64,000 bases of DNA from an uncultured Smithella sp. (GCA_964547345.1 CAZJMX010000005.1:64678-128677), one strand, 5' to 3'; counted from the first letter of the stretch, positions 1 through 64,000 are shown. Numbers and translations: made by a program. Notes: generated from the sequence alone by a model not told the origin.

Positions 1-2484
1 CAGGATATGGAGCTGCACAAAATTGATGATTTGCTGGCTCGGGCGGGGCTTTCCGATCCCGATGTGATCTGCAAAAAAACGCCACAGGAGCTGGGAAAAA
101 TTCTGGGTGTGGATGCGGTCGTGATCGGATCGATTTCCAATTTCGATAAATTCTTTGCGGTTTTGTATTCGCAGGTTGCCGTGGGCGCCGAAGTCAAAAT
201 GTATGACACCAAGACCGGCAATTTCCTGTGGGGCGGCAAGCACACGGTGCGCAAGCACGAAGGCGGCATATCCACCAATCCCGTGGGGATTATCGCGGCG
301 GTGGTGGTCACGGCGCTCAATGTTCGCGATATTCAGCTGCTGCGCGCCAATGACGATCTGTTTCGCGACATGGTCAAAACTATTCCGACGCCCTCGCTTG
401 CCCAGGCGACGCGTCCGCCGGCAATCAGTCTGTTGACACAGGACACCAAAGGCGCACCGAAGAAAGCGGGAGCGGAAATCAGGGTTGTCATTCAGGGGGC
501 GTCCAACATGCGCGCCTCTTTTGATATCGGCGACTATAGAAAGAGAATCGACATGCAGGAGGTCGAGCCGGGCGGCTACTATGGTGTTTATAAAGTGTTG
601 CCCGGTGACAACATCGATCGCGCCGTCATCACCGGATATCTGAAGGATGACGCCGGCAATGTCGCCCAGTGGGTGGATGCCATAGGCTCGGTGACGCTCG
701 ATACGGCTGCGCCGGACAAGCCTCTGGGCCTCGCGGGGATCGGTCGCAATAAGCGGGTGGGGCTGCGCTGGGACAAATCAGCCGCTTCGGATCTGGCGGC
801 CTACCATGTTTACCGGTCGGACTTGCCGCTTAGCGGTTATGTCCGGATCGGCAAAACGGAGCACAACGATTATCAGGATACGGATATCCATCTGATCAAC
901 ACCAAAATGTATTATTACCGCGTGGCGGCGGCGGATTTTGCCGGCAATGAAAGCGCGATGGCGCAGATACCGGCCATGCCGGTCGCTCCGGGGCCGACGC
1001 CTGTTTCAGGCGTCATCGAAGCGGATACCGTCTGGTATTCCGGCGCAAGCCCCTATGTGTTGACCGCCGACGTCACGGTTAAAGACAAGGCGCTTTTAAT
1101 CATTGAACCGGGCACGGAAATTAAATCCAAAGGGGGCGGTCTGATCATTGAAGGTCGCCTGAAAGCTGAGGGGAATAATGATTCCCTCATCAGTTTTGAC
1201 GCGCAAGACGAAGGCAAGCTCTGGGCGGGAATCACCTTCGCAGGCGTCAAGGATCGGGAAAACAAAATGGCGTTTGTCCGGATGAAGAGCGCGCGGACAG
1301 CCATCAACTGCCAGGCGTCATCGCCGGTGATTGAGAAGTCCGAGTTTACGCAAAACGTCGAAGCATTCAGGATTTCCGGCGCGTTTTCCAAACCTCTGAT
1401 CAGCAAGAATGTCATTTATAAAAACAGGGGTGTCGCGATATCCATCAGCGACGGGGCGGCGCCCAGAATCGTGGAAAATTCCATTTATGATAATCAGGGC
1501 GCCGGTCTTGCTTTGCAATCCGCCGCACCGGAGATAGTCCAGAATACCATTACACGCAACCGCAATAACGGGATTGACTTAAGAGGCGCGCAGGCCATCA
1601 TTCGTCACAATAATCTGATTGATAATTCACCTTATAACATGGCAAGCGCAATCAACGGCGCATCCTCGGTGAAGGCGCAGGACAACTGGTGGGGCAGCGC
1701 CAAAGTGTCGGAAATCCTGGGTGGTATTTCCGGACGCGTCGATATCCGCTTTGTGCTCGATGCACCCTGGCCTTACGGGAAGACCCTGGCCGTGTCAGTG
1801 ATGGACAAGAACCTCGGCGGAACGATCAAGATGGATGCTTATCTGATTCTGTCCAACAGCCCCTACCGGGTGACGAAGGATGTGGTGATAGACGGCGGAG
1901 CGACGCTTTATATCGAGCCGGGTGTTGTTTTGGAATTTGAACAGAAAACGACATTTGTGACGCAAAACGGGGGCATCGTCGCGCGGGGGACAAAAGAGAA
2001 ACCGATTACGTTCACCGCCGCTTCCGCCTCGCCCGTACCCGGTTTTTACTTAAGCGCCGTGCAGTTTGTCGAATCCACCCGGGTTAACAGCTCGTTTACG
2101 TATTGCATCGTGAAATACGCCGCGACCGCTTTTGATATTTATGCCGGGTCGCCGGAAATTTTACACAGCCACATCACGCAGTCTTCGCAAAGTGCGATAT
2201 ACTGCCGCAAGGAAGCGACGCCTGTCATTTCGCACAACACCTTTTCGCACAATTCAGGCGAAGGGGCGATCGTCTGTTTCGGCAGGGCCAATCCAAAAAT
2301 TTTCCAGAATAATTTTATCAGCAATGCCTGGGCTATTCAGAGCGTTTCGTCCATTTATATTGACGCGCGTCATAACTGGTGGGGCGCGTCGCCTCCCGAT
2401 TCCAGAATGATCTGGGGGGAAAATATTAATATCAAACCGTGGTTAAATAAGGAAAATCCCGGCGCCTTCCGCGAAGGCCGCTGA
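1..2484 (+). CDS. 5'-truncated multidomain envelope protein: DUF799/GNA1162-like domain, Ig-like region, fibronectin type III, then two blocks of right-handed parallel beta-helix (PbH1/NosD-like) repeats
   Basis: The frame is open to base 1 (cag gat precede the first ATG at 7). The N-terminal LGVDAVVIGSISNF...VAVGAEVKMYDTKTGNFLWGG resembles the DUF799 lipoprotein at 57814-58413. RVGLRWDKSAASDLAAYHVYRS...YYYRVAAADFAGNES is an FN3 signature. The repeated motifs (SPxIxxNxI, NWWG) are typical of beta-helix repeats. Confidence 0.7.
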   Translation, partial: QDMELHKIDDLLARAGLSDPDVICKKTPQELGKILGVDAVVIGSISNFDKFFAVLYSQVAVGAEVKMYDTKTGNFLWGGKHTVRKHEGGISTNPVGIIAAVVVTALNVRDIQLLRANDDLFRDMVKTIPTPSLAQATRPPAISLLTQDTKGAPKKAGAEIRVVIQGASNMRASFDIGDYRKRIDMQEVEPGGYYGVYKVLPGDNIDRAVITGYLKDDAGNVAQWVDAIGSVTLDTAAPDKPLGLAGIGRNKRVGLRWDKSAASDLAAYHVYRSDLPLSGYVRIGKTEHNDYQDTDIHLINTKMYYYRVAAADFAGNESAMAQIPAMPVAPGPTPVSGVIEADTVWYSGASPYVLTADVTVKDKALLIIEPGTEIKSKGGGLIIEGRLKAEGNNDSLISFDAQDEGKLWAGITFAGVKDRENKMAFVRMKSARTAINCQASSPVIEKSEFTQNVEAFRISGAFSKPLISKNVIYKNRGVAISISDGAAPRIVENSIYDNQGAGLALQSAAPEIVQNTITRNRNNGIDLRGAQAIIRHNNLIDNSPYNMASAINGASSVKAQDNWWGSAKVSEILGGISGRVDIRFVLDAPWPYGKTLAVSVMDKNLGGTIKMDAYLILSNSPYRVTKDVVIDGGATLYIEPGVVLEFEQKTTFVTQNGGIVARGTKEKPITFTAASASPVPGFYLSAVQFVESTRVNSSFTYCIVKYAATAFDIYAGSPEILHSHITQSSQSAIYCRKEATPVISHNTFSHNSGEGAIVCFGRANPKIFQNNFISNAWAIQSVSSIYIDARHNWWGASPPDSRMIWGENINIKPWLNKENPGAFREGR

Positions 2485-2570
2485 GGCTTCACCGAGGGTT
2501 AATTGTTATTGCAACTTGGAGGATATTTTGTTACTTTTCCCGCAGCTTTCATCGAGTTGAATATTTCCGG

Positions 2571-2596
2571 GACGATAACCATCAGACGATAACCAT
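2571..2596. repeat. Tandem direct repeat GACGATAACCAT x2 (period 14) directly abutting the Shine-Dalgarno of the LPP20-like gene
   Basis: gacgataaccat at 2571-2582 and again at 2585-2596. AAGGAGG follows at 2597-2603 and the ATG at 2609. Confidence 0.5.
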
Positions 2597-2608
2597 AAGG
2601 AGGATCAT

Positions 2609-3541
2609 ATGAAGTTAAGATTTGTTTCAATAGCGGTTATGGCATGTTTTTTATTAGTACTGACGCAGGCGGGTTTTGGTCAGGATAAAGTCAGTATGTC
2701 CGAATGGGTAGAAAAAGTCAGCCAGGGTTCCGTGAACTGGTCGGCAGGGTATATTGAAGCGGTCGGCATCGGCGCGCCGCCCGACCGGTCCATCGGCAAA
2801 ATCAATGCGCGTCCGATGGCGCTTCGCGCCGCCAAAGTTGACGCTCTCCGGAATCTTCTGGAAATTACCAAAGGCATACAGATTGATTCCCGAACGGTGG
2901 TTAAGGACTTTACGGTGGAAAGCGATATTGTCAATACGCAGGTTGAAGGATTAATCAAAGGCGCTCAGGTTGTCAATCAACAGTACATGTCCGATGGAAC
3001 GGTGGAAGTCACAGTGAGGATGCCACTGTATGGCGATCTGTCCAGAATCGTGATGCCGATGGCCATTGAAAAGAGAAAAGACGTCGCCCCCCCCGCGACC
3101 GCCCCCGTAACTGCGCCTCCCGCGCCGGCGCCGGCAGTCCCGACGCCCGCAGCACCCGCTCCGGCTCTGACCGCTCCCGCACCTGCGCCTGCGGCGCCGA
3201 TTGCCTATACCGGACTGGTCATTGACGCTCGCGGCATTCAGGCGCGTCCGGCGATGTCCCCCCGCGTTTTTGATGAAGACGGCAAGGAATTATACGGTTC
3301 GGCCAATGTCGATCGCGAATACGCCGTGCAGCAGGGTATGAGCGGTTATGCCCGCGACCTTACGGCGGCACAGAGCAATCAGCGTGTGACGGCCAATCCC
3401 GTGACGGTGAAAGGGCTCAAAACCAATGGCCCGGGCCGATCCGACGTGGTGATCAGCAATGCCGATGCTCGGCAGATTCGCGCCTCCGCGGAAAACGCAT
3501 CTTTTATGAAAAAATGCCGGGTCATGATTGTGTTGGATTAA
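2609..3541 (+). CDS. LPP20-family secreted/lipoprotein with a Pro/Ala-rich linker and a conserved C-terminal domain of unknown function
   Basis: Strong RBS and an N-terminal signal sequence. GYIEAVGIGAPP...ARPMALRAAKVDALRNLLEITKG is LPP20-like. The linker is PPATAPVTAPPAPAPAVPTPAAPAPALTAPAPAPAAP. Confidence 0.7.
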   Translation: MKLRFVSIAVMACFLLVLTQAGFGQDKVSMSEWVEKVSQGSVNWSAGYIEAVGIGAPPDRSIGKINARPMALRAAKVDALRNLLEITKGIQIDSRTVVKDFTVESDIVNTQVEGLIKGAQVVNQQYMSDGTVEVTVRMPLYGDLSRIVMPMAIEKRKDVAPPATAPVTAPPAPAPAVPTPAAPAPALTAPAPAPAAPIAYTGLVIDARGIQARPAMSPRVFDEDGKELYGSANVDREYAVQQGMSGYARDLTAAQSNQRVTANPVTVKGLKTNGPGRSDVVISNADARQIRASAENASFMKKCRVMIVLD

Positions 3542-3569
3542 ACCGGTAGACAAAATAAAACAAAATGAG

Positions 3570-3608
3570 GCCGCAGCCACGAAAGCTTGAGTGGCTGCGG
3601 CTTTTTTT
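3570..3608 (+). terminator. Rho-independent terminator
   Basis: An 11-bp GC-rich stem (gccgcagccac / gtggctgcggc) followed by TTTTTTT. Confidence 0.8.
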
Positions 3609-3633
3609 GGGTTGAGCTTAAAGGGAACAGGTA

Positions 3634-5430
3634 TTGTCTAAAAGAATTGTTGTTCTATCCGAAGAGGTCGCAAACCAGATTGCCGCAGGTGAGGTCGTGG
3701 AGAGACCGGCTTCCATTGTAAAGGAGCTGGTTGAGAATGCCATTGACGCGCAAGCGACGGATATCCGCGTTGATCTGGAAAAAGGCGGCTGTCAGTCCAT
3801 TCGTATCGTGGACAACGGATCCGGCATTGAACGTGAGGATGTCGCTCTTGCATTTGAACGCCATGCCACAAGTAAAATTACAAAGCTTGAAGATATTTAT
3901 TCCACAGGATCGTTTGGTTTCCGCGGCGAGGCGATGGCGAGCATCGCCTCCATCGCCCGCATGGAGATGCTCACGCGCCGTCCCGAGGATCTGGCCGGGA
4001 CGAGAGCGCTTGCTCAGGCGGGCGCTATTTCTGAAATCACACCTGCCGGATGCCGGCCGGGAACCCAGATTACCGTGTCGGATATCTTTGCCAATGTTCC
4101 GGCGCGCCGGAAATTTCTTAAAACCGAAGCCACCGAGCAAAGCGTTTGCCTGGATGCCATTACCCGTCTGGCGCTGGCCCATCCGGAAGTGCGATTTATC
4201 GTGATGGCCGATGGGCGGGAAATCTTTGCCGCGCCTGTTGCCGCAAGCGTTTCGGATCGTGTGGCCATGATTCTGGGAGAAGATTTTTCCGGACATTGCC
4301 TTCCTGTCCGCGACCAAAAAGAACATCTCCGGATTCAGGGCTATGTTTCGGCGCCGCCTTACACACGATCTAATTCCAAGAATATTTTTCTTTATGTCAA
4401 TGCGCGCTTTATCCGTGACAACAGCCTCACACATGCGTTGCTTGCGGCCTACCGGCAGGTGATTGAGCCCCGCCGTTATCCGGCTGCCGTTTTGTTTCTG
4501 GAACTGCCGGGCCAGGATGTGGATATCAACGTGCATCCGGCCAAGCTGGAGGTGCGCTTTAAAAATTCCCGCGACATTTATGATCTGGTTTCCAAAACAG
4601 TGGCGCAGGCTCTTGCCCGTGCGCAGACATCGCCTGCCGCATTTACCTATCGCCTGGCGCCGCGTGAAACGACATCCGCCTCATCCGGGTATTGGAAGCC
4701 GAAAGGATCTTATGCTGCGCCTGCCCGTCTGCCTGATATTTTTTCGAGGCAGACGATGCAGCAGGCTATTGCCGAAGATTTGTTTTCGCGCGCAGTGGCG
4801 GAATCCGATGTTCCGTTCGGTGTGGAAGACGCCTCCTGCGGTCAGAAGATTACATTTGCCAACCGAACCTATCTGGGGCAGTTTGCCGGAACCTATCTGG
4901 TTTTCGGAGGATCGGATGGCTTGATGTTGCTCGATCAGCACGCGGCGCACGAGAGGATTCTGCTGGAGCGCCTGAAAGCCACATCATGCGATCAGGCGGC
5001 AAGCCAGCCGCTTTTAATGCCGGAGGTGGTAAGTTTGTCGTCCGCGCAGATCAGCCTTTTTGAGGGAGCGCAGGGGATGCTGGGCGGCATCGGTCTGGAT
5101 GTGGAAATATTCGGACGGGATGCGATTGTGGTCAAATCCATGCCCGCTTCATTACCGTATGTTGATCCGCGGGAATTGATCCATGATCTGGCTGATCAAC
5201 TGGGCGATCAGCCGACAACGCTCACGCTTGCCGAGCGCAAAGAAAAAATACTCGCTTCCATGGCCTGCCGCGCCGCCGTCAAAGCCAATGCGCATCTTTC
5301 CGCAGAAGAGGTCGCCGCTTTGTGCCGCGATCTGGAGCAAACACCCTATAACGCAACCTGTCCGCATGGACGTCCCATCAGTGTAAAATTTTCTCTTTAT
5401 GAAATCGAAAGACTGTTCAAACGAAAATAA
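3634..5430 (+). CDS. mutL: DNA mismatch repair protein MutL (TTG start)
   Basis: GHKL ATPase motifs (IAAGEVVERPASIVKELVENAIDA, DNGSGI, FGFRGEA) and a C-terminal dimerisation region with ACRAAVKAN. Confidence 0.95.
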   Translation: MSKRIVVLSEEVANQIAAGEVVERPASIVKELVENAIDAQATDIRVDLEKGGCQSIRIVDNGSGIEREDVALAFERHATSKITKLEDIYSTGSFGFRGEAMASIASIARMEMLTRRPEDLAGTRALAQAGAISEITPAGCRPGTQITVSDIFANVPARRKFLKTEATEQSVCLDAITRLALAHPEVRFIVMADGREIFAAPVAASVSDRVAMILGEDFSGHCLPVRDQKEHLRIQGYVSAPPYTRSNSKNIFLYVNARFIRDNSLTHALLAAYRQVIEPRRYPAAVLFLELPGQDVDINVHPAKLEVRFKNSRDIYDLVSKTVAQALARAQTSPAAFTYRLAPRETTSASSGYWKPKGSYAAPARLPDIFSRQTMQQAIAEDLFSRAVAESDVPFGVEDASCGQKITFANRTYLGQFAGTYLVFGGSDGLMLLDQHAAHERILLERLKATSCDQAASQPLLMPEVVSLSSAQISLFEGAQGMLGGIGLDVEIFGRDAIVVKSMPASLPYVDPRELIHDLADQLGDQPTTLTLAERKEKILASMACRAAVKANAHLSAEEVAALCRDLEQTPYNATCPHGRPISVKFSLYEIERLFKRK

Positions 5431-6376
5431 AACACCGAAGATTCCGCTGGTCGTGATCGGTTCGCCGACGGCAACGGGCAAAACGGATCTGGCGGTAGAA
5501 CTCGCGCGGATCTATGGCGGTGAAATCGTCAATGCCGATTCATTGCAGGTCTATCGTGGTCTGGATATCGGAACGGCCAAGCCCACCCTTGCAGAAAGAC
5601 GGAGTGTGCCGCACCATCTGATTGATGTTGTGAGTCCCGATGAGGACTACAACGCCGCCCTCTATGCTGAACAGGCCCGCAAGTTGATTGATGCGCTGGC
5701 GGGCGCAGGAAAACCGGTTTTTGTGGTGGGCGGGACAGGCTTGTATATCCGGGCGCTGCTTTCCGGCATGATTGAAACGCCGCCGGTGGATGAAAATATC
5801 CGCAATTATTATCGCGAACTTCGCGACAGGCATGGTCGGGAATATCTTTACGGCCTGCTTTGTGAAAGGGATCCGCAGGCGGCCATGCGGATCAATCCCA
5901 ACGATGCCGTCCGCGTGATCCGGGCGCTTGAGGTTTTGGAGCAAAGCGGCCAGTCCATTGTGACCTTACAGCAGAAACATTCGTTTGCCGATTGCCCCTA
6001 CGATGCCTTTAAGATCGGGTTGAAGGTGGACCGTGAAGAATTGAAAAGTAGAATCGCCGGGAGGACGGCAAAGATGATGGACGCGGGGTTTCTCGATGAA
6101 GTGCGGGGACTGCTGGCGCGGGGGTACAGTGAAAAATTAAAGCCTCTGCAATCGCTGGGTTATAAACAGATGATCGATTTTCTCCAGGGCCGTCAAAACT
6201 GGGAAGAAACCCTGCGTTTAATCAACCGCGACACCTGGCAATATTCCAAGCGGCAGATGACCTGGTTTTCCGCGGATAAAACGATCCATTGGTTTGCCCC
6301 GGATCAGACGGATGAAATCAAAAAATCCCTGGAGATCTTTCGGACAAAAACACCTGTTTTTAGATATCGAGCCTGA
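5399..6376 (+). CDS. miaA: tRNA dimethylallyltransferase MiaA
   Basis: P-loop GSPTATGKT, DSLQVYRGLDIGTAKP and GGTGLYIRALL. It overlaps the mutL 3' end by 32 nt, keeping the classical mutL-miaA synteny. Confidence 0.95.
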   Translation: MKSKDCSNENKTPKIPLVVIGSPTATGKTDLAVELARIYGGEIVNADSLQVYRGLDIGTAKPTLAERRSVPHHLIDVVSPDEDYNAALYAEQARKLIDALAGAGKPVFVVGGTGLYIRALLSGMIETPPVDENIRNYYRELRDRHGREYLYGLLCERDPQAAMRINPNDAVRVIRALEVLEQSGQSIVTLQQKHSFADCPYDAFKIGLKVDREELKSRIAGRTAKMMDAGFLDEVRGLLARGYSEKLKPLQSLGYKQMIDFLQGRQNWEETLRLINRDTWQYSKRQMTWFSADKTIHWFAPDQTDEIKKSLEIFRTKTPVFRYRA

Positions 6377-6429
6377 TTCGGCCTCCGCAAAATCGGCGGA
6401 AACGGGTCGGGACGGATTGCAATATTGGC

Positions 6430-6459
6430 TTGACTTAAAACGGCACTAAAGCTAATGAT
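6430..6459 (+). promoter_or_regulatory. Candidate sigma-70 promoter (TTGACT, 18-nt spacer, AATGAT)
   Basis: Motif match only, about 70 nt upstream of the 6530 CDS. Confidence 0.3.
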
Positions 6460-6529
6460 ACAAGGTATTTTATCGAATCACTGAATAGATATTTTCATGA
6501 AGTAACCCTTTTAAGGAAAGGAGCACAAT

Positions 6530-7702
6530 ATGTTTACCAGACAAAAAATGAACAGAGGTCTTTTTCTTATCGTATTGCTTGCGGCTGTTTTGTTGTTGGT
6601 GGCCTGTGGACCGAAGGCGCGGGTGCCTGTCAGCCAACTGGATACGCCTGAGCATCACACCTTCACGGGGATGAAGCTGCTGGATCAGGAAAAGTATGCC
6701 GACGCCCAGCGGGAATTTGAACTGGCGCTCAGCATTGACAAAAAGTATTCCAAAGCCTTCACCGGCCTCGGACTGGTGAAGACGTATACCGCCGATTACA
6801 AAGCCGCGCTGGACAATCTTGAAAAAGGCGCCAAGTTTGCAAATACGGATGATGAGAAGCTCTTCAACCATGTCAGCGTGATACGCTATCAAACGCAGAG
6901 CAAAAAAGAAAAGAAGTGGCTGGAGTCGTGCAAGGACGAATATAAAGCGGCAGTTAAAATTGATGCAAAACATTCCGCCGCCTATTATTTTATGGGGATG
7001 GCCTACAAGCAGGCTTATGAGTTCAATGCGGCAGGCCAGATGTTTACAAAAGTTCTCGAACTTAAAAGTGATTATGTAGGCAAGGCCGACACGGAGTGGA
7101 ACTTTGTCCAGAAGGTTCAGCGGGCCATGCCCGGCACGGCGACCGGCAAGCAAATCGCCCTGGTGGAGAAAATTTCCCGCGCGGATGCCGCAGCGTTGTT
7201 TATGGAAGAATTAAAGATTGACGTGTTGTACAAAAAGAAGACCCCTAAAACCTTTGATACATCGTTTAAGGATCCGGAAAAAGCGGCCCAGGCGGCCAAA
7301 CCCGTCAAACTGACGGCCAAAGACATTGCGGATCATCCCTTGAAGGTGGATATTGAAGGCATTCTGGAGATCGGTGTGCGCGGTCTGGAAAATGACCCGA
7401 ACGGCAACTTCGTGCCGGGAGAAACGATCAGCCGCGCCGAATACGCGATGATGATTGAAGACATTTTAATTAAAGTGTCGGGCGACAATGCACTGGCGAC
7501 CAAGTTCATCGGTTCAAAATCTCCCTTCCCGGATTTAAGAGATTCTTTGCCTTACTTCAATGCCGTGATGGTTGTAACCTCGCGCGGCATTATGGAAGCC
7601 CAGGATATATCCACAGGTGAATTCGCGCCGCTCAAACCGGTGCCGGGCGTGGATGCGCTTTTGATGATCCGCAAGATTAAAGAACAGTTGAAGTTCAATT
7701 AA
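6530..7702 (+). CDS. Lipoprotein with TPR repeats and C-terminal S-layer-homology (SLH)-like repeats
   Basis: Lipobox LLVAC. TPR-like helices (AQREFELALSIDKKYSKAFTGLG, YKAAVKIDAKHSAAYYFMGMAY). SLH-like NGNFVPGETISRAEYAMMI and GEFAPLKPVPGVDALLMI. Confidence 0.65.
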   Translation: MFTRQKMNRGLFLIVLLAAVLLLVACGPKARVPVSQLDTPEHHTFTGMKLLDQEKYADAQREFELALSIDKKYSKAFTGLGLVKTYTADYKAALDNLEKGAKFANTDDEKLFNHVSVIRYQTQSKKEKKWLESCKDEYKAAVKIDAKHSAAYYFMGMAYKQAYEFNAAGQMFTKVLELKSDYVGKADTEWNFVQKVQRAMPGTATGKQIALVEKISRADAAALFMEELKIDVLYKKKTPKTFDTSFKDPEKAAQAAKPVKLTAKDIADHPLKVDIEGILEIGVRGLENDPNGNFVPGETISRAEYAMMIEDILIKVSGDNALATKFIGSKSPFPDLRDSLPYFNAVMVVTSRGIMEAQDISTGEFAPLKPVPGVDALLMIRKIKEQLKFN

Positions 7703-7790
7703 CGGTGGTTGGCTTTAAGGAATTTCGAGGCGGGACGATGATTGTCCCGCCTTCAATTTAGATAGAGACATTCGATAAAAGCAAAGTCAA

Positions 7791-7811
7791 AAAGGGCGCA
7801 AGCCCTTTTTT
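7791..7811 (+). terminator. Rho-independent terminator (a second weaker hairpin lies at 7728-7752)
   Basis: aaaaGGGC-gcaa-GCCCtttttt. Confidence 0.7.
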
Positions 7812-7841
7812 AAGTGTAAGAGATAAGGAGAGTATTAATTC

Positions 7842-10499
7842 ATGGCGACAAAAGAATTAGGCAAGGCCTTTGAACCGGCCGAAGCCGAAAAAAGGCTTTA
7901 CGATTACTGGTTGAAGAATGATTTGTTTTCCGCGAAGGATGAAAGCGACGCCCCCGCCTTTGCCATCGTCATCCCGCCGCCCAACGTCACCGGCATACTG
8001 CACATGGGGCACGCGCTCAATAACACGCTTCAGGACGTCATCGTTCGCTTCAAGAGGATGCAGGGGTATAATGCGCTGTGGATGCCGGGTATGGATCACG
8101 CAGGCATCGCCACGCAAAACGTGGTGGAGCAGCAATTATTGAAAGAAGGATTGTCCCGCCATGATTTGGGGCGCGAAAAATTTATCGCCCGCGTCTGGGA
8201 GTGGAAGGAAAAATATGGCGGCGTCATCATTAACCAGCTCAAACGACTGGGCTGCTCCTGCGATTGGAAGCGGGAGCGCTTCACGATGGATGAAGGCTTG
8301 TCCCAGGCGGTCCGGGAAGTTTTCGTGCGGCTTTACAACGAAGACATGATTTACCAGGGCGATTATATCGTCAACTGGTGCCCCCGGTGCCACACGGCCA
8401 TTTCTGATCTGGAAGTGGAATTCAAAGCCGATCAGAGCTTTCTTTGGAACATCCGCTATCCGTTTGCCGAAGGCGGCGGAGAAATTGTCGTGGCCACCAC
8501 CCGTCCGGAAACCATGCTGGGCGATACGGCCGTGGCCGTCCATCCGGACGATCCTCGCTACAAAGATAAGATCGGCAAATTTGTCATTTTGCCTTTGATG
8601 AACAAACAGATCCCGGTGATTGCCGACGATTATGTGACGATGGATTTCGGCTCCGGCGCGGTGAAGATCACGCCCGGCTCCGATCCCAACGATTTTGCGA
8701 TGGCCCAGCGCCACAACCTGGAAATCATTTCCATCATGGACGGGCAGGGCATCATCAATGCGCACGGCGGCGCCTACAAAGGGCAGGATCGCTACGAGGC
8801 CCGCAAGAATGTGATTGCCGATCTGGAAAAGGGCGGCTACATGGTCGGTACCGAGCCTTACGCGCACAATGTGGGCCAGTGCTACCGCTGCAAGACGGAC
8901 ATCGAGCCGATGGTGTCCAAACAGTGGTTTGTCAAAATCAAACCGCTGGCCGCCAAGGCCATTGCCGCCGTCACGAAAAGAAAAACACGCATCGTGCCTT
9001 CTTCCTGGGAAGCCACGTATTTTGACTGGATGAACAACATCCGCGACTGGTGCATTTCCCGACAATTGTGGTGGGGACATCGCATTCCCGTGTGGTATTG
9101 CGGCGACTGCGGCAAGGTGATTGTTTCCACGGTCGATCCGACATCCTGTCCGATCTGCGACGGCGCGTCTTTGAGACAGGATGAAGATGTGCTGGATACG
9201 TGGTTTAGTTCCGCGCTGTGGCCCTTCACAACGCTGGGCTGGCCCAAAAAAACCAAAGCGCTCAAGACGTTTTATCCGACATCGCTTCTGGTCACGGGAT
9301 TTGACATCCTCTTTTTCTGGGTGGCCCGTATGATGATGATGGGCATTTACGTCATGAAAGACATTCCCTTCAAAGATGTCTATCTCCATGCCCTGGTGCG
9401 CGATGAAAAAGGCGAGAAGATGAGCAAGTCCAAGGGCAACAGCATCGACCCGTTGGTGATGATTGATCAGTACGGAACCGATGCCTTCCGTTTTACGCTG
9501 GCTGCCTACACCGCGCAGGGACGTGATGTGCGCATGTCGCCGGAACGAATTGAGGGCTACAAGTTCTTCGTCAACAAAATCTGGAATGCAGCGAAACTGA
9601 CGCTCAACAATCTGGCGGATTATGATGAAGATGCGTCTTTGAATGCGCCGGATTCCTTGCCGGAAAAATGGATCAAGGCGAAATTGAATGAGACGATTGC
9701 GGATGTGACTCGCGGCCTCGATGAATACCGGTTCAACGACGCCTCGGCCGCCGTTTACAATTTTATCTGGCATGAATACTGTGACTGGTATCTGGAAATC
9801 AGCAAACCGGCGCTTTACGGCAAGATCAGCCCCGAGCAAAAACAGGCAACGCAAAGGACCATGAAAGAAGTTTTCTGCATCATGATGCAACTGCTTCATC
9901 CCTTCATGCCGTTTGTGACCGAGGAGCTCTGGCACGTGCTGCATGGAAGCGATGAGAACTCCATCATGGTCAGCAAATTCCCCGTTGTTCAAGACGCATG
10001 GGACGACAAGGACGCAGAAAAAAAGATGGAGATGCTCATGGAGATCATCACCTCGATTCGTAATATCCGCGGGGAGATGCGGATTCCGCCGTCGATGAAG
10101 CTGACGGTATTGATTTCCGTCGCGGATGAACAAGCAAAAGCAGACATGGAGACAGGCGGCGGTTACATCATGAATCTGTCCAATCTCGAATCATTGTCGG
10201 TGGAAGTGAACCTCGCTGAGCCCAAGGGTGTGGCAACCGGTGTCGTCGGTGCGACCAAGATATTTGTTCCGCTGGCTGGCATTGTGGATATTGCCGGAGA
10301 GAAAACGCGACTGGAGAAGGAGCTCGCGAAAGTGTCCAGGGATCTGGAACAAAGCGCAAGGAAACTCGCCAACCGAGATTTCCGCGATAAGGCCGCTCCG
10401 GAAATCATCCAGAAGGAAGAAGACAAATTAAAAAGCTTCCAGGAAAAATTCAACGCCCTGGAGGGTGCACTCAAGAAACTCAAAGAGATTGCCGCGTAA
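7842..10499 (+). CDS. valS: Valine--tRNA ligase
   Basis: HIGH-type motif (PPPNVTGILHMGHA), KMSKS and a C-terminal coiled coil. The length (885 aa) is typical. Confidence 0.97.
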   Translation: MATKELGKAFEPAEAEKRLYDYWLKNDLFSAKDESDAPAFAIVIPPPNVTGILHMGHALNNTLQDVIVRFKRMQGYNALWMPGMDHAGIATQNVVEQQLLKEGLSRHDLGREKFIARVWEWKEKYGGVIINQLKRLGCSCDWKRERFTMDEGLSQAVREVFVRLYNEDMIYQGDYIVNWCPRCHTAISDLEVEFKADQSFLWNIRYPFAEGGGEIVVATTRPETMLGDTAVAVHPDDPRYKDKIGKFVILPLMNKQIPVIADDYVTMDFGSGAVKITPGSDPNDFAMAQRHNLEIISIMDGQGIINAHGGAYKGQDRYEARKNVIADLEKGGYMVGTEPYAHNVGQCYRCKTDIEPMVSKQWFVKIKPLAAKAIAAVTKRKTRIVPSSWEATYFDWMNNIRDWCISRQLWWGHRIPVWYCGDCGKVIVSTVDPTSCPICDGASLRQDEDVLDTWFSSALWPFTTLGWPKKTKALKTFYPTSLLVTGFDILFFWVARMMMMGIYVMKDIPFKDVYLHALVRDEKGEKMSKSKGNSIDPLVMIDQYGTDAFRFTLAAYTAQGRDVRMSPERIEGYKFFVNKIWNAAKLTLNNLADYDEDASLNAPDSLPEKWIKAKLNETIADVTRGLDEYRFNDASAAVYNFIWHEYCDWYLEISKPALYGKISPEQKQATQRTMKEVFCIMMQLLHPFMPFVTEELWHVLHGSDENSIMVSKFPVVQDAWDDKDAEKKMEMLMEIITSIRNIRGEMRIPPSMKLTVLISVADEQAKADMETGGGYIMNLSNLESLSVEVNLAEPKGVATGVVGATKIFVPLAGIVDIAGEKTRLEKELAKVSRDLEQSARKLANRDFRDKAAPEIIQKEEDKLKSFQEKFNALEGALKKLKEIAA

Positions 10500-11329
10500 T
10501 GGAACAGCGAATCAAGAATATCATCAAAGCCGCTCTGGACGAGGACATCGGCACAGGCGACATCACAACGCAGGCCATCGTCAGCCCGAAAATAAAGGGC
10601 AGGGCGCAGGCCATTGCCAAAGACGACTTTGTCATTGCCGGGATTGATGTTTTCGAAGCAACGTTCAAATGCATCGACAAAAAGATAAAAGTCAAAAAGA
10701 TGATTGCCGACGGTTACCGTGCCAAAAAAGGTGCAGTCATCGCCGAAGTCGAAGGCAGCCTTTCCAGTATCCTACAGGCCGAACGCGTTGCGCTGAATCT
10801 GTTTCAGCGCATGTGCGGCATCGCCACACAAACGGCCAAATACGTGGAAGCCGTGCGCGGCACAAAAACAAAAATTCTCGACACGCGCAAAACCGTTCCA
10901 GGATTGCGTGTTCTCGACAAGATGGCTGTGCGGCTGGGCGGTGGCACCAATCACCGTATCGGACTCTACGATGGCGTTCTCATTAAAGACAATCACATTG
11001 AAGCCGCAGGCGGTATCACCGCGGCCGTTTCCGCACAAAGAAAACATCTGAAAAAGAAGCTGAAAATAGAAGTCGAAACAAAAAATATGCAGGAAGTTAA
11101 AGAAGCCCTGAAATGTGGTGTGGATATCATCATGTTGGACAACATGACCAATGATGCCATGAAGAAAGCGGTCGATGTCATCGCTGGACGCGCGCACACG
11201 GAAGCCTCCGGCAATGTTAGCCTGCAACGTGTTACCAAAATTGCCGCCACTGGCGTGGATTTAATTTCCGTAGGCGAACTTACCCACTCCGTCCACGCCG
11301 CGGATATTTCGTTAAAAATTATACAGTAG
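10499..11329 (+). CDS. nadC: Nicotinate-nucleotide diphosphorylase (carboxylating), NadC
   Basis: The ERVALNLFQRMCGIATQT, TRKTVPGLR and HRIGLYDGVLIKDNH motifs. Its start overlaps the valS stop (TAATG). Confidence 0.95.
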   Translation: MEQRIKNIIKAALDEDIGTGDITTQAIVSPKIKGRAQAIAKDDFVIAGIDVFEATFKCIDKKIKVKKMIADGYRAKKGAVIAEVEGSLSSILQAERVALNLFQRMCGIATQTAKYVEAVRGTKTKILDTRKTVPGLRVLDKMAVRLGGGTNHRIGLYDGVLIKDNHIEAAGGITAAVSAQRKHLKKKLKIEVETKNMQEVKEALKCGVDIIMLDNMTNDAMKKAVDVIAGRAHTEASGNVSLQRVTKIAATGVDLISVGELTHSVHAADISLKIIQ

Positions 11330-11398
11330 GGTGGATGAAGCGTAGCGCATCCACCAATGATGATTGATGGTAGAACCGCTACGCTTCATCTACCCTAC
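11326..11398. repeat. REP/REPIN-like inverted doublet (two about 30-nt GTAG-headed palindromic units in opposite orientation)
   Basis: Unit 1 (11326-11355) is GTAGGGTGGATGAAGCGTAGCGCATCCACC. Unit 2 (11369-11398, reverse complement) is GTAGGGTAGATGAAGCGTAGCGGTTCTACC. The spacer is 13 nt. The first GTAG overlaps the nadC stop codon. Confidence 0.6.
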
Positions 11399-11447
11399 GA
11401 AAAATATATTGGAACTGGAGCAAACATGTTGATTGCTTCGAGATATA

Positions 11448-11476
11448 CTGGTTCAATCGGAAGACGATTGAACCAG
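11448..11476. repeat. Perfect 12-bp inverted repeat (hairpin) with a 5-nt loop and no U-tract
   Basis: ctggttcaatcg-gaaga-cgattgaaccag. Confidence 0.5.
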
Positions 11477-11531
11477 TAAAGAATACATATAAAAAGCAGT
11501 CCATGAATATTTTCATCTGGAGGAAAACTTA

Positions 11532-12594
11532 ATGAAGCTATCTACGAATTACTTATGTGTATTTACAATAGTCATATTATTCTTATTCATTGTCCCTGCC
11601 TTCGCGGAGGTGAAGGTTTTTGAGAAAGAAGTTGAGGAGGCCGTCAGCCGGGGTTAGAGCCAGGAGCAGGTAGAGGCCTTCGCGCTTCAAAAGGCCAAGC
11701 GCCTTGCCGTTGAAGAAGCAGGAACCTATATCTCCTCGCTCACGGTAGTCCGGAATTATCAGCTCCAGTCAGACGAAGTGACGGCGCTGGCCTCCGGTGT
11801 AGTCCTGGCCAAGATCATCGGTGTTCCCGCTGTACGGGTGGAAAATGGTGTTGTCCACGTCCGGGTTAAGGCCCGGATCGATGTGGACACTGCCGTTCTG
11901 GATCAGCAAATCAGTGAAATCATGAAAGAAAAAGGCACTCTGAAAAAATTGGAGGATGCCCAGAAAAATGTCCGGGAACTGGAAAACAAGCTCGCCCATC
12001 TGAAAAGCTCCGAGGTCAAGCGCCTGGAAGAACTAAACACTCAAGCTCTTGCCCTGGAACGACCTGACCCGGAAAGCCAAGCTCTCGCAGGATTCTTGGG
12101 CGACCATTGACGACAGCCTGTCTCTCAAGCAGGCGACGGCGGAAGTGAAAGATCTGAAAAAAGAAATCGCCAACCTCAAAAACCGCCTCGATTTCCAGTA
12201 TAATGAAAACGTTAAAAACCTGAAAGCTGCCTATACCCAGCAGCGGGCCCTTTCCGGGGCAAAGCTGCCTTCTCACCCCGCCCCGAAGGACGCTTTTGAG
12301 TCCAGCGCGGAATACAACAATCGCCTTGCCGCCTACGAACGACAGGTCAATGCGGTGAAAGCGGCCGGCGGGGAGGCGATGGAAAGGTTGGAAAAGGAAG
12401 AGAATCTGACGCTGGCCGAGGCGAAGGTGGATTATCTGGGGCAGCAGATCCGGGTGCTCGCGCCCTTTGTGGCTCGTCTGGGCCCCCTGCAAGGCCGTAA
12501 GTTCACACTGCCTGAGGGCGGGGCCATGACCGTCGAACTGGGGGATCCCGATAAGGAACGCATGCCGCCGTTATGCGGCTGCAACAATTCATGA
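11532..12594 (+). pseudogene. Disrupted LPP20-like / coiled-coil lipoprotein gene (in-frame TAG at 11655-11657 plus a +1 frame change near 12040-12110)
   Basis: The ATG at 11532 has an RBS (ggagga) and encodes a signal peptide (MKLSTNYLCVFTIVILFLFIVPAFA). The frame stops after 41 codons, then resumes as SQEQVEAFALQKAKRLAVEEAGTYIS (LPP20-like). The coiled-coil part continues in another frame as ORF 12049-12594. Confidence 0.6.
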
Positions 12595-12649
12595 GAAAAG
12601 TCAGTCACAATAGATTCAATCCCGCCTTGTCAGCCAATGGAAAGGCGCG

Positions 12650-12937
12650 GTGGTGGTAAGCTACAGAGAAGACCAGATCGGCAGGATGCATTCAATGATG
12701 GCGTCTTATCTGGGGCAATTCAGTCATGCCTCTGCATATCGGCTCGTCTGGTCTCTGTTTCAACGATACTGGGTGCTGAACAGATATTTTATGCTAGACA
12801 ACCTTACGCTACGCCGCGCTGACGAACCACCCCGCTTTTACAACCTTTCCAGCCAGTATCGCTGGTTTTGCCGCAAGTATGAAAATGCCCTGATCTTCTT
12901 TCAGGTCGGCAAGTATTTCGAGTTTTACCGCGGCTAA
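12650..12937 (+). pseudogene. Gene stub whose last about 30 codons resemble MutS domain I (mismatch-binding N-terminus), cut off at the left inverted repeat
   Basis: SSQYRWFCRKYENALIFFQVGKYFEFYRG compares with MutS TPMMQQYLxxKxxxPDxLLFFRxGDFYExF. A plausible start is ATG 12791. The stop TAA lies inside the IR (GGC TAA TAA). Confidence 0.35.
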
Positions 12938-13003
12938 TAACCTAAAGGTCACAAGAGCCACGTACTACATCAGAACAAAATCGCGTATATACCAAAAAGC
13001 TCA

Positions 13004-13031
13004 TTGACTATATGTATATAAAAGGTATAAT
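13004..13031 (+). promoter_or_regulatory. Sigma-70 promoter of brnTA (TTGACT, 16-nt spacer, TATAAT), implying a leaderless or near-leaderless transcript
   Basis: Perfect -10 at 13026-13031 and ATG at 13041, with no Shine-Dalgarno in between. The AT palindrome tatatgtatata in the spacer is a possible operator. Confidence 0.5.
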
Positions 13032-13040
13032 AATTATACT

Positions 13041-13304
13041 ATGGAATTTGAATTTGATCCGGAAAAGAGTATAGGCAATAAAGCAAAGCACGGTATTGAC
13101 TTTCAAGAAGCTCAGTCTTTGTGGAAGGATCTTGATCTTTTGGAAATTCCTGTGAAAACGAGCGATGAAGAAAGATTTCTCGTTGTTGGCATAATGGATG
13201 GAAAACATTGGTCGGGAGTCATCACGCACCGGTCAGGCAAGATAAGGATTATTTCCGTGAGACGCTCCAGAAAAGAAGAGGTTAAATTATATGAAGGCGA
13301 GTGA
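13041..13304 (+). CDS. brnT: BrnT-family (DUF497) type II toxin
   Basis: MEFEFDPEKSIGNKAKHGIDFQEAQSLW...ERFLVVG...IRIISVRRSRKEEVKLYE matches the BrnT consensus layout. Confidence 0.9.
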   Translation: MEFEFDPEKSIGNKAKHGIDFQEAQSLWKDLDLLEIPVKTSDEERFLVVGIMDGKHWSGVITHRSGKIRIISVRRSRKEEVKLYEGE

Positions 13305-13515
13305 ATTTGATAAAAAATTTGATAAAGGTGAGAATATTGCCGGCCATCTTGATTTATCAAAAGCGAGGCGTCCAGAACAGGAACAAAAGCGGGTCAATGT
13401 GGATTTCCCCCTTTGGATGATCCAGTTACTGGACAGGGAAGCAAAGCGTCTGGGTGTGCCGCGCCAATCCATCATCAAGATATGGGTGGCGGAACGCTTG
13501 GAAAAGGTTGCTTAG
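13291..13515 (+). CDS. brnA: BrnA-family (CopG/RHH-like) antitoxin
   Basis: It overlaps brnT by 14 nt. The C-terminal VDFPLWMIQLLDREAKRLGVPRQSIIKIWVAERL is a ribbon-helix-helix signature. Confidence 0.85.
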   Translation: MKASEFDKKFDKGENIAGHLDLSKARRPEQEQKRVNVDFPLWMIQLLDREAKRLGVPRQSIIKIWVAERLEKVA

Positions 13516-13819
13516 AAGTAAATAGCCGTGTGAATCGCCTGTGACCTCGCGCCACCTTTAGGTGGTTAGGTTATTAGCCCCGCCAATAAAAACGGATATC
13601 AATGTCCGCACTACAATTAGGCGTTAATATTACCAGGTGATCAAATCAGGGATTATGAGACGGGCTGGCGTTTTTTCTTTTGAGAAGAAAATACATATGC
13701 TAAGATGCAGCCATGATAGAATCAGGAGCGACCTCTGTAAAAATCTGTGGGCGGTTGGGGAATTTTATTAAATAAATAATGGAAAATACTTAGTTATTAG
13801 AAATTCAGAGGTGACCAAA

Positions 13820-14032
13820 ATGACCAGGACAGCAAATGTGTTAAAAGATGCGTTAACCCTTCGCCCGTCGGAAAAAGCAGAGCTTGTCGATAAACTGCTC
13901 TCCAGTCTTGATCAGCCGGATCGTAATATTGACAAGTTATGGGCGAAAGAGGCAGAAAGCAGGATCGATGCGTATGATCAAGGGAAAATAAAAGCGTTAT
14001 CTTTAGAAAAAGTTCTGCAGAAATATAGATAA
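13820..14032 (+). CDS. Addiction-module antitoxin (putative addiction module component family)
   Basis: LTLRPSEKAELVDKLLSSLD...LWAKEAESRIDAYDQGKI is characteristic. The RBS agagg is 9 nt before ATG 13820, and the ORF is open from GTG 13811. Confidence 0.8.
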   Translation: MTRTANVLKDALTLRPSEKAELVDKLLSSLDQPDRNIDKLWAKEAESRIDAYDQGKIKALSLEKVLQKYR

Positions 14033-14033
14033 A

Positions 14034-14324
14034 ATGAAGATCAATTTTCTGGAAATCGCTCAAATTGAACTGGATGATGCCATAGCGTATTATAATTATG
14101 AACTTCCCGGCCTTGGTGACGCTTTCTTAACTGAAATATTAAATGCACTGGACAGAATAGGTGAACTTCCAGAAGCATGGCATTCCTGTTCAAAACGAAC
14201 AAGGAGATGCCAAACCAAGCGTTTTCCGTATGGTGTTGTTTATCAAATACGAGAAAAAGAAATACTGGTTGTTGCCGTCGCTAATCTTCACAGAAAACCT
14301 GATTATTGGCAGGACAGATTATAA
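14034..14324 (+). CDS. RelE/ParE-family type II toxin
   Basis: The start is 1 nt after the antitoxin stop. AQIELDDAIAYY...RRCQTKRFPYGVVYQIREKEILVVAVANLHRKPDYW is ParE/RelE-like. Confidence 0.85.
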   Translation: MKINFLEIAQIELDDAIAYYNYELPGLGDAFLTEILNALDRIGELPEAWHSCSKRTRRCQTKRFPYGVVYQIREKEILVVAVANLHRKPDYWQDRL

Positions 14325-14448
14325 TTTCCATTCATCTTCATGGCTTGCTTTTGCAATAAATTGATTATCCCTGCATCCAATTTATGTTTCATGGCAGGTT
14401 ATACGCTTAAGCAGGAATGGTCGAATCAGCAGGGAATACCTTAATTCT

Positions 14449-15240
14449 ATGAATCTGAAGGTGGAATCACTGAAACATCAGCTGGCCGGAAAGTTCATCG
14501 GTCATCAGCTTCATTACTATGAAGAAATTGGTTCGACCAATGATGAGGGATTTCGTCTCGGTATTCAAGGCGCATCGGAAGGTACGGTACTGATCGCGGA
14601 GAGCCAGAATGCTGGCAAGGGTCGCATGCAGCGGGTTTGGCATTCACCGGCGGGTGCAAATATTTACACGTCCATCATTTTGCGGCCAAAGTTCGAGACG
14701 GTGCGCGCACCGCAAATTTCCATTGCCGCAGGTGTTGCTGTAGCTGAAACCCTCAACCATTACTGTCAGGGGAAAGTTCAGCTCAAGTGGCCGAATGATG
14801 TTTTGATTGGCGGTAAAAAGGTTTGCGGTATTCTTGCGCAGATGAAAATGTCGGCCGGCGCCATTGATTTTGTTGTGCTGGGGATCGGCATTAATGTCAA
14901 TTTGAGCTCTGAACAATTTCCAAGCGATATTCAAGCGATTGCCACATCTTTGGCCATTGAAACCGGCCGCGAAATATCGCGTTTGGAATTGATAATTCGT
15001 CTGTATGAAAATCTGACAAAATGGTATAAACAGCTCCTTCAAAACGGGTTTAGTCCGATCAAAGAAAAATGGCTGAGCCGCTCGTCGATGATCGGCAAAC
15101 CTGTTTCGGTGCTGTTTCGGGAAGAAGCCGTGAGTGGCACGGCCATCGGCCTGGATGATGACGGCGCTCTGATTCTTCTTGCCGCCGGGAATAAAGAAAT
15201 GAAAGTCTCAGCAGGAGACGCGACAATTCTGAAGAGGTGA
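14449..15240 (+). CDS. birA: Biotin--[acetyl-CoA-carboxylase] ligase (class I, no N-terminal HTH)
   Basis: The [35 protein letters not shown] and GIGINVN motifs. Confidence 0.9.
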
Positions 15241-15244
15241 ATAT

Positions 15245-16027
15245 ATGCTGTTAGTCATTGATGTCGGTAACACCAATACTGTTTTAGGTCTCTTTGACGG
15301 TGACCGTCTAATCCACGACTGGAGGATTCGAACGGAGATTGATCACACCATTGATGAGTATGGTATCCTGATTTCCAATTTGTATCAGTCCAGCCGGATG
15401 AACGCGAAAGAAATCAAATCCGTTACGGATATTATTATTTCCTGCGTTGTGCCGCCGATGCTCAATATCCTGGAACCCCTGTGTCTGAAATATTTTAAAA
15501 TCAAACCGATGATTGTGGGGCCCGGCATTAAAACGGGCATGCCTATTTTTTATGATAATCCCAAGGAAGTGGGCGCGGACCGCATCGTCAACGCGGTGGC
15601 CGCTTTCGACAAGTATCGACAGGAATCGATTATTGTGGATTTCGGCACGGCGACGACCTTTGACTATGTCTCGCCCAAGGGCGAATATATGGGCGGCTGC
15701 ATTGCGCCGGGCATCGTGATTTCCAGCGAGGCGCTTTTCGCGCGCGCATCCAAGTTGCCTCGTGTTGAATTCGGCAGACCGAAGACCATTATTACCAAAG
15801 ACACCGTCAGTGCCATTCAGGCGGGTATCATGTTCGGTTACGCGGGCTTGGTGGATGGTATCGTTGCGCGCATGAAAGCGGAACTCAAATCAAAACCCAT
15901 GGTGATTGCGACGGGAGGATTGGCGCGGGTGGTGGCGCAGGAAGCCAGGAGCATTGATAAAATCGAAGAGATGCTGACGCTGGAAGGTTTGCGTCTGATC
16001 TATGAACTTAATTCCAAACCATGCTAA
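15245..16027 (+). CDS. coaX: Type III pantothenate kinase
   Basis: [35 protein letters not shown] and ATGGLA. Confidence 0.93.
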
Positions 16028-16650
16028 ACGTCGGCTTGACAGGCGGTATCGCCTGTGGGAAATCGACCGTGGCGCAGATGTTTGTGCGTCTGGGCGGGCG
16101 CCTGATTGATTTCGACAAGCTTTCCCACCAGGTGCAGGAGCCGGGTCAGCCTGCCTGGCAGGATGTGGTTAACTTTTTCGGCGTGGATATCTTGCAGCCG
16201 GACCGCACCATCGACCGCAATAAACTGGCGGTAATTGTTTTTGGCGATGCCCGGAAACTTCAGGCGCTCAATGCCATCGTCCATCCGCGTGTGTATGAGG
16301 CGTGGTGTTTTCGGTTGAAGAGCATTGAGGCAGAAAACCCGCAAGCCATCGTTTTTGCGGATGTGCCGCTTTTGTTTGAAGGGCAAATGCAGCATTTGTT
16401 TGATCTGACGATTCTGGTGATGATTGAGCCTGAAGAACAGATCAAACGCCTGATGGCGCGAAACGCGATTGGCCGGGCAGATGCAGAGCTTCGGCTGTCC
16501 TCTCAGATGCCGATTCGCAATAAAGTCGGGCTGGCGGATATCGTAATCGACAATGCCTGTGCCGTTGATGAGACTGAAAAAAAAGCGGCGGATGTGTGGC
16601 GTAATTTGTTGGAACGGGAAAAAACAAAATATCACAACAAAGAACATTAA
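16021..16650 (+). CDS. coaE: Dephospho-CoA kinase
   Basis: P-loop [12 protein letters not shown] plus IVHPRV and VPLLFE. It overlaps coaX by 7 nt. Confidence 0.93.
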
Positions 16651-16679
16651 AAAAATATCCAGAAAATGGAGGGAAAAAA

Positions 16680-17294
16680 ATGATTGAGAAAAATGTCAAA
16701 ACGGATTTCAGTGCAAACGTATCCGAACCGGTGATCGGTGCGGGCACCTTTGTTCACCCGCTCGCAGCCGTGATCGGCAACGTCATTCTGGGAAACAATG
16801 TCATGGTGGCTCCGACAGCCTGTGTTCGCGGCGATGAAGGCCAGCCGCTTCATGTGGGTGACGATTCCAACGTGCAAGACGGCGTGGTGATCCATGCGCT
16901 GGAAACCGAGGTGGACGGAAAGCCTGTGGAAAAAAATCAGGTGGAAGTCAATGGTAAAAAATACGCTGTGTATGTAGGCAGTCGTGTGTCGCTTGCGCAT
17001 CAGGTGCAGATTCACGGGCCGGCGGTGGTCATGGATGATACGTTTGTCGGGATGAAAGTGCTGGTCTTTAAATCTTTCGTCGGCAAAAATTGTGTGATTG
17101 AGCCGGGCGTTATTTTGATGGGCGTCAAAATTGCCGATGGCCGTTATGCCCCGGTCGGCTCGGTCATTAAAACCCAGGCCGAAGCCGACGCATTGCCGGT
17201 TATCACCGCCGATTATCCGCTCAAAGAGATGAACAAAGGCGTGCTGCATGTCAATAAGGCGCTGGCTAAAGGGTATCTGGCTCAAGCTAAATAA
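16680..17294 (+). CDS. Gamma-class carbonic anhydrase, Cam-type (left-handed beta-helix)
   Basis: Nearly colinear with Methanosarcina Cam as I recall it: VIGxVxxGxNVMVxPxAxxRxDEGxPxxVGDxSNVQDGVVxHALET...VxGKxYAVYxGxxVSLAHQxQxHGPAxV. Confidence 0.85.
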   Translation: MIEKNVKTDFSANVSEPVIGAGTFVHPLAAVIGNVILGNNVMVAPTACVRGDEGQPLHVGDDSNVQDGVVIHALETEVDGKPVEKNQVEVNGKKYAVYVGSRVSLAHQVQIHGPAVVMDDTFVGMKVLVFKSFVGKNCVIEPGVILMGVKIADGRYAPVGSVIKTQAEADALPVITADYPLKEMNKGVLHVNKALAKGYLAQAK

Positions 17295-17317
17295 AGGTCA
17301 ATTGGAGGACGAATCTA

Positions 17318-17356
17318 ACAGCCGGTTCAATCTCTTGATGAGAACCGGCTGTTTTT
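17318..17356 (+). terminator. Rho-independent terminator
   Basis: aacagccggttc...gaaccggctgtt followed by TTTT. Confidence 0.75.
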
Positions 17357-17365
17357 CGTTGCAAC

Positions 17366-18091
17366 ATGCTAGTTAAAATCAAACCTTCCCGGAAGACTCG
17401 AACGCCACGCGCGTGTTTGTCCTGCGGCACGACGGACAACATGAGGAACCGCCGCTATTGCTCAGTGAAATGCCGGCAGCACTTGCGACAGAAACTGACG
17501 ACCCGTAGCGGATTGTTGGAAGCCATCCATGCGCGTTATGCCACGTTTTATTTTACTGATGATCTGATTGTGATGGACGTTATGGTGCATGATCTCCGGG
17601 AAGTTTTCCGCTTCAGCGCCTCGCGTACAAAAGGATGCAGACCTGCCGACGATTTCGGGAAGATGGCTAACCGCCTTGGCGATGCCTGGTGGGCCGAAGA
17701 GAATCGGACGAAAAGAAAATATATGGCGTCGCGCAAGCTTCTGGATCTGGCCGAAAGACACGCGATTTCGGAAGGACTGGTGCGTCCGCGTTTAATCAGA
17801 GTGGCGACTGTGAAACCGGAATCCCTGCAATATTTGGGCATCAGCAAGGCTGAACTGGGTTCCCGTGAATTGACCAAACTCATTAAAAACGCCTACCGGC
17901 GGGAGGTGAAAGTGCATCACCCCGATACAGGCGGCCAGGCTTCAACCTTCAGAAAGCTTCATGACGCTTATCAGGAACTTCTACGCTGGGCCGACAACCC
18001 CACCTTCATCCGTCGCCGGGGTTTCCCCGATAAATGGTATTACGACAGCGCCAATCAAAAATGGATTCAGCCGATATTGGTGAGAAAATAG
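17366..18091 (+). CDS. Orphan J-domain protein with an N-terminal CxxC...CxxxC zinc-ribbon-like motif
   Basis: CLSCGTTDNMRNRRYCSVKC at the N-terminus. A C-terminal J-domain has the HPD motif (AYRREVKVHHPDTGGQASTFRKLHDAYQELL). Confidence 0.7.
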   Translation: MLVKIKPSRKTRTPRACLSCGTTDNMRNRRYCSVKCRQHLRQKLTTRSGLLEAIHARYATFYFTDDLIVMDVMVHDLREVFRFSASRTKGCRPADDFGKMANRLGDAWWAEENRTKRKYMASRKLLDLAERHAISEGLVRPRLIRVATVKPESLQYLGISKAELGSRELTKLIKNAYRREVKVHHPDTGGQASTFRKLHDAYQELLRWADNPTFIRRRGFPDKWYYDSANQKWIQPILVRK

Positions 18092-18098
18092 ACGTCAG

Positions 18099-18141
18099 GA
18101 GTGAGGGCGTTTTAGTCTATCCGCCTCACGCCTTTTATTTT
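18099..18141 (+). terminator. Probable rho-independent terminator
   Basis: gtgagggcg...cgcctcac hairpin followed by CCTTTTATTTT. Confidence 0.6.
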
Positions 18142-18218
18142 CTGCGCAATTATTAAATCCTGCGGAACTCAGTGCCCAGTGCCGTTGGATAACGTATAAT
18201 ATGTTTCGCACATTTTGA

Positions 18219-18818
18219 CTACAGGAGAGGGTGAACCTTTTTGATGTCTTCCGGTGTATTGAGATTGTGGAAGAGCCTGCCATCATTGTTGAACGGGGAA
18301 ATCTGCTCTTCGCCAATCGTCAGAACGCGCATATCCCGGTAGAATCCGGTGATCTTGAGTTTATCCATCAACAGCAACCGCTTGATGGATGGCAGGCATT
18401 TGCGTGAATAAATGGCGTGCAAGGGCTGATAGCCATAGGCAAGTTCCGGAACGATCACATCATGATGGCCTGTCTGCCCGATCAGATAAGCTATGAAATC
18501 CTCGTTTAAAAAAGGCATGTCGCAGGGACAGAAAAAAGCGTAATCATTTTTAGCGTAGAAGAGTCCTGTATAAATCCCGCACAGGGGTCCTTTTCCTTTA
18601 TAAATATCCGTTACAATCATTGCGTCGGTAAATTCGAGATAAGAGAGGGGATCATTCGTTACAATGACGATTTCTGAAAACAGCCGGCGATAAATATTCA
18701 ACGCCTTTTCAATCAGGCGGATTCCATCAATTTCCAGAAACGCCTTATTGACGCCCATGCGTGAATTTTTACCGCCTGCCAGCAGGATGCCGGTGATGAA
18801 AGGTTGGGGAGGCGTCAA
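18219..18818 (-). CDS. mobA: Molybdenum cofactor guanylyltransferase MobA
   Basis: ITGILLAGGKNSRMGVNKAFL and CPCDMPFL. Confidence 0.85.
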   Translation of the reverse strand: MTPPQPFITGILLAGGKNSRMGVNKAFLEIDGIRLIEKALNIYRRLFSEIVIVTNDPLSYLEFTDAMIVTDIYKGKGPLCGIYTGLFYAKNDYAFFCPCDMPFLNEDFIAYLIGQTGHHDVIVPELAYGYQPLHAIYSRKCLPSIKRLLLMDKLKITGFYRDMRVLTIGEEQISPFNNDGRLFHNLNTPEDIKKVHPLL

Positions 18819-18980
18819 ATTAAAAGTCTCCTTTATTCAAAATTTATTTTTCCTTACCATAAAAAGACCAATTCTTTATGCGAAAAATTTCCTTTTGGGA
18901 TATTTTCGATTGACTGTTGAAATGTAAAACTATAAAAGCCGATAATTGGAATTTTTACTAATTTAATGAGGGGGTATTTC

Positions 18981-20213
18981 ATGAGTAAGGATGTTAAGCT
19001 TTTTGGGTTGTCTGCGGAGAGTGGCAGATGGGTGTTTGTCATCTTAGGATTGATCATGTGCGTATGCCTGGGGGCGGTTTATGCTTATAGTATATTTCTG
19101 GCGCCCGTGAGGCAAGCTATGCAGGTTTCGGCATCTATGGCCAATCTGCCCTTTATGGTTTTTCTGGCTTTCTTTTCCGTGACGATGTTTTTCGGGGGCC
19201 GTGTCATGGAAAAGCTGGGACCGCGCAAGCTCAGCATCACAGGCGGTATCATTGTCGGTTTGGGCTGGCTATTGTCGAGTTTTGCCCCGAATATCTGGGT
19301 GCTGACGCTGACCTATGGTGTGATTGCCGGATCGGGCGTCGGCCTGGTTTACGGCTGTCCCGTTGCAATGGGAGCGAAATGGTTTCCGGATAAAAAAGGC
19401 CTGGCCGTTGGGCTGATTCTAGCCGGTTTCGGCGGTTCAGCGCTCATTACCGGCAAGGTCGCCAGCATTCTGTTACCTACCATTGGATTACAGTCAACCT
19501 TTATGTATTTCGGCATCGTGTTCGGCATTGTTCTGGTTATTTTAAGTTTGCCGTTCAAGTTTCCTGCTGCCGGCTGGGTTCCGGCTGGTTGGAAACCTGC
19601 GGCGGGAGCTGTTGTGGCGGCTGATTTTACTCCGGGCGAAATGGTGAAAACCAAAACATACTGGGGATTGTTTTTTTGTTTTATCATTGGCTCCATCGCG
19701 GGGTTGATGGCGATCGGTATTTCCAAGCCGGTAGGCAATGAAATTATCAAAATATCCGGTGAAACAGCAGCGACGCTGGTCGGTGTGTTCGCGATTTTCA
19801 ATGCGCTTGGACGTCCGATCTTCGGTCTTTTAACGGATAAGATCACACCCCGCAATGCCGCCATGCTGAATCTGTTTATCATTCTGGTTGTGTCGGTTCT
19901 TATGATTACGGCCAAAGAAGGAGATACTAGACTTTACACGCTGAGTTTCATCGGCTTCTGGCTGTGTCTAGGCGGCTGGCTGGCAATTGCTCCGACGGCA
20001 ACGGCCGCGTTTTTCGGTATGAAAAATTATGCGCGCAATTACGGCGTGGTCTTTTTCGCTTACGGTTTGGGCGCGATCATCGGGGGGATCATCTCCGGAC
20101 AGGCTAAAGATGTTTTCGGAACCTATACGGTCGCTTTCTACCCGACGGCTGTATTGGCGGCCGTCGGACTGGTTCTGGCGTTTGTATTGCTCAAAGCACC
20201 GCAGAAAGCTTAA
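18981..20213 (+). CDS. MFS transporter, oxalate/formate antiporter (OFA)-like family
   Basis: About 12 predicted TM segments and WFPDKKGLAVGL. The ORF is open from ATG 18966, but the gaggggg RBS favours ATG 18981. Confidence 0.8.
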   Translation: MSKDVKLFGLSAESGRWVFVILGLIMCVCLGAVYAYSIFLAPVRQAMQVSASMANLPFMVFLAFFSVTMFFGGRVMEKLGPRKLSITGGIIVGLGWLLSSFAPNIWVLTLTYGVIAGSGVGLVYGCPVAMGAKWFPDKKGLAVGLILAGFGGSALITGKVASILLPTIGLQSTFMYFGIVFGIVLVILSLPFKFPAAGWVPAGWKPAAGAVVAADFTPGEMVKTKTYWGLFFCFIIGSIAGLMAIGISKPVGNEIIKISGETAATLVGVFAIFNALGRPIFGLLTDKITPRNAAMLNLFIILVVSVLMITAKEGDTRLYTLSFIGFWLCLGGWLAIAPTATAAFFGMKNYARNYGVVFFAYGLGAIIGGIISGQAKDVFGTYTVAFYPTAVLAAVGLVLAFVLLKAPQKA

Positions 20214-20238
20214 TCGCAGATTCTTCTGTGTTCAGAAA

Positions 20239-20271
20239 TAAAAAAAGCGGGCTTTTGGCCCGCTTTTTTTA
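20239..20271. terminator. Bidirectional rho-independent terminator between convergent genes
   Basis: aaaaaaAGCGGGC-ttttg-GCCCGCTttttttt. The T-run contains the stop codon of the minus-strand gene. Confidence 0.8.
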
Positions 20272-23200
20272 TCGGATAATCTTCCGGTCGATCCCCGCAG
20301 GTTTTGCGCCCTGGCGCTCCACCATGGAATGTATGTCCCCTTTGCCTCTAAACCGTTTGACATTGAGCATGAAAATTTCCAGCTTGCTCAAAACATTGGG
20401 CGGCAGGAGATTGCCGTCGATTTCGATGGAAATGGTCGGATAATTTCTTTCTCTGGCCCAGGGCGTGTAAAGTCCTTCGATCACACGGCCGATCAGGCAG
20501 GCAAAAGGTGAAATATTTACGACGCCGGAATAGCCGTCCATCATGGCGGTTGCGGCCACGCCGCTGGAAATGCTGATTTCGGAATAAAGTTCATGGCTCA
20601 CGAAATATTTCTCCGTGTTTTTCATGATCTCTTCCATATCATGAGGCGTTTTAGGCACAAGGCCGGTCACACTCAATGTGTTGCGGATATTTTTTTCGAC
20701 ATGGTGTTTGTAGGCATGCTCGATCTTCCAGTTGATGATGTCGCGAAGTTCGCGGGCAAAGATGCGCCGATACCATGGCAGCAGGTTCAGGCGCTTTTTG
20801 AGTTCGTAGTGGCGGACAAAGTCACAATAGTAGACCCATTCTGCGACATTGGATATTTTGCCGATAATACCGTGCCGGCTGAACTGCTGGATTAACTCAT
20901 CGACGGCAAAATCGTCGCGCCGGACGTAGATTTCACCGACAATCAGAACTTTGGGGCAATCCTCCATTTTTCGGGACAGGGGGATGCGGGAAATGGACCC
21001 GGCAATTTCCCGCAGTACAGGAAGGACTTTTGTAATATCGCTCTCAGCGACGCCGATCATTTTCTGCCAGACCTGATCATAAATCCTCATCGCCTCGACC
21101 GGATCGGCGGCACAAGTCCGCAACGATGTTTCGACGTCTTTCATATAATCGCCGATGATAACCGACCACCAGGCATATTTGGAAAATTCCGATCCCAATT
21201 CATTGTAGGAATTATCCGAATCCATGGTGAAAACCACGACGTTTTCCAGACGCAGATCCTTGAAAAGATTTTCATAGAAAACAAAATACTGGCCGGTCCG
21301 GCAGGGGCCGGTGGTTGTGGGCACAAATAGAATATACGTTTCATCCTTGCGGTATTTTTCAGAGGATAAGTATTTCAGCGCGCTGCCCAATACGAGGTGC
21401 GACGGGAGGCATTCCTTGCCTGAAGCGTGATTGCGTGCCAGCTGCAAGGTGTAGATATCCGGCACCGGCATGGTTTCGGCGTTGATGCCCAGGCCCCGAA
21501 TCGTTGCGCCAATCAGTTCCGCTGAGAGCCTCCCCATGTTGGACAAAAGCAGTTTTACCCGCGGGTTATTCTTGATCGGCATCTTCTCGCCGGTGATCGT
21601 GTTTTTGATGTGAATCTCTTCATCCCGATGGTTGATGAAGCGCAAACCGTTATCGTAGCGCTCTTCGCGGATATCGTCGAGTTTGGAGCGGTAACCTTCT
21701 ATAATGTCGAGAAACGCTTCGATACGTGTATCCACCCCCGCGTCGGCTGTATGAGAATCCAACTCCAGAATGAGGAAAGGTTTGGTTCCCATCATCCATT
21801 TCAAATAGTGCAGCATGAAGGAGTCGGGCGCGCAGGAGAAGTTGGAAACGTAGGTAACGAAAATGTTGTCCTCGTTTTTCAAAAGCTTGCCGGCTTTCAT
21901 GTCCTGCTGGCCATAGTACCAATACATATTGGGGTAAATCGGTTGATCTTCAAAGGGCAGAATATCGTAGGGGATCACCGTATGTCCGCGGGATGTGTAT
22001 TTCCGGGGGATGCCCATGTTGGCGTCGGCGGTAAAGGAATTGTAAGGGCGTCCCAGAAGCGCGATGACCGGCCGCTTGGCGCGTCGGGCATCGATGAGCG
22101 CCTGTTTGCCGAGCTCAGTAAATTTGGCAAAGCATTCCATTTGTTTTTCATAGGCGACGTCAAACGCCTTTCTGGCCTCGTTTTCACCAAAACCCAAGTT
22201 TGCGGCCATCGCGATAAACGGTTCGGAAGCTTTATCCGTGCCGTACATGAAACTGACGACCGGCATTAGATATTTTTCCTCCGGAATTTCCGGAAACGCC
22301 TTCTTGATGTAATAGGGGAGGCTTTGCGTGATGGGGCAGAAATTGGCCGGCGCGTCTTTTTCATAGCTTTCCATGTCTCGGAAGTGCGGCAGGAAAATAT
22401 AGTCGATTTTCCGGTCAAAAATATCCTGAACAGCGCCGTGGGCGATTTCTGCGGGGAAACAGTAGCTGCTTTCCACGCGCGCCGCGCCTTCGGGTGATAT
22501 TTCTGTGGATACAAAGGTTTTCACGCCCAGCATGTGGAAGAACCAGGCATAAAGCGGCCAGAGCGTATAGATGGAGAAACAACGGGGGATGCCGATCACA
22601 AAGTCTTTTTTCCGGATCAAGTCTTCCGGATTCGGCGCGCATTCCTTAAAAAGAATGTCATTTCTTTTTTCAATGTAGTCGGTCACCAAGGCTTCATTGA
22701 ATTCTTTTTTCTTCCGGATATTTGCGTATTTGTTACAGCGACCGCCGAACATGTATTTATGCCCGTTGACATTGAGCATGCGGATCGGGCAGAAATTGTC
22801 GCAGGCCTTGCACTGGAATTCCTTTTCGTAGAGAATATTTGTCGCGAGGATCTGATCAATGTCGTACTCGGTTTTGGAGAGAAATCCTTCCGATATTTTT
22901 TGTTTAGCCAGAATGCCCACGCCGAAGCAGCCCATAAGTTCGGGATCGGGCGGTACGAGGATGTTTTTATCCAGAAGCATTGCGAACGCCAGGGGGACCG
23001 CCTTATTTTTTGCGACGCCGCCCTGCAGTACGATGGTTTTGCCGATGGTGCGGTTGCCCACGACGCGGTTTAAGTAGTTCGATACAATGGATGTGACGAT
23101 GCCTGCCGTGATGTCTTCGCGGGATGCGCCCTGCTGAACGGCATTGCGGATATCGGAGTTGATAAAGGCGGAGCAGTGTTCACCGAACTTCAGCGGCTCT

Positions 23201-24579
23201 TTTGCGGCAAGTGCGATATCGCCGATAAGCGCAGCTTCGGAAATGTTCAGATCGCCCTGTGCCGATTCTTCCAGAAACGATCCGGTTCCCGCGGAGCAGG
23301 CTTCGTTCATGGCGTAATCAATCGGAACCTTGTTTTTCAGCGAAACATATTTGGCGTCCTGGCCGCCGATCTCAAAGATCGTGTCGATATCGTCGCGGTA
23401 AAAAGTGGTGCCGACGGCATGGGCGATGATTTCGTTGTACACGGCGGGTGTTTCCAGAAAAACGCCGAGAATTTCTCGCGATGATCCGGTTGTGGCGGCC
23501 AAGGTGATTTTGATTTGCCCGTCCCCGATATCTTCATGGATTTGTTTTTTTATTTCCTGAAGGCAGTTTTTCAGCGAGGCGACGGGATCCCCGTGTGTGC
23601 GTCCGTAAAAAGAGGCGGTGATCTCGTTTGTTTCCATGTCGATCAGACAGGCTTTTGTTGTGGTGGACCCGCCGTCCACGCCGAGAATGTATTCCCGGCA
23701 GGCTTTGACTTTGCCTTTTCGGGACGGCAGATAGGTGACTTTGCCCTGGGCGGTTTGCAGGCTTTTGAATCTTTTAAACTGAATTCGGCTACTTTTGAAG
23801 AGCGCCTCGGAAGTCGGCAGACTGCTGCCGGACGATTCCGCCAGAAGCGCCGCGCCGTAGGCCTCGAAATAAGGCGCCTGTTCGGGTACGATAAACTCGA
23901 TCTGCGGGACGCGTTCGCGGATAAATTTCAGAATATAAGGATTCTGCGTAACGCCGCCCACCAGCAATACTTTGCCTTTCTCAACTCTGGCTCTTTTGAG
24001 AAAGTCGGCGACTTTGATGGCCATGACATCGCTTAAGGATAAAACGATATCGCCGGTTCTTGCCTCGCCTTTGTTCAGACGATGGGTGCAGTCGCTCTTC
24101 ATGAAGACGGAGCAGCGCGAAGAGAGCTTGAACACGCGACAGTCTTCGGGAAGATGGCTGATATCGGCAAGCTTCATGTTCATCCGCGCCAGCTGCTGTT
24201 TGAAAAATTCTCCCGTTCCTGACGCACATTTGTTGCCTGAAAAACTTGTGACAATTTTTTTGTTTGGATCGATTGTGTAAACGACAAGATCTTCGCCTCC
24301 CAGAGAAACCAGCGCATCCACCTGATACGGCAGATTGCGCAATGCTTCTTCAACGCAAAGGGGTTCGATCACACTGTTGATGTTTAAAAGATGACGGCCC
24401 TCCGTGCCCGTGGCCAGTGTTCTGACTGCGGGGGGGGCGGCATGAGATGCCAATACCTTTTTGAGTGTGTCTAGGAAATTTCCTTCATGCGGTTCCACTG
24501 CGTTCCATATCACGCTGTTTCCGTCAAGCAGGGCAACTTTGATGTTTGAAGCTCCAATATTAATTCCCAGGCTGTGCAT
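20269..24579 (-). CDS. Giant fused protein: two BcrAD/BadFG (HgdC-like) activase ATPase domains plus DUF2229 / dehydratase-D-component-like domains (acyl-CoA dehydratase activase-related)
   Basis: Two ASKHA modules, each keeping the cluster-ligand cysteine pair. The first has NKCASGTGEFF / SRCSVFMKSD and the second NEACSAGTGSFLE / EHCSAFINSD. Downstream motifs are IGIPRCFSIYTLWP..., LLGRPYNS... and VGEIYVRRDD.... The likely start is ATG 24579 (AAGGGAG RBS), although the ORF is open to TTG 24639. Confidence 0.85.
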   Translation of the reverse strand: MHSLGINIGASNIKVALLDGNSVIWNAVEPHEGNFLDTLKKVLASHAAPPAVRTLATGTEGRHLLNINSVIEPLCVEEALRNLPYQVDALVSLGGEDLVVYTIDPNKKIVTSFSGNKCASGTGEFFKQQLARMNMKLADISHLPEDCRVFKLSSRCSVFMKSDCTHRLNKGEARTGDIVLSLSDVMAIKVADFLKRARVEKGKVLLVGGVTQNPYILKFIRERVPQIEFIVPEQAPYFEAYGAALLAESSGSSLPTSEALFKSSRIQFKRFKSLQTAQGKVTYLPSRKGKVKACREYILGVDGGSTTTKACLIDMETNEITASFYGRTHGDPVASLKNCLQEIKKQIHEDIGDGQIKITLAATTGSSREILGVFLETPAVYNEIIAHAVGTTFYRDDIDTIFEIGGQDAKYVSLKNKVPIDYAMNEACSAGTGSFLEESAQGDLNISEAALIGDIALAAKEPLKFGEHCSAFINSDIRNAVQQGASREDITAGIVTSIVSNYLNRVVGNRTIGKTIVLQGGVAKNKAVPLAFAMLLDKNILVPPDPELMGCFGVGILAKQKISEGFLSKTEYDIDQILATNILYEKEFQCKACDNFCPIRMLNVNGHKYMFGGRCNKYANIRKKKEFNEALVTDYIEKRNDILFKECAPNPEDLIRKKDFVIGIPRCFSIYTLWPLYAWFFHMLGVKTFVSTEISPEGAARVESSYCFPAEIAHGAVQDIFDRKIDYIFLPHFRDMESYEKDAPANFCPITQSLPYYIKKAFPEIPEEKYLMPVVSFMYGTDKASEPFIAMAANLGFGENEARKAFDVAYEKQMECFAKFTELGKQALIDARRAKRPVIALLGRPYNSFTADANMGIPRKYTSRGHTVIPYDILPFEDQPIYPNMYWYYGQQDMKAGKLLKNEDNIFVTYVSNFSCAPDSFMLHYLKWMMGTKPFLILELDSHTADAGVDTRIEAFLDIIEGYRSKLDDIREERYDNGLRFINHRDEEIHIKNTITGEKMPIKNNPRVKLLLSNMGRLSAELIGATIRGLGINAETMPVPDIYTLQLARNHASGKECLPSHLVLGSALKYLSSEKYRKDETYILFVPTTTGPCRTGQYFVFYENLFKDLRLENVVVFTMDSDNSYNELGSEFSKYAWWSVIIGDYMKDVETSLRTCAADPVEAMRIYDQVWQKMIGVAESDITKVLPVLREIAGSISRIPLSRKMEDCPKVLIVGEIYVRRDDFAVDELIQQFSRHGIIGKISNVAEWVYYCDFVRHYELKKRLNLLPWYRRIFARELRDIINWKIEHAYKHHVEKNIRNTLSVTGLVPKTPHDMEEIMKNTEKYFVSHELYSEISISSGVAATAMMDGYSGVVNISPFACLIGRVIEGLYTPWARERNYPTISIEIDGNLLPPNVLSKLEIFMLNVKRFRGKGDIHSMVERQGAKPAGIDRKIIR

Positions 24580-24695
24580 AAAAAACTCCCTTAAATAAAA
24601 ATCCGAATGATCAATATTACGATTAGTCCTGATCGTCAAGTATCAGATCATGTAGAGTTGAAAATATTCGGCAAGATGAGGAATTTGCTGATGAA

Positions 24696-24735
24696 AAGAA
24701 AAACAGCCGACGGCAGTTGCCGTCGGCTGTTTTTA
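24696..24735. terminator. Bidirectional rho-independent terminator (ends the atpZ-atpI-atpB transcript on the minus strand)
   Basis: An 11-bp stem (cagccgacggc-agtt-gccgtcggctg) flanked by an A-run and a T-run. Confidence 0.8.
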
Positions 24736-24780
24736 TGTGTGATTTAAAAATTCATTTGCCCGGCAGGCTGATCTTTTATT

Positions 24781-25434
24781 TTAATGACCCTCTTCCATGG
24801 CGCCGCCGATGTACATCATTGCGAGCAGCATGAAAACCAGTGTTTGAACGACGGAGGTGAAAATCATTAAAAACATAATGGGTAGCGGAACAATGAGCGG
24901 TACCAACAGGAGCACAACCAGCAAAACGATATCTTCACCGGCGATGTTTCCGAAAAGACGGAATGTCAAGGACAGGGGCCGTGACAAATGACTGATGATT
25001 TCAATGGGCAGCATCAGGGGAATCAGCCACCAGACCGGGCCTAGGAACTGTTTGAAATACTTGAGTCCGTGGGTCATCACACCGACAATATGAGTCGAGA
25101 AGAATACAACCAGCGCCATGGCTGCATTGGTGTTGATGTTTGCCGTTGGCGATTCGAAACCAGGAACAATGCCAATCAGATTGGATGTCAGAATGAAAAT
25201 GCCGATCGTCGCAATCAGGGGGAAAAACTTTTTCCCGTGATGCCCCATCGTCTCGATGAGCAATCCATGAAGGCCATCTACAATCACTTCCATAACATTT
25301 TGCAGGCGGCCCGGGTAAACCTGAAGATTTCGGGTTGCCAGAAATGAAAGCAACGCCAGCAGGGCGACTACAAACCACGTATAAGTTACGTGGCCGGGAA
25401 CATAGTGATTTTCCAGAAACAGTAGAGGGTGCAT
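24781..25434 (-). CDS. atpB: F0F1 ATP synthase subunit a
   Basis: The conserved [15 protein letters not shown] (essential Arg) region and 5-6 TM helices. Confidence 0.93.
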
Positions 25435-25437
25435 ACT

Positions 25438-25833
25438 CTAAAGAACCTCCTCAATAAAGTTTTTTTTTGCCAGGGCTGTGATCATCGTGACAACAATATT
25501 GATCACCACCACGGAAAGTCCGAGAATCAGGCCGATGATGTTAACGGTATCGGCGGATATCAATAAAAACAATACGACAGCGGTCAGCGCCAGACGGATG
25601 TAATACTTGATCATGGTTGGTCTTTTGACATTGCCGGATGGGTCCTTAAAAAGACCTCGCAACCCGAACTCCATGCCGTAAAAATTAAGAATGCTGATGA
25701 AGCCGCCCAGAAGAACGCCTAAAGAAAACTTAAAGGGTGCAAAAATGAACGAAGGGATAAAGAGGATTGCCAGAATGATCCAGTTGGCAATCTCAAGTCT
25801 TTTTTGGAGCGGGTCTTTGGCGATGAGGTTCAC
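25438..25833 (-). CDS. atpI: ATP synthase protein I (AtpI)
   Basis: A small 4-TM protein immediately upstream of atpB. GTG start. Confidence 0.7.
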   Translation of the reverse strand: MNLIAKDPLQKRLEIANWIILAILFIPSFIFAPFKFSLGVLLGGFISILNFYGMEFGLRGLFKDPSGNVKRPTMIKYYIRLALTAVVLFLLISADTVNIIGLILGLSVVVINIVVTMITALAKKNFIEEVL

Positions 25834-26077
25834 TTTTCAAACTCTTTATAATGGATTCATCATCCTGAAAATTTCTTTTAATTAAAACATATATGTTACG
25901 AAAACCGGCTGAAATCCCAATCAACAAAAAAACAACGGTAAATACCTGGCCGGAATCGAACTTCCGATCTAAATAATTTCCTAAAAGGAGGCAACCAAAA
26001 ATTGCCAGCACCATTGCGATTCCGATACTGCTGGCGTAAGCCATCTGGATACTTAATTTTTTAGTTTCACTATCCAT
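25793..26077 (-). CDS. AtpZ/AtpR-type small membrane protein
   Basis: A 2-TM protein (MAYASSIGIAMVLAIFGCLLLGNYLD...) at the head of the atp F0 cluster. Confidence 0.7.
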   Translation of the reverse strand: MDSETKKLSIQMAYASSIGIAMVLAIFGCLLLGNYLDRKFDSGQVFTVVFLLIGISAGFRNIYVLIKRNFQDDESIIKSLKSEPHRQRPAPKKT

Positions 26078-26137
26078 TTAGTGATGCGCTCCTTAACATG
26101 CGGCATAAACAAAGTCAATTAAAAATATGACCGCCGT

Positions 26138-27097
<960 letters not shown>

Positions 27098-27107
27098 TCA
27101 AGTGATG

Positions 27108-28139
27108 TTAACTGATCCGTCCCGAGTTAATGCAGGAAAATCCTGCATCCACCAGTGTTTTTTCTTTTTTGGCCAATTCCAGATCCGCGGCGATCATCAT
27201 GTCGATGAGTTGATCAAATGTGACTTTCGGCTGCCAGCCCAGAGCTTTATTCGCTTTGGAGGCGTCTCCCAGGAGAACGTCAACTTCCGTGGGACGGAAA
27301 TAACGGGGATCGACAGCCACATATTGAGCGTAATCCAGATTCAGTTTGCTGAAAACTTTTTCCGTAAATTCACGGACTGAGTGGGTCTCCCCCGTTGCGA
27401 TGACGTAATCATCCGGTTTTTCTTGCTGCAGCATCAGCCACATGGCCTCCACAAAATCGCCGGCAAATCCCCAGTCTCTTTTGGCTTCCAGATTGCCCAG
27501 ATAAAGTTTATCCCGAAGTCCAACCTTGATTTGTGTGGCGGCGCGGGTTATTTTTCGGGTGACGAATGTTTCGCCGCGGCGAGGCGATTCATGGTTGAAG
27601 AGAATGCCGTTGGTGGCGAAAAGTCCGTAGGCGTCGCGATAATTCTGCACGATATAATAGGCGTATACCTTTGCTGCGGCATAGGGGCTGCGGGGCTGAA
27701 AGATCGTCTTTTCGCTCTGGGGGGGCTCTGCCGCGCCGAACATTTCACTCGAAGAGGCCTGGTAAAATTTTGTTTGTATGCCGGTTTTTCGAATGGCTTC
27801 AAGAATTCTCAGCGTTCCCAGTCCGGTGATGTCGCCCGTGTATTCAGGCATGTCGAAGCTGACGCGCACATGGCTTTGCGCACCCAGATGATAGATTTCA
27901 TCGGGTTTGATGGATGAAAGTAAATCCATGAGCTGTCCGGAGACGCTCAGGTCTCCGTAATGTAGAAACAGTTTTGCATTCGGGTCATGAAAATCGCGGT
28001 AAAGATGATCGATGCGGTCCGTGTTAAACGTGCTGGATCGACGAATCAGACCATGAATCTCATAACCCTTGTTTAATAGAAATTCTGCGAGATAAGATCC
28101 GTCTTGCCCTGTAATGCCAGTGAGAAAAGCTTTTTTCAT
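27108..28139 (-). CDS. gmd: GDP-mannose 4,6-dehydratase
   Basis: [33 protein letters not shown] and [17 protein letters not shown]. Confidence 0.95.
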
Positions 28140-28156
28140 GGTATTTCCTTCTGCGT

Positions 28157-29476
28157 TTAGAGACGCCAGTAAGTGATGCCCAGCGACTGTGCCTGTTCGG
28201 GGCTAAAGACCGCTTTGATATCAAGCAGAATCGAACGACCTTTGCGGCACAGAGATGAAACTTTTTCAATACCCATGTCCTGATATTCGCGATGGGCCAC
28301 GGCCAGAATCACGGCATCCACGTCTTTCATTTCTTTTAAAGATACCAGTTCAATGCCGCAATGATCGCGAGCCTCTTCGGGAATCGCCAGCGGATCATTT
28401 GCCAAAACGGTCACGCCGTAATCCTGCAGTTCATTGATGATATCAACGACACGAGTGTTTCGCAAATCGGGAACATTTTCCTTGAAGGATAGCCCCAGAA
28501 CCGCCACACGCGACTTTTTTACCTGGATATCTGCGCTAATCAGCATCTTGATGACGCGTTCCGCGACATACTTGCCCATATTGTCATTGATCCGTCGTCC
28601 CGAGAGAATGACTTCCGGGCGATAGCCGATGCTTTCCGCCTTATAGGTCAGATAATAGGGATCAACACCAATGCAGTGACCACCGACTAGGCCTGGCCGG
28701 AAATTGAGAAAATTCCATTTGGTGCCGGCCGCTTCTAGGACTTCCAGTGTGTCGATGCCCATCTTGTTGAAGATGATGGCCAGTTCATTCATGAGAGCGA
28801 TGTTGATGTCGCGTTGCGTGTTTTCAATGACTTTGGCGGCTTCCGCGACTTTAATGGACGAGGCACGGTGCAGGCCAACCTTGACCACCGCGCTGTAGAT
28901 CCCTTCGAGAAGATCCAGGGTGTCCGAATCGGAAGCGGAAATAATCTTTACGGTGTTGTCCACGGTGTGAACCTTATCGCCGGGATTGATACGTTCAGGC
29001 GAATAGCCTACGGTAAAGTCCCTGCCGAATTTCAACTTGGATTCCCGTTCCAGGACGGGTACGCAGATGTCTTCCGTTACACCGGGATAAACCGTGGATT
29101 CATAGACAACACAGGAACCAGCGGACATGTGCTTGCCGATAATTGCCGAGGCGTTTTCCATTGCGCCGAGATCGGGAACATGAAAATGATCCACCGGCGT
29201 GGGAACGGCGACGATGAACAGTTTGCAGGATGCCAGATCCGCGGGTTTGGACGTAAAATGAATTTTTGTCTTTTTCAATTCTCCGTCGGCGACTTCCATC
29301 GTCCGGTCATGTCCCTTTTTCAGTTCGGCGACGTTGGCTTCGCTGACGTCGTAACCGACCACGGTAAAATGACGCGACAAATGTACGGCCAGCGGCAGGC
29401 CAACATACCCCAGGCCGACAATGGCAATTTTATTTTTCCCCGCATAAAACGATTGAGCCGTCAGAGTCCTTTTCAT
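28157..29476 (-). CDS. Nucleotide-sugar dehydrogenase (TviB/WbpO-like UDP-N-acetylhexosamine 6-dehydrogenase family)
   Basis: [14 protein letters not shown], catalytic GGHCIG and the C-terminal UDP-binding domain. Confidence 0.85.
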
Positions 29477-29556
29477 GATGATATCCTCAACTGCTGTATT
29501 TTAGGTAAATAGGCGAGAACTATTACCGCATTGGTTTATGCTTGTCAATGAGCCGG

Positions 29557-30840
29557 TCACAGATTTTTCAACGTTTTTGCAAGAGTCGACAGGGTTTTGT
29601 CCATATCGGCAGACGTGTGTGCAAAGGATAAGAATCCCGCTTCAAACTGCGAGGGCGCGAGCCAAATGCCGTTTTCGATCATCCCATGAAAAAAACGAGC
29701 GTAGAGGCGGGTATCCGATTTCATGGCAGTATTGAGATCGTCAACAGGTCCTTCTTGAAAAAAAACAGTGAACATGGAAGAGAACTTATTGATGCAAACG
29801 GCGATGCCATTGTGCTGAAACAATTTATTCATTTCCCGGCAAAGGTCACTGGCCTGGTTTGTCAAAGTGGCGAACTCATCTTCTTTAGTTTTAAGAATAT
29901 TGAGTGTCGCGGCGCCGGCGCTCATAGCCAGAGGATTTCCGGAAAGCGTACCTGCCTGATAGATATCGCCTGCGGGCGCGAGTTTTTGCATGATTTCTTT
30001 TTTCCCGCCCAAGGCGCCCACCGGCAGACCGCCGCCGATGATTTTTCCCAGGCAGGTCAGATCGGGCGTCATGCCGATGAGGTTTTGATAACCGCCAAAA
30101 CCAAAGCGAAACCCGGTGATGACTTCGTCAAAGATCAGCACAATGCCGTATGCGGTCGTCAACTCCCTCAATTTTTTTAAAAAGCCTTCCTTCGGCGTTA
30201 CAACGCCCATGTTGCCTGCGACCGGTTCGATAATAACGGCTGCCACTTGAGAAGCGTAGCGCTCTATTGCGCTTTCTAGGGCGTCAACATCATTGTAGGG
30301 GAGACTCAGTGTGAGCCTGGCCAATTCTTCCGGGATTCCCGGAGAGCCGGGGATGCCGAGGGTTGCGACGCCTGAGCCGGCTTTAATAAGCAGCGAGTCG
30401 GCGTGGCCATGATAGCAGCCGTCGAATTTAATAATCATGTTTCTGCCGGTGTAACCGCGGGCCAGGCGAATGGCTGTCATGGTGGCTTCCGTTCCGGAGC
30501 TGGTCATCCGCACCCGTTCGATGGATGGAATGGCTTCACAGATGAGGCGGGCCATCTGTGTTTCGGCAACGGTTGGCGCGCCGAAACTGGTTCCCTGAGC
30601 GGCTGCTCGGCAGATCGCAGAGGTGACATCCGGTTGCGCATGACCCAAGATCATGGGACCCCAGGACAAAACATAGTCAATATATTCTTTGCCCGCTGTA
30701 TCGTAAATCTTGCTGCCTTTTGCCCGATCTATAAAAACAGGATCGCCGCCCACGGATTTCCAGGCGCGCACGGGTGAATTGACGCCGCCTGCGATGACCT
30801 GACTGGCTTCCATAAATACATCTGAATGTTTTGAAGTCAT
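29557..30840 (-). CDS. hemL: Glutamate-1-semialdehyde 2,1-aminomutase
   Basis: GGVNSPVRA, FDEVITGFR and the PLP lysine context LGKIIGGG. Confidence 0.95.
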   Translation of the reverse strand: MTSKHSDVFMEASQVIAGGVNSPVRAWKSVGGDPVFIDRAKGSKIYDTAGKEYIDYVLSWGPMILGHAQPDVTSAICRAAAQGTSFGAPTVAETQMARLICEAIPSIERVRMTSSGTEATMTAIRLARGYTGRNMIIKFDGCYHGHADSLLIKAGSGVATLGIPGSPGIPEELARLTLSLPYNDVDALESAIERYASQVAAVIIEPVAGNMGVVTPKEGFLKKLRELTTAYGIVLIFDEVITGFRFGFGGYQNLIGMTPDLTCLGKIIGGGLPVGALGGKKEIMQKLAPAGDIYQAGTLSGNPLAMSAGAATLNILKTKEDEFATLTNQASDLCREMNKLFQHNGIAVCINKFSSMFTVFFQEGPVDDLNTAMKSDTRLYARFFHGMIENGIWLAPSQFEAGFLSFAHTSADMDKTLSTLAKTLKNL

Positions 30841-31307
30841 TAAAAGTACTCCGGAGATGTTTTTTTATATTCCTGCAAGCTTTCAAGAATCAAAAAGTCG
30901 TTGCATTGCACGGTTTGGGACATCTGGTGAATCAGGGATTCAATTGTCTCGCTCTGGGCATGTAGCATGGTAAATAGGTTATATTTATTTTGAAAAGCAG
31001 GTTCTCTTTGGTAGCAATGAGAGATGTAAGGCAAGGCGGCAAAGAGGCCGCCCGCATTTTCGACAGCACCGGCAGGCAGTGCCCACATCACGAGGGCGTT
31101 CTTGTGATATCCGGCTTTTTGATGCCGCAGTACGGCGCCGAATTTTCTCAAGATGCCCTTTCGGGAAAGGCTTTTGAGCCAGCTCATCAACTGATCGTCT
31201 GCAAGACCACAGGCGTCTGCAATGTCGGTAAATGGTTTACCGGTCAGCGGGATGTCGGATTGAAGGATTCGCGCCGCTCTTTCTTCTTGGTTGGTGAATT
31301 TTTCCAT
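30840..31307 (-). CDS. Siroheme decarboxylase subunit (AhbA/AhbB, NirD/L-like Lrp/AsnC fold), alternative heme pathway
   Basis: ILQSDIPLTGKPF..IA...G......W.......GILRKFGAVLRHQKAGY..NALVMW is the Ahb/NirDLGH signature. It is translationally coupled to hemL. Confidence 0.75.
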   Translation of the reverse strand: MEKFTNQEERAARILQSDIPLTGKPFTDIADACGLADDQLMSWLKSLSRKGILRKFGAVLRHQKAGYHKNALVMWALPAGAVENAGGLFAALPYISHCYQREPAFQNKYNLFTMLHAQSETIESLIHQMSQTVQCNDFLILESLQEYKKTSPEYF

Positions 31308-31380
31308 GGCAAATGTTTTTATCCTTCTTGTGTCATAAAATCAAGCCAAGCGTTTATGTAAATATTTTTTCAAATATTTC

Positions 31381-31409
31381 TTGACAATCGGTTTGTTGAC
31401 CGCTAGAAA
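31381..31409 (+). promoter_or_regulatory. Candidate sigma-70 promoter for atpE (TTGACA, 17-nt spacer, TAGAAA)
   Basis: Motif match only. The same TTGAC-N16/17-TAGAAA layout occurs at 38964-38991. Confidence 0.35.
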
Positions 31410-31521
31410 TAGAGTCAAATGACCGGCAGTCGTTAAATTTCGGGGAATGGAGGTCGAAAAAATAAAACACTTGGCGATTCCGGAAATGAAATGAGTCATA
31501 ATAAAAAACAGGAGGCTTTAA

Positions 31522-31893
31522 ATGAAAAAGAGTTTAGTTTATTCCGTGTTGGCGATGGTATTGGTGATTGTTTCCGCTCCCTTTGTTCTGGCGGCTCCGG
31601 AAGCAGCTGCGGCTCCCGCAGGTGTGGTTGATTATACAAAAGCAATCATCGTCGGTTGTTCTTTGCTCGCGGCAGGCATTGCCATTGCTTTCGGAACCAT
31701 CGGAACCGGTAACGGTATGGGTCAGGGCTTGAACGGCGCAACAAACGCTGTTGGTAGAAATCCTGAAGCTCAAGGCAAAATTCTTCTTACCATGATGGTT
31801 GGTCTGGCCATGATTGAATCTCTGGCGATCTACGCGCTGGTTATTGCGCTGATCGTGCTTTACGCCAATCCGCTACTTAAGTATATTGGCTAA
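31522..31893 (+). CDS. atpE: F0F1 ATP synthase subunit c with a roughly 35-40 aa signal-peptide-like N-terminal extension
   Basis: GTGNGMGQG...RNPEAQGKILLTMMVGLAMIESLAIYALVIALIVLYANP is the c-subunit hairpin. A strong AGGAGG RBS precedes ATG 31522, and the N-terminus is MKKSLVYSVLAMVLVIVSAPFVLAAPEAAAAP. Confidence 0.9.
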   Translation: MKKSLVYSVLAMVLVIVSAPFVLAAPEAAAAPAGVVDYTKAIIVGCSLLAAGIAIAFGTIGTGNGMGQGLNGATNAVGRNPEAQGKILLTMMVGLAMIESLAIYALVIALIVLYANPLLKYIG

Positions 31894-31906
31894 AATTTTA
31901 TTGATA

Positions 31907-31944
31907 TTATAAACAGGGAGGGGGAGCGTACATCGACTTTCTCT
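31907..31944 (+). terminator. Rho-independent terminator after atpE
   Basis: gggagggggag / ctttctctccc stem (with G-U pairs) followed by TTTTTT. Confidence 0.7.
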
Positions 31945-32042
31945 CCCTTTTTTGTGAAACTTCAATTCCGGAAGCGAAGCGCATTGGAATTGGTTAGTTG
32001 AACAATCCCGCCGCCGCGGGATTCATGCCGGCTGAATCGACC

Positions 32043-32450
32043 CTATCCATCTACGTCAACTTTTACCCGAAGACCTTTCGTTTCCGAACGCTTGTGCTTT
32101 CCCTCAAGCATCTTTTCTTTAGCTCGGGCGCTGCGTTTTCTTTTCTGACGCCGGATTTTTTCAATCTTTTCTTTTTCGGCGGCGACAAATCCCGTTTGCT
32201 GCTGTTCAATTTTATCCAGAAGCAGACGACGCGCCAGATGACGATTCAGGGTTTGTGATCTTTCCTTTTGGCATTTTACGGAAAGACCGGTGGGGATGTG
32301 GACGAGATGAACACAAGAAGAAGTTTTATTGACTTTTTGACCGCCGGGGCCGGAAGAACGGACGAAGGATTCCTCGAAATCGTTTTCGGAAACACCAAGC
32401 TCCTGCATTCTGGAAGCCAGCGCTCTTTCTTTTTCAGCGGATACCGGCAT
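32043..32450 (-). CDS. Class I release-factor-domain protein, ArfB-like (GGQ peptidyl-tRNA hydrolase with a basic C-terminal tail)
   Basis: SSGPGGQKVNKTSS and a Lys/Arg-rich tail RRQKRKRSARAKEKMLEGKHKRSETK. Confidence 0.75.
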   Translation of the reverse strand: MPVSAEKERALASRMQELGVSENDFEESFVRSSGPGGQKVNKTSSCVHLVHIPTGLSVKCQKERSQTLNRHLARRLLLDKIEQQQTGFVAAEKEKIEKIRRQKRKRSARAKEKMLEGKHKRSETKGLRVKVDVDG

Positions 32451-32470
32451 GGATGGCGCCTAAAAAAATA

Positions 32471-32902
32471 TCAAGGGATGGAATAAATCTCGTCGCCGAT
32501 CAGATGAATCCAGTTTTCCGTGAGGATTTCTCTGGCTTCTTCCAGCTTATCGACGCCCAAAATGACGATGGTTTCTTTACCGATCCGGTCAATGGTCGTA
32601 TAAAGATAAAGAATGTTGATGTCCGCTTTGGCCAGCGGTTTCATGATGGCGTTGATGCCGCCGGCATGCAGGGGCACTTCTGCGGCAAGCACCGTCGTGA
32701 CTTCAAAATTAAAGTTAAAACTGTTCAGAAGCGCAGTTGCACGATCGGGATCATTGACGACCAGGCGCACCCGGCTGTCATGTTCGATGCTGGCGGCCGA
32801 TACGGCTTTCGTGCTGATGTCTTCCAGGTCCAGAATATGCGTGAGTTGGGCGAAGGAACCGGGAACGTTGCCTAATAAAACGGAAATTTGTTTAACTGCC
32901 AT
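32471..32902 (-). CDS. Tandem ACT-domain protein
   Basis: Two ACT-like beta-alpha-beta-beta-alpha-beta units (ISVLLGNVPGSFAQLTHIL... and VLAAEVPLHAGGINAIMKPLA...). Confidence 0.75.
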   Translation of the reverse strand: MAVKQISVLLGNVPGSFAQLTHILDLEDISTKAVSAASIEHDSRVRLVVNDPDRATALLNSFNFNFEVTTVLAAEVPLHAGGINAIMKPLAKADINILYLYTTIDRIGKETIVILGVDKLEEAREILTENWIHLIGDEIYSIP

Positions 32903-32911
32903 AAAATATCC

Positions 32912-33454
32912 TTAGTCGTTTTGAGCGTAGTCAAATCCGGCGGAAAATGCCTTGCGGTTGATTTCCGCGAGGGACTTTTTCTTGCTGCCCATAATTGTTT
33001 CCAGGCTTTTGAGATAGATTTCCGGAGAAATGACATTCGATTTTTTAATGAAAGCCCCCATCATGATGACGTTGGCGACACGGTTGTTGCCCAGCTCATG
33101 AGCGATATCGGCACAGGGAACGCATACAGTTTCAATATCCTGGCGGTTGGGACGCGCATCAATGATTGATGAATTGATGAAGATGGTTCCGCCGGATGTT
33201 ACTTTATTTTGAAATGAAAAAAGAGAAGGGGCATTCATGACCACGAGATAATCCGGTTCCGATGCGACCGGAGACGCAATTTCCTCATCTCCCAGAGCGA
33301 CGGTGCAGTTGGCCGTGCCGCCTCTCATTTCCGCTCCGTAAGCGGGAAGATAGGTTACGTGGTAGCCCTTGTTCATCGCGCTTTGGGCCAGACTGATGCC
33401 CATCATTAAAACACCCTGTCCGCCAAAGCCGGAAAAAATCACCTTAACGATCAT
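32912..33454 (-). CDS. 2-oxoacid:ferredoxin oxidoreductase, gamma subunit
   Basis: FSGFGGQGVLMMG...YGAEMRGG. Confidence 0.88.
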   Translation of the reverse strand: MIVKVIFSGFGGQGVLMMGISLAQSAMNKGYHVTYLPAYGAEMRGGTANCTVALGDEEIASPVASEPDYLVVMNAPSLFSFQNKVTSGGTIFINSSIIDARPNRQDIETVCVPCADIAHELGNNRVANVIMMGAFIKKSNVISPEIYLKSLETIMGSKKKSLAEINRKAFSAGFDYAQND

Positions 33455-34242
33455 GACTGGCCCTCCGCTTCTTTCTTCATCGCGGTGATATTGTCTTTAT
33501 AGACGCCGGGCGGAAATTCTTTACTCAGGACGTCGTCGATCCATTTGCAGGAGTCAATGGAGGACATCTTCCAGTTGGTCGGGCATAAGGAGAGAATCTC
33601 CACCATGGAGAAGCCTAGTCCGTCCACCTGGCATTGAAATGCTTTCTTAATGGCTTTTTTGGTCTTATTCACACCCGCCGGAGAGCTCACTGAGCATCTT
33701 TCCACATAAGTGGAGCCACCCAGCTGAGAGAAGATTTCACTGACCTTTATGGGGTAACCATCCACCGCTTGTTTACGACCAGTCGGACTGGTCGTTGTTC
33801 TCTGATTCAGCAGGGTGGTCGGAGCCATTTGCCCACCGGTCATCCCATATACGGCGTTGTTGATGAAGATGACGGTGATGTTTTCACCGCGGTTGGCGGC
33901 ATGGAGGCTCTCAGCAATGCCGATGGCAGCGAGATCTCCGTCGCCCTGATAGGAAAAGACGACCCGGTCGGGCAGCGAGCGTTTGATGGCCGACGCCATA
34001 GCCGGCCCGCGTCCGTGCGGTGCTTCGATCATGTCCACATCAAAATAATTATAGGCCAAAACGGCGCATCCCGCCGGAGGAACACCAATGGTGATGCCTC
34101 GAATGCCCATCTCATCGATGACTTCGCACGCGATACGGTGAACAATGCTGTGACCGCACCCCGGGCAATAATGATAAATATTGTGTTTTAAACTCTGGGG
34201 ATGTTGAAAAACTATTTTTGCCATGTCTGTCTGATCCTTCAA
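33451..34242 (-). CDS. 2-oxoacid:ferredoxin oxidoreductase, beta (TPP-binding) subunit
   Basis: YCPGCGH, GDGDLAAIG and NNAVYGMTGGQ. Confidence 0.9.
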   Translation of the reverse strand: MKDQTDMAKIVFQHPQSLKHNIYHYCPGCGHSIVHRIACEVIDEMGIRGITIGVPPAGCAVLAYNYFDVDMIEAPHGRGPAMASAIKRSLPDRVVFSYQGDGDLAAIGIAESLHAANRGENITVIFINNAVYGMTGGQMAPTTLLNQRTTTSPTGRKQAVDGYPIKVSEIFSQLGGSTYVERCSVSSPAGVNKTKKAIKKAFQCQVDGLGFSMVEILSLCPTNWKMSSIDSCKWIDDVLSKEFPPGVYKDNITAMKKEAEGQS

Positions 34243-34254
34243 TATGGTCGGCTA

Positions 34255-35313
34255 TCAATCTTTTTTAGTGTAAATCTTGGCGACGACGTTGGCGAGCTCC
34301 GCAGGAGTCGGAACAGCGCCTCCCGGACGTCCGTGAAAATCGATGTTGGCATAGCCTTGAAGAGCTAGGCGGACGTCTTCCAGCATTTGGCCGGTGCTCA
34401 TTTCGAAAACAAGATAATTCTTGATTTTTGAGGACATCGCCCGCAATTTCAGTTCCGGGAACGGCCAGAGCGTGATTGGACGGAAAAGACCGACTTTCAT
34501 TCCGTGGTCGCGTAACCTTTTAATAGCGCCCTTAGCGATTCTCGCTGCTGTTCCATAGGCCACAATGACCAGATCGGCGTCTTCGGTCAGATGTTCTTCA
34601 TGAAGCGTTTCGTTCTTGATGATGACTTCATATTTGCGTGCCAGTTTCCAGTTGTGCTCCTCGCTGTCGACGGGATCCAGAAGCAGGCCACGGATGAATT
34701 TGCTTTTGCCTGTGCCAGCGCCGCGCAACATGAATTTTTCCGGATATTGACGGGGGGTAGGTTGCTTGAAAACGACCGGTTCCATCATTTGTCCCATCAT
34801 ACCGTCGGCCAGAATCATCACCGGCGTGCGATACTTATCGGCCAGATCGAAGGCATCCATGGTTAAATCCGCCAGTTCCTGGCAGGTGGCCGGCGCGATG
34901 ACAATGGTGCGGTAGTCGCCGTGGCCGCCGCCACGGGTGGCTTGAAAATAGTCGCCTTGTGCTGGGCGGATGTTGCCTAAACCGGGACCGCCGCGCATAA
35001 TATTGACGATAATACCGGGAAGCTCACAGGCGGCCATCGATGAAATGCCTTCTTGCTTCAAGGACATTCCTGGGCTGGACGACGATGTCATGACGCGCGC
35101 ACCGGTGGCGCTCGCGCCTGCGATCATATTGATGGCGGCCACTTCGCTTTCCGACTGAATGAACACACCGCTTTCGGCGTTGCGCATGTGTTCGGCCATG
35201 TATTCCGTGATCTCATTTTGAGGTGTGATCGGATAGCCCGCGTAAAAACGGCAACCGGCGCGGATGGCCGCTTCTCCTATAATGTGATTTCCTGACATTA
35301 ATACTTTATTCAC
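34255..35313 (-). CDS. 2-oxoacid:ferredoxin oxidoreductase, alpha subunit
   Basis: GNHIIGEAAIRAGCRFYAGYPITPQNEI. The size (352 aa) fits four-subunit KOR/VOR-type enzymes. Substrate specificity is not assignable by eye. Confidence 0.9.
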   Translation of the reverse strand: MNKVLMSGNHIIGEAAIRAGCRFYAGYPITPQNEITEYMAEHMRNAESGVFIQSESEVAAINMIAGASATGARVMTSSSSPGMSLKQEGISSMAACELPGIIVNIMRGGPGLGNIRPAQGDYFQATRGGGHGDYRTIVIAPATCQELADLTMDAFDLADKYRTPVMILADGMMGQMMEPVVFKQPTPRQYPEKFMLRGAGTGKSKFIRGLLLDPVDSEEHNWKLARKYEVIIKNETLHEEHLTEDADLVIVAYGTAARIAKGAIKRLRDHGMKVGLFRPITLWPFPELKLRAMSSKIKNYLVFEMSTGQMLEDVRLALQGYANIDFHGRPGGAVPTPAELANVVAKIYTKKD

Positions 35314-35515
35314 GGTATACCTCGATGGCTACGTCCGGACACATCGTCGCACAGATTGCACAGCCGTTGCATTCTTTTTCATCATTGGTGCAGACGGGAC
35401 GGTATCCCTGGGCGTTAAATTCCTTGGACGTCATAATATGGCCTTTGGGGCAGAAATGAATGCAGAGATGGCACTCTTTGCAAAGCTCCTTTTTTATCTT
35501 AATATGTCCTTTCAA
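35306..35515 (-). CDS. 2-oxoacid:ferredoxin oxidoreductase, delta subunit (2x[4Fe-4S] ferredoxin)
   Basis: CKECHLCIHFCP and CNGCAICATMCP. The ORF is open to 35596, but a GGGGA RBS plus TTG at 35515 gives the usual size of about 69 aa. Confidence 0.75.
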   Translation of the reverse strand: MKGHIKIKKELCKECHLCIHFCPKGHIMTSKEFNAQGYRPVCTNDEKECNGCAICATMCPDVAIEVYRE

Positions 35516-35635
35516 AATATATCCCCAATCAGTTTTTGCCTGTGATTTAATCACTTTTGGCGGAAGGTATCTTGCGCATAATACATAGAATGTCAAGTAT
35601 TTTTAGATGAGCAACTCCAGGGGAAGGAAAACAGG

Positions 35636-36136
35636 CTAGATTTTACTGATCTGAAATCCTTCCAGTTTGATGGCCACTGAGCGCTGTAATAATTCGATGG
35701 AAATAACGAACAGTTCTTTTTCCGGATCACTTTTGACGACGGTTCCTTCGATGCCGGCAAAGGGGCCGTCAATGATCTTGGCGGCCTCGCCCGCTTTCGG
35801 GTACTGCAATGTGAAGATTTCCACTTTCTTATCCAGCAGGCGCTGAATGGCCTGTATTTTCGCATCCGGCACCGACAGAGGTTCCGCATTTTCTTTTTTC
35901 CCCAGAATGCGCACAACGCCGCACGTTTTGAGAATGGCCAGTTTAACCTCGTTATCCAGCGCGGCTTCAACAAAAATATAACCGGGGAAGAGAGGAACAA
36001 ATATTTTCTTTTTCCGGTCTTTTCGCTTGCTCCAGACCTCTATCTCCGGTAAAAACGATGTCAGTTGCTTCTGGGTCAAACCGGTGTGGGCTTTATATTC
36101 GTGACGGCTTTTTGTATGGACGGCATACCACGGCAT
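35636..36136 (-). CDS. NusG-family paralog (RfaH/UpxY-like NGN + KOW transcription antiterminator)
   Basis: WYAVHTKSRHE...PLFPGYIFVE is the NGN domain. The KOW is GEAAKIIDGPFAGIEGTVV. Confidence 0.8.
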   Translation of the reverse strand: MPWYAVHTKSRHEYKAHTGLTQKQLTSFLPEIEVWSKRKDRKKKIFVPLFPGYIFVEAALDNEVKLAILKTCGVVRILGKKENAEPLSVPDAKIQAIQRLLDKKVEIFTLQYPKAGEAAKIIDGPFAGIEGTVVKSDPEKELFVISIELLQRSVAIKLEGFQISKI

Positions 36137-36221
36137 GGCAAATCCTTTTATCGATGACGATTATATGCGAAATTTTGCCCATCACCTATAGTAAGTGTCT
36201 ATTTTTTGCAATGGAGAAATC

Positions 36222-37829
36222 ATGAAGGTTCTTCGACTCGATGGTTTAAAACTGACTTTGGATGAAACAGAGGAATGCCTTGCGGCCAAAGCCGCAAGAG
36301 CGCTGGGCATTCCGAATGGCGATATTGTCTCCTTAAACATTATTAAAAAAGCTCTGGATGCCAGACGCAGCAGGCCGCCATATTTTGTTTATGCCGTAAA
36401 AATTATTTTGTCAGATCAGGCGGTGCTGCCGGAAAATGCATCAGAGGGAATGCAGCTACAACCGCATCAAGATGAGCCGGTCATCAAGCCGTCCCCGAAG
36501 ACCTTTGCGGTGAAAAAGCCTGTTTTAGTGATCGGAAGCGGGCCGGCTGGCCTCTTTGCCGCCTATGCTCTGGCTGTCAAAGGCCTGTCCGTGATGGTTT
36601 TGGAGAGAGGCCATCCCGTCGAAAAACGCATCAAAGATGTCGAGCTGTTTTGGGAAAAAGGCACTCTTGACCCCCAAAGTAATGTTCTTTTCGGCGAAGG
36701 GGGCGCCGGCGCCTTTTCCGACGGAAAATTGACCAGCCGAAGTAAAAACCCTTATGCGGGCTGGGTGAAAAACGTGCTGGTGGATATGGGAGCGCCTGAG
36801 TCTATTCTTACGGATGCCAAACCGCATATTGGCACAGATCGATTACGTAAGGTGCTGATCAATCTTCGGCAGAGACTTCTGGACTTGGGATGTTCTCTTC
36901 GGTTTGAAGCACAAGTGACAAATGTGATCATAAGACAGGACGCGATTGCCGCAGTGATTGTTAACGGCCAGGAAGAGATTGAGACGCAGACAGTGATTCT
37001 GGCAATGGGGCAGAGCGCCGACGATACTTACCAGGTGTTGAATGAGAACGGCGTGAAAATGGAGCCCAAACCGTTTGCGATGGGCGTGCGAGTCGAGCAT
37101 CCACAGGCGCTGATCAATGAGATGCAGTATGGACAATGGTCGGGTCATCCCAAGTTGCCACCCGCCGAATATTTTGTTACGGCTGCTGTCAGCAGATCGG
37201 ATCGCTCCGTTTACACGTTTTGTATGTGTCCCGGCGGTCAGGTGATTGGTTGTAGCGCTTTCCCCGGTTCTGTGATCACCAATGGCATGAGCAACCGGCA
37301 ACGCGATGGCGAATTTGCCAACAGCGCGGTAGTCGTAAACGTGAAGGTGGATGATTTTACGTCACGGGGGGGGCCGCTGGGAGGGTTGGAATTTCGGAAG
37401 CATTGGGAGCGAAAGGCTTTTGATGCGGGGGGCGGCAATTATTGCGCTCCGGTACAGAGGCTAACAGATTTTATAAGGAAAAAACCATCCGGTGTCGTCG
37501 GGAGGACAAGCTTTCTGCCGGGTGTAAAATCTGCTTCTTTATCGGAGGTCTTGCCGATCTTTGTCACGGACGCCCTTTGTGACGGTCTAAGACAGATGGA
37601 CAGGAAAATGTCCGGTTTTGCTTCACAGGAAGCTTACCTGATCGGCGTTGAGACCCGAACATCTTCGCCCGTGCGGATTTGCCGGGGTTCCGATGGTCAG
37701 AGTGAAAACGTGAAGGGACTTTACCCCTGTGGAGAAGGCGCGGGTTACGCCGGGGGGATCATCAGTTCGGCGCTCGACGGCATCAGGGCCGCGCAGAATG
37801 TCATTGAGGCAGCAGGCGGCTGTCAATAA
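36222..37829 (+). CDS. FAD-dependent oxidoreductase of the uncharacterised COG2509-like family
   Basis: Dinucleotide-binding VLVIGSGPAGLFAA, GEGGAGAFSDGKL and a C-terminal GEGAGYAGGI. The start is at ATG 36222 (ggag RBS), and the ORF is open from 36195. Confidence 0.8.
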   Translation: MKVLRLDGLKLTLDETEECLAAKAARALGIPNGDIVSLNIIKKALDARRSRPPYFVYAVKIILSDQAVLPENASEGMQLQPHQDEPVIKPSPKTFAVKKPVLVIGSGPAGLFAAYALAVKGLSVMVLERGHPVEKRIKDVELFWEKGTLDPQSNVLFGEGGAGAFSDGKLTSRSKNPYAGWVKNVLVDMGAPESILTDAKPHIGTDRLRKVLINLRQRLLDLGCSLRFEAQVTNVIIRQDAIAAVIVNGQEEIETQTVILAMGQSADDTYQVLNENGVKMEPKPFAMGVRVEHPQALINEMQYGQWSGHPKLPPAEYFVTAAVSRSDRSVYTFCMCPGGQVIGCSAFPGSVITNGMSNRQRDGEFANSAVVVNVKVDDFTSRGGPLGGLEFRKHWERKAFDAGGGNYCAPVQRLTDFIRKKPSGVVGRTSFLPGVKSASLSEVLPIFVTDALCDGLRQMDRKMSGFASQEAYLIGVETRTSSPVRICRGSDGQSENVKGLYPCGEGAGYAGGIISSALDGIRAAQNVIEAAGGCQ

Positions 37830-38892
37830 TGACATCGGGACCTTTTCTGAAAATCCGGCGAACGGACAAAAGTTTTGCCTTGTCCAGATTCCGAATCTTC
37901 AAATCGCCTACCGCTTCTATCCCCTGTCCGATTATTTTAGGCGCTATAACCGTGACCAGACGATTCACCAGATTATCCTTCAGCGCAGATGTAATGATTT
38001 GAGAGCCGCCCTCAATCAAAACAGAGGATATTTTGCGGGTTGCCAACATCGACAACATCTTTTTCAAATGAACATGGCCGAACTTGTCGGCGGCAACCGT
38101 GATGATTTCTGCACCTGTCGCAGCCAGTTGACGGAATTTTTTATCCGAAGCCTTTCGGGTTGTAACGATCAGTGTCGGCGTCCGGGAGAGATTTTGCATG
38201 ACGTTGGCGTCAATCTTGATTTTCAGGCCGGAGTCCACGATAATTCTCAAGGGATTGCGTCCCCGAACCCGTCTGACCGTCAGTGTCGGATTATCCGAAA
38301 GAACGGTACCGATACCCACAAGAATCGCATCATGCTCGGCTCGCAGTTTGTGCGCAAAGGCAAGGGAGGCAGGGGAACTGATCCACTGAGACCGTCCGGT
38401 TTTCGTCGCTATCCGCCCGTCGAGGGTTTGGGCATATTTCACGGTTACATAAGGCAGTCCGGTTTCCATATAATGAAAGAAGACTTCGTTGAGATTGCGG
38501 CATTCATTTTCCAAAACTCCGGTCGTTATCTCGATTCCCTCCCCTTGCAGGCAATGGATCCCCTTGCAGGAAACCAGTGGATTAGAGTCTGTCGAGCCGA
38601 TGACGACGCGTCCGATTTTATGACGGATGAGAAGATCTGTGCAGGGTGGCGTTTTGCCGTGATGACAACAGGGCTCCAAAGTTACATAAAGTGTTGCGTC
38701 TGCAACATTTTCTGTAGAGTTCCGAATTGCGTTCACCTCGGCGTGATTTAGTCCGCAGCATTCATGATAGCCCTTTCCGATAATTCGGTCTTTCTTCACG
38801 ATCACAGCTCCGACCATCGGGTTGGGGCTTGCATAACCCCTGCCCTTGGCAGCCAGCTTTAAAGCCAGTTTCATATAATGCTCATCTGTCAT
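37801..38892 (-). CDS. ribD: Bifunctional riboflavin biosynthesis deaminase/reductase RibD
   Basis: Deaminase HAEVNA...PCCHHGKTPPC and reductase GGSQIITSAL. Its 3' end overlaps the convergent FAD gene by 29 nt. Confidence 0.95.
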   Translation of the reverse strand: MTDEHYMKLALKLAAKGRGYASPNPMVGAVIVKKDRIIGKGYHECCGLNHAEVNAIRNSTENVADATLYVTLEPCCHHGKTPPCTDLLIRHKIGRVVIGSTDSNPLVSCKGIHCLQGEGIEITTGVLENECRNLNEVFFHYMETGLPYVTVKYAQTLDGRIATKTGRSQWISSPASLAFAHKLRAEHDAILVGIGTVLSDNPTLTVRRVRGRNPLRIIVDSGLKIKIDANVMQNLSRTPTLIVTTRKASDKKFRQLAATGAEIITVAADKFGHVHLKKMLSMLATRKISSVLIEGGSQIITSALKDNLVNRLVTVIAPKIIGQGIEAVGDLKIRNLDKAKLLSVRRIFRKGPDVIIDSRLLPQ

Positions 38893-38963
38893 AAATAGTA
38901 ATTACCCCAATGATTAAATCAATGCAAAGAATTTTTTTTGTGATGATAATCACAATATTTTTA

Positions 38964-38991
38964 TTGACTTCTGACGAAAAAAGAGTAGAAA
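38964..38991 (+). promoter_or_regulatory. Candidate sigma-70 promoter driving the riboswitch leader (TTGACT, 16-nt spacer, TAGAAA)
   Basis: Motif match only. It would place the transcription start near 38998. Confidence 0.3.
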
Positions 38992-38997
38992 AGTGGG

Positions 38998-39090
38998 CGA
39001 AGCTTGCAAAAGGGCAAACCGCCTGAAAAGACGGGACGCAAAGTTACTGGCCTAAGTCATGATGGGATAGGGCGGCAGGACTGCCGGGCA
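38998..39090 (+). promoter_or_regulatory. c-di-GMP-I (GEMM-I) riboswitch-like aptamer
   Basis: AAAGGGCAAACC-GCCU-GAAA-AGAC-GGGACGCAAAGUUACUGGCCUAAG... carries the hallmark GGGCAAACC, a GNRA-capped hairpin, GGGACGCAAAG and GGCCUAAG elements, in the same order as the Vibrio Vc2 aptamer as I recall it. The 3' half could not be folded confidently by eye. Confidence 0.7.
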
Positions 39091-39153
39091 TTTATGAAAT
39101 AAAGTCCAGCAATCACCAGATTATCCCGTAAAAAATGAAGAAAAGCAGAGATC

Positions 39154-39921
39154 GTGTATATGATTTTAGAATTGTTTGCTTTCATTTTTGGCGCTGTTGT
39201 CGGCAGTTTTCTGAATGTCTGCATTTTCCGCATTCCCGCAAATGATTCAATCGTTAAGCCTTTATCACAATGCCCTCATTGTCATCACCCGATCCGTTTC
39301 TACGACAATATTCCCATCATCAGCTTTATTTTTTTGCGGGCGAAATGTAGGGACTGCGGCGAAAAGATTTCCTGGCGTTATCCTCTGGTCGAACTGATTA
39401 CCGCCCTATTTGCCCTGCTGCTCTTTGTGAAATTTGGGCTGACCCTCAATTTTTTTGTGTTTTTTATTTTTACGGCCGTTTTGGTTGTCATTACCTTCAT
39501 CGACCTGGATCACCAGATTATTCCTGATGTTTTGTCTTTGCCCGGCATTCCTGTTTTTTTCCTGGCAGCAATATTTATCGTTAAAATTCCCTGGAGCGAA
39601 GCGCTTATTGGATTATTGATAGGCGGCGGCGTCCTTTTCCTCATTGCATTCGTTTATGAATTCATAACCAAACGCGAGGGCATGGGCGGGGGCGATATAA
39701 AGCTTCTGGCCATGATTGGCGGTTTCTTAGGTTGGAAATCATTGATCTTTATTCTGTTATTCAGTTCCTTTGCCGGCGCCCTGGTTGGGGGGGCGGCGAT
39801 GATTATTAACAAGAAGGATATGAAATACGCTGTGCCGTTCGGACCTTTTTTATCTGCCGCGGCAGTAGCCTACATCTTCTTAGGGGACATGTTTATGAGG
39901 TTTTTACTTTTTGGCTACTGA
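39154..39921 (+). CDS. pilD: Prepilin peptidase / N-methyltransferase (A24 family, PilD)
   Basis: GSFLNVCIFRIP, zinc-ribbon CPHCHH...CRDCG, and catalytic Asp contexts (FIDLDHQIIPD, GMGGGDIKLLAMIG). The start is GTG 39154 or ATG 39160. Confidence 0.92.
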   Translation: MYMILELFAFIFGAVVGSFLNVCIFRIPANDSIVKPLSQCPHCHHPIRFYDNIPIISFIFLRAKCRDCGEKISWRYPLVELITALFALLLFVKFGLTLNFFVFFIFTAVLVVITFIDLDHQIIPDVLSLPGIPVFFLAAIFIVKIPWSEALIGLLIGGGVLFLIAFVYEFITKREGMGGGDIKLLAMIGGFLGWKSLIFILLFSSFAGALVGGAAMIINKKDMKYAVPFGPFLSAAAVAYIFLGDMFMRFLLFGY

Positions 39922-39958
39922 GTAAAATAAATACTGTGAATAGCCGAGATTAGAAAAA

Positions 39959-39974
39959 AGGCACACGTTTTGCT
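39959..39974 (+). promoter_or_regulatory. Sigma-54 (-24/-12) type promoter upstream of the minor-pilin genes
   Basis: aGGCACacgttTTGCt. GG at 39960-61 and GC at 39972-73 have the canonical 10-nt spacing, 40 nt upstream of ATG 40013. Confidence 0.5.
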
Positions 39975-40012
39975 GTTTGTTAAGTACTGATAAGGTGTAG
40001 ATAAGGCGCATT

Positions 40013-40504
40013 ATGAAAATTAGCAATAAAAACGGATTCAGTTTAATCGAAATGATGATCGTGATAGCCGTTTTGGGAGTCGTCCTGGCGATAGCGGCGC
40101 CGAATTTTACCGAATATCGGGATCGAACCAATCTGAAGGAATCGGCGAGGGATATATCATCAGACATTGTTCTCTATAAACAAAAGGCTGTGTCTGAAAA
40201 TGTAACCTATCGGATAACATTTGATGCCGTGGGAAATAGTTATACGGTGGAGAAACAAACTTCGCCGGGCGTCGCGACTTGGGATACAGTAACAACCAAA
40301 ACCGTCGGGCAGAGTAATGCGGCAATCAAGCTTCTTTCTGCACCCTCTTTTTTCCCACACGCAGACGCGACATTAGATCTTTATTCAAGAGGGACATCAG
40401 GAAACGGCACCATTGAGATTAAGAATGATAGATTACCATTATTAAAAGCGGTTATAACAGCGACATCAATGGGGAGAGTTTATGTTAAGTATGAAGATAT
40501 TTAG
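40013..40504 (+). CDS. GspH/FimT-family pseudopilin (type IV minor pilin)
   Basis: Prepilin leader and cleavage/methylation motif KNG/FSLIEMMIVIAVLGVVLAIAAPNF. Confidence 0.8.
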   Translation: MKISNKNGFSLIEMMIVIAVLGVVLAIAAPNFTEYRDRTNLKESARDISSDIVLYKQKAVSENVTYRITFDAVGNSYTVEKQTSPGVATWDTVTTKTVGQSNAAIKLLSAPSFFPHADATLDLYSRGTSGNGTIEIKNDRLPLLKAVITATSMGRVYVKYEDI

Positions 40505-40931
40505 TAATGCTAAAGGAATATCATTGGTCGAATCAATGATTGCCGTTTTTCTGACAGGGATTGCCATTGTGTCGCTCATGCCGATGCAGACCATGTCGAT
40601 GCAAACGATGGGGAAATCCGATTATTTAGGTCGGGCGGCGGGCATTATGCAATCGGATTTGGAGAGAAAGGAACATGAATTGATGCGCACGGGGTTGGGT
40701 TTGGTCTCATTTGGAACAGTTTTAACCCCTGTCTTAGGAAGTTTCGGTGTCGCAGGTGTCGAGGGGGATGCGAATTTTTTAGTTGCCACAACAACTTCTG
40801 AATCGTCGCCAGTCACTATACCCAGGTCCTACATCGTTCACGTTCGCGTAACCTGGCCCGGCAATGCCACGGGAATTGCCAGTTCGATCAGAGTAACGCA
40901 TCAATCTAATTTTGATCCAGCTATTGAATAA
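40482..40931 (+). CDS. pilV: PilV-like minor pilin
   Basis: AKG/ISLVESMIAVFLTGIAIVSL prepilin motif. An alternative start is ATG 40491. Confidence 0.7.
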   Translation: MLSMKIFSNAKGISLVESMIAVFLTGIAIVSLMPMQTMSMQTMGKSDYLGRAAGIMQSDLERKEHELMRTGLGLVSFGTVLTPVLGSFGVAGVEGDANFLVATTTSESSPVTIPRSYIVHVRVTWPGNATGIASSIRVTHQSNFDPAIE

Positions 40932-40971
40932 CTGGATCAAAATTTTTATGAGACCGGGAAAGAGATTGATT

Positions 40972-41688
40972 ATGAGAAACAGAGGATTTTCGTTAGTCGA
41001 AGTGTTGATTGCGATGGTGGTCGGGGCGATTATCATGGCTGCTGTTTACGGTGTGATGAACATGTCTCAGCGTTCGTCATCATCGATTGACCGGAAGACC
41101 ATTACGCAGCAGGACACCCGATCTATCTTAAATCTGATGGCGGTAGAAATCCGCATGGCTTCATACAATCCGACGATGAGACCATACACCTGGTCAAATG
41201 CGCCGACCTTAGTGTCTTGTTATGTAGGAGAGGAGTCATTCAGGGGAATTCGGATTGCCAAAGACAGTCAAATTGCAGTCGCGATGGATATCACCCCTGG
41301 TTACGGAGATGGTGAGATCGGCAGCAGTCCCAATGAATACATTATTTATACCTATAATCCAGGAACTAAATCAGTTACACGAAATGTGAGTTGTGGCGGT
41401 GCTGCAGCGCTTTTAGGAGGAACAGCATTATACACCAACGTAATCAATGCGGAAGCGGGGGTTCAGATGTTTCGTTATTTCGGTGCAACCGACAATGAAA
41501 TAACGGGCAGCGTCGATGCCAATCCAAGTGCTGATAGCGGAATACCTGCCATTCGGAGGGTGTTGATTACTTTAGTTGTGGAAACGAAGGATCCCGATTT
41601 ACTGACGGGACAAACAAAAAAAATGGTTTATTCAACCAATGTAATTTTGAGGAATCATGTCAGCAATGAAAACAAAGATAATCCATAA
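40972..41688 (+). CDS. pilW: PilW-like minor pilin
   Basis: MRNRG/FSLVEVLIAMVVGAIIMAAV. The ORF is open from 40912. Confidence 0.75.
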   Translation: MRNRGFSLVEVLIAMVVGAIIMAAVYGVMNMSQRSSSSIDRKTITQQDTRSILNLMAVEIRMASYNPTMRPYTWSNAPTLVSCYVGEESFRGIRIAKDSQIAVAMDITPGYGDGEIGSSPNEYIIYTYNPGTKSVTRNVSCGGAAALLGGTALYTNVINAEAGVQMFRYFGATDNEITGSVDANPSADSGIPAIRRVLITLVVETKDPDLLTGQTKKMVYSTNVILRNHVSNENKDNP

Positions 41689-42127
41689 GCGATATCATGC
41701 ATCTGAAGGTGGCTTCGTCCTGATTGCAGCCCTTATGGCGGTGATGATCATGATGGCGGTCGGGTTTTTCTCTCTGACAGTGACGTCGCAGGACATCCGC
41801 ATTAGTGCAAGACTGGTTGGCGACCGCAAAGCTTTCTCTGCTGCTGAATCCGGTCTGCACTGGCTCACGGTATCCTTTAGCCCTGGCATGCCTGCCGTAT
41901 CAAATGAGCAAGTTGATCCGACCAACGATCCTACAGTGCGCTATTCAACTACTGTGCCGGCCATCAATCAGATCATGCCGACAGTGCCAAAGACGCGTTC
42001 TAGTGAATATAATCAGCTTGTTTATAATTCACGCGTTACAGGCCGCGATACCAGTTTCGATTCCAATGTCGTTTTGGAAATTGGGTTAGGTCATGGTAAT
42101 GTTCCGAGAGATACGGGGTATCGTTAA
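41657..42127 (+). CDS. pilX: PilX-like minor pilin (PilX N-terminal domain)
   Basis: EGG/FVLIAALMAVMIMMAVGFFSL followed by SQDIRISARLVGDRKAFSAAESGL. Confidence 0.7.
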   Translation: MSAMKTKIIHKRYHASEGGFVLIAALMAVMIMMAVGFFSLTVTSQDIRISARLVGDRKAFSAAESGLHWLTVSFSPGMPAVSNEQVDPTNDPTVRYSTTVPAINQIMPTVPKTRSSEYNQLVYNSRVTGRDTSFDSNVVLEIGLGHGNVPRDTGYR

Positions 42128-42216
42128 GTAGACTGTGTTAATGACTATTCAAATGAGCAATGTGTTGACTGGTTCAAGGGTTGTTAATCATTCACATCAT
42201 AAGGAGAATAGATAGT

Positions 42217-45200
42217 ATGTTGAGAAAAAGTACAATTTTGGGGTTTATCGTCATCCTCAACCTTCTATTATCTGCCAATGTTTTTGCCCAGGGCGATGAG
42301 GATACTTTCCAATCGGTTGCACCGGATGCTTTGGTTTTAATCGACTTGTCTGGCAGTATGGAATGGAATCCGGTGGGGGGAAGTAATATTTGGGGTGCCA
42401 ATTCTTCGTGTACTGGTACTTTTAATAGTTCAAAAACGGCTTCATATCCTTACAATTGCAGCCGGTTGGAAATAGCCAAGCGAGCGATTTTCGCTGTTTT
42501 AGACGATGATCGCAATAATGTTATCAATAGTCAGGATTCTGCAAGTTTGGGAATCAGGATCGGATACATGCGTTTTTATAACGCAAGTTCCGAAGCCTCT
42601 CCGGGTATAAGGCGGGTTCGGGATATCAGTCCTCTGGGCAGTATTGGCACAGGAACATCCTATCAGACTACATTTTGTGGGGCAGCCGCAGTCGGAAGCT
42701 GCTCTGCGCCGAGTACCGATGGAATATGTACCTCGTCTTATATGGGTACCGGCAGTGAAACTATTCGCAATGCCTGTGCGACCGGTGGAACGCCTCTACG
42801 TGCGGCATTAAAACAAGCGAAAGTATATTTAGATACGCACAAAGCAGCCGATGTACAGGCCAATTCGTGCCGGCAGAAGTTTGTTATTGTAATCACAGAT
42901 GGTGCGGATACGTATGCCTGTAGTGGAAGCGGCGCTGAATGCCAAGGGCAAATGTATGAGCGCCGAAGGGCGGTCGTTGCCGCTACCAAGGAACTGGCTG
43001 ATGCAGGCTATAAGGTGTTTGTTATCGGATTGGGTGCGGGTATGCCTTCATATCTGATCAATACGTTAAACTGGATGGCCTATTATGGCGGAACCATAAC
43101 TGATCCTACGATTACCCCTCCATCACCGGTTGGTTATTATATTCCTAACGGCTGCAATGCTGATCCTGCCGTGCCGTCGGACTGCTGCCTGGATGCGACC
43201 AATAACGCTTACGCTGCCGTTTGTTACCCGGCGGGTATCACCAGTTGTATGGTTGATGCAGCGCCACTGACTGCCACATGCTACAGTGGTGGAGCCGGCT
43301 CGTCCATCACAAATTTCAGGGCAACCAATAATGATCCCGGCTATATTTCGCTCGCGGGATACGCCTTCATCAGCGAAAACGCTGACGATTTAACCAGTGC
43401 TTTGAGAGTTGCTCTGGGTGCTATTGGGTCTACGGCTTATTCTTTTACGCAATCATCCATTCAGACGGTGCGTACCATTGATGAAAATTATCTCTATGAA
43501 GCGACGTTCACGCCTTTGATGATGACACGCAATGATTCTCTCTGGCCTGGTTCGCTCAAGCGATATGCCATCAGCGGCTTAGGTGAGATTTCCCCCACGG
43601 CGGATTGGAACGCAGGCGCAGTATTGAAATCTACGACAGCGGCCAACAGAAAAATCTATACCTATAAATCCGGAGCCATGACGGAGTTCAATACGACCAA
43701 TATCACCCAAGCGGATCTAGCACTCACCGGCCCGACGGCGGAAGCCATGAGGCAATTAACCATCTTGTTCCTTCGGGGTGGCGAACAATCGGGTGCTCAT
43801 GTCAATTGGAAGCTTGGTGATATTTTTCACAGTTCACCCATTACGATCGGAACACCATCCGCGTATTTCTACGATACGGTGGATAAAAGCGCCATTCGGG
43901 CTTTCGATACTTACCGGTTTGCCAATATTCGGACAACGGCAAATGGCAAACGCATAGTTGTCGCGGGTGCCAATGACGGTCAATTTCATGTGTTCAAGGC
44001 CGCCGACGCCGGAAGCGGAGGAGGCGCGGAGTTCTGGAGTTTTATTCCGCCGAATTTTATGCCACGACTGCCTAGTGTTGCCCATAGCACCCACCCGACA
44101 TCATGTAGCCATCAATACTTTGTTGACGGACCAACTTCTGCCTATGATGTTTGGCTGCCCGCCGCGCCAAGCAATGGGAACGCGAAGAATGCAGCGGATT
44201 GGAAGACTTTACTAATGCTTAGTGAAGGTCGCGGCGGAGTGGCCAATCTGTGGAGTTCTTCATCCTCCTGCGATACGGGGTTCAGCAGCGTTTATTCAGC
44301 TACCTATCGCTACTACTGCGGATATTATGCTTTAGACGTGACCAGTCCGACAGCCACTCCGCCAACGTTAAGATGGATCCTGGGAGGGGCGGCCGGTTTG
44401 TCTGCAACTAATGGAAGCCACCTGGGGCAACCTTGGAGTAAAATGGCCATGGGACGCGTTAGAGACGGCGCGAATGAAATTTGGCTCGGTTTTATCGGTG
44501 GTGGCTATGCGGCGACAGACTGCGCGGGAGCTGGAGTTTGTGATACAAAGGGCAAGGGCTTTTATACAGTGAAATTGACCGACGGCTCCATCTTCTGGTC
44601 TTATACGCACAGCGGCAACGACACAACGCTAGCTTATAGCATGCCGGGTCAAGCGAATATTATGGACATTGATAATGATGGTTTTATTGACAGAGCCTAC
44701 ATCGGTGATCTCGGGGGGAATGTATGGCGCTATAAATTCTGTCGGGCGCGTGACCCTGGCTCCTGCACTTGGACCGGAAAAAAGTTCTTTGATTCTACGT
44801 CCGGATTGATCAGGCCCATTTATTCGAAACCAGCTGTTGCGAGGGATCGCAAAGGAAATCTATGGGTTTATTTTGGAACGGGCAATGTCAATGATCCGAC
44901 GTCCCCTGGCACAGTTGATCGTTTTTACGCAATTAAAGATGTAAATGCCGTACAGACCTTCGTGACAAGCAATTTAAGAGATGTCACATCAACTATTTTT
45001 AATCCCTCGGATACGGAAAGAAATGGCTGGTATGTCCAGTTTCCCGCCGGGGAAAAAATGTTATCGGATTCGCTTGTTTTTGAGGGTGTTATTTACTTCA
45101 CCACCTATACGCCTCCAGCCAGTGGAAATATCTGTGATATGAGCGGTATTGCGAAACTTTATGCGATTAACTATGTGACCGGTAAAGGAATGTGGACAGA

Positions 45201-45390
45201 GGAGGGTCAGCGTTCAAAAGTTATCGGCTCGGGTGTAAGTTCTGTTCAGGTCTCCATCAATCCGGTTTCCGGCGAAGGGGAGCTTTTTGCTGTAACCAGC
45301 GTTGGGGGAACGCAAAAGGTTGATAAGCCTGTTTTGCCTCCAATCAGCGAAACTGAATTGCTTTACTGGCGGGATATGCGTATCGACTAA
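42217..45390 (+). CDS. pilY1: PilY1-like tip adhesin with an N-terminal von Willebrand A domain and a C-terminal beta-propeller
   Basis: Signal peptide MLRKSTILGFIVILNLLLSANVFA. MIDAS motif DLSGSM...GGTPL...ITDGADT. PilY1 C-terminal motifs are GANDGQFHVF and the Ca-loop-like DIDNDGFIDRAYIGDLGGNVWRY. The ORF is open from TTG 42181. Confidence 0.85.
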   Translation: MLRKSTILGFIVILNLLLSANVFAQGDEDTFQSVAPDALVLIDLSGSMEWNPVGGSNIWGANSSCTGTFNSSKTASYPYNCSRLEIAKRAIFAVLDDDRNNVINSQDSASLGIRIGYMRFYNASSEASPGIRRVRDISPLGSIGTGTSYQTTFCGAAAVGSCSAPSTDGICTSSYMGTGSETIRNACATGGTPLRAALKQAKVYLDTHKAADVQANSCRQKFVIVITDGADTYACSGSGAECQGQMYERRRAVVAATKELADAGYKVFVIGLGAGMPSYLINTLNWMAYYGGTITDPTITPPSPVGYYIPNGCNADPAVPSDCCLDATNNAYAAVCYPAGITSCMVDAAPLTATCYSGGAGSSITNFRATNNDPGYISLAGYAFISENADDLTSALRVALGAIGSTAYSFTQSSIQTVRTIDENYLYEATFTPLMMTRNDSLWPGSLKRYAISGLGEISPTADWNAGAVLKSTTAANRKIYTYKSGAMTEFNTTNITQADLALTGPTAEAMRQLTILFLRGGEQSGAHVNWKLGDIFHSSPITIGTPSAYFYDTVDKSAIRAFDTYRFANIRTTANGKRIVVAGANDGQFHVFKAADAGSGGGAEFWSFIPPNFMPRLPSVAHSTHPTSCSHQYFVDGPTSAYDVWLPAAPSNGNAKNAADWKTLLMLSEGRGGVANLWSSSSSCDTGFSSVYSATYRYYCGYYALDVTSPTATPPTLRWILGGAAGLSATNGSHLGQPWSKMAMGRVRDGANEIWLGFIGGGYAATDCAGAGVCDTKGKGFYTVKLTDGSIFWSYTHSGNDTTLAYSMPGQANIMDIDNDGFIDRAYIGDLGGNVWRYKFCRARDPGSCTWTGKKFFDSTSGLIRPIYSKPAVARDRKGNLWVYFGTGNVNDPTSPGTVDRFYAIKDVNAVQTFVTSNLRDVTSTIFNPSDTERNGWYVQFPAGEKMLSDSLVFEGVIYFTTYTPPASGNICDMSGIAKLYAINYVTGKGMWTEEGQRSKVIGSGVSSVQVSINPVSGEGELFAVTSVGGTQKVDKPVLPPISETELLYWRDMRID

Positions 45391-45430
45391 CAAAAGATAG
45401 ACCGAAATTTAGAGGAATAGTTCAACTGGC

Positions 45431-45472
45431 AATGACAAGCGGCTAATGATAAAAGCCGCTTGTCATTTTTTT
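45431..45472 (+). terminator. Rho-independent terminator ending the pilus operon
   Basis: A 13-bp stem (aatgacaagcggc / gccgcttgtcatt) followed by TTTTT. Confidence 0.85.
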
Positions 45473-45496
45473 ATATGAAAGGTTTTGATATTGTCC

Positions 45497-47161
45497 ATGA
45501 AAAAGAAACTGATTGATATGATTGCCAAGACTGTGACGGCTTGCAGCGAGAAAGGATTGCTTCCCGCCGTCAATCTCTCGCAGATTGAAATCGAAGTGCC
45601 GGCAAGTCCGTTGCATGGAGATTATGCCTCCAATGTGGCCATGATTCTGGCGTCTCAGGCCAAACAAAATCCCCGCAAGATTGCCCAGGCCATCCAGGAT
45701 AATTTTTTGGATACGGAAGGCATTATTGAAAAAACGCAAATCGCCGGCCCCGGTTTTCTGAATTTTTTTATTAAGGATCCTGTCTGGCAACAGGTGCTCC
45801 AAACCATTCTTGACCAAAATGATCGATACGGGTTTGTCGATATCGGACAGGGGAAGAAGGTCCAGGTGGAGTTTGTCAGCGCCAATCCTACAGGACCCTT
45901 GCATATCGGCCATGCACGTGGCGCCGTCGTGGGGGATGTGCTGGTGAATCTGCTGACATCTGCCGGATATAGGGTTTCTAAAGAATACTATATTAACGAT
46001 GCGGGCAATCAGATGAATAATCTGGGCAAATCCGTGTGGTATCGATACCGGGAAGGGCAGGGCGAAGTGATCGAATTTCCGGAAAACTGCTATCGCGGTG
46101 ACTATATCAGGGACATCGCGCTAGATATCATTAAAAAAGATGGTGCAAAATATCTGACGGCCAACGAACGCGACACGATCACGTATTTTAACACGGTTGC
46201 CGGCAGCCGGATTCTTGATGAAATCAAGCAGGATTTAAAAGATTTTGGTGTGACGTTCGATTGTTATTTCAGCGAGAAAGAATTATACAAAAACAACGGT
46301 GTGAGCGATTTGCTGGCGTCTTTGCAAAAGCAGGGTTTTATCTATTCCGATGGTGAAACTCTTTGGTTTAAGACGACCGCGTTTGGTGATGAAAAAGACC
46401 GGGTGGTGATTCGAAAAAACGGCGAACCGACTTACTTTGCCGCCGACATCGCCTATCATAAAAACAAGTTTTCGCGCGGTTTTGACATCCTGATCGATAT
46501 CTGGGGCGCGGATCATCACGGGTACATGCCCCGCCTCTGGGCGGCGGTTCAAGCCCTCGGACACCAAAAAGAAGAGTTAAAAATCATTCTGGTGCAACTG
46601 GTGAACCTGCTGCGCGCGGGCGAGCCGGTGGCGATGTCCACGCGCTCCGGTGAGTTTGTCACGCTACGGGAAGTGCTCGACGAAGTGGGAAAGGATGCCG
46701 CTCGTTACAATTTCCTGATGCGCCGGTCGGACAGTCATCTGGATTTTGATCTGGAGCTTGCCAAAAAGCAGTCCAATGAAAATCCGGTCTACTATGTTCA
46801 ATACGCGTATGCCCGGATTTGCAGCATTATCCGCATGGCGCAGGAACGAGGAGTTGCCCTGCCGGTCTATAACGACATCAACCCATCACTTTTGGAAGAG
46901 CCGGAAGAGCGGACGCTGATCAAGATGCTGGCTCGCTATCCGGAAATGCTCGAAGGCGCGGTAAAGTCACTGGAAGTCCATCGCATCACGTTCTATCTTA
47001 ATGAACTGGCGGGAATCTTTCATAGTTATTACAATAAAAATAAGGTCATCACGGAAAATAATGATCTGACCACTGCGCGGTTGGTGTTGGTTGATGCCAT
47101 TCGCATTGTGATCGGCAATGCCCTGAAAATATTAGGTGTCAACGCGCCGGAAAAGATGTAA
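45497..47161 (+). CDS. argS: Arginine--tRNA ligase
   Basis: [15 protein letters not shown] (HIGH) and the C-terminal anticodon-binding domain. The ORF is open from TTG 45485. Confidence 0.96.
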
Positions 47162-47230
47162 GAGCATTCCGCAATACATTGGCCGTGAGCGATTCATCAA
47201 GTAGGAAAAGACTCCTTGCGGGAGGAACGA

Positions 47231-47998
47231 ATGGGAATGGGCACGGGAAACATTAAAAAATTTGAATTGAAGCTGGGAAAAACAGGCATCCTCATCACCG
47301 TTTTCGGGATGGCCGCGCTTCTTTGCGCTTCGTTCATTTTGGGTGTTGCGGTCGGAAAGAATATTGATACGTACCCCGAAAAGATTTCCTCACTGCCGCA
47401 ACAGGTGTTGGCCTTCTTCTGGCGTCCGGCAAAAGTTGCCGTCAATCAAACTCAGGCCAAAGAAGCAGTCTCTGATAAAGGCAATATGGATTTGACGTTT
47501 CATAATGATCTGACCCAATCGAAAACGCCGTCTATCCAGTCGCCGCCGGTTGTCGAGAAAAAACAGGAGACGACCGTTGTTGCGGATCAAAAAGCAGCGA
47601 TACCTGTGCCGCCTGTAAATTTGCCAGTGGAAGAAAATATTACAAAAAAAGAAGCAGCGCCAGTCCCACCGAAAGCAGGAGACGAAAAATCCATTCCGGT
47701 GAGCAAAGCTCCTGATAAGGAGTCGTCTGTCACATCCGGCGCTTTATTTATCATTCATGTGGCGTCTTTAAAAGAAAAGAATAAGGCTGATCAGATTCAT
47801 AAATCGGTAGTCGAACTGGGATACAAGTCGAAGGTTGTTAAAGTGGATATTAAAGGAAAGGGAATCTGGTATCGTGTGCTTGTGCCTGGATTTGAAACGA
47901 AAGCGCAGGCCAAGGCTGCCGTGGATAAAATTTCCCGAAAGGTCAAAACCAATTGTGTCATTCGGACCGCCGGCACGGATGCAGACAAGAACCAATAA
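47231..47998 (+). CDS. SPOR-domain membrane protein (septal peptidoglycan binding)
   Basis: One TM helix, a low-complexity linker and a C-terminal SPOR (FIIHVASLKEKNKADQ...GIWYRVLVPGFETKAQAKAA). Confidence 0.8.
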   Translation: MGMGTGNIKKFELKLGKTGILITVFGMAALLCASFILGVAVGKNIDTYPEKISSLPQQVLAFFWRPAKVAVNQTQAKEAVSDKGNMDLTFHNDLTQSKTPSIQSPPVVEKKQETTVVADQKAAIPVPPVNLPVEENITKKEAAPVPPKAGDEKSIPVSKAPDKESSVTSGALFIIHVASLKEKNKADQIHKSVVELGYKSKVVKVDIKGKGIWYRVLVPGFETKAQAKAAVDKISRKVKTNCVIRTAGTDADKNQ

Positions 47999-48013
47999 TT
48001 GAAGGCGTAAATT

Positions 48014-49342
48014 ATGTTTGAAAGTTTGTCGGAAAAACTTGAAGGTATTTTCAAGAAGCTCAAGGGACGCGGTGTGCTCAATGAGGAGAGTGTCAACGCC
48101 GCGCTCAAGGAAGTTCGCATGGCGCTTCTGGAAGCGGATGTGAACTTCAAAGTGGTCAAGGATTTTGTAGAGGATGTGCGCTGCTTGGCTATCGGCAAGG
48201 AGGTGCTGGACAGCATTACACCCGGTCAGCAGGTGGTCAAGATTGTCCACGACCGTCTGGTTGATCTCATGGGTCAGACCAGCGCCAATATCAAATTCGG
48301 CTCACGGATTCCCGCCCCCATTATGCTCGTTGGCCTTCAGGGCTGCGGAAAAACGACAACGGCGGCAAAACTTGCCCGTTTATTATCCAAAGAAAAAAGA
48401 GTTTATCTGGTCTCGGCAGACGTGTATCGGCCTGCGGCGATGGAGCAGCTGGCCGTTTTGGGCAGGCAGATCAAGGCCGGTGTTTTCGAGGCGGGATCGC
48501 TTCGGGATCCAGTAAAGATATGCGTTGAAGCAGTTGAACAGGCCCGAAAAGAGGGTTACGAGGTTATCATCATCGATACCGCCGGACGACTGCACATCGA
48601 CGATCTTCTTATGGATGAGCTTCGCAACATCAGAGATAAAGTTAATCCGGCGGAAATTCTGTATGTGGCCGACGCCATGACCGGTCAGGATGCCGTCAAT
48701 GTCGGCATGAAATTCAATGAATTGATCGGAATTGACGGCGTGATCATGACGAAAATGGACGGTGACGCCCGCGGCGGCGCGGCCCTGTCGCTCAAAGCCG
48801 TTGTGGGAAAGCCCCTTAAATTTGTCGGTATCGGCGAAAAGATCGATGCACTGGAAGTATTTCATCCGCAGAGAATGGCGAGCCGGATTCTGGGGATGGG
48901 CGATATCCTGTCTCTGGTGGAAAAGGCGCAGGCCACCATTGATGAAAAGACTGCCCGCCAGATGGAACAGACGCTGCGTAAAAGCGAATTTACGTTGGAA
49001 GATTTTCGTAATCACCTTCAGCAGATCAAGAAAATGGGGTCGCTCAAAGATTTAATGGGGATGATTCCGGGTATGAGCAAAATCAAGGCGCTCAAAGACG
49101 CTCAGCCGGATGAAGGGGAACTGGTTAAAATCACAGCCATGATTGACTCGATGACCCCAAAGGAACGTTGCAACTATCTGCTGATCGACGGTCGCAGGCG
49201 AAAACGGATTGCACTGGGCAGCGGGACAACTGTTCAGGATATCAACAGGCTTTTGAAAAACTACGTTGAAATCCGCAAGATGATGAAAAAAATAAATACG
49301 CAAGGCGGAATAAAATCCTTCATGAGGAATTTCCCCTTTTAA
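48014..49342 (+). CDS. ffh: Signal recognition particle protein Ffh
   Basis: GLQGCGKTTT, DTAGRL, TKMDGDARGG and the Met-rich M domain. Confidence 0.97.
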   Translation: MFESLSEKLEGIFKKLKGRGVLNEESVNAALKEVRMALLEADVNFKVVKDFVEDVRCLAIGKEVLDSITPGQQVVKIVHDRLVDLMGQTSANIKFGSRIPAPIMLVGLQGCGKTTTAAKLARLLSKEKRVYLVSADVYRPAAMEQLAVLGRQIKAGVFEAGSLRDPVKICVEAVEQARKEGYEVIIIDTAGRLHIDDLLMDELRNIRDKVNPAEILYVADAMTGQDAVNVGMKFNELIGIDGVIMTKMDGDARGGAALSLKAVVGKPLKFVGIGEKIDALEVFHPQRMASRILGMGDILSLVEKAQATIDEKTARQMEQTLRKSEFTLEDFRNHLQQIKKMGSLKDLMGMIPGMSKIKALKDAQPDEGELVKITAMIDSMTPKERCNYLLIDGRRRKRIALGSGTTVQDINRLLKNYVEIRKMMKKINTQGGIKSFMRNFPF

Positions 49343-49409
49343 AATCAAATAAACTGTGATAAAAAAATTATATATTACTATCGTCGAAGGAGGTTTTAAG
49401 TAAAACTAA

Positions 49410-49664
49410 ATGGCAGTTAAAATTCGATTAACTCGTATGGGCGCGAAAGGTAAACCTTTTTACCGTATTGTCGCTGCGGATAAAGAATATCCTCGTGATG
49501 GAAAATTTTTGGAAATATTAGGGAACTATGACCCCAAGAAGAATCCGGCGGAAATTTCCTTAAAAGAAGATCGTGTGCGCGATTGGCTGTCCAAAGGCGC
49601 AAAACCGACCGTGACGGTTTCTCATCTGCTGAAAACAAAAGGCATCGCAGCCAGCGCTAAATAA
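49410..49664 (+). CDS. rpsP: 30S ribosomal protein S16
   Basis: MAVKIRLTRMGAKGKPFYRIVAAD. Confidence 0.97.
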   Translation: MAVKIRLTRMGAKGKPFYRIVAADKEYPRDGKFLEILGNYDPKKNPAEISLKEDRVRDWLSKGAKPTVTVSHLLKTKGIAASAK

Positions 49665-49808
49665 AATAATGGTTGGGCTATTTGTTTAACTGTGAGAAAG
49701 AGTTAGAGATTGTTTATCTATCGTCCCACGTCATTAATTTAAGCAAGCAGAGCGAATATTGAAGTGAATTTCCAGATGCGTTAACCAAAATCAGTGGAGG
49801 TGCTGACG

Positions 49809-50039
49809 ATGAAGGATTTGATCAAGTATATATCTCAATCTTTAGTTGACAATCCCGATAAGGTGGAAGTTACTGAAATAATTGGTGAACAGACATCTGT
49901 CATTGAGCTGCGTGTGGCGAAGGAAGACTTAGGAAAAGTTATCGGCAAACAGGGACGAACCGCAAAAGCAATCAGGACAATTTTAAGCGCCACGTCCGCG
50001 AAAGTTCATAAACGGGCAGTTCTGGAAATTATTGAATAG
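49809..50039 (+). CDS. KH-domain RNA-binding protein (UPF0109/YlqC family)
   Basis: [18 protein letters not shown] in the conserved rpsP-KH-rimM position. Confidence 0.85.
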
Positions 50040-50041
50040 CA

Positions 50042-50545
50042 ATGAATCTTTTTGTTTTTGGGGAGATCGTCAAAACGCGAGGTCTCCGTGGCTGTGTCAA
50101 AGCTCTGTCCTTTCTGGAATCTTCCGATGTTTTTGACCGGCTTGACTTTGTTTATGTTGAAGCAAAGTCCGGTCAGACAAGCCGTTATCCCATAAAAAAG
50201 ATCAATTCCGCCGGAAAAATTATGTTTCTTGAGCTTGACGGTATATCTGATGTTGATATGGCCGGAGCACTTGTGGGGTCTAAGTTACTGATGCCCAGAG
50301 ATTTGCTCAGCGAGCTTCAGGAAGATGAATATTTCTGGCAGGACATTATCGGTTTGGATGTGTATTCCACGGAAGGTCGCCATCTCGGAAAAATAGAATC
50401 GATATTTCCAACTGGAAGCAACGACGTGTATGTCTGCCGGGGTGGAGAAAGAGAAATTCTCATTCCGGCTATTGCCGATGCAATCGAACGGATTGACCTT
50501 CAAGGTCGCAAAATAACCATAAAATTGCTGGAAGGCCTGCTTTAG
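50042..50545 (+). CDS. rimM: Ribosome maturation factor RimM
   Basis: GLRGCVK, GSNDVYV and the PRC barrel. Confidence 0.93.
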
Positions 50546-51282
50546 TGATTCGATTTGATGTTTTGTCCATTTTTCCGGAAATGTTGCATTCCCCCCTCGG
50601 GTTCAGTCTTCTAAAAAAAGCTCAGGAAAAAAATCTGATTGAAATCGGTTTGCATGATATCCGCGATTATGCAGTAGATAAGCACAAGATGACCGACGAT
50701 GCCCCGTATGGCGGGGGATGCGGTATGGTCATGAAAGTGGAACCTGTGGAGCGCGCGCTGATGGCGGTCAGGCGCGATGAACTCAAGCCGCTGGTTGTGT
50801 TAATGACGCCTCAGGGCGAACAATTCAACCAGAAAATCGCTGCGGAATTTTCAAGGAAGGCGCAGCTGATTCTGATCTGCGGGCGCTACGAGGGTTTTGA
50901 CGAGCGCATTCGGGAGCATCTGGCCGATCTGGAAATTTCCATCGGCGATTACGTTCTAACCGGAGGCGAATTGCCTGCTCTGGTCGTGATTGATGCAGTG
51001 GCCAGACTGATACCGGGTGTTTTGGGCAACGATGAATCCATCGGAACGGAATCTTTTGCAGAGGGGGTTCTGGAATATCCGCAATTTACAAGGCCTGCTG
51101 AATACAAAACCTGGAGCGTTCCCAATGTGCTTGTTTCAGGAAATCACGCGGAAATTGAGCGCTGGCGAAAAGTGGAGTCGCTCAAAAAAACATGGCGCAG
51201 AAGGCCTGATCTGCTCGATGCAGTCAATCTCTCCAAGGAAGACAAAGACATTCTGGAAAAAATAAAGCTCGGTCAGATATAA
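50545..51282 (+). CDS. trmD: tRNA (guanine37-N1)-methyltransferase TrmD (GTG start)
   Basis: [25 protein letters not shown] and [14 protein letters not shown]. Confidence 0.95.
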
Positions 51283-51315
51283 AGGCTTGATTTTTGGATA
51301 GGTTTGAGTTAAGAA

Positions 51316-51347
51316 AGCCAGCTTTTTTAATTGGGCTGGTTTTTTTT
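51316..51347 (+). terminator. Possible intrinsic terminator/attenuator inside the trmD-rplS block
   Basis: agccagc...gctggtt hairpin followed by TTTTTTT. Confidence 0.5.
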
Positions 51348-51367
51348 AAGAAAGATCAGTCGACAAA

Positions 51368-51928
51368 ATGATTATGCTTTATATAGCTCTTTTACATTAT
51401 CCGGTCATCAATAAGGAAGGCAAGGTGGTTGCCACGTCCGTTGCCAATATGGATATTCATGATATCGCCCGGACGACGAAAACTTATGGCGTGGCGCGCT
51501 ATTATGTTGTCAATCCGGTTAGGGCCCAACAGGAGTTGGCGTCCCAAATTGTCGGTCACTGGCGGGAAGGTTATGGCGCGGGACATAATTTGTCCAGAAA
51601 AGAGGCATTTCAGACCGTGCAGATTAAATCCAATCTGGATGAAGTCGTTTCTGAGATTACAGCCGAACATCGTGTCAAACCGCAAATGGTTGTGACAGGC
51701 GCCGGATTTCAGGGCAACTTGTTGACATGCAGCCGATTTAAGGAGATGCTCAAAAGGAATCGTTTGCCTTATCTATTAATTTTTGGTACAGGCTCAGGCA
51801 TCGCTGAGGAAATCGTCATTCAAGCGGATTACCGTCTTGAACCGATAAAAGGAAAAGACGGATATAATCATCTTTCGGTGCGGTCAGCCGTAGCCATTAT
51901 TTTGGACAGGGTTGTAGATATCTCATAA
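51368..51928 (+). CDS. Predicted SPOUT-like RNA methyltransferase (Methyltrn_RNA_4/DUF2168-like)
   Basis: ALLHYPVINKEGKVVATSVANMDIHDIARTTKTYGV...LLIFGTGSGIAEE, lying between trmD and rplS. Confidence 0.65.
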   Translation: MIMLYIALLHYPVINKEGKVVATSVANMDIHDIARTTKTYGVARYYVVNPVRAQQELASQIVGHWREGYGAGHNLSRKEAFQTVQIKSNLDEVVSEITAEHRVKPQMVVTGAGFQGNLLTCSRFKEMLKRNRLPYLLIFGTGSGIAEEIVIQADYRLEPIKGKDGYNHLSVRSAVAIILDRVVDIS

Positions 51929-51963
51929 AATAATATTGCGTTAGTCGCGGGAGGAAATATAAA

Positions 51964-52311
51964 ATGAACATTATGGAAATGATTGAAAAAGAACAAATGA
52001 GAGGGGATATTCCCGGCTTTAAAACGGGTGATACCGTGAAAGTATATGTCCGCATTATTGAAGGTCAGAAACAAAGAATTCAGGCTTTTGAAGGCGTTGT
52101 GATCCGCAAACGCCAGGGCAACAGTCGGTCCAATTTCACCGTTCGTAAAGTATCGTATGGTGTCGGCGTCGAAAGAACATTTCCTCTGCATTCGCCGGTT
52201 ATCGACCGCATTGAAGTCGTGACGAAGGGCTTGGTGCGTCGTTCGCGTCTTTATTATTTAAGAAGCCTCAGAGGCAAAAAAGCGAGAATTAAGGAAGCGG
52301 GCAACAAATAA
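51964..52311 (+). CDS. rplS: 50S ribosomal protein L19
   Basis: [29 protein letters not shown]. Confidence 0.97.
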
Positions 52312-52330
52312 TATCCGTCCGTAAGGCGAG

Positions 52331-52951
52331 ATGGACACATACGAAAAGCTTGCGCATGTAGAGGGCTATCGATGCATTGCGGGCGTTGACGAAGCCGGCC
52401 GGGGACCACTGGCCGGTCCTGTTGTCGCCGCCGCCGTTATTTTCCCTGCCGCCTATCAGAATTCCGAAATTAATGATTCCAAAAAACTGACCGCCGACAA
52501 AAGAAATGAACTCTACAAAATCATTTCCGAGGAAGCGCTTGCCGTAGGTGTAGGCGTTGCGGATGTTGACGTCATTGACCGGATCAATATTCTCAAAGCA
52601 TCTCTTTTGGCCATGCGGGAAGCGGTTCTGGAACTTGCTGACGCGCCCGACTTTCTTTTGATCGATGGCCTGTATCACATTCCCATGGATCTGCCGCAAA
52701 GGGCTCTGGTCAAAGGTGATCAGTTGAGTGTTTCCATCGCCGCCGCGTCGATTATCGCCAAAGTGTCGCGCGACCGGATCATGGAAATGTATCACCGTCA
52801 GTTTCCCCAATACAACTTTCTGCAAAATAAAGGCTACGGCACGGCTGAGCATCGGAAAATCATTGGCGATGTCGGTCTTTGTAAAATTCATCGCCGGTCG
52901 TTTCATTTAAAAAAATCGGACACGCATCAAACTGAACTGGATTGGTCATGA
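52331..52951 (+). CDS. rnhB: Ribonuclease HII
   Basis: GVDEAGRGPLAGPVVAAAV, DSKKL and the SIAAASIIAKV motif. Confidence 0.95.
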   Translation: MDTYEKLAHVEGYRCIAGVDEAGRGPLAGPVVAAAVIFPAAYQNSEINDSKKLTADKRNELYKIISEEALAVGVGVADVDVIDRINILKASLLAMREAVLELADAPDFLLIDGLYHIPMDLPQRALVKGDQLSVSIAAASIIAKVSRDRIMEMYHRQFPQYNFLQNKGYGTAEHRKIIGDVGLCKIHRRSFHLKKSDTHQTELDWS

Positions 52952-53334
52952 CGTCTGATATCAAAGACATGCGCAAAATATCGACGGGGAAAGAAGGCGA
53001 AAAGATTGCCGCCGATTATCTGAAAAAAAACGGTTATCGGATCTTGGAAATCAATTACCGCTGTCCGATCGGAGAAATTGATATCATCGCCCTGGACAGA
53101 AGTGATCTGGTGTTTGTGGAAGTGAAGGCCAGAAAATCCAGCGCCCTAGGGTATCCTGAACAGGCGGTGGGCGTCAAAAAGCAAAGAAAGATGTCCCAAC
53201 TGGCGCTGTGGTATCTTCAGAAAAAAAAATTAAACGATACCCGCGCCCGTTTTGATGTTGTGGCCATTCTTTTGTTGCCGTCAGGCAATGACATCCGCCT
53301 GATCAGAAATGCTTTTGATTTTGTTTCTTTCTAA
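52948..53334 (+). CDS. yraN: YraN-family (UPF0102) endonuclease-like protein
   Basis: GEKIAADYLKKNGYRILEINYRCPIGEIDIIA...LVFVEVKAR. The ATG overlaps the rnhB stop (ATGA). Confidence 0.85.
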   Translation: MTSDIKDMRKISTGKEGEKIAADYLKKNGYRILEINYRCPIGEIDIIALDRSDLVFVEVKARKSSALGYPEQAVGVKKQRKMSQLALWYLQKKKLNDTRARFDVVAILLLPSGNDIRLIRNAFDFVSF

Positions 53335-53339
53335 ATCCT

Positions 53340-54716
53340 CTAGAAACGGCTCAGCGCCGGTTTCCCGATGGGAAACACGTTAAAGCCGATTTCAAAACAC
53401 TTCTGGTGATCGACAATATTGCGCCCGTCAAAAATAAACGCGGGTTTAATCATCGATTTGAATATTTTGCGATAATCCAGTTTGCGGTATAAATCCCAAT
53501 CCGTCATGACGGCCAACGCGTGGCAGCCGACAGCCGCCTTGTATGGGTCTTCGACATAGCTGATCGTGCCTTCGTCATGGGCCAGATCGATGGCTGCATT
53601 TTCCAAGGCTTTGGGGTCGGAGATGACCACTTCGGCATGTTCCGCAAGGAGCTTGCGGGTGATATTAATTGCGGGGCTTTCCCGTGTGTCGCCCGTATCA
53701 GCCTTGAACGCGAAACCCAGGACACATATTTTTTTCCCGGCCAGCGTGTTGAACATGGTTCTGAGAATATTGGAAATAAACCGCTCCTGCTGATATTCGT
53801 TGATTTTGACGACGTTCTCCCAGTAGGCGGCCACTTCCGGCAGACCGTAATAATGGCAGAGATAGACCAGATTCAGTATGTCTTTCTTAAAGCATGAGCC
53901 GCCAAAGCCGATGCCGGCTTTGAGAAATTTGGCGCCTATCCGGCTGTCCATGCCTACCGCCCTTGCGACTTCGGAGATGTCGGCGTCCGCTCTTTCGCAA
54001 AGCGCCGATATGGAATTGATGGAGGATACCCTTTGTGCCAGAAAAGCGTTGGCGACCAGTTTGGATAATTCTGAACTCCAGATGTTGGACGTGATGATTT
54101 TGTCCGGAGCAATCCAGCGGGCGTAAATATTTACCAATTCTGCGCGGGCTTTGAGGCCGCTTTTGTTTTCGCGGGAGCCGATGAGCACACGGTCGGGATT
54201 TTCCAAATCGCTCATGGCTGTTCCTTCCGCCATGAATTCAGGATTCGACAGGACTTCAAAGGAAATTTTGCCCTTACCCGAAGAAAGGATGCGCTCCATG
54301 GCCAATGCTGTTTTTACAGGCAGCGTGCTTTTTTCAATGACGATTTTTGAGGATTCGGAATGATCCAGAATTTGTCTGGCTGTTTTCTCCCAGTATTGTA
54401 AATCTGCGGCCATGCCGGCGCCCGTGCCGAATGTTTTTGTCGGCGTATTCACGCTGACAAAAATAATATCGTTTTCTTTGATCTGTTGGTCCGTGTCTTT
54501 AGAAAAGAATAAATTTTTCCCACGTGTTTTCTGTACGATTTCATCCAGTCCCGGTTCATAAACGGGAAGATGGTTTGAATTCCAAGCGTCAATTCGCTGA
54601 TGGTTGATGTCGACGACAGTCACTTTGTAATCCGGGCATTTGCAGGCAATCATGGCCATTGAGGGGGCCCCGACGTAACCCGCACCGATACAGAGTATTT
54701 TCTTCTTGAATTTCAT
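53340..54716 (-). CDS. ugd: UDP-glucose 6-dehydrogenase (long, eukaryote-like type)
   Basis: CIGAGYVGAPSMAMIA, catalytic GFGGSCFKKD and FKADTGDTRESPA. Confidence 0.92.
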   Translation of the reverse strand: MKFKKKILCIGAGYVGAPSMAMIACKCPDYKVTVVDINHQRIDAWNSNHLPVYEPGLDEIVQKTRGKNLFFSKDTDQQIKENDIIFVSVNTPTKTFGTGAGMAADLQYWEKTARQILDHSESSKIVIEKSTLPVKTALAMERILSSGKGKISFEVLSNPEFMAEGTAMSDLENPDRVLIGSRENKSGLKARAELVNIYARWIAPDKIITSNIWSSELSKLVANAFLAQRVSSINSISALCERADADISEVARAVGMDSRIGAKFLKAGIGFGGSCFKKDILNLVYLCHYYGLPEVAAYWENVVKINEYQQERFISNILRTMFNTLAGKKICVLGFAFKADTGDTRESPAINITRKLLAEHAEVVISDPKALENAAIDLAHDEGTISYVEDPYKAAVGCHALAVMTDWDLYRKLDYRKIFKSMIKPAFIFDGRNIVDHQKCFEIGFNVFPIGKPALSRF

Positions 54717-54740
54717 ATTACTGAGTTTTTCCTCTCTATT

Positions 54741-55682
54741 TTAGACAGATTTCAGCGCTTCGCGAAAATGGGCAACCGTGCTGACCAAACCCTGCTCCAG
54801 AGCGATCTTTGGCTGCCAGCCTAGTTTTTCTTCGGCTAGGGTGATGTCCGGTTTGCGCTGGGTCGGGTCATCCGCCGGCAGAGGCTGGAAATCAAGCCGG
54901 GATTTGCTTTTTGTCATTGTGATGATGAGCTCGGCTAATTCCAGAATGGTAAATTCACCCGGATTGCCCAGATTGATGGGGCCATAAACATCATCCGGTG
55001 CGTTCATCATTCGAATCATCCCGTCGATTAAATCGTCGCAATAGCAGAAGGAACGGGTTTGAGAGCCACTGCCGTAAATGGTTATATCTTTGCCCTGCAG
55101 CGCCTGAATGATGAAGTTGCTGACGACACGGCCATCATTGACGGCCATGCGGGGCCCGTAGGTATTGAAGATGCGCACAATTTTGGTGTTGACGGCATTT
55201 TGCCTGCGGTAATCCATCATCAGGCACTCAGCGGCTCGTTTGCCTTCATCGTAGCAACTGCGGATGCCGATGGGGTTGACACGCCCCCAGTAGGTTTCTT
55301 TCTGCGGGTGGACTTCCGGATCGCCATACACTTCCGATGTGGACGCCTGAAGGATTTTTGCTCGGGTTCTTTTGGCGATTCCCAGGACATTAATGGCCCC
55401 CATGACATTGGTTTTGATCGTCTTGATGGGATTGGACTGGTAATGGACCGGCGATGCCGGACAGGCCAGATTATAGATTTCATCCACTTCCAGATAGATG
55501 GGATTGGTAATGTCGTGGCGGATTAACTCAAAGTGCGGATGTCCTGAAAGATGAGAGATGTTGTGTTTGCTGCCGGTGAAAAAATTGTCCAGGCACAGCA
55601 CATCCTGGCCTTCGTTTAAAAGCCGTTCGCAAAGATGAGAACCTAAAAACCCGGCACCGCCGGTGATTAATATTTTTTTCAT
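54741..55682 (-). CDS. UDP-glucuronate decarboxylase (UDP-xylose synthase)
   Basis: [31 protein letters not shown] and [10 protein letters not shown]. Confidence 0.9.
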
Positions 55683-55787
55683 AATATGAACCGATCATTT
55701 CCGTGTGGTATTTTATTTTTTCTTTTGTTATTTAACCTGAAAGAATATGTTGATGTCAACAACAAAAAAGGATTTGATGATGTTTAT

Positions 55788-56651
55788 ATGATCAATCACG
55801 TGGTGAAACAGAAGGGCGTTCTATATATCGTCGCTACACCCATCGGCAATCTGGAAGATATTACGTTTCGGGCGATTCGCGTGTTGAAAGAAGTTGACCT
55901 GATTGCTGCGGAAGATACGCGACACACCCGTATCCTCCTTACTGCCTATGATATTCACACGCCAGTCACCAGCCTGCACGAGCACAATGAAAAAGAACGA
56001 AGCGTGGTCATCGTGTCCAAACTGGAGGCAGGGAGAAACGTTGCTTATGTTTCCGATGCCGGCACACCCTGTATCTCCGATCCCGGCTACCGTCTGGTCG
56101 ACCTCGCGCGGGAACAAGACATCCGGGTGATTCCCATCCCGGGACCGTCGGCAGTGATTACATCGTTGTCCGTCTGTGGTTTCCCTACGGATCGTTTTTT
56201 GTTTTGCGGCTTTCTCCCTCCGAAAGAAAATCAGAGACGCAAGTTTCTGGAATCGATTCAACATGAGGAAAATATCGTCATTTTCTATGAATCTCCGGCC
56301 AGGATTGCTGCTGTGTTGAACGACGTCATGGATGTGTTGGGCGACAGGCAGATCGTTTTGGCGCGAGAACTAACCAAAATGTTTGAAGACATTCGGCGGG
56401 GGCGGGTCTCCGAGCTTTTAGATCAGATGTCCGCCGTCAAACCGAAAGGAGAATTTACGGTGATCCTACAGGGGGCCATCCCCGGGCCTGCATCAATTTC
56501 CGACGACGACATTCGGGAAAAACTGACGCGTTTTCAGGAAACAGGCGTTGCATCATTGCGCGATGCTGTTTTTGCCGTTGTCCGCGAAACAGGGCAGTCA
56601 AAGAAAAGAGTTTACGACATCGCTGTAAAAATGCGTCCGGATCACCCTTAA
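55788..56651 (+). CDS. rsmI: 16S rRNA (cytidine1402-2'-O)-methyltransferase RsmI
   Basis: LYIVATPIGNLEDITFRAIRVLKEVDLIAAEDTRHT. The ORF is open from 55686, but that would abut the divergent uxs start. Confidence 0.9.
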   Translation: MINHVVKQKGVLYIVATPIGNLEDITFRAIRVLKEVDLIAAEDTRHTRILLTAYDIHTPVTSLHEHNEKERSVVIVSKLEAGRNVAYVSDAGTPCISDPGYRLVDLAREQDIRVIPIPGPSAVITSLSVCGFPTDRFLFCGFLPPKENQRRKFLESIQHEENIVIFYESPARIAAVLNDVMDVLGDRQIVLARELTKMFEDIRRGRVSELLDQMSAVKPKGEFTVILQGAIPGPASISDDDIREKLTRFQETGVASLRDAVFAVVRETGQSKKRVYDIAVKMRPDHP

Positions 56652-56767
56652 ATCGGGGAAAAAGACTGTATATAGTGCTTGAAGAGTTTTTTGCACTGTG
56701 GTAACTCCTTGAACAAATCAGTGGAAAGTTAATAATTTTATTTGTATGGCGTGTGTTAGGGAGTAAA

Positions 56768-57124
56768 ATGACGGAAAGAACAGCACAGGATCAGAAAATA
56801 TTTGAATTGACCGAAGTCTATGACGAACGAAGCGGTCATGAACGCAGTTCGACAAACGGCAAGGGGCCTCAGCAGATCATTGTAATCGACGGCAGGGGCT
56901 ATGAGAGCATCAGTCCGGAAGGTCAGAATATCCATGATCTTACAGAGGTTGTGGAAGATCGTCCGATGAACGTTCAAATCAATGATCTTGTGATGAAGCG
57001 GACCGAGGAGATGATTGAAAGAATCGTCCGGGACGTGATTCCGGAAATTGCCGAACGAGTGATCCGGGAAGAAATTGAAAAGCTCAAGAAACCCAACCGC
57101 GAATCTGGCTCGAATCAGGATTAA
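56768..57124 (+). CDS. Small acidic hypothetical protein with two I-x-[ED]-LTEV repeats and an amphipathic C-terminal helix
   Basis: The AGGGAG RBS, IFELTEVYDER and IHDLTEVVEDR, and a C-terminal IERIVRDVIPEIAERVIREEIEKLKK. Confidence 0.5.
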   Translation: MTERTAQDQKIFELTEVYDERSGHERSSTNGKGPQQIIVIDGRGYESISPEGQNIHDLTEVVEDRPMNVQINDLVMKRTEEMIERIVRDVIPEIAERVIREEIEKLKKPNRESGSNQD

Positions 57125-57127
57125 AGC

Positions 57128-57817
57128 ATGAAAAAAACCCTAACGGCTTTGTTGCTTCTCATTTTGTTGACAGGCATTCTTTATCATGGGGTGTGGGCTG
57201 CGGAAGTCTGGACGGATTTGAACCTTCAGGTCGACGGGAAGGCGGTTGTTTTAAAAAATGATGTCGCCCGCGCTCGCGAGCAGGCCGTTAAAGACGCGCT
57301 GGAAAAAGCAATTCTTCAGACGGCGGCAATGCTGTTGGCCGATAAATATGAAGATGAAAAATTTCAAGCTGTGAAAAGCATACTGACAGGCAAGGCCGAC
57401 CAGTACGTCAAAAACTATCGCATCACATCGGAGAAAAGCGAGCAGGATGAATATGTCGCCAGTGTGAATGTAATGGTTGCCCAGGCGTCCGTCAGAAACG
57501 ATCTCATTCAAATGGGCCTTCTAAAGCATTCGGAAGCAGCGGCCAACACATCCGTATCCGTCGTCCTAAAAGGTGTGAAAAAATATTCAGATTTTACGCG
57601 TTTACGAAATTTTTTACAAAGCCGGACACAAATCGTAAAAAGCGTTTATCCCTGCAGCCTGGAATGGCAGCAGGCCCGCTGTGATCTGATCGTTACAGGC
57701 GACGTGCAAACCCTGGCGTCCGATCTTGAAAGATCGGGCCGATATGTCGTGGAGGCACCCGGGAAAAAACAAGACGGCTTTGAAATTTATTTGAGAATGA
57801 AAGAGGAAACAAAATGA
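57128..57817 (+). CDS. Secreted protein, weakly LPP20/FlgT-like
   Basis: A signal peptide and the ARAREQAVKDALEKAILQTAAMLL helix typical of LPP20-type folds. The functional call is weak. Confidence 0.5.
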   Translation: MKKTLTALLLLILLTGILYHGVWAAEVWTDLNLQVDGKAVVLKNDVARAREQAVKDALEKAILQTAAMLLADKYEDEKFQAVKSILTGKADQYVKNYRITSEKSEQDEYVASVNVMVAQASVRNDLIQMGLLKHSEAAANTSVSVVLKGVKKYSDFTRLRNFLQSRTQIVKSVYPCSLEWQQARCDLIVTGDVQTLASDLERSGRYVVEAPGKKQDGFEIYLRMKEETK

Positions 57818-58413
57818 TGCGACGCCCTGTTCAGTTTATAGCACTGACGACGATTTTTATTGGCCTTTATGCCTGTTCGTCCAATGATACGGCGGTCTTA
57901 AAAGATGCTCGGACTAAAAACGAGGTGAGTGTTATTGCACTGATGCCTGTAGAGAATCAGACGCAGGATGCCAGAGTGCCTCTCCTGCTTCGGGCAAAAA
58001 TATCCGAAGGGCTCCGTTTCAAGGGGTATCCTCAAATTTTTCCTGAAGCTGTTGATGGCCAATTCAAGCCTTTGCGCCGTCCTGATGGGGTCGCGAAGGA
58101 AAGCGTTGTTGCATCGAGAGCGGCTTCGGAAAAGTCTGGAGCTGATGCCGCTATGTACTGTACCTTGCAAGAAAGTCGAGCCCAGACAGCGGTGTTTTAT
58201 GCGCCCGCCACCGTGGCGGTACGCTGTGAATTGCGCAGTCTTAAAACAGGCGAAACACTTTGGCAGGCTCAATACAGATCCACAAGCAGAAGTTTTGATC
58301 TGATGCATACAAGGCTCAAAATGAAATCCGAAGGAGCGTTGGAAGCCGCGTTGGAGGAAGTGGTCGGTAAGGTGATGGAGACGCTCCCCTACGGGCCGAA
58401 GTTAAGAGGGTAA
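57814..58413 (+). CDS. DUF799/GNA1162-like lipoprotein
   Basis: Lipobox GLYAC. VIALMPVENQT...GADAAMYCTL...VAVRCELRSLKTGETLWQA parallels the N-terminal domain of the 1-2484 protein. Confidence 0.7.
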   Translation: MMRRPVQFIALTTIFIGLYACSSNDTAVLKDARTKNEVSVIALMPVENQTQDARVPLLLRAKISEGLRFKGYPQIFPEAVDGQFKPLRRPDGVAKESVVASRAASEKSGADAAMYCTLQESRAQTAVFYAPATVAVRCELRSLKTGETLWQAQYRSTSRSFDLMHTRLKMKSEGALEAALEEVVGKVMETLPYGPKLRG

Positions 58414-58465
58414 CAAAATTTCCCGGTCAGGATTTTATGACCTGCGGGAAAGTGAGGAGAATGCC

Positions 58466-59230
58466 ATGAAAAAATGGATACTGATTATTTGTTCGATGGC
58501 CCTTATGCTGGTTGCTTTTTCCAGCGCTCAGGCCAAATCGTCTCTAGCTGTTAAAATGGCACAGGGGGAGGCGAAAATCATGGCGCTGAGAGGCACTGCC
58601 CAGGCCATGTGTCCGGCGCAAAAAGAAGCCAGGGCTTTGAAGACAAATGATATGATCCAGGCCGGATGCGTTGTGACCACCGGCGCCGACAGTCGTTTGG
58701 AGTTGGTGTTACCCGACAAGAGTGTGGTGCGATTTGCTGAAAAAACTAATTTTAAACTGATTTCAGCCGATACCGCGGAGGATGGAAAGCGCTCAGTGGG
58801 CATTTCCGTCGGGGTTGGAAAGGTCTGGATGAATGTGCGCAAGTCTCTTCTGGGCGGAGATGATAAGTTTGAAGTATCCTGTCAGAATGCCGTAGCCGGT
58901 GTTCGCGGCACCGTGTACCGCATGGATGTTGAAAACGACCAATCTGCGCAAGTAAAAGTCTACGAAGGTGAAGTCAACGTGGCTGCCGCACCCAAGGCTC
59001 AGCAAGCGCCCGTGATGGCCGTCGGGCCGCCCAGGCCTGTTGCCGGTCCGACCGCCGTTGCCGGTCCCAAACCCGTATCGATTGCGGAATGGGGATATAT
59101 TGTGAAATCCATGCAGCAGATTCAAATCGGCTCTGACGGAAAGGCTGAAGCGCCCAAAGCATTCATCGAATCCGAAGATATGGATGACTGGGTCAAGTGG
59201 AATAAAAAAAGAGATCGAAGAAACCTTTAA
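58466..59230 (+). CDS. FecR-domain secreted protein with a Pro-rich linker
   Basis: A signal peptide, then GADSRLELVLPDKSVVRFAEKTNFKL...AGVRGTVY (FecR fold motifs). Confidence 0.75.
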   Translation: MKKWILIICSMALMLVAFSSAQAKSSLAVKMAQGEAKIMALRGTAQAMCPAQKEARALKTNDMIQAGCVVTTGADSRLELVLPDKSVVRFAEKTNFKLISADTAEDGKRSVGISVGVGKVWMNVRKSLLGGDDKFEVSCQNAVAGVRGTVYRMDVENDQSAQVKVYEGEVNVAAAPKAQQAPVMAVGPPRPVAGPTAVAGPKPVSIAEWGYIVKSMQQIQIGSDGKAEAPKAFIESEDMDDWVKWNKKRDRRNL

Positions 59231-59251
59231 CACAACAAGATATCGGGTTGT

Positions 59252-59809
59252 ATGAATATACCAAATTTTTTATCTTTGCTGCGGATTATCCTTGTTCCCG
59301 TGTTTGTCATTTTTTTAATTCAGGCGGAGTATGAGAAAGCATTGGCCACGTTTGCCGTTGCCGGCTTGACGGATGCTTTGGATGGAACGCTGGCCAGGCT
59401 TTTGAAATGTCAGACCAAACTGGGTGCTTTTCTGGATCCTATAGCGGATAAATTGCTTTTGGTGACCAGTTTTGTTTCCCTCGCACTTTTCGGACTGATT
59501 CCCGGTTGGCTGGCCGTCATCGTCATCAGCCGTGATTTTATTATTTTACTGGGGATCGCTATTTTAACTATGATGTCAATACCTTATGAGATAAAACCTG
59601 CTGTCGTCGGCAAGATGACAACTGCCCTTCAGGTCGCCACCATCTTCTTCGTTTTGGTATACAAAGCATTTACCCATGATTTCAGTTATTTCTGGATTAT
59701 CGGTCTTTGCTGGGCCACGGCGTTGTTGACGGTCATTTCCGGGTTGACCTATATCATCCGCGGGATCAGGATTGTGAATCAATCCGCACCCAAAGAGGTC
59801 AAAAAATAA
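59252..59809 (+). CDS. pgsA: CDP-diacylglycerol--glycerol-3-phosphate 3-phosphatidyltransferase
   Basis: CDP-alcohol phosphatidyltransferase motif DALDGTLAR...GAFLDPIADK. Confidence 0.88.
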   Translation: MNIPNFLSLLRIILVPVFVIFLIQAEYEKALATFAVAGLTDALDGTLARLLKCQTKLGAFLDPIADKLLLVTSFVSLALFGLIPGWLAVIVISRDFIILLGIAILTMMSIPYEIKPAVVGKMTTALQVATIFFVLVYKAFTHDFSYFWIIGLCWATALLTVISGLTYIIRGIRIVNQSAPKEVKK

Positions 59810-59870
59810 GATATTTGCTTGACATGTAATTGTTTTACTGCTAGTTGACCTAGCTCTAAAAGTTGAATAA

Positions 59871-59945
59871 AGGCAAGTAGCTCAGGGGGAGAGCGCCATC
59901 CTGACGCGGTGGATGTCCAGGGTTCAAATCCCTGCTTGCCTACCA
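59871..59945 (+). tRNA. tRNA-Val (anticodon GAC), CCA encoded
   Basis: Hand-folded cloverleaf. The acceptor is AGGCAAG/CUUGCCU and the D arm GCUC-AGGGGGA-GAGC. The anticodon arm is CCAUC-CUGACGC-GGUGG and the T arm CAGGG-UUCAAAU-CCCUG. The discriminator is A, followed by CCA. Confidence 0.93.
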
Positions 59946-59984
59946 TTTAAAACAACTGCGCATGTACCGTAAATGCCGATAACG

Positions 59985-60018
59985 AAAAGGGCATCAACAA
60001 AAATGGTGATGCCCTTTT
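59985..60018 (+). terminator. Rho-independent terminator after tRNA-Val
   Basis: GGGCATCA...TGATGCCC followed by TTTT. Confidence 0.8.
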
Positions 60019-60059
60019 AAAATGAAGTGAAATGGTAAGCGACTGACTTACGTGTTAAA

Positions 60060-61976
60060 ATGATGAACATAAAAGTAATTTTTCCAGATAAAAGTGAGCG
60101 GACGTTTCCCGCGGGTCTGACCGCAGGTGAGGCTGTTGGATTTTGGAAGAAAGAGGCGCTGGATGATTCTGTCGCAGCCAAAGTCAACGGCGTTGCCGTG
60201 GACTTATGTGCTGTTCTGACGGGGGACGCGGTGGTTGCGCCTATTGGCGCTTCATCTAAAGAAGGTCTTTCCATTTTACGCCACAGCATTTCGCATGTCA
60301 TGGCCAATGCCGTTCAGGATGTTTTCAAGGGCGTCAAAGTTGCCATTGGACCATCCATTGAAGACGGCTTTTACTACGATTTCGAATATTCCGAAACCTT
60401 TACCCTGGACGATTTTGAAAAGATAGAAAAACGGATGAAAGAAATTGTCGCGGCTGATTATCCGTTTGTTCGTGACGAGTTGTCCCGGGAAAAGGCTGTC
60501 GAGTTATTCGGCGCCAGAGGCGAAAATTATAAAGTCGAATTGATCAACGATCTGCCCGCGGATGTGACGGTTGTCAGTCTGTACAAAGACGGGGATTATG
60601 TTGATTTATGCCGCGGTCCGCATATTCCGTCCACGGCGAAAATCGGGGCGTTTAAGCTTTTGAGTGTGGCGGGGGCTTACTGGCGCGGCGATGAAAGAAA
60701 TAAAATGCTCCAGCGCATTTACGGCACGGGCTTTGCCGATGAACAGTCGCTGGCTGATTATCTGACGCTGCTGGAAGAATCCAAAAAAAGAGATCACCGC
60801 CGTCTGGGCAAGGAACTTGATTTGTTCCAGATCAATGAAGAAGCTGGGGCGGGGTTGATCATCTTTCACCCCAAGGGGATGCTGCTACGTTATCTGATCG
60901 AAGACTGGGAAAGAAAAGAGCACCTGAAACGCGGTTACGATATGGTGATGGGACCACAGATTCTCAAAGTAGACCTGTGGAAAAAATCAGGACATTTCGA
61001 CCATTACCGCGAAAACATGTATTTTACGGAAGTCGACGAGCAGATTTACGGCATCAAGCCGATGAACTGTCTGGCTCATATGCTCATCTATAAATCCAAA
61101 ATCCGCAGCTATCGTGATTTGCCACTGCGCTATTTTGAGCTGGGGACGGTGCATCGCCATGAGAAAACCGGCGTGTTGCATGGTCTTTTGCGTGTGCGTC
61201 AATTTACGCAGGATGACGCCCATATTCTTTGTATGCCCGAACAACTCAATGCGGAAATTCGTGCCATTGCTGATTTTGTCAATTACGCAATGGGTGTTTT
61301 TGGCTTTGAGTATGAAGTGGAATTAAGTACACGGCCCGAGCATTCCATCGGTTCAGACACGGACTGGGATCTGGCCACGCAGGCGTTGGAAAATGCGTTG
61401 AAGGACAACAATATCAGTTACGAAGTTAATGAAGGCGACGGAGCATTCTACGGTCCCAAAATTGATTTTAAGCTCAAAGATGCTTTGAAAAGAAAATGGC
61501 AGTGTGCGACCATTCAATGCGATTTCACGCTGCCGGAGCGATTTGATCTGAGCTATATCGGAGCCGATGGTGAAAAACATCGTCCGGTCATGCTCCATCG
61601 GGTGATTCTGGGTGCAGTGGAACGTTTTATGGGCGTTCTGATCGAACATTACGCGGGTGCTTTTCCGGTTTGGCTTGCGCCGACACAATGCATTTTATTG
61701 ACCGTAACCGATAAGCACATTCCATATGCCCAAAAGGTTCATGAGCAGCTGATTGCCGCCGGTATTCGTAGTGAGAAGTTTTTTGAAAATGAAAAACTGG
61801 GCTACAAAATACGTCAGGCGCAACTCCAAAAAATTCCGTACATGTTGGTGATTGGCGATAAGGAAATGGAAGCTGGCACGGTGGCGCCGCGGGCGCGAGA
61901 CGGCCAGAATCTCGGTGCGTTGCCGGTAGAACAGTTTATTGCATTAGTGCAGGAAATGTGTGACACAAAGAAGTAA
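60060..61976 (+). CDS. thrS: Threonine--tRNA ligase
   Basis: TGS domain, the second additional domain, class II core ([25 protein letters not shown]) and anticodon-binding domain. Confidence 0.97.
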
Positions 61977-62014
61977 GATATCAGGACAGGACGGATTAAT
62001 CCGGGAGGTGACCT

Positions 62015-62524
62015 ATAGTTAAGGATTTAAGAATCAACAGGGAAATAAAGTCGGCTACGGTGAGGGTGATCAACGAAGAAGGGCAGCCGTTGGGTGTTAT
62101 CTCGTTGGATGAAGCGATTGCCAATGCGGAGCGAGCCGGTATGGATTTGGTGGAAGTTTCCTCCAATACCGAGCCACCCGTTTGCAAAATCATGGACTAT
62201 GGAAAATACCGTTATAAGCAAAATAAAAAACTCCATGACGCCAAAAAGAGTCAGACGGTTATTCATGTCAAGGAAATCCGCCTGAGACCCAAAACGGAAT
62301 CGCATGACTTGCAAGTGAAGATTAAACATATAAAGAAATTTTTGGAACAACATGACAAAGTGAAAGTATCGATGATGTTCCGCGGTCGCGAAATCGCCTT
62401 TACCGAAATCGGTCGCAGGATTATGGATCAGATCAAAGCGGCGCTGGTCGATGACTGCATCATGGATCAGGAGCCTCGTCTGGAAGGCCGAAACATGGTC
62501 ATGATTGTTTCGCCCAAGAAATAA
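62015..62524 (+). CDS. infC: Translation initiation factor IF-3, probable AUA start
   Basis: The frame has a stop at 62009-62011. IVKDLRINREIKSATVRVINEEGQ matches the IF-3 N-terminus upstream of the first GTG (62060). GGGAGG at 62003-62008 is 6 nt before ATA 62015. Confidence 0.85.
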   Translation: MVKDLRINREIKSATVRVINEEGQPLGVISLDEAIANAERAGMDLVEVSSNTEPPVCKIMDYGKYRYKQNKKLHDAKKSQTVIHVKEIRLRPKTESHDLQVKIKHIKKFLEQHDKVKVSMMFRGREIAFTEIGRRIMDQIKAALVDDCIMDQEPRLEGRNMVMIVSPKK

Positions 62525-62556
62525 ATAGAAAGAGAAAATAATAAAGAGGTGAGAAT

Positions 62557-62754
62557 ATGCCAAAAATGAAAACACACAGAGGAGCTGCCAAGCGTTTTTC
62601 GATTACTGCCAGCGGTAAGGTAAAGCGCAGTAAGGCCTTTGCCAGCCACATCCTCACAAAGAAGACCACCAAAAGAAAAAGAGCTTTGAGGAAATCCTCG
62701 CTGGTGCATTCTGCCAATGAAAGCGCCATTAAAAGGCTGATTCCTTATCTGTAG
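62557..62754 (+). CDS. rpmI: 50S ribosomal protein L35
   Basis: [14 protein letters not shown]. Confidence 0.97.
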
Positions 62755-62802
62755 TTTATAAAGAAATATCGAAGTTGTATGAATTGAGGAGAGTAGAAGA
62801 AA

Positions 62803-63162
62803 ATGGCAAGGATCAAAAGAGGCGTCACCGCCCGCAAGAAAAGAAGAAAGATATTAAAGATGGCCAAGGGGTTCTTTGGCTCGCGCCACCGGCTGCTTCG
62901 AACAGCGACGGAAGCCGTCCATAAGGCTCTGACTTATGCCTATCGTGACCGCAGAGGCCGGAAAAGAGAGTTCCGCCAGTTATGGATTGCGCGCATTAAT
63001 GCAGCCGCCCGTCTGAATAATATAACCTACAGCCGTCTCATCGACGGGATGAAGAAGGCGGATATCGCTTTGGACCGCAAGATTCTGGCCGAACTGGCCG
63101 TGAATGATCCGCAGGGCTTTGCTAAAGTGGTTGCAGTGGCCAAAGGCGAGCAGGCGGCATGA
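62803..63162 (+). CDS. rplT: 50S ribosomal protein L20
   Basis: [19 protein letters not shown]...[14 protein letters not shown]. Confidence 0.97.
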
Positions 63163-64000
63163 TAGCGGATCTTGAGCAGCTGGAGAAAGACGCACTGGCC
63201 GAGCTTGAAAGCGCTCAGGTGGAAGATGCGATTCTGGCTGTGAGAACGAAATATCTCGGTCGCAAAGGCCTCTTAACCGGGCTTCTGAGAAACATTTCCC
63301 AGGTGCCGGTTGAGGAGAAGCCGTTGTTCGGCAAGCGTTGCAACGAAGTCAAGGTTCTTCTGGAATCCAAAATGGATGGAGCCCTTGAGCGACAAACCCA
63401 GGGTCTGAAAGAAGAAGCGCTGACTCGGGAAAAAATAGACGTGACGCTCCCCGGCAGGGGCAGTCGCTGTGGTAGAATGCATCCCGTTATGCAAATCCGG
63501 CGGGAAATTTGTGATATTTTCTCTTCTTTCGGATTTTCCGTTGTCGAAGGCCCCGAAGTCGAACTGGATTATTATAATTTTGAAGCTCTCAATATTCCAA
63601 AGGATCATCCCGCCCGGGACATGCAGGATACCTTCTATGTTGAGGACAATGTTGTTTTGCGCACGCACACATCGCCGGTTCAGGTGCGGGTGATGGAGAG
63701 GGTCAAACCGCCGGTGCGCATTTTGTCGCCGGGCAGGGTTTATCGCCGGGATTCCGACGTGTCTCACACGCCGATGTTTCATCAAATCGAAGGATTGCTG
63801 GTCGATAAAAATGTCAGTTTCGCCGATCTGAAAGGCATTCTGACCGCTTTTCTGAAAAAAGTTTTCGGTGACGAGACGACCTTGCGTTTCCGACCCAGCT
63901 TCTTCCCCTTTACCGAACCTTCCGCCGAAGTCGATATTCGTTGCGTTATGTGCCGAGGCAAGGGTTGCCGCGTTTGCGGGCAGACCGGATGGTTGGAAAT
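63159..64000 (+). CDS. pheS: Phenylalanine--tRNA ligase alpha subunit, 3'-truncated by the window end
   Basis: My own translation from ATG 63159 (overlapping the rplT stop, ATGA) gives [40 protein letters not shown] and [16 protein letters not shown]. The frame is open to base 64000. Confidence 0.93.

Follow-up and report, generated by a model that had tools for sequence, protein, structure and literature searches.

The window analyzed here, a 64,000-nucleotide stretch of DNA from an uncultured Smithella sp., carries a set of type IV pilus genes preceded by a predicted c-di-GMP-I (GEMM-I) riboswitch. The set begins with pilD (39160 to 39921, plus strand), which codes for a prepilin peptidase/N-methyltransferase matching the Pfam families A24_N_bact (7.3e-37) and Peptidase_A24 (1.1e-23), and is flanked on the left by the divergent ribD (37801 to 38892, minus strand), coding for a protein with deaminase and RibD_C domains (Pfam). 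The likely pilD start codon is the ATG at 39160, and homologues begin at the equivalent ATG; there is also an in-frame GTG at 39154. Between ribD and pilD lie 261 nt if pilD is taken to begin at the GTG and 267 nt if at the ATG, in agreement with the divergent gap of about 260 nt given in the initial annotation. The remaining genes of the window code for housekeeping functions (mutL, miaA, valS, nadC, birA, coaX, coaE, ffh, rimM, trmD, and thrS), and Pfam annotation of 50 open reading frames in the window identifies no GGDEF, EAL, HD-GYP, or PilZ domains.

Four small pilin-like proteins are encoded downstream of pilD on the same strand, and class III pilin N-termini are seen in three of them (G/FSLIE, G/ISLVE, and G/FSLVE). 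The first (40013 to 40504) is a FimU/GspH-like minor pilin that starts with NG/FSLIEMMIV and matches Pfam N_methyl (5.9e-9). The second (40482 to 40931) occupies the PilV position, which is conserved in homologous loci, and has no Pfam match; its N-terminus (KG/ISLVESMIAV) resembles a class III signal. The third (40912 to 41688), in the PilW position, has the N-terminus RG/FSLVEVLIAM and an N_methyl match (1.7e-9), and its true start is probably an internal ATG 3' of the listed TTG. The fourth (41657 to 42127) is PilX-like, with a G/FVLIA motif, a conserved position, and a match to PilX_N (2.7e-5) at 24.5 bits, below the cut-off of 25.5. These are followed by a gene for a PilY1-like pilus-tip protein (42181 to 45390, plus strand; Pfam T4P_PilY1 beta-propeller, 6.1e-15), which likely starts at an ATG about 12 codons inside the listed reading frame and then codes for a signal peptide, and by argS (45485 to 47161, plus strand; Pfam annotation). 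The prepilin peptidase, the four pilin-like proteins, and PilY1, as recognized by Pfam and by their N-termini, thus bear out the pilD/minor-pilin/PilY1 cluster that had been proposed. The minor-pilin and pilY1 genes are probably cotranscribed with pilD, because they lie on the same strand with a gap of 91 nt after pilD followed by overlapping genes.

A putative sigma-70-type promoter for the riboswitch and pilD lies within the intergenic gap on the plus strand, with a -35 hexamer TTGACT at 38964 to 38969 and, 16 nt further on, a -10 hexamer TAGAAA at 38986 to 38991. The TTGAC(T) column is conserved in 29 homologous leaders, and the homologues have a conserved TTGACT-N17-TATAAT arrangement just upstream of the aptamer, with most reading TATAAT or TAAAAT at the -10 position. 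A consensus scanner does not report the promoter in the window, since its -10 hexamer there is degenerate. Transcription is predicted to start at about 38998 to 39000, 2 to 4 nt before the P1 helix of the aptamer, and no second promoter is evident between the aptamer and pilD.

Comparison of the whole 64-kb window with Rfam 15 (cmscan) returns two matches above the gathering score, one of which is to the c-di-GMP-I family (RF01051) at 39003 to 39088 on the plus strand. This match scores 70.6 bits (E value of 7.9e-12), twice the gathering score of 35, and its alignment extends over model positions 1 to 87 of 87 with a lone 1-nt deletion, located in the loop of the second hairpin. A permissive scan of positions 38850 to 39250, with E values up to 10, yields no match to the c-di-GMP-II family (RF01786), included as a negative control, and none to other cyclic-dinucleotide families; besides RF01051 it returns only subthreshold eukaryotic snoRNA and sRNA noise. 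The c-di-GMP-I-GGC variant (RF03167) was considered and rejected, RF01051 being retained as the best member of clan CL00126 for the window sequence.

With its closing P1 helix the predicted aptamer spans 39002 to 39089, plus strand, and scores 98.4 bits with our own covariance model; it ends 71 nt upstream of the pilD ATG. These boundaries are within a few bases of the 38998 to 39090 first proposed, and all of the conserved GEMM-I blocks described there are present, namely, GGGCAAACC, GCCU-GAAA-AGAC, GGGACGCAAAG, CCUAAG, and the 3' half. P1 comprises 4 bp (39002 to 39005 with 39086 to 39089), two of which are G-U pairs. The first hairpin (39019 to 39034) is capped by a GAAA tetraloop at 39025 to 39028 that is invariant in 29 aligned sequences, and the two junction pairs are G39014-C39039 and C39015-G39038, corresponding to model pairs G12-C37 and C13-G36. 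An AAA linker at 39040 to 39042, in the context ACGC-AAA-G (39036 to 39043) that is likewise invariant in the 29 sequences, leads into the second hairpin (39042 to 39082). This contains a tetraloop-receptor-like internal loop (39051 to 39072) in which CCUAAG (39051 to 39056) lies opposite AUAGGG (39067 to 39072); it differs by one base from the 11-nt GAAA receptor, whose canonical UAUGG 3' half occurs in several homologues. The features described for GEMM RNAs include a GNRA loop, a near-invariant AAA linker, and, in RNAs whose loop is GAAA, a receptor of 11 nt (PMC1950547). Both sequence elements of the tetraloop-receptor tertiary contact are therefore present, and the contact itself is putative.

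The positions expected to contact the ligand are also in place. We assign Vc2 numbering to the window through the Rfam consensus and the Vibrio cholerae Vc2 sequence, and on this basis take G39013 (model position 11, immediately preceding the G12-C37/C13-G36 pairs on the 5' side) as the equivalent of Vc2 G20, A39040 as that of A47, and C39085 (model position 84) as that of C92. A47 of Vc2 intercalates between the ligand bases, and 39040, the first A of the AAA linker, presumably holds this position, judging from the Vc2 structure. The contact of Vc2 A47 with the ligand is documented (PMC5888326). All three nucleotides are invariant in the 29 aligned leaders. In every sequence-level feature that defines membership of RF01051, the element is a regular member of the family.

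The element is widespread in front of pilD among the Smithellaceae. A scan for PilD with one genome per species gave 80 loci, and a covariance model built from 29 MAFFT-aligned leaders locates the element immediately before pilD in 32 loci (the window and 31 other Smithellaceae genomes) at 79 to 115 bits, with a weaker match in a more distant Syntrophaceae genome. Five homologues compared with Rfam are all assigned to RF01051, four at 73 to 78 bits and the fifth at 63.7. The distance from the aptamer to the pilD start is about 57 to 97 nt in 31 genomes and 159 nt in L043. Synteny is kept as well, with the order nusG-like gene (minus strand), gene for an FAD-dependent protein (plus strand), and ribD (minus strand), followed by the aptamer, pilD, minor pilins, pilX, pilY1, and argS. 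Five close relatives (L010, L022, L024, L025, and L032) lack the aptamer and have other genes inserted upstream of a pilD that is otherwise in place, and the element is therefore dispensable. It is likewise missing from PilD loci of less than about 60% identity, with the exception of L039, a distant locus whose best Rfam family is RF03167 and the only locus checked in which that variant wins.

Covariation in the homologous leaders, a check proposed in the initial annotation, supports the GEMM-I fold. The pairs counted were those of the Rfam GEMM-I model and the 4-bp P1, and the MAFFT alignment used had not been adjusted to the structure. In the 29 sequences 96.1% of cells are paired, compared with 31 to 46% when the 3' partners are slid by 1 to 3 columns. 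Two-sided changes occur in 6 of the 24 pairs, such as columns 56/88 (G-C in 13 leaders, A-U in 9, and G-U in 6) and columns 28/37 (C-G in 9, U-A in 9, and U-G in 7), and none of 500 shuffles reaches the observed covariation score. In P1, 91% of cells are paired and the variation is mostly one-sided, with one pair changed on both sides. De novo folding of whole leaders with RNAalifold yields the first hairpin and a portion of the second one, and neither the full GEMM fold nor the long hairpin described below is recovered. With a probability that we put at roughly 85%, judging from sequence, positions 39002 to 39089 form a functional c-di-GMP-I (GEMM-I) aptamer at the 5' end of an mRNA for pilD, the four minor-pilin-like proteins, and pilY1 in the Smithellaceae (Syntrophales).

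The last 28 nt of the aptamer can pair, as an alternative, with the 40 nt that follow, and minimum-energy folds of the window form a long anti-aptamer hairpin at 39062 to 39129 (plus strand). It is built in tiers, with AUGGGAUAG pairing with UUAUCCCGU, followed by GG/CC, GA/UC, UGC.GGGC/GUCC.GCA, and an apical AUUUAU/AUAAA stem. The 3' strands of P1 and of the aptamer's second hairpin are both taken up in this structure, as are the C91 and C92 equivalents, so it and the aptamer are mutually exclusive. In the window the calculated energy of the hairpin fold is -34.8 kcal/mol, versus -21.8 kcal/mol with the aptamer pairs enforced.

The hairpin is conserved in the homologues. Across 32 leaders the core helix (UGC.GGGC/GUCC.GCA) is 92% paired and the basal helix (CAGRA/UYCUG) 78%, with one basal pair alternating between A-U (13 sequences) and G-C (8 sequences); the sequence of the apical stem varies between clades and its pairing is kept. 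When 20 homologues are folded singly and independently, 17 are predicted to form this tiered hairpin (most z-scores lie between -1 and -4) and the other three a different fold. In 24 of 32 leaders the partner of the P1 3' strand lies downstream, and 23 of 30 folds pair the GGGAUA segment of the aptamer with an AUCCC located downstream of it. Covariation within the hairpin is modest (three two-sided pairs, a score reached by 49 of 500 shuffles). The hairpin ends 30 to 45 nt before the AUG, stopping short of the ribosome-binding site. On these modeled folds, the conserved anti-aptamer hairpin gives the RNA two mutually exclusive structures.

The expression platform had been left open in the initial annotation, which reported that no clean terminator follows the aptamer. 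This is correct for the output, for which no recognized element has emerged, and is superseded for the platform by the conserved anti-aptamer hairpin. A terminator scan finds no intrinsic terminator in 38800 to 39300. The same type of scan over 30000 to 49999 finds terminator-like sites no more often than in shuffled sequence, and it therefore provides no local standard for what a terminator looks like here. No U-tract follows the hairpin in the window or in the 20 folded homologues, in which the tails are A- or C-rich, and we reject a Rho-independent attenuator on these grounds.

Sequestration of the Shine-Dalgarno sequence or start codon is rejected as well. For each of 32 leaders we calculated how likely the AUG and positions -16 to -7 are to be unpaired, once for the complete leader and once with the aptamer assumed to be folded; accessibility does not shift consistently between the two states, and the mean of the listed unpaired probabilities is about 0.44 in each. 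In the window a local hairpin over GAGAUCGUGUAUAUGAUUU is present in both states and is not conserved. Two candidate anti-Shine-Dalgarno pairings, of GUCCAG and of the downstream UCCC run, also failed when compared across the homologues. Pairing of the conserved GUCCAGCA with CUGGA or UUGGA near the start codon fits L013 and L017 and fails in the window clade and in the L008 and L016 groups; the UCCC run has inconsistent complementarity to the Shine-Dalgarno-like GGGA or UGGA, and is the run that pairs with the aptamer GGGAUA in most folds. An alternative P1 using downstream CAGCA instead of CGGG was rejected by inspection of the alignment, in which the registers differ between clades.

The two folds suggest how the leader could operate. 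Binding of c-di-GMP would lock P1 and the second hairpin and so prevent the anti-aptamer hairpin from forming, and without ligand the hairpin would win, the nearest-neighbor model favoring it by about 13 kcal/mol in the window. We propose this ligand-dependent choice between aptamer and anti-aptamer hairpin as the part of the mechanism to which the folding models commit us. As the hairpin has no U-tract, any repression by it would need factor-dependent termination, pausing, or RNA processing; an effect on RNA stability is among the other possible outputs.

The direction of control is a more tentative matter. We lean, with somewhat less than even confidence, toward an ON switch in which c-di-GMP raises expression. 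This is favored by analogy with the GEMM-Ib riboswitch of Geobacter metallireducens pilM, a 3'3'-cGAMP-responsive ON switch in front of pilMNOPQ, in which the terminator incorporates the aptamer 3' strand and capture of the ligand-pairing C abolishes binding (PMC9262584). The window has the same two-element topology, with a hairpin that shares the aptamer 3' strand and the ligand-pairing C. It is also favored because the third, downstream element that an OFF switch would need, a terminator or a Shine-Dalgarno-sequestering helix, was not found.

The strongest competitor to the ON switch, although we regard it as unlikely, is an OFF switch that acts through Rho. In such a scheme ligand binding would free the 3' arm of the hairpin (GUCCAGCAAUCACCAGAUUAUCCCG, YC-rich), which together with the A-rich leader would give Rho about 70 nt of unstructured RNA to load on, with termination before or within pilD; without ligand the arm would be hidden in the hairpin. 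The mutual exclusivity of hairpin and aptamer suits this scheme, as does the failure to find an intrinsic terminator or Shine-Dalgarno sequestration, an absence that is typical of Rho-coupled riboswitches such as those of mgtA and ribB. The composition of the leaders is of some help to it, since C exceeds G in most of them (19.7% versus 15.2% overall) whereas G slightly exceeds C over the whole window, but the bias is weak (C/G is 0.92 in the window itself), and with 39% A the leader is mainly A-rich, such that a rut-like composition has little support and is retained only as part of this rival. The free stretch is moreover short for a rut site. The c-di-GMP-II riboswitch in front of Clostridioides difficile pilA1 is an ON switch, which also counts against Rho-dependent repression by ligand. 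So does the ON behavior of the characterized Geobacter pilM switch (PMC9262584).

As far as sequence allows, the ligand is predicted to be c-di-GMP rather than 3'3'-cGAMP, because position 20 is a G. In Vc2, G20 reads the Hoogsteen edge of the ligand G-alpha and C92 forms a Watson-Crick pair with G-beta, and the cGAMP-sensing GEMM-Ib RNAs have an A at position 20 (A14 in Gs1761) (PMC6140456). This position is the c-di-GMP versus cGAMP specificity site, with A marking the cGAMP switches (PMC6140456, PMC9262584), and G11 of Cd1, which is named as the second key nucleotide (PMC9262584), is at the same consensus position as G39013. The proposals that the G20 equivalent is retained and that the RNA is not a cGAMP-selective GEMM-Ib therefore both hold at the sequence level, as G and not A is present at 39013 and in 29 of 29 aligned homologues, and assignment to the GEMM-Ib class fails on the same nucleotide. 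Some doubt attaches to the ligand because changes low in P2 are reported to affect selectivity as well (PMC9262584).

Recognition of a different cyclic dinucleotide, whether 3'3'-cGAMP as in Geobacter GEMM-Ib or another one as in the c-di-GMP-I-GGC/UAU variants, is nonetheless very unlikely. The RF03167 element upstream of the pilD orthologue in the related Syntrophaceae genome L039 speaks for such a switch of ligand, but in the window the best clan member is RF01051 rather than a variant family, the G at position 20 is unvaried in the aligned homologues, and wild-type Vc2, which has G20, binds cGAMP only at about 10 uM compared with picomolar c-di-GMP (PMC6140456). Least probable of all is that the element has no part in controlling pilD and is a decaying relic or a stand-alone short RNA, such as a c-di-GMP sponge ending at the hairpin: its loss from five relatives, the substitutions at the C46 and C91/C92 equivalents in L006, and the lack of a recognizable output element would fit, but the strong purifying selection and compensatory changes over 32 species-level genomes, the near-constant distance to pilD in all of them except L043, the conserved promoter with no second one evident before pilD, and a hairpin that has no U-tract to define the 3' end of a short RNA all argue against it.

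The predicted aptamer closely resembles the characterized RF01051 members Vc2 of V. cholerae and Cd1 of C. difficile, as it aligns with the full-length model, has two hairpins joined by AAA, a GAAA loop with a receptor-like partner, and the G20, A47, and C92 equivalents, and is in a 5' position on the same strand as the gene. Cd1 is a terminator-based OFF switch (PMC9262584), whereas the window leader has neither an intrinsic terminator nor a Shine-Dalgarno-sequestering helix. It differs from the studied examples also in its pilD/minor-pilin/pilY1 context and in its host, a syntroph of the Smithellaceae. Like the pilM switch, it precedes genes for type IV pilus biogenesis in an organism formerly classed with the deltaproteobacteria, and it has an alternative hairpin drawn from the aptamer 3' strand that takes the ligand-pairing C, with the two folds mutually exclusive. 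It differs from pilM in having a G rather than the A of the cGAMP switch at the specificity position, in that its hairpin lacks a U-tract whereas that of pilM is a rho-independent terminator, and in preceding genes for the peptidase and the tip/priming complex rather than for the assembly platform.

A link between GEMM RNAs and pilus genes dates from the original description of the class, in which cpaA, pilM, pilO, pilQ, and pulF are listed among the associated genes (Weinberg et al. 2007, Table 2; PMC1950547), and cpaA belongs to the prepilin peptidase gene family. Operons of pilD, minor pilins, and pilY1 are not listed by name there, and the pilM switch has been analyzed in depth (PMC9262584). 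The original study noted that the 3' side of the second stem can be claimed by a competing hairpin and counted such hairpins in 78 of 322 GEMM examples, all of them predicted terminators with trailing U's, unlike the window hairpin (PMC1950547). Because only those 78 had predicted terminators, a platform without a recognizable element is common in the class (PMC1950547); GEMM RNAs without a terminator or Shine-Dalgarno sequestration are the majority of representatives and are poorly understood.

A direct connection from c-di-GMP to type IV pilus expression through RNA has a further precedent in C. difficile, in which pilA1 is preceded by a c-di-GMP-II riboswitch that wires the second messenger to pilus gene expression. 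Regulation of C. difficile pili by c-di-GMP is referred to in PMC9262584 as well. The window leader is similar in this respect, and differs in that RF01786 is an unrelated fold that has no match here and in that pilA1 codes for the major pilin. We found no literature on GEMM RNAs in Smithella or Syntrophus and none that names a pilD/minor-pilin/pilY1 operon as a GEMM target, and the only paper mentioning both GEMM and PilY1 treats them separately (PMC2996986). The riboswitch class is thus a known one, with a pilus association established since 2007, and what is new is the host family, a somewhat new gene context, and an atypical platform without a terminator. The locus does not change what is known of the class itself, given how long the association with pilus genes has been established.

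The locus predicts a direct link from c-di-GMP to the genes for type IV pilus initiation in Smithella-type syntrophs. Beyond this we can only speculate, and consider it unlikely, that the obligately syntrophic Smithellaceae use a terminator-less GEMM-I platform in which the hairpin is read by Rho/NusG-type factors or by RNA processing, so as to gate the pilus priming module of prepilin peptidase, minor pilins, and PilY1. If so, pilus initiation, and with it attachment to partners or interspecies electron transfer, would be the step under second-messenger control, a logic distinct from control of the major pilin in Clostridioides and of the assembly platform in Geobacter. The 32 natural leader variants provide a comparative set for a GEMM-I switch that has neither a terminator nor obvious Shine-Dalgarno sequestration. 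Smithella-type syntrophs are hard to culture, and their pili are discussed in relation to aggregation and interspecies electron transfer. The PilD homologues with source names are labeled Smithellaceae, Smithella, or Syntrophaceae, and the exact PilD protein of the window is found only on metagenome contigs.

An RNA of the GEMM type also lies upstream of the prepilin peptidase gene pilD outside the immediate relatives of this Smithella riboswitch. At locus L039 (Syntrophaceae bacterium UBA6252, DJVQ01000025.1), positions 6479-6556 match the c-di-GMP-I-GGC family RF03167 at 68.7 bits against a gathering score of 59, and not RF01051. The element lies ∼420 nt upstream of a pilD orthologue with 60% identity, and it has a GUAA loop and is without a receptor. 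A second Syntrophales lineage thus has pilD coupled to an RNA of this type, here a member of a variant family.

The aptamer at L006:23-117 (Loclat_bin-13126) is divergent in other ways, with ACGAAAAG replacing ACGCAAAG and loss of the equivalent of Vc2 C46, and with CUGUAGG in place of CUGCCGG and loss of the C91/C92 equivalents. It nonetheless scores 82.7 bits with the covariance model built from homologous leaders, and this copy is probably either decaying or re-specified. For the Smithella RNA itself (window 39072-39085) and for the matching columns of the homologues (columns 82-96 of the leader alignment), RNAalifold predicts a short local hairpin within the 3' part of the aptamer, GGCGG-CAGGA-CUGCC. 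This hairpin would be a third way to occupy the C91/C92 equivalents; its pairs show one-sided variation only (C-G/U-G and G-U/A-U/G-C).

Three related loci (L022:6880-6960, L024:6900-6950, and the region upstream of 7001 in L046) have lost the aptamer; in each of them, a same-strand gene with a product ending in ...IPYSWERKDG* directly adjoins pilD. L022 retains the distal portion of the former leader (CAAUUCUGUUUAGCAUUUC ... AGAUUGGAAUCAAGCC-AUG), which suggests from the sequence that a deletion or insertion removed only the promoter and aptamer. L010, L025, and L032 instead carry insertions of other small genes.

In nearly all Smithellaceae loci, the place three genes from the riboswitch is kept by a NusG/KOW gene (166 aa; window 35636-36136, minus strand), which lies outside any secE-nusG-rplK context. 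This gene is apparently the first of a minus-strand series that runs on into 2-oxoacid:ferredoxin oxidoreductase subunits (34255-35313, 33451-34242, and 32912-33454), and its product may be a specialised NusG paralogue.

Elsewhere in the window, ∼3.1 kb (11330-14448) separates nadC from birA and contains only short overlapping ORFs, none of at least 150 aa with a Pfam match, and no Rfam match at gathering score. At the start of the stretch, an inverted repeat of 31 nt with 87% complementarity (11326-11356/11368-11398) spans the nadC stop; a second inverted repeat, 14 nt long and perfect, follows at 11446-11478. The sole tRNA gene in the 64 kb, tRNA-Val(GAC) (59871-59945, plus strand; ARAGORN; Rfam tRNA 63.5 bits), is flanked by a CDP-alcohol phosphatidyltransferase gene and thrS. 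A very large minus-strand ORF (1456 aa; 20269-24639) brings together a BadF/BadG/BcrA/BcrD ATPase domain and a DUF2229 (CoA enzyme activase) domain, as is typical for activators of enzymes of the 2-hydroxyacyl-CoA dehydratase or benzoyl-CoA reductase type; such a protein fits a syntrophic fermenter.
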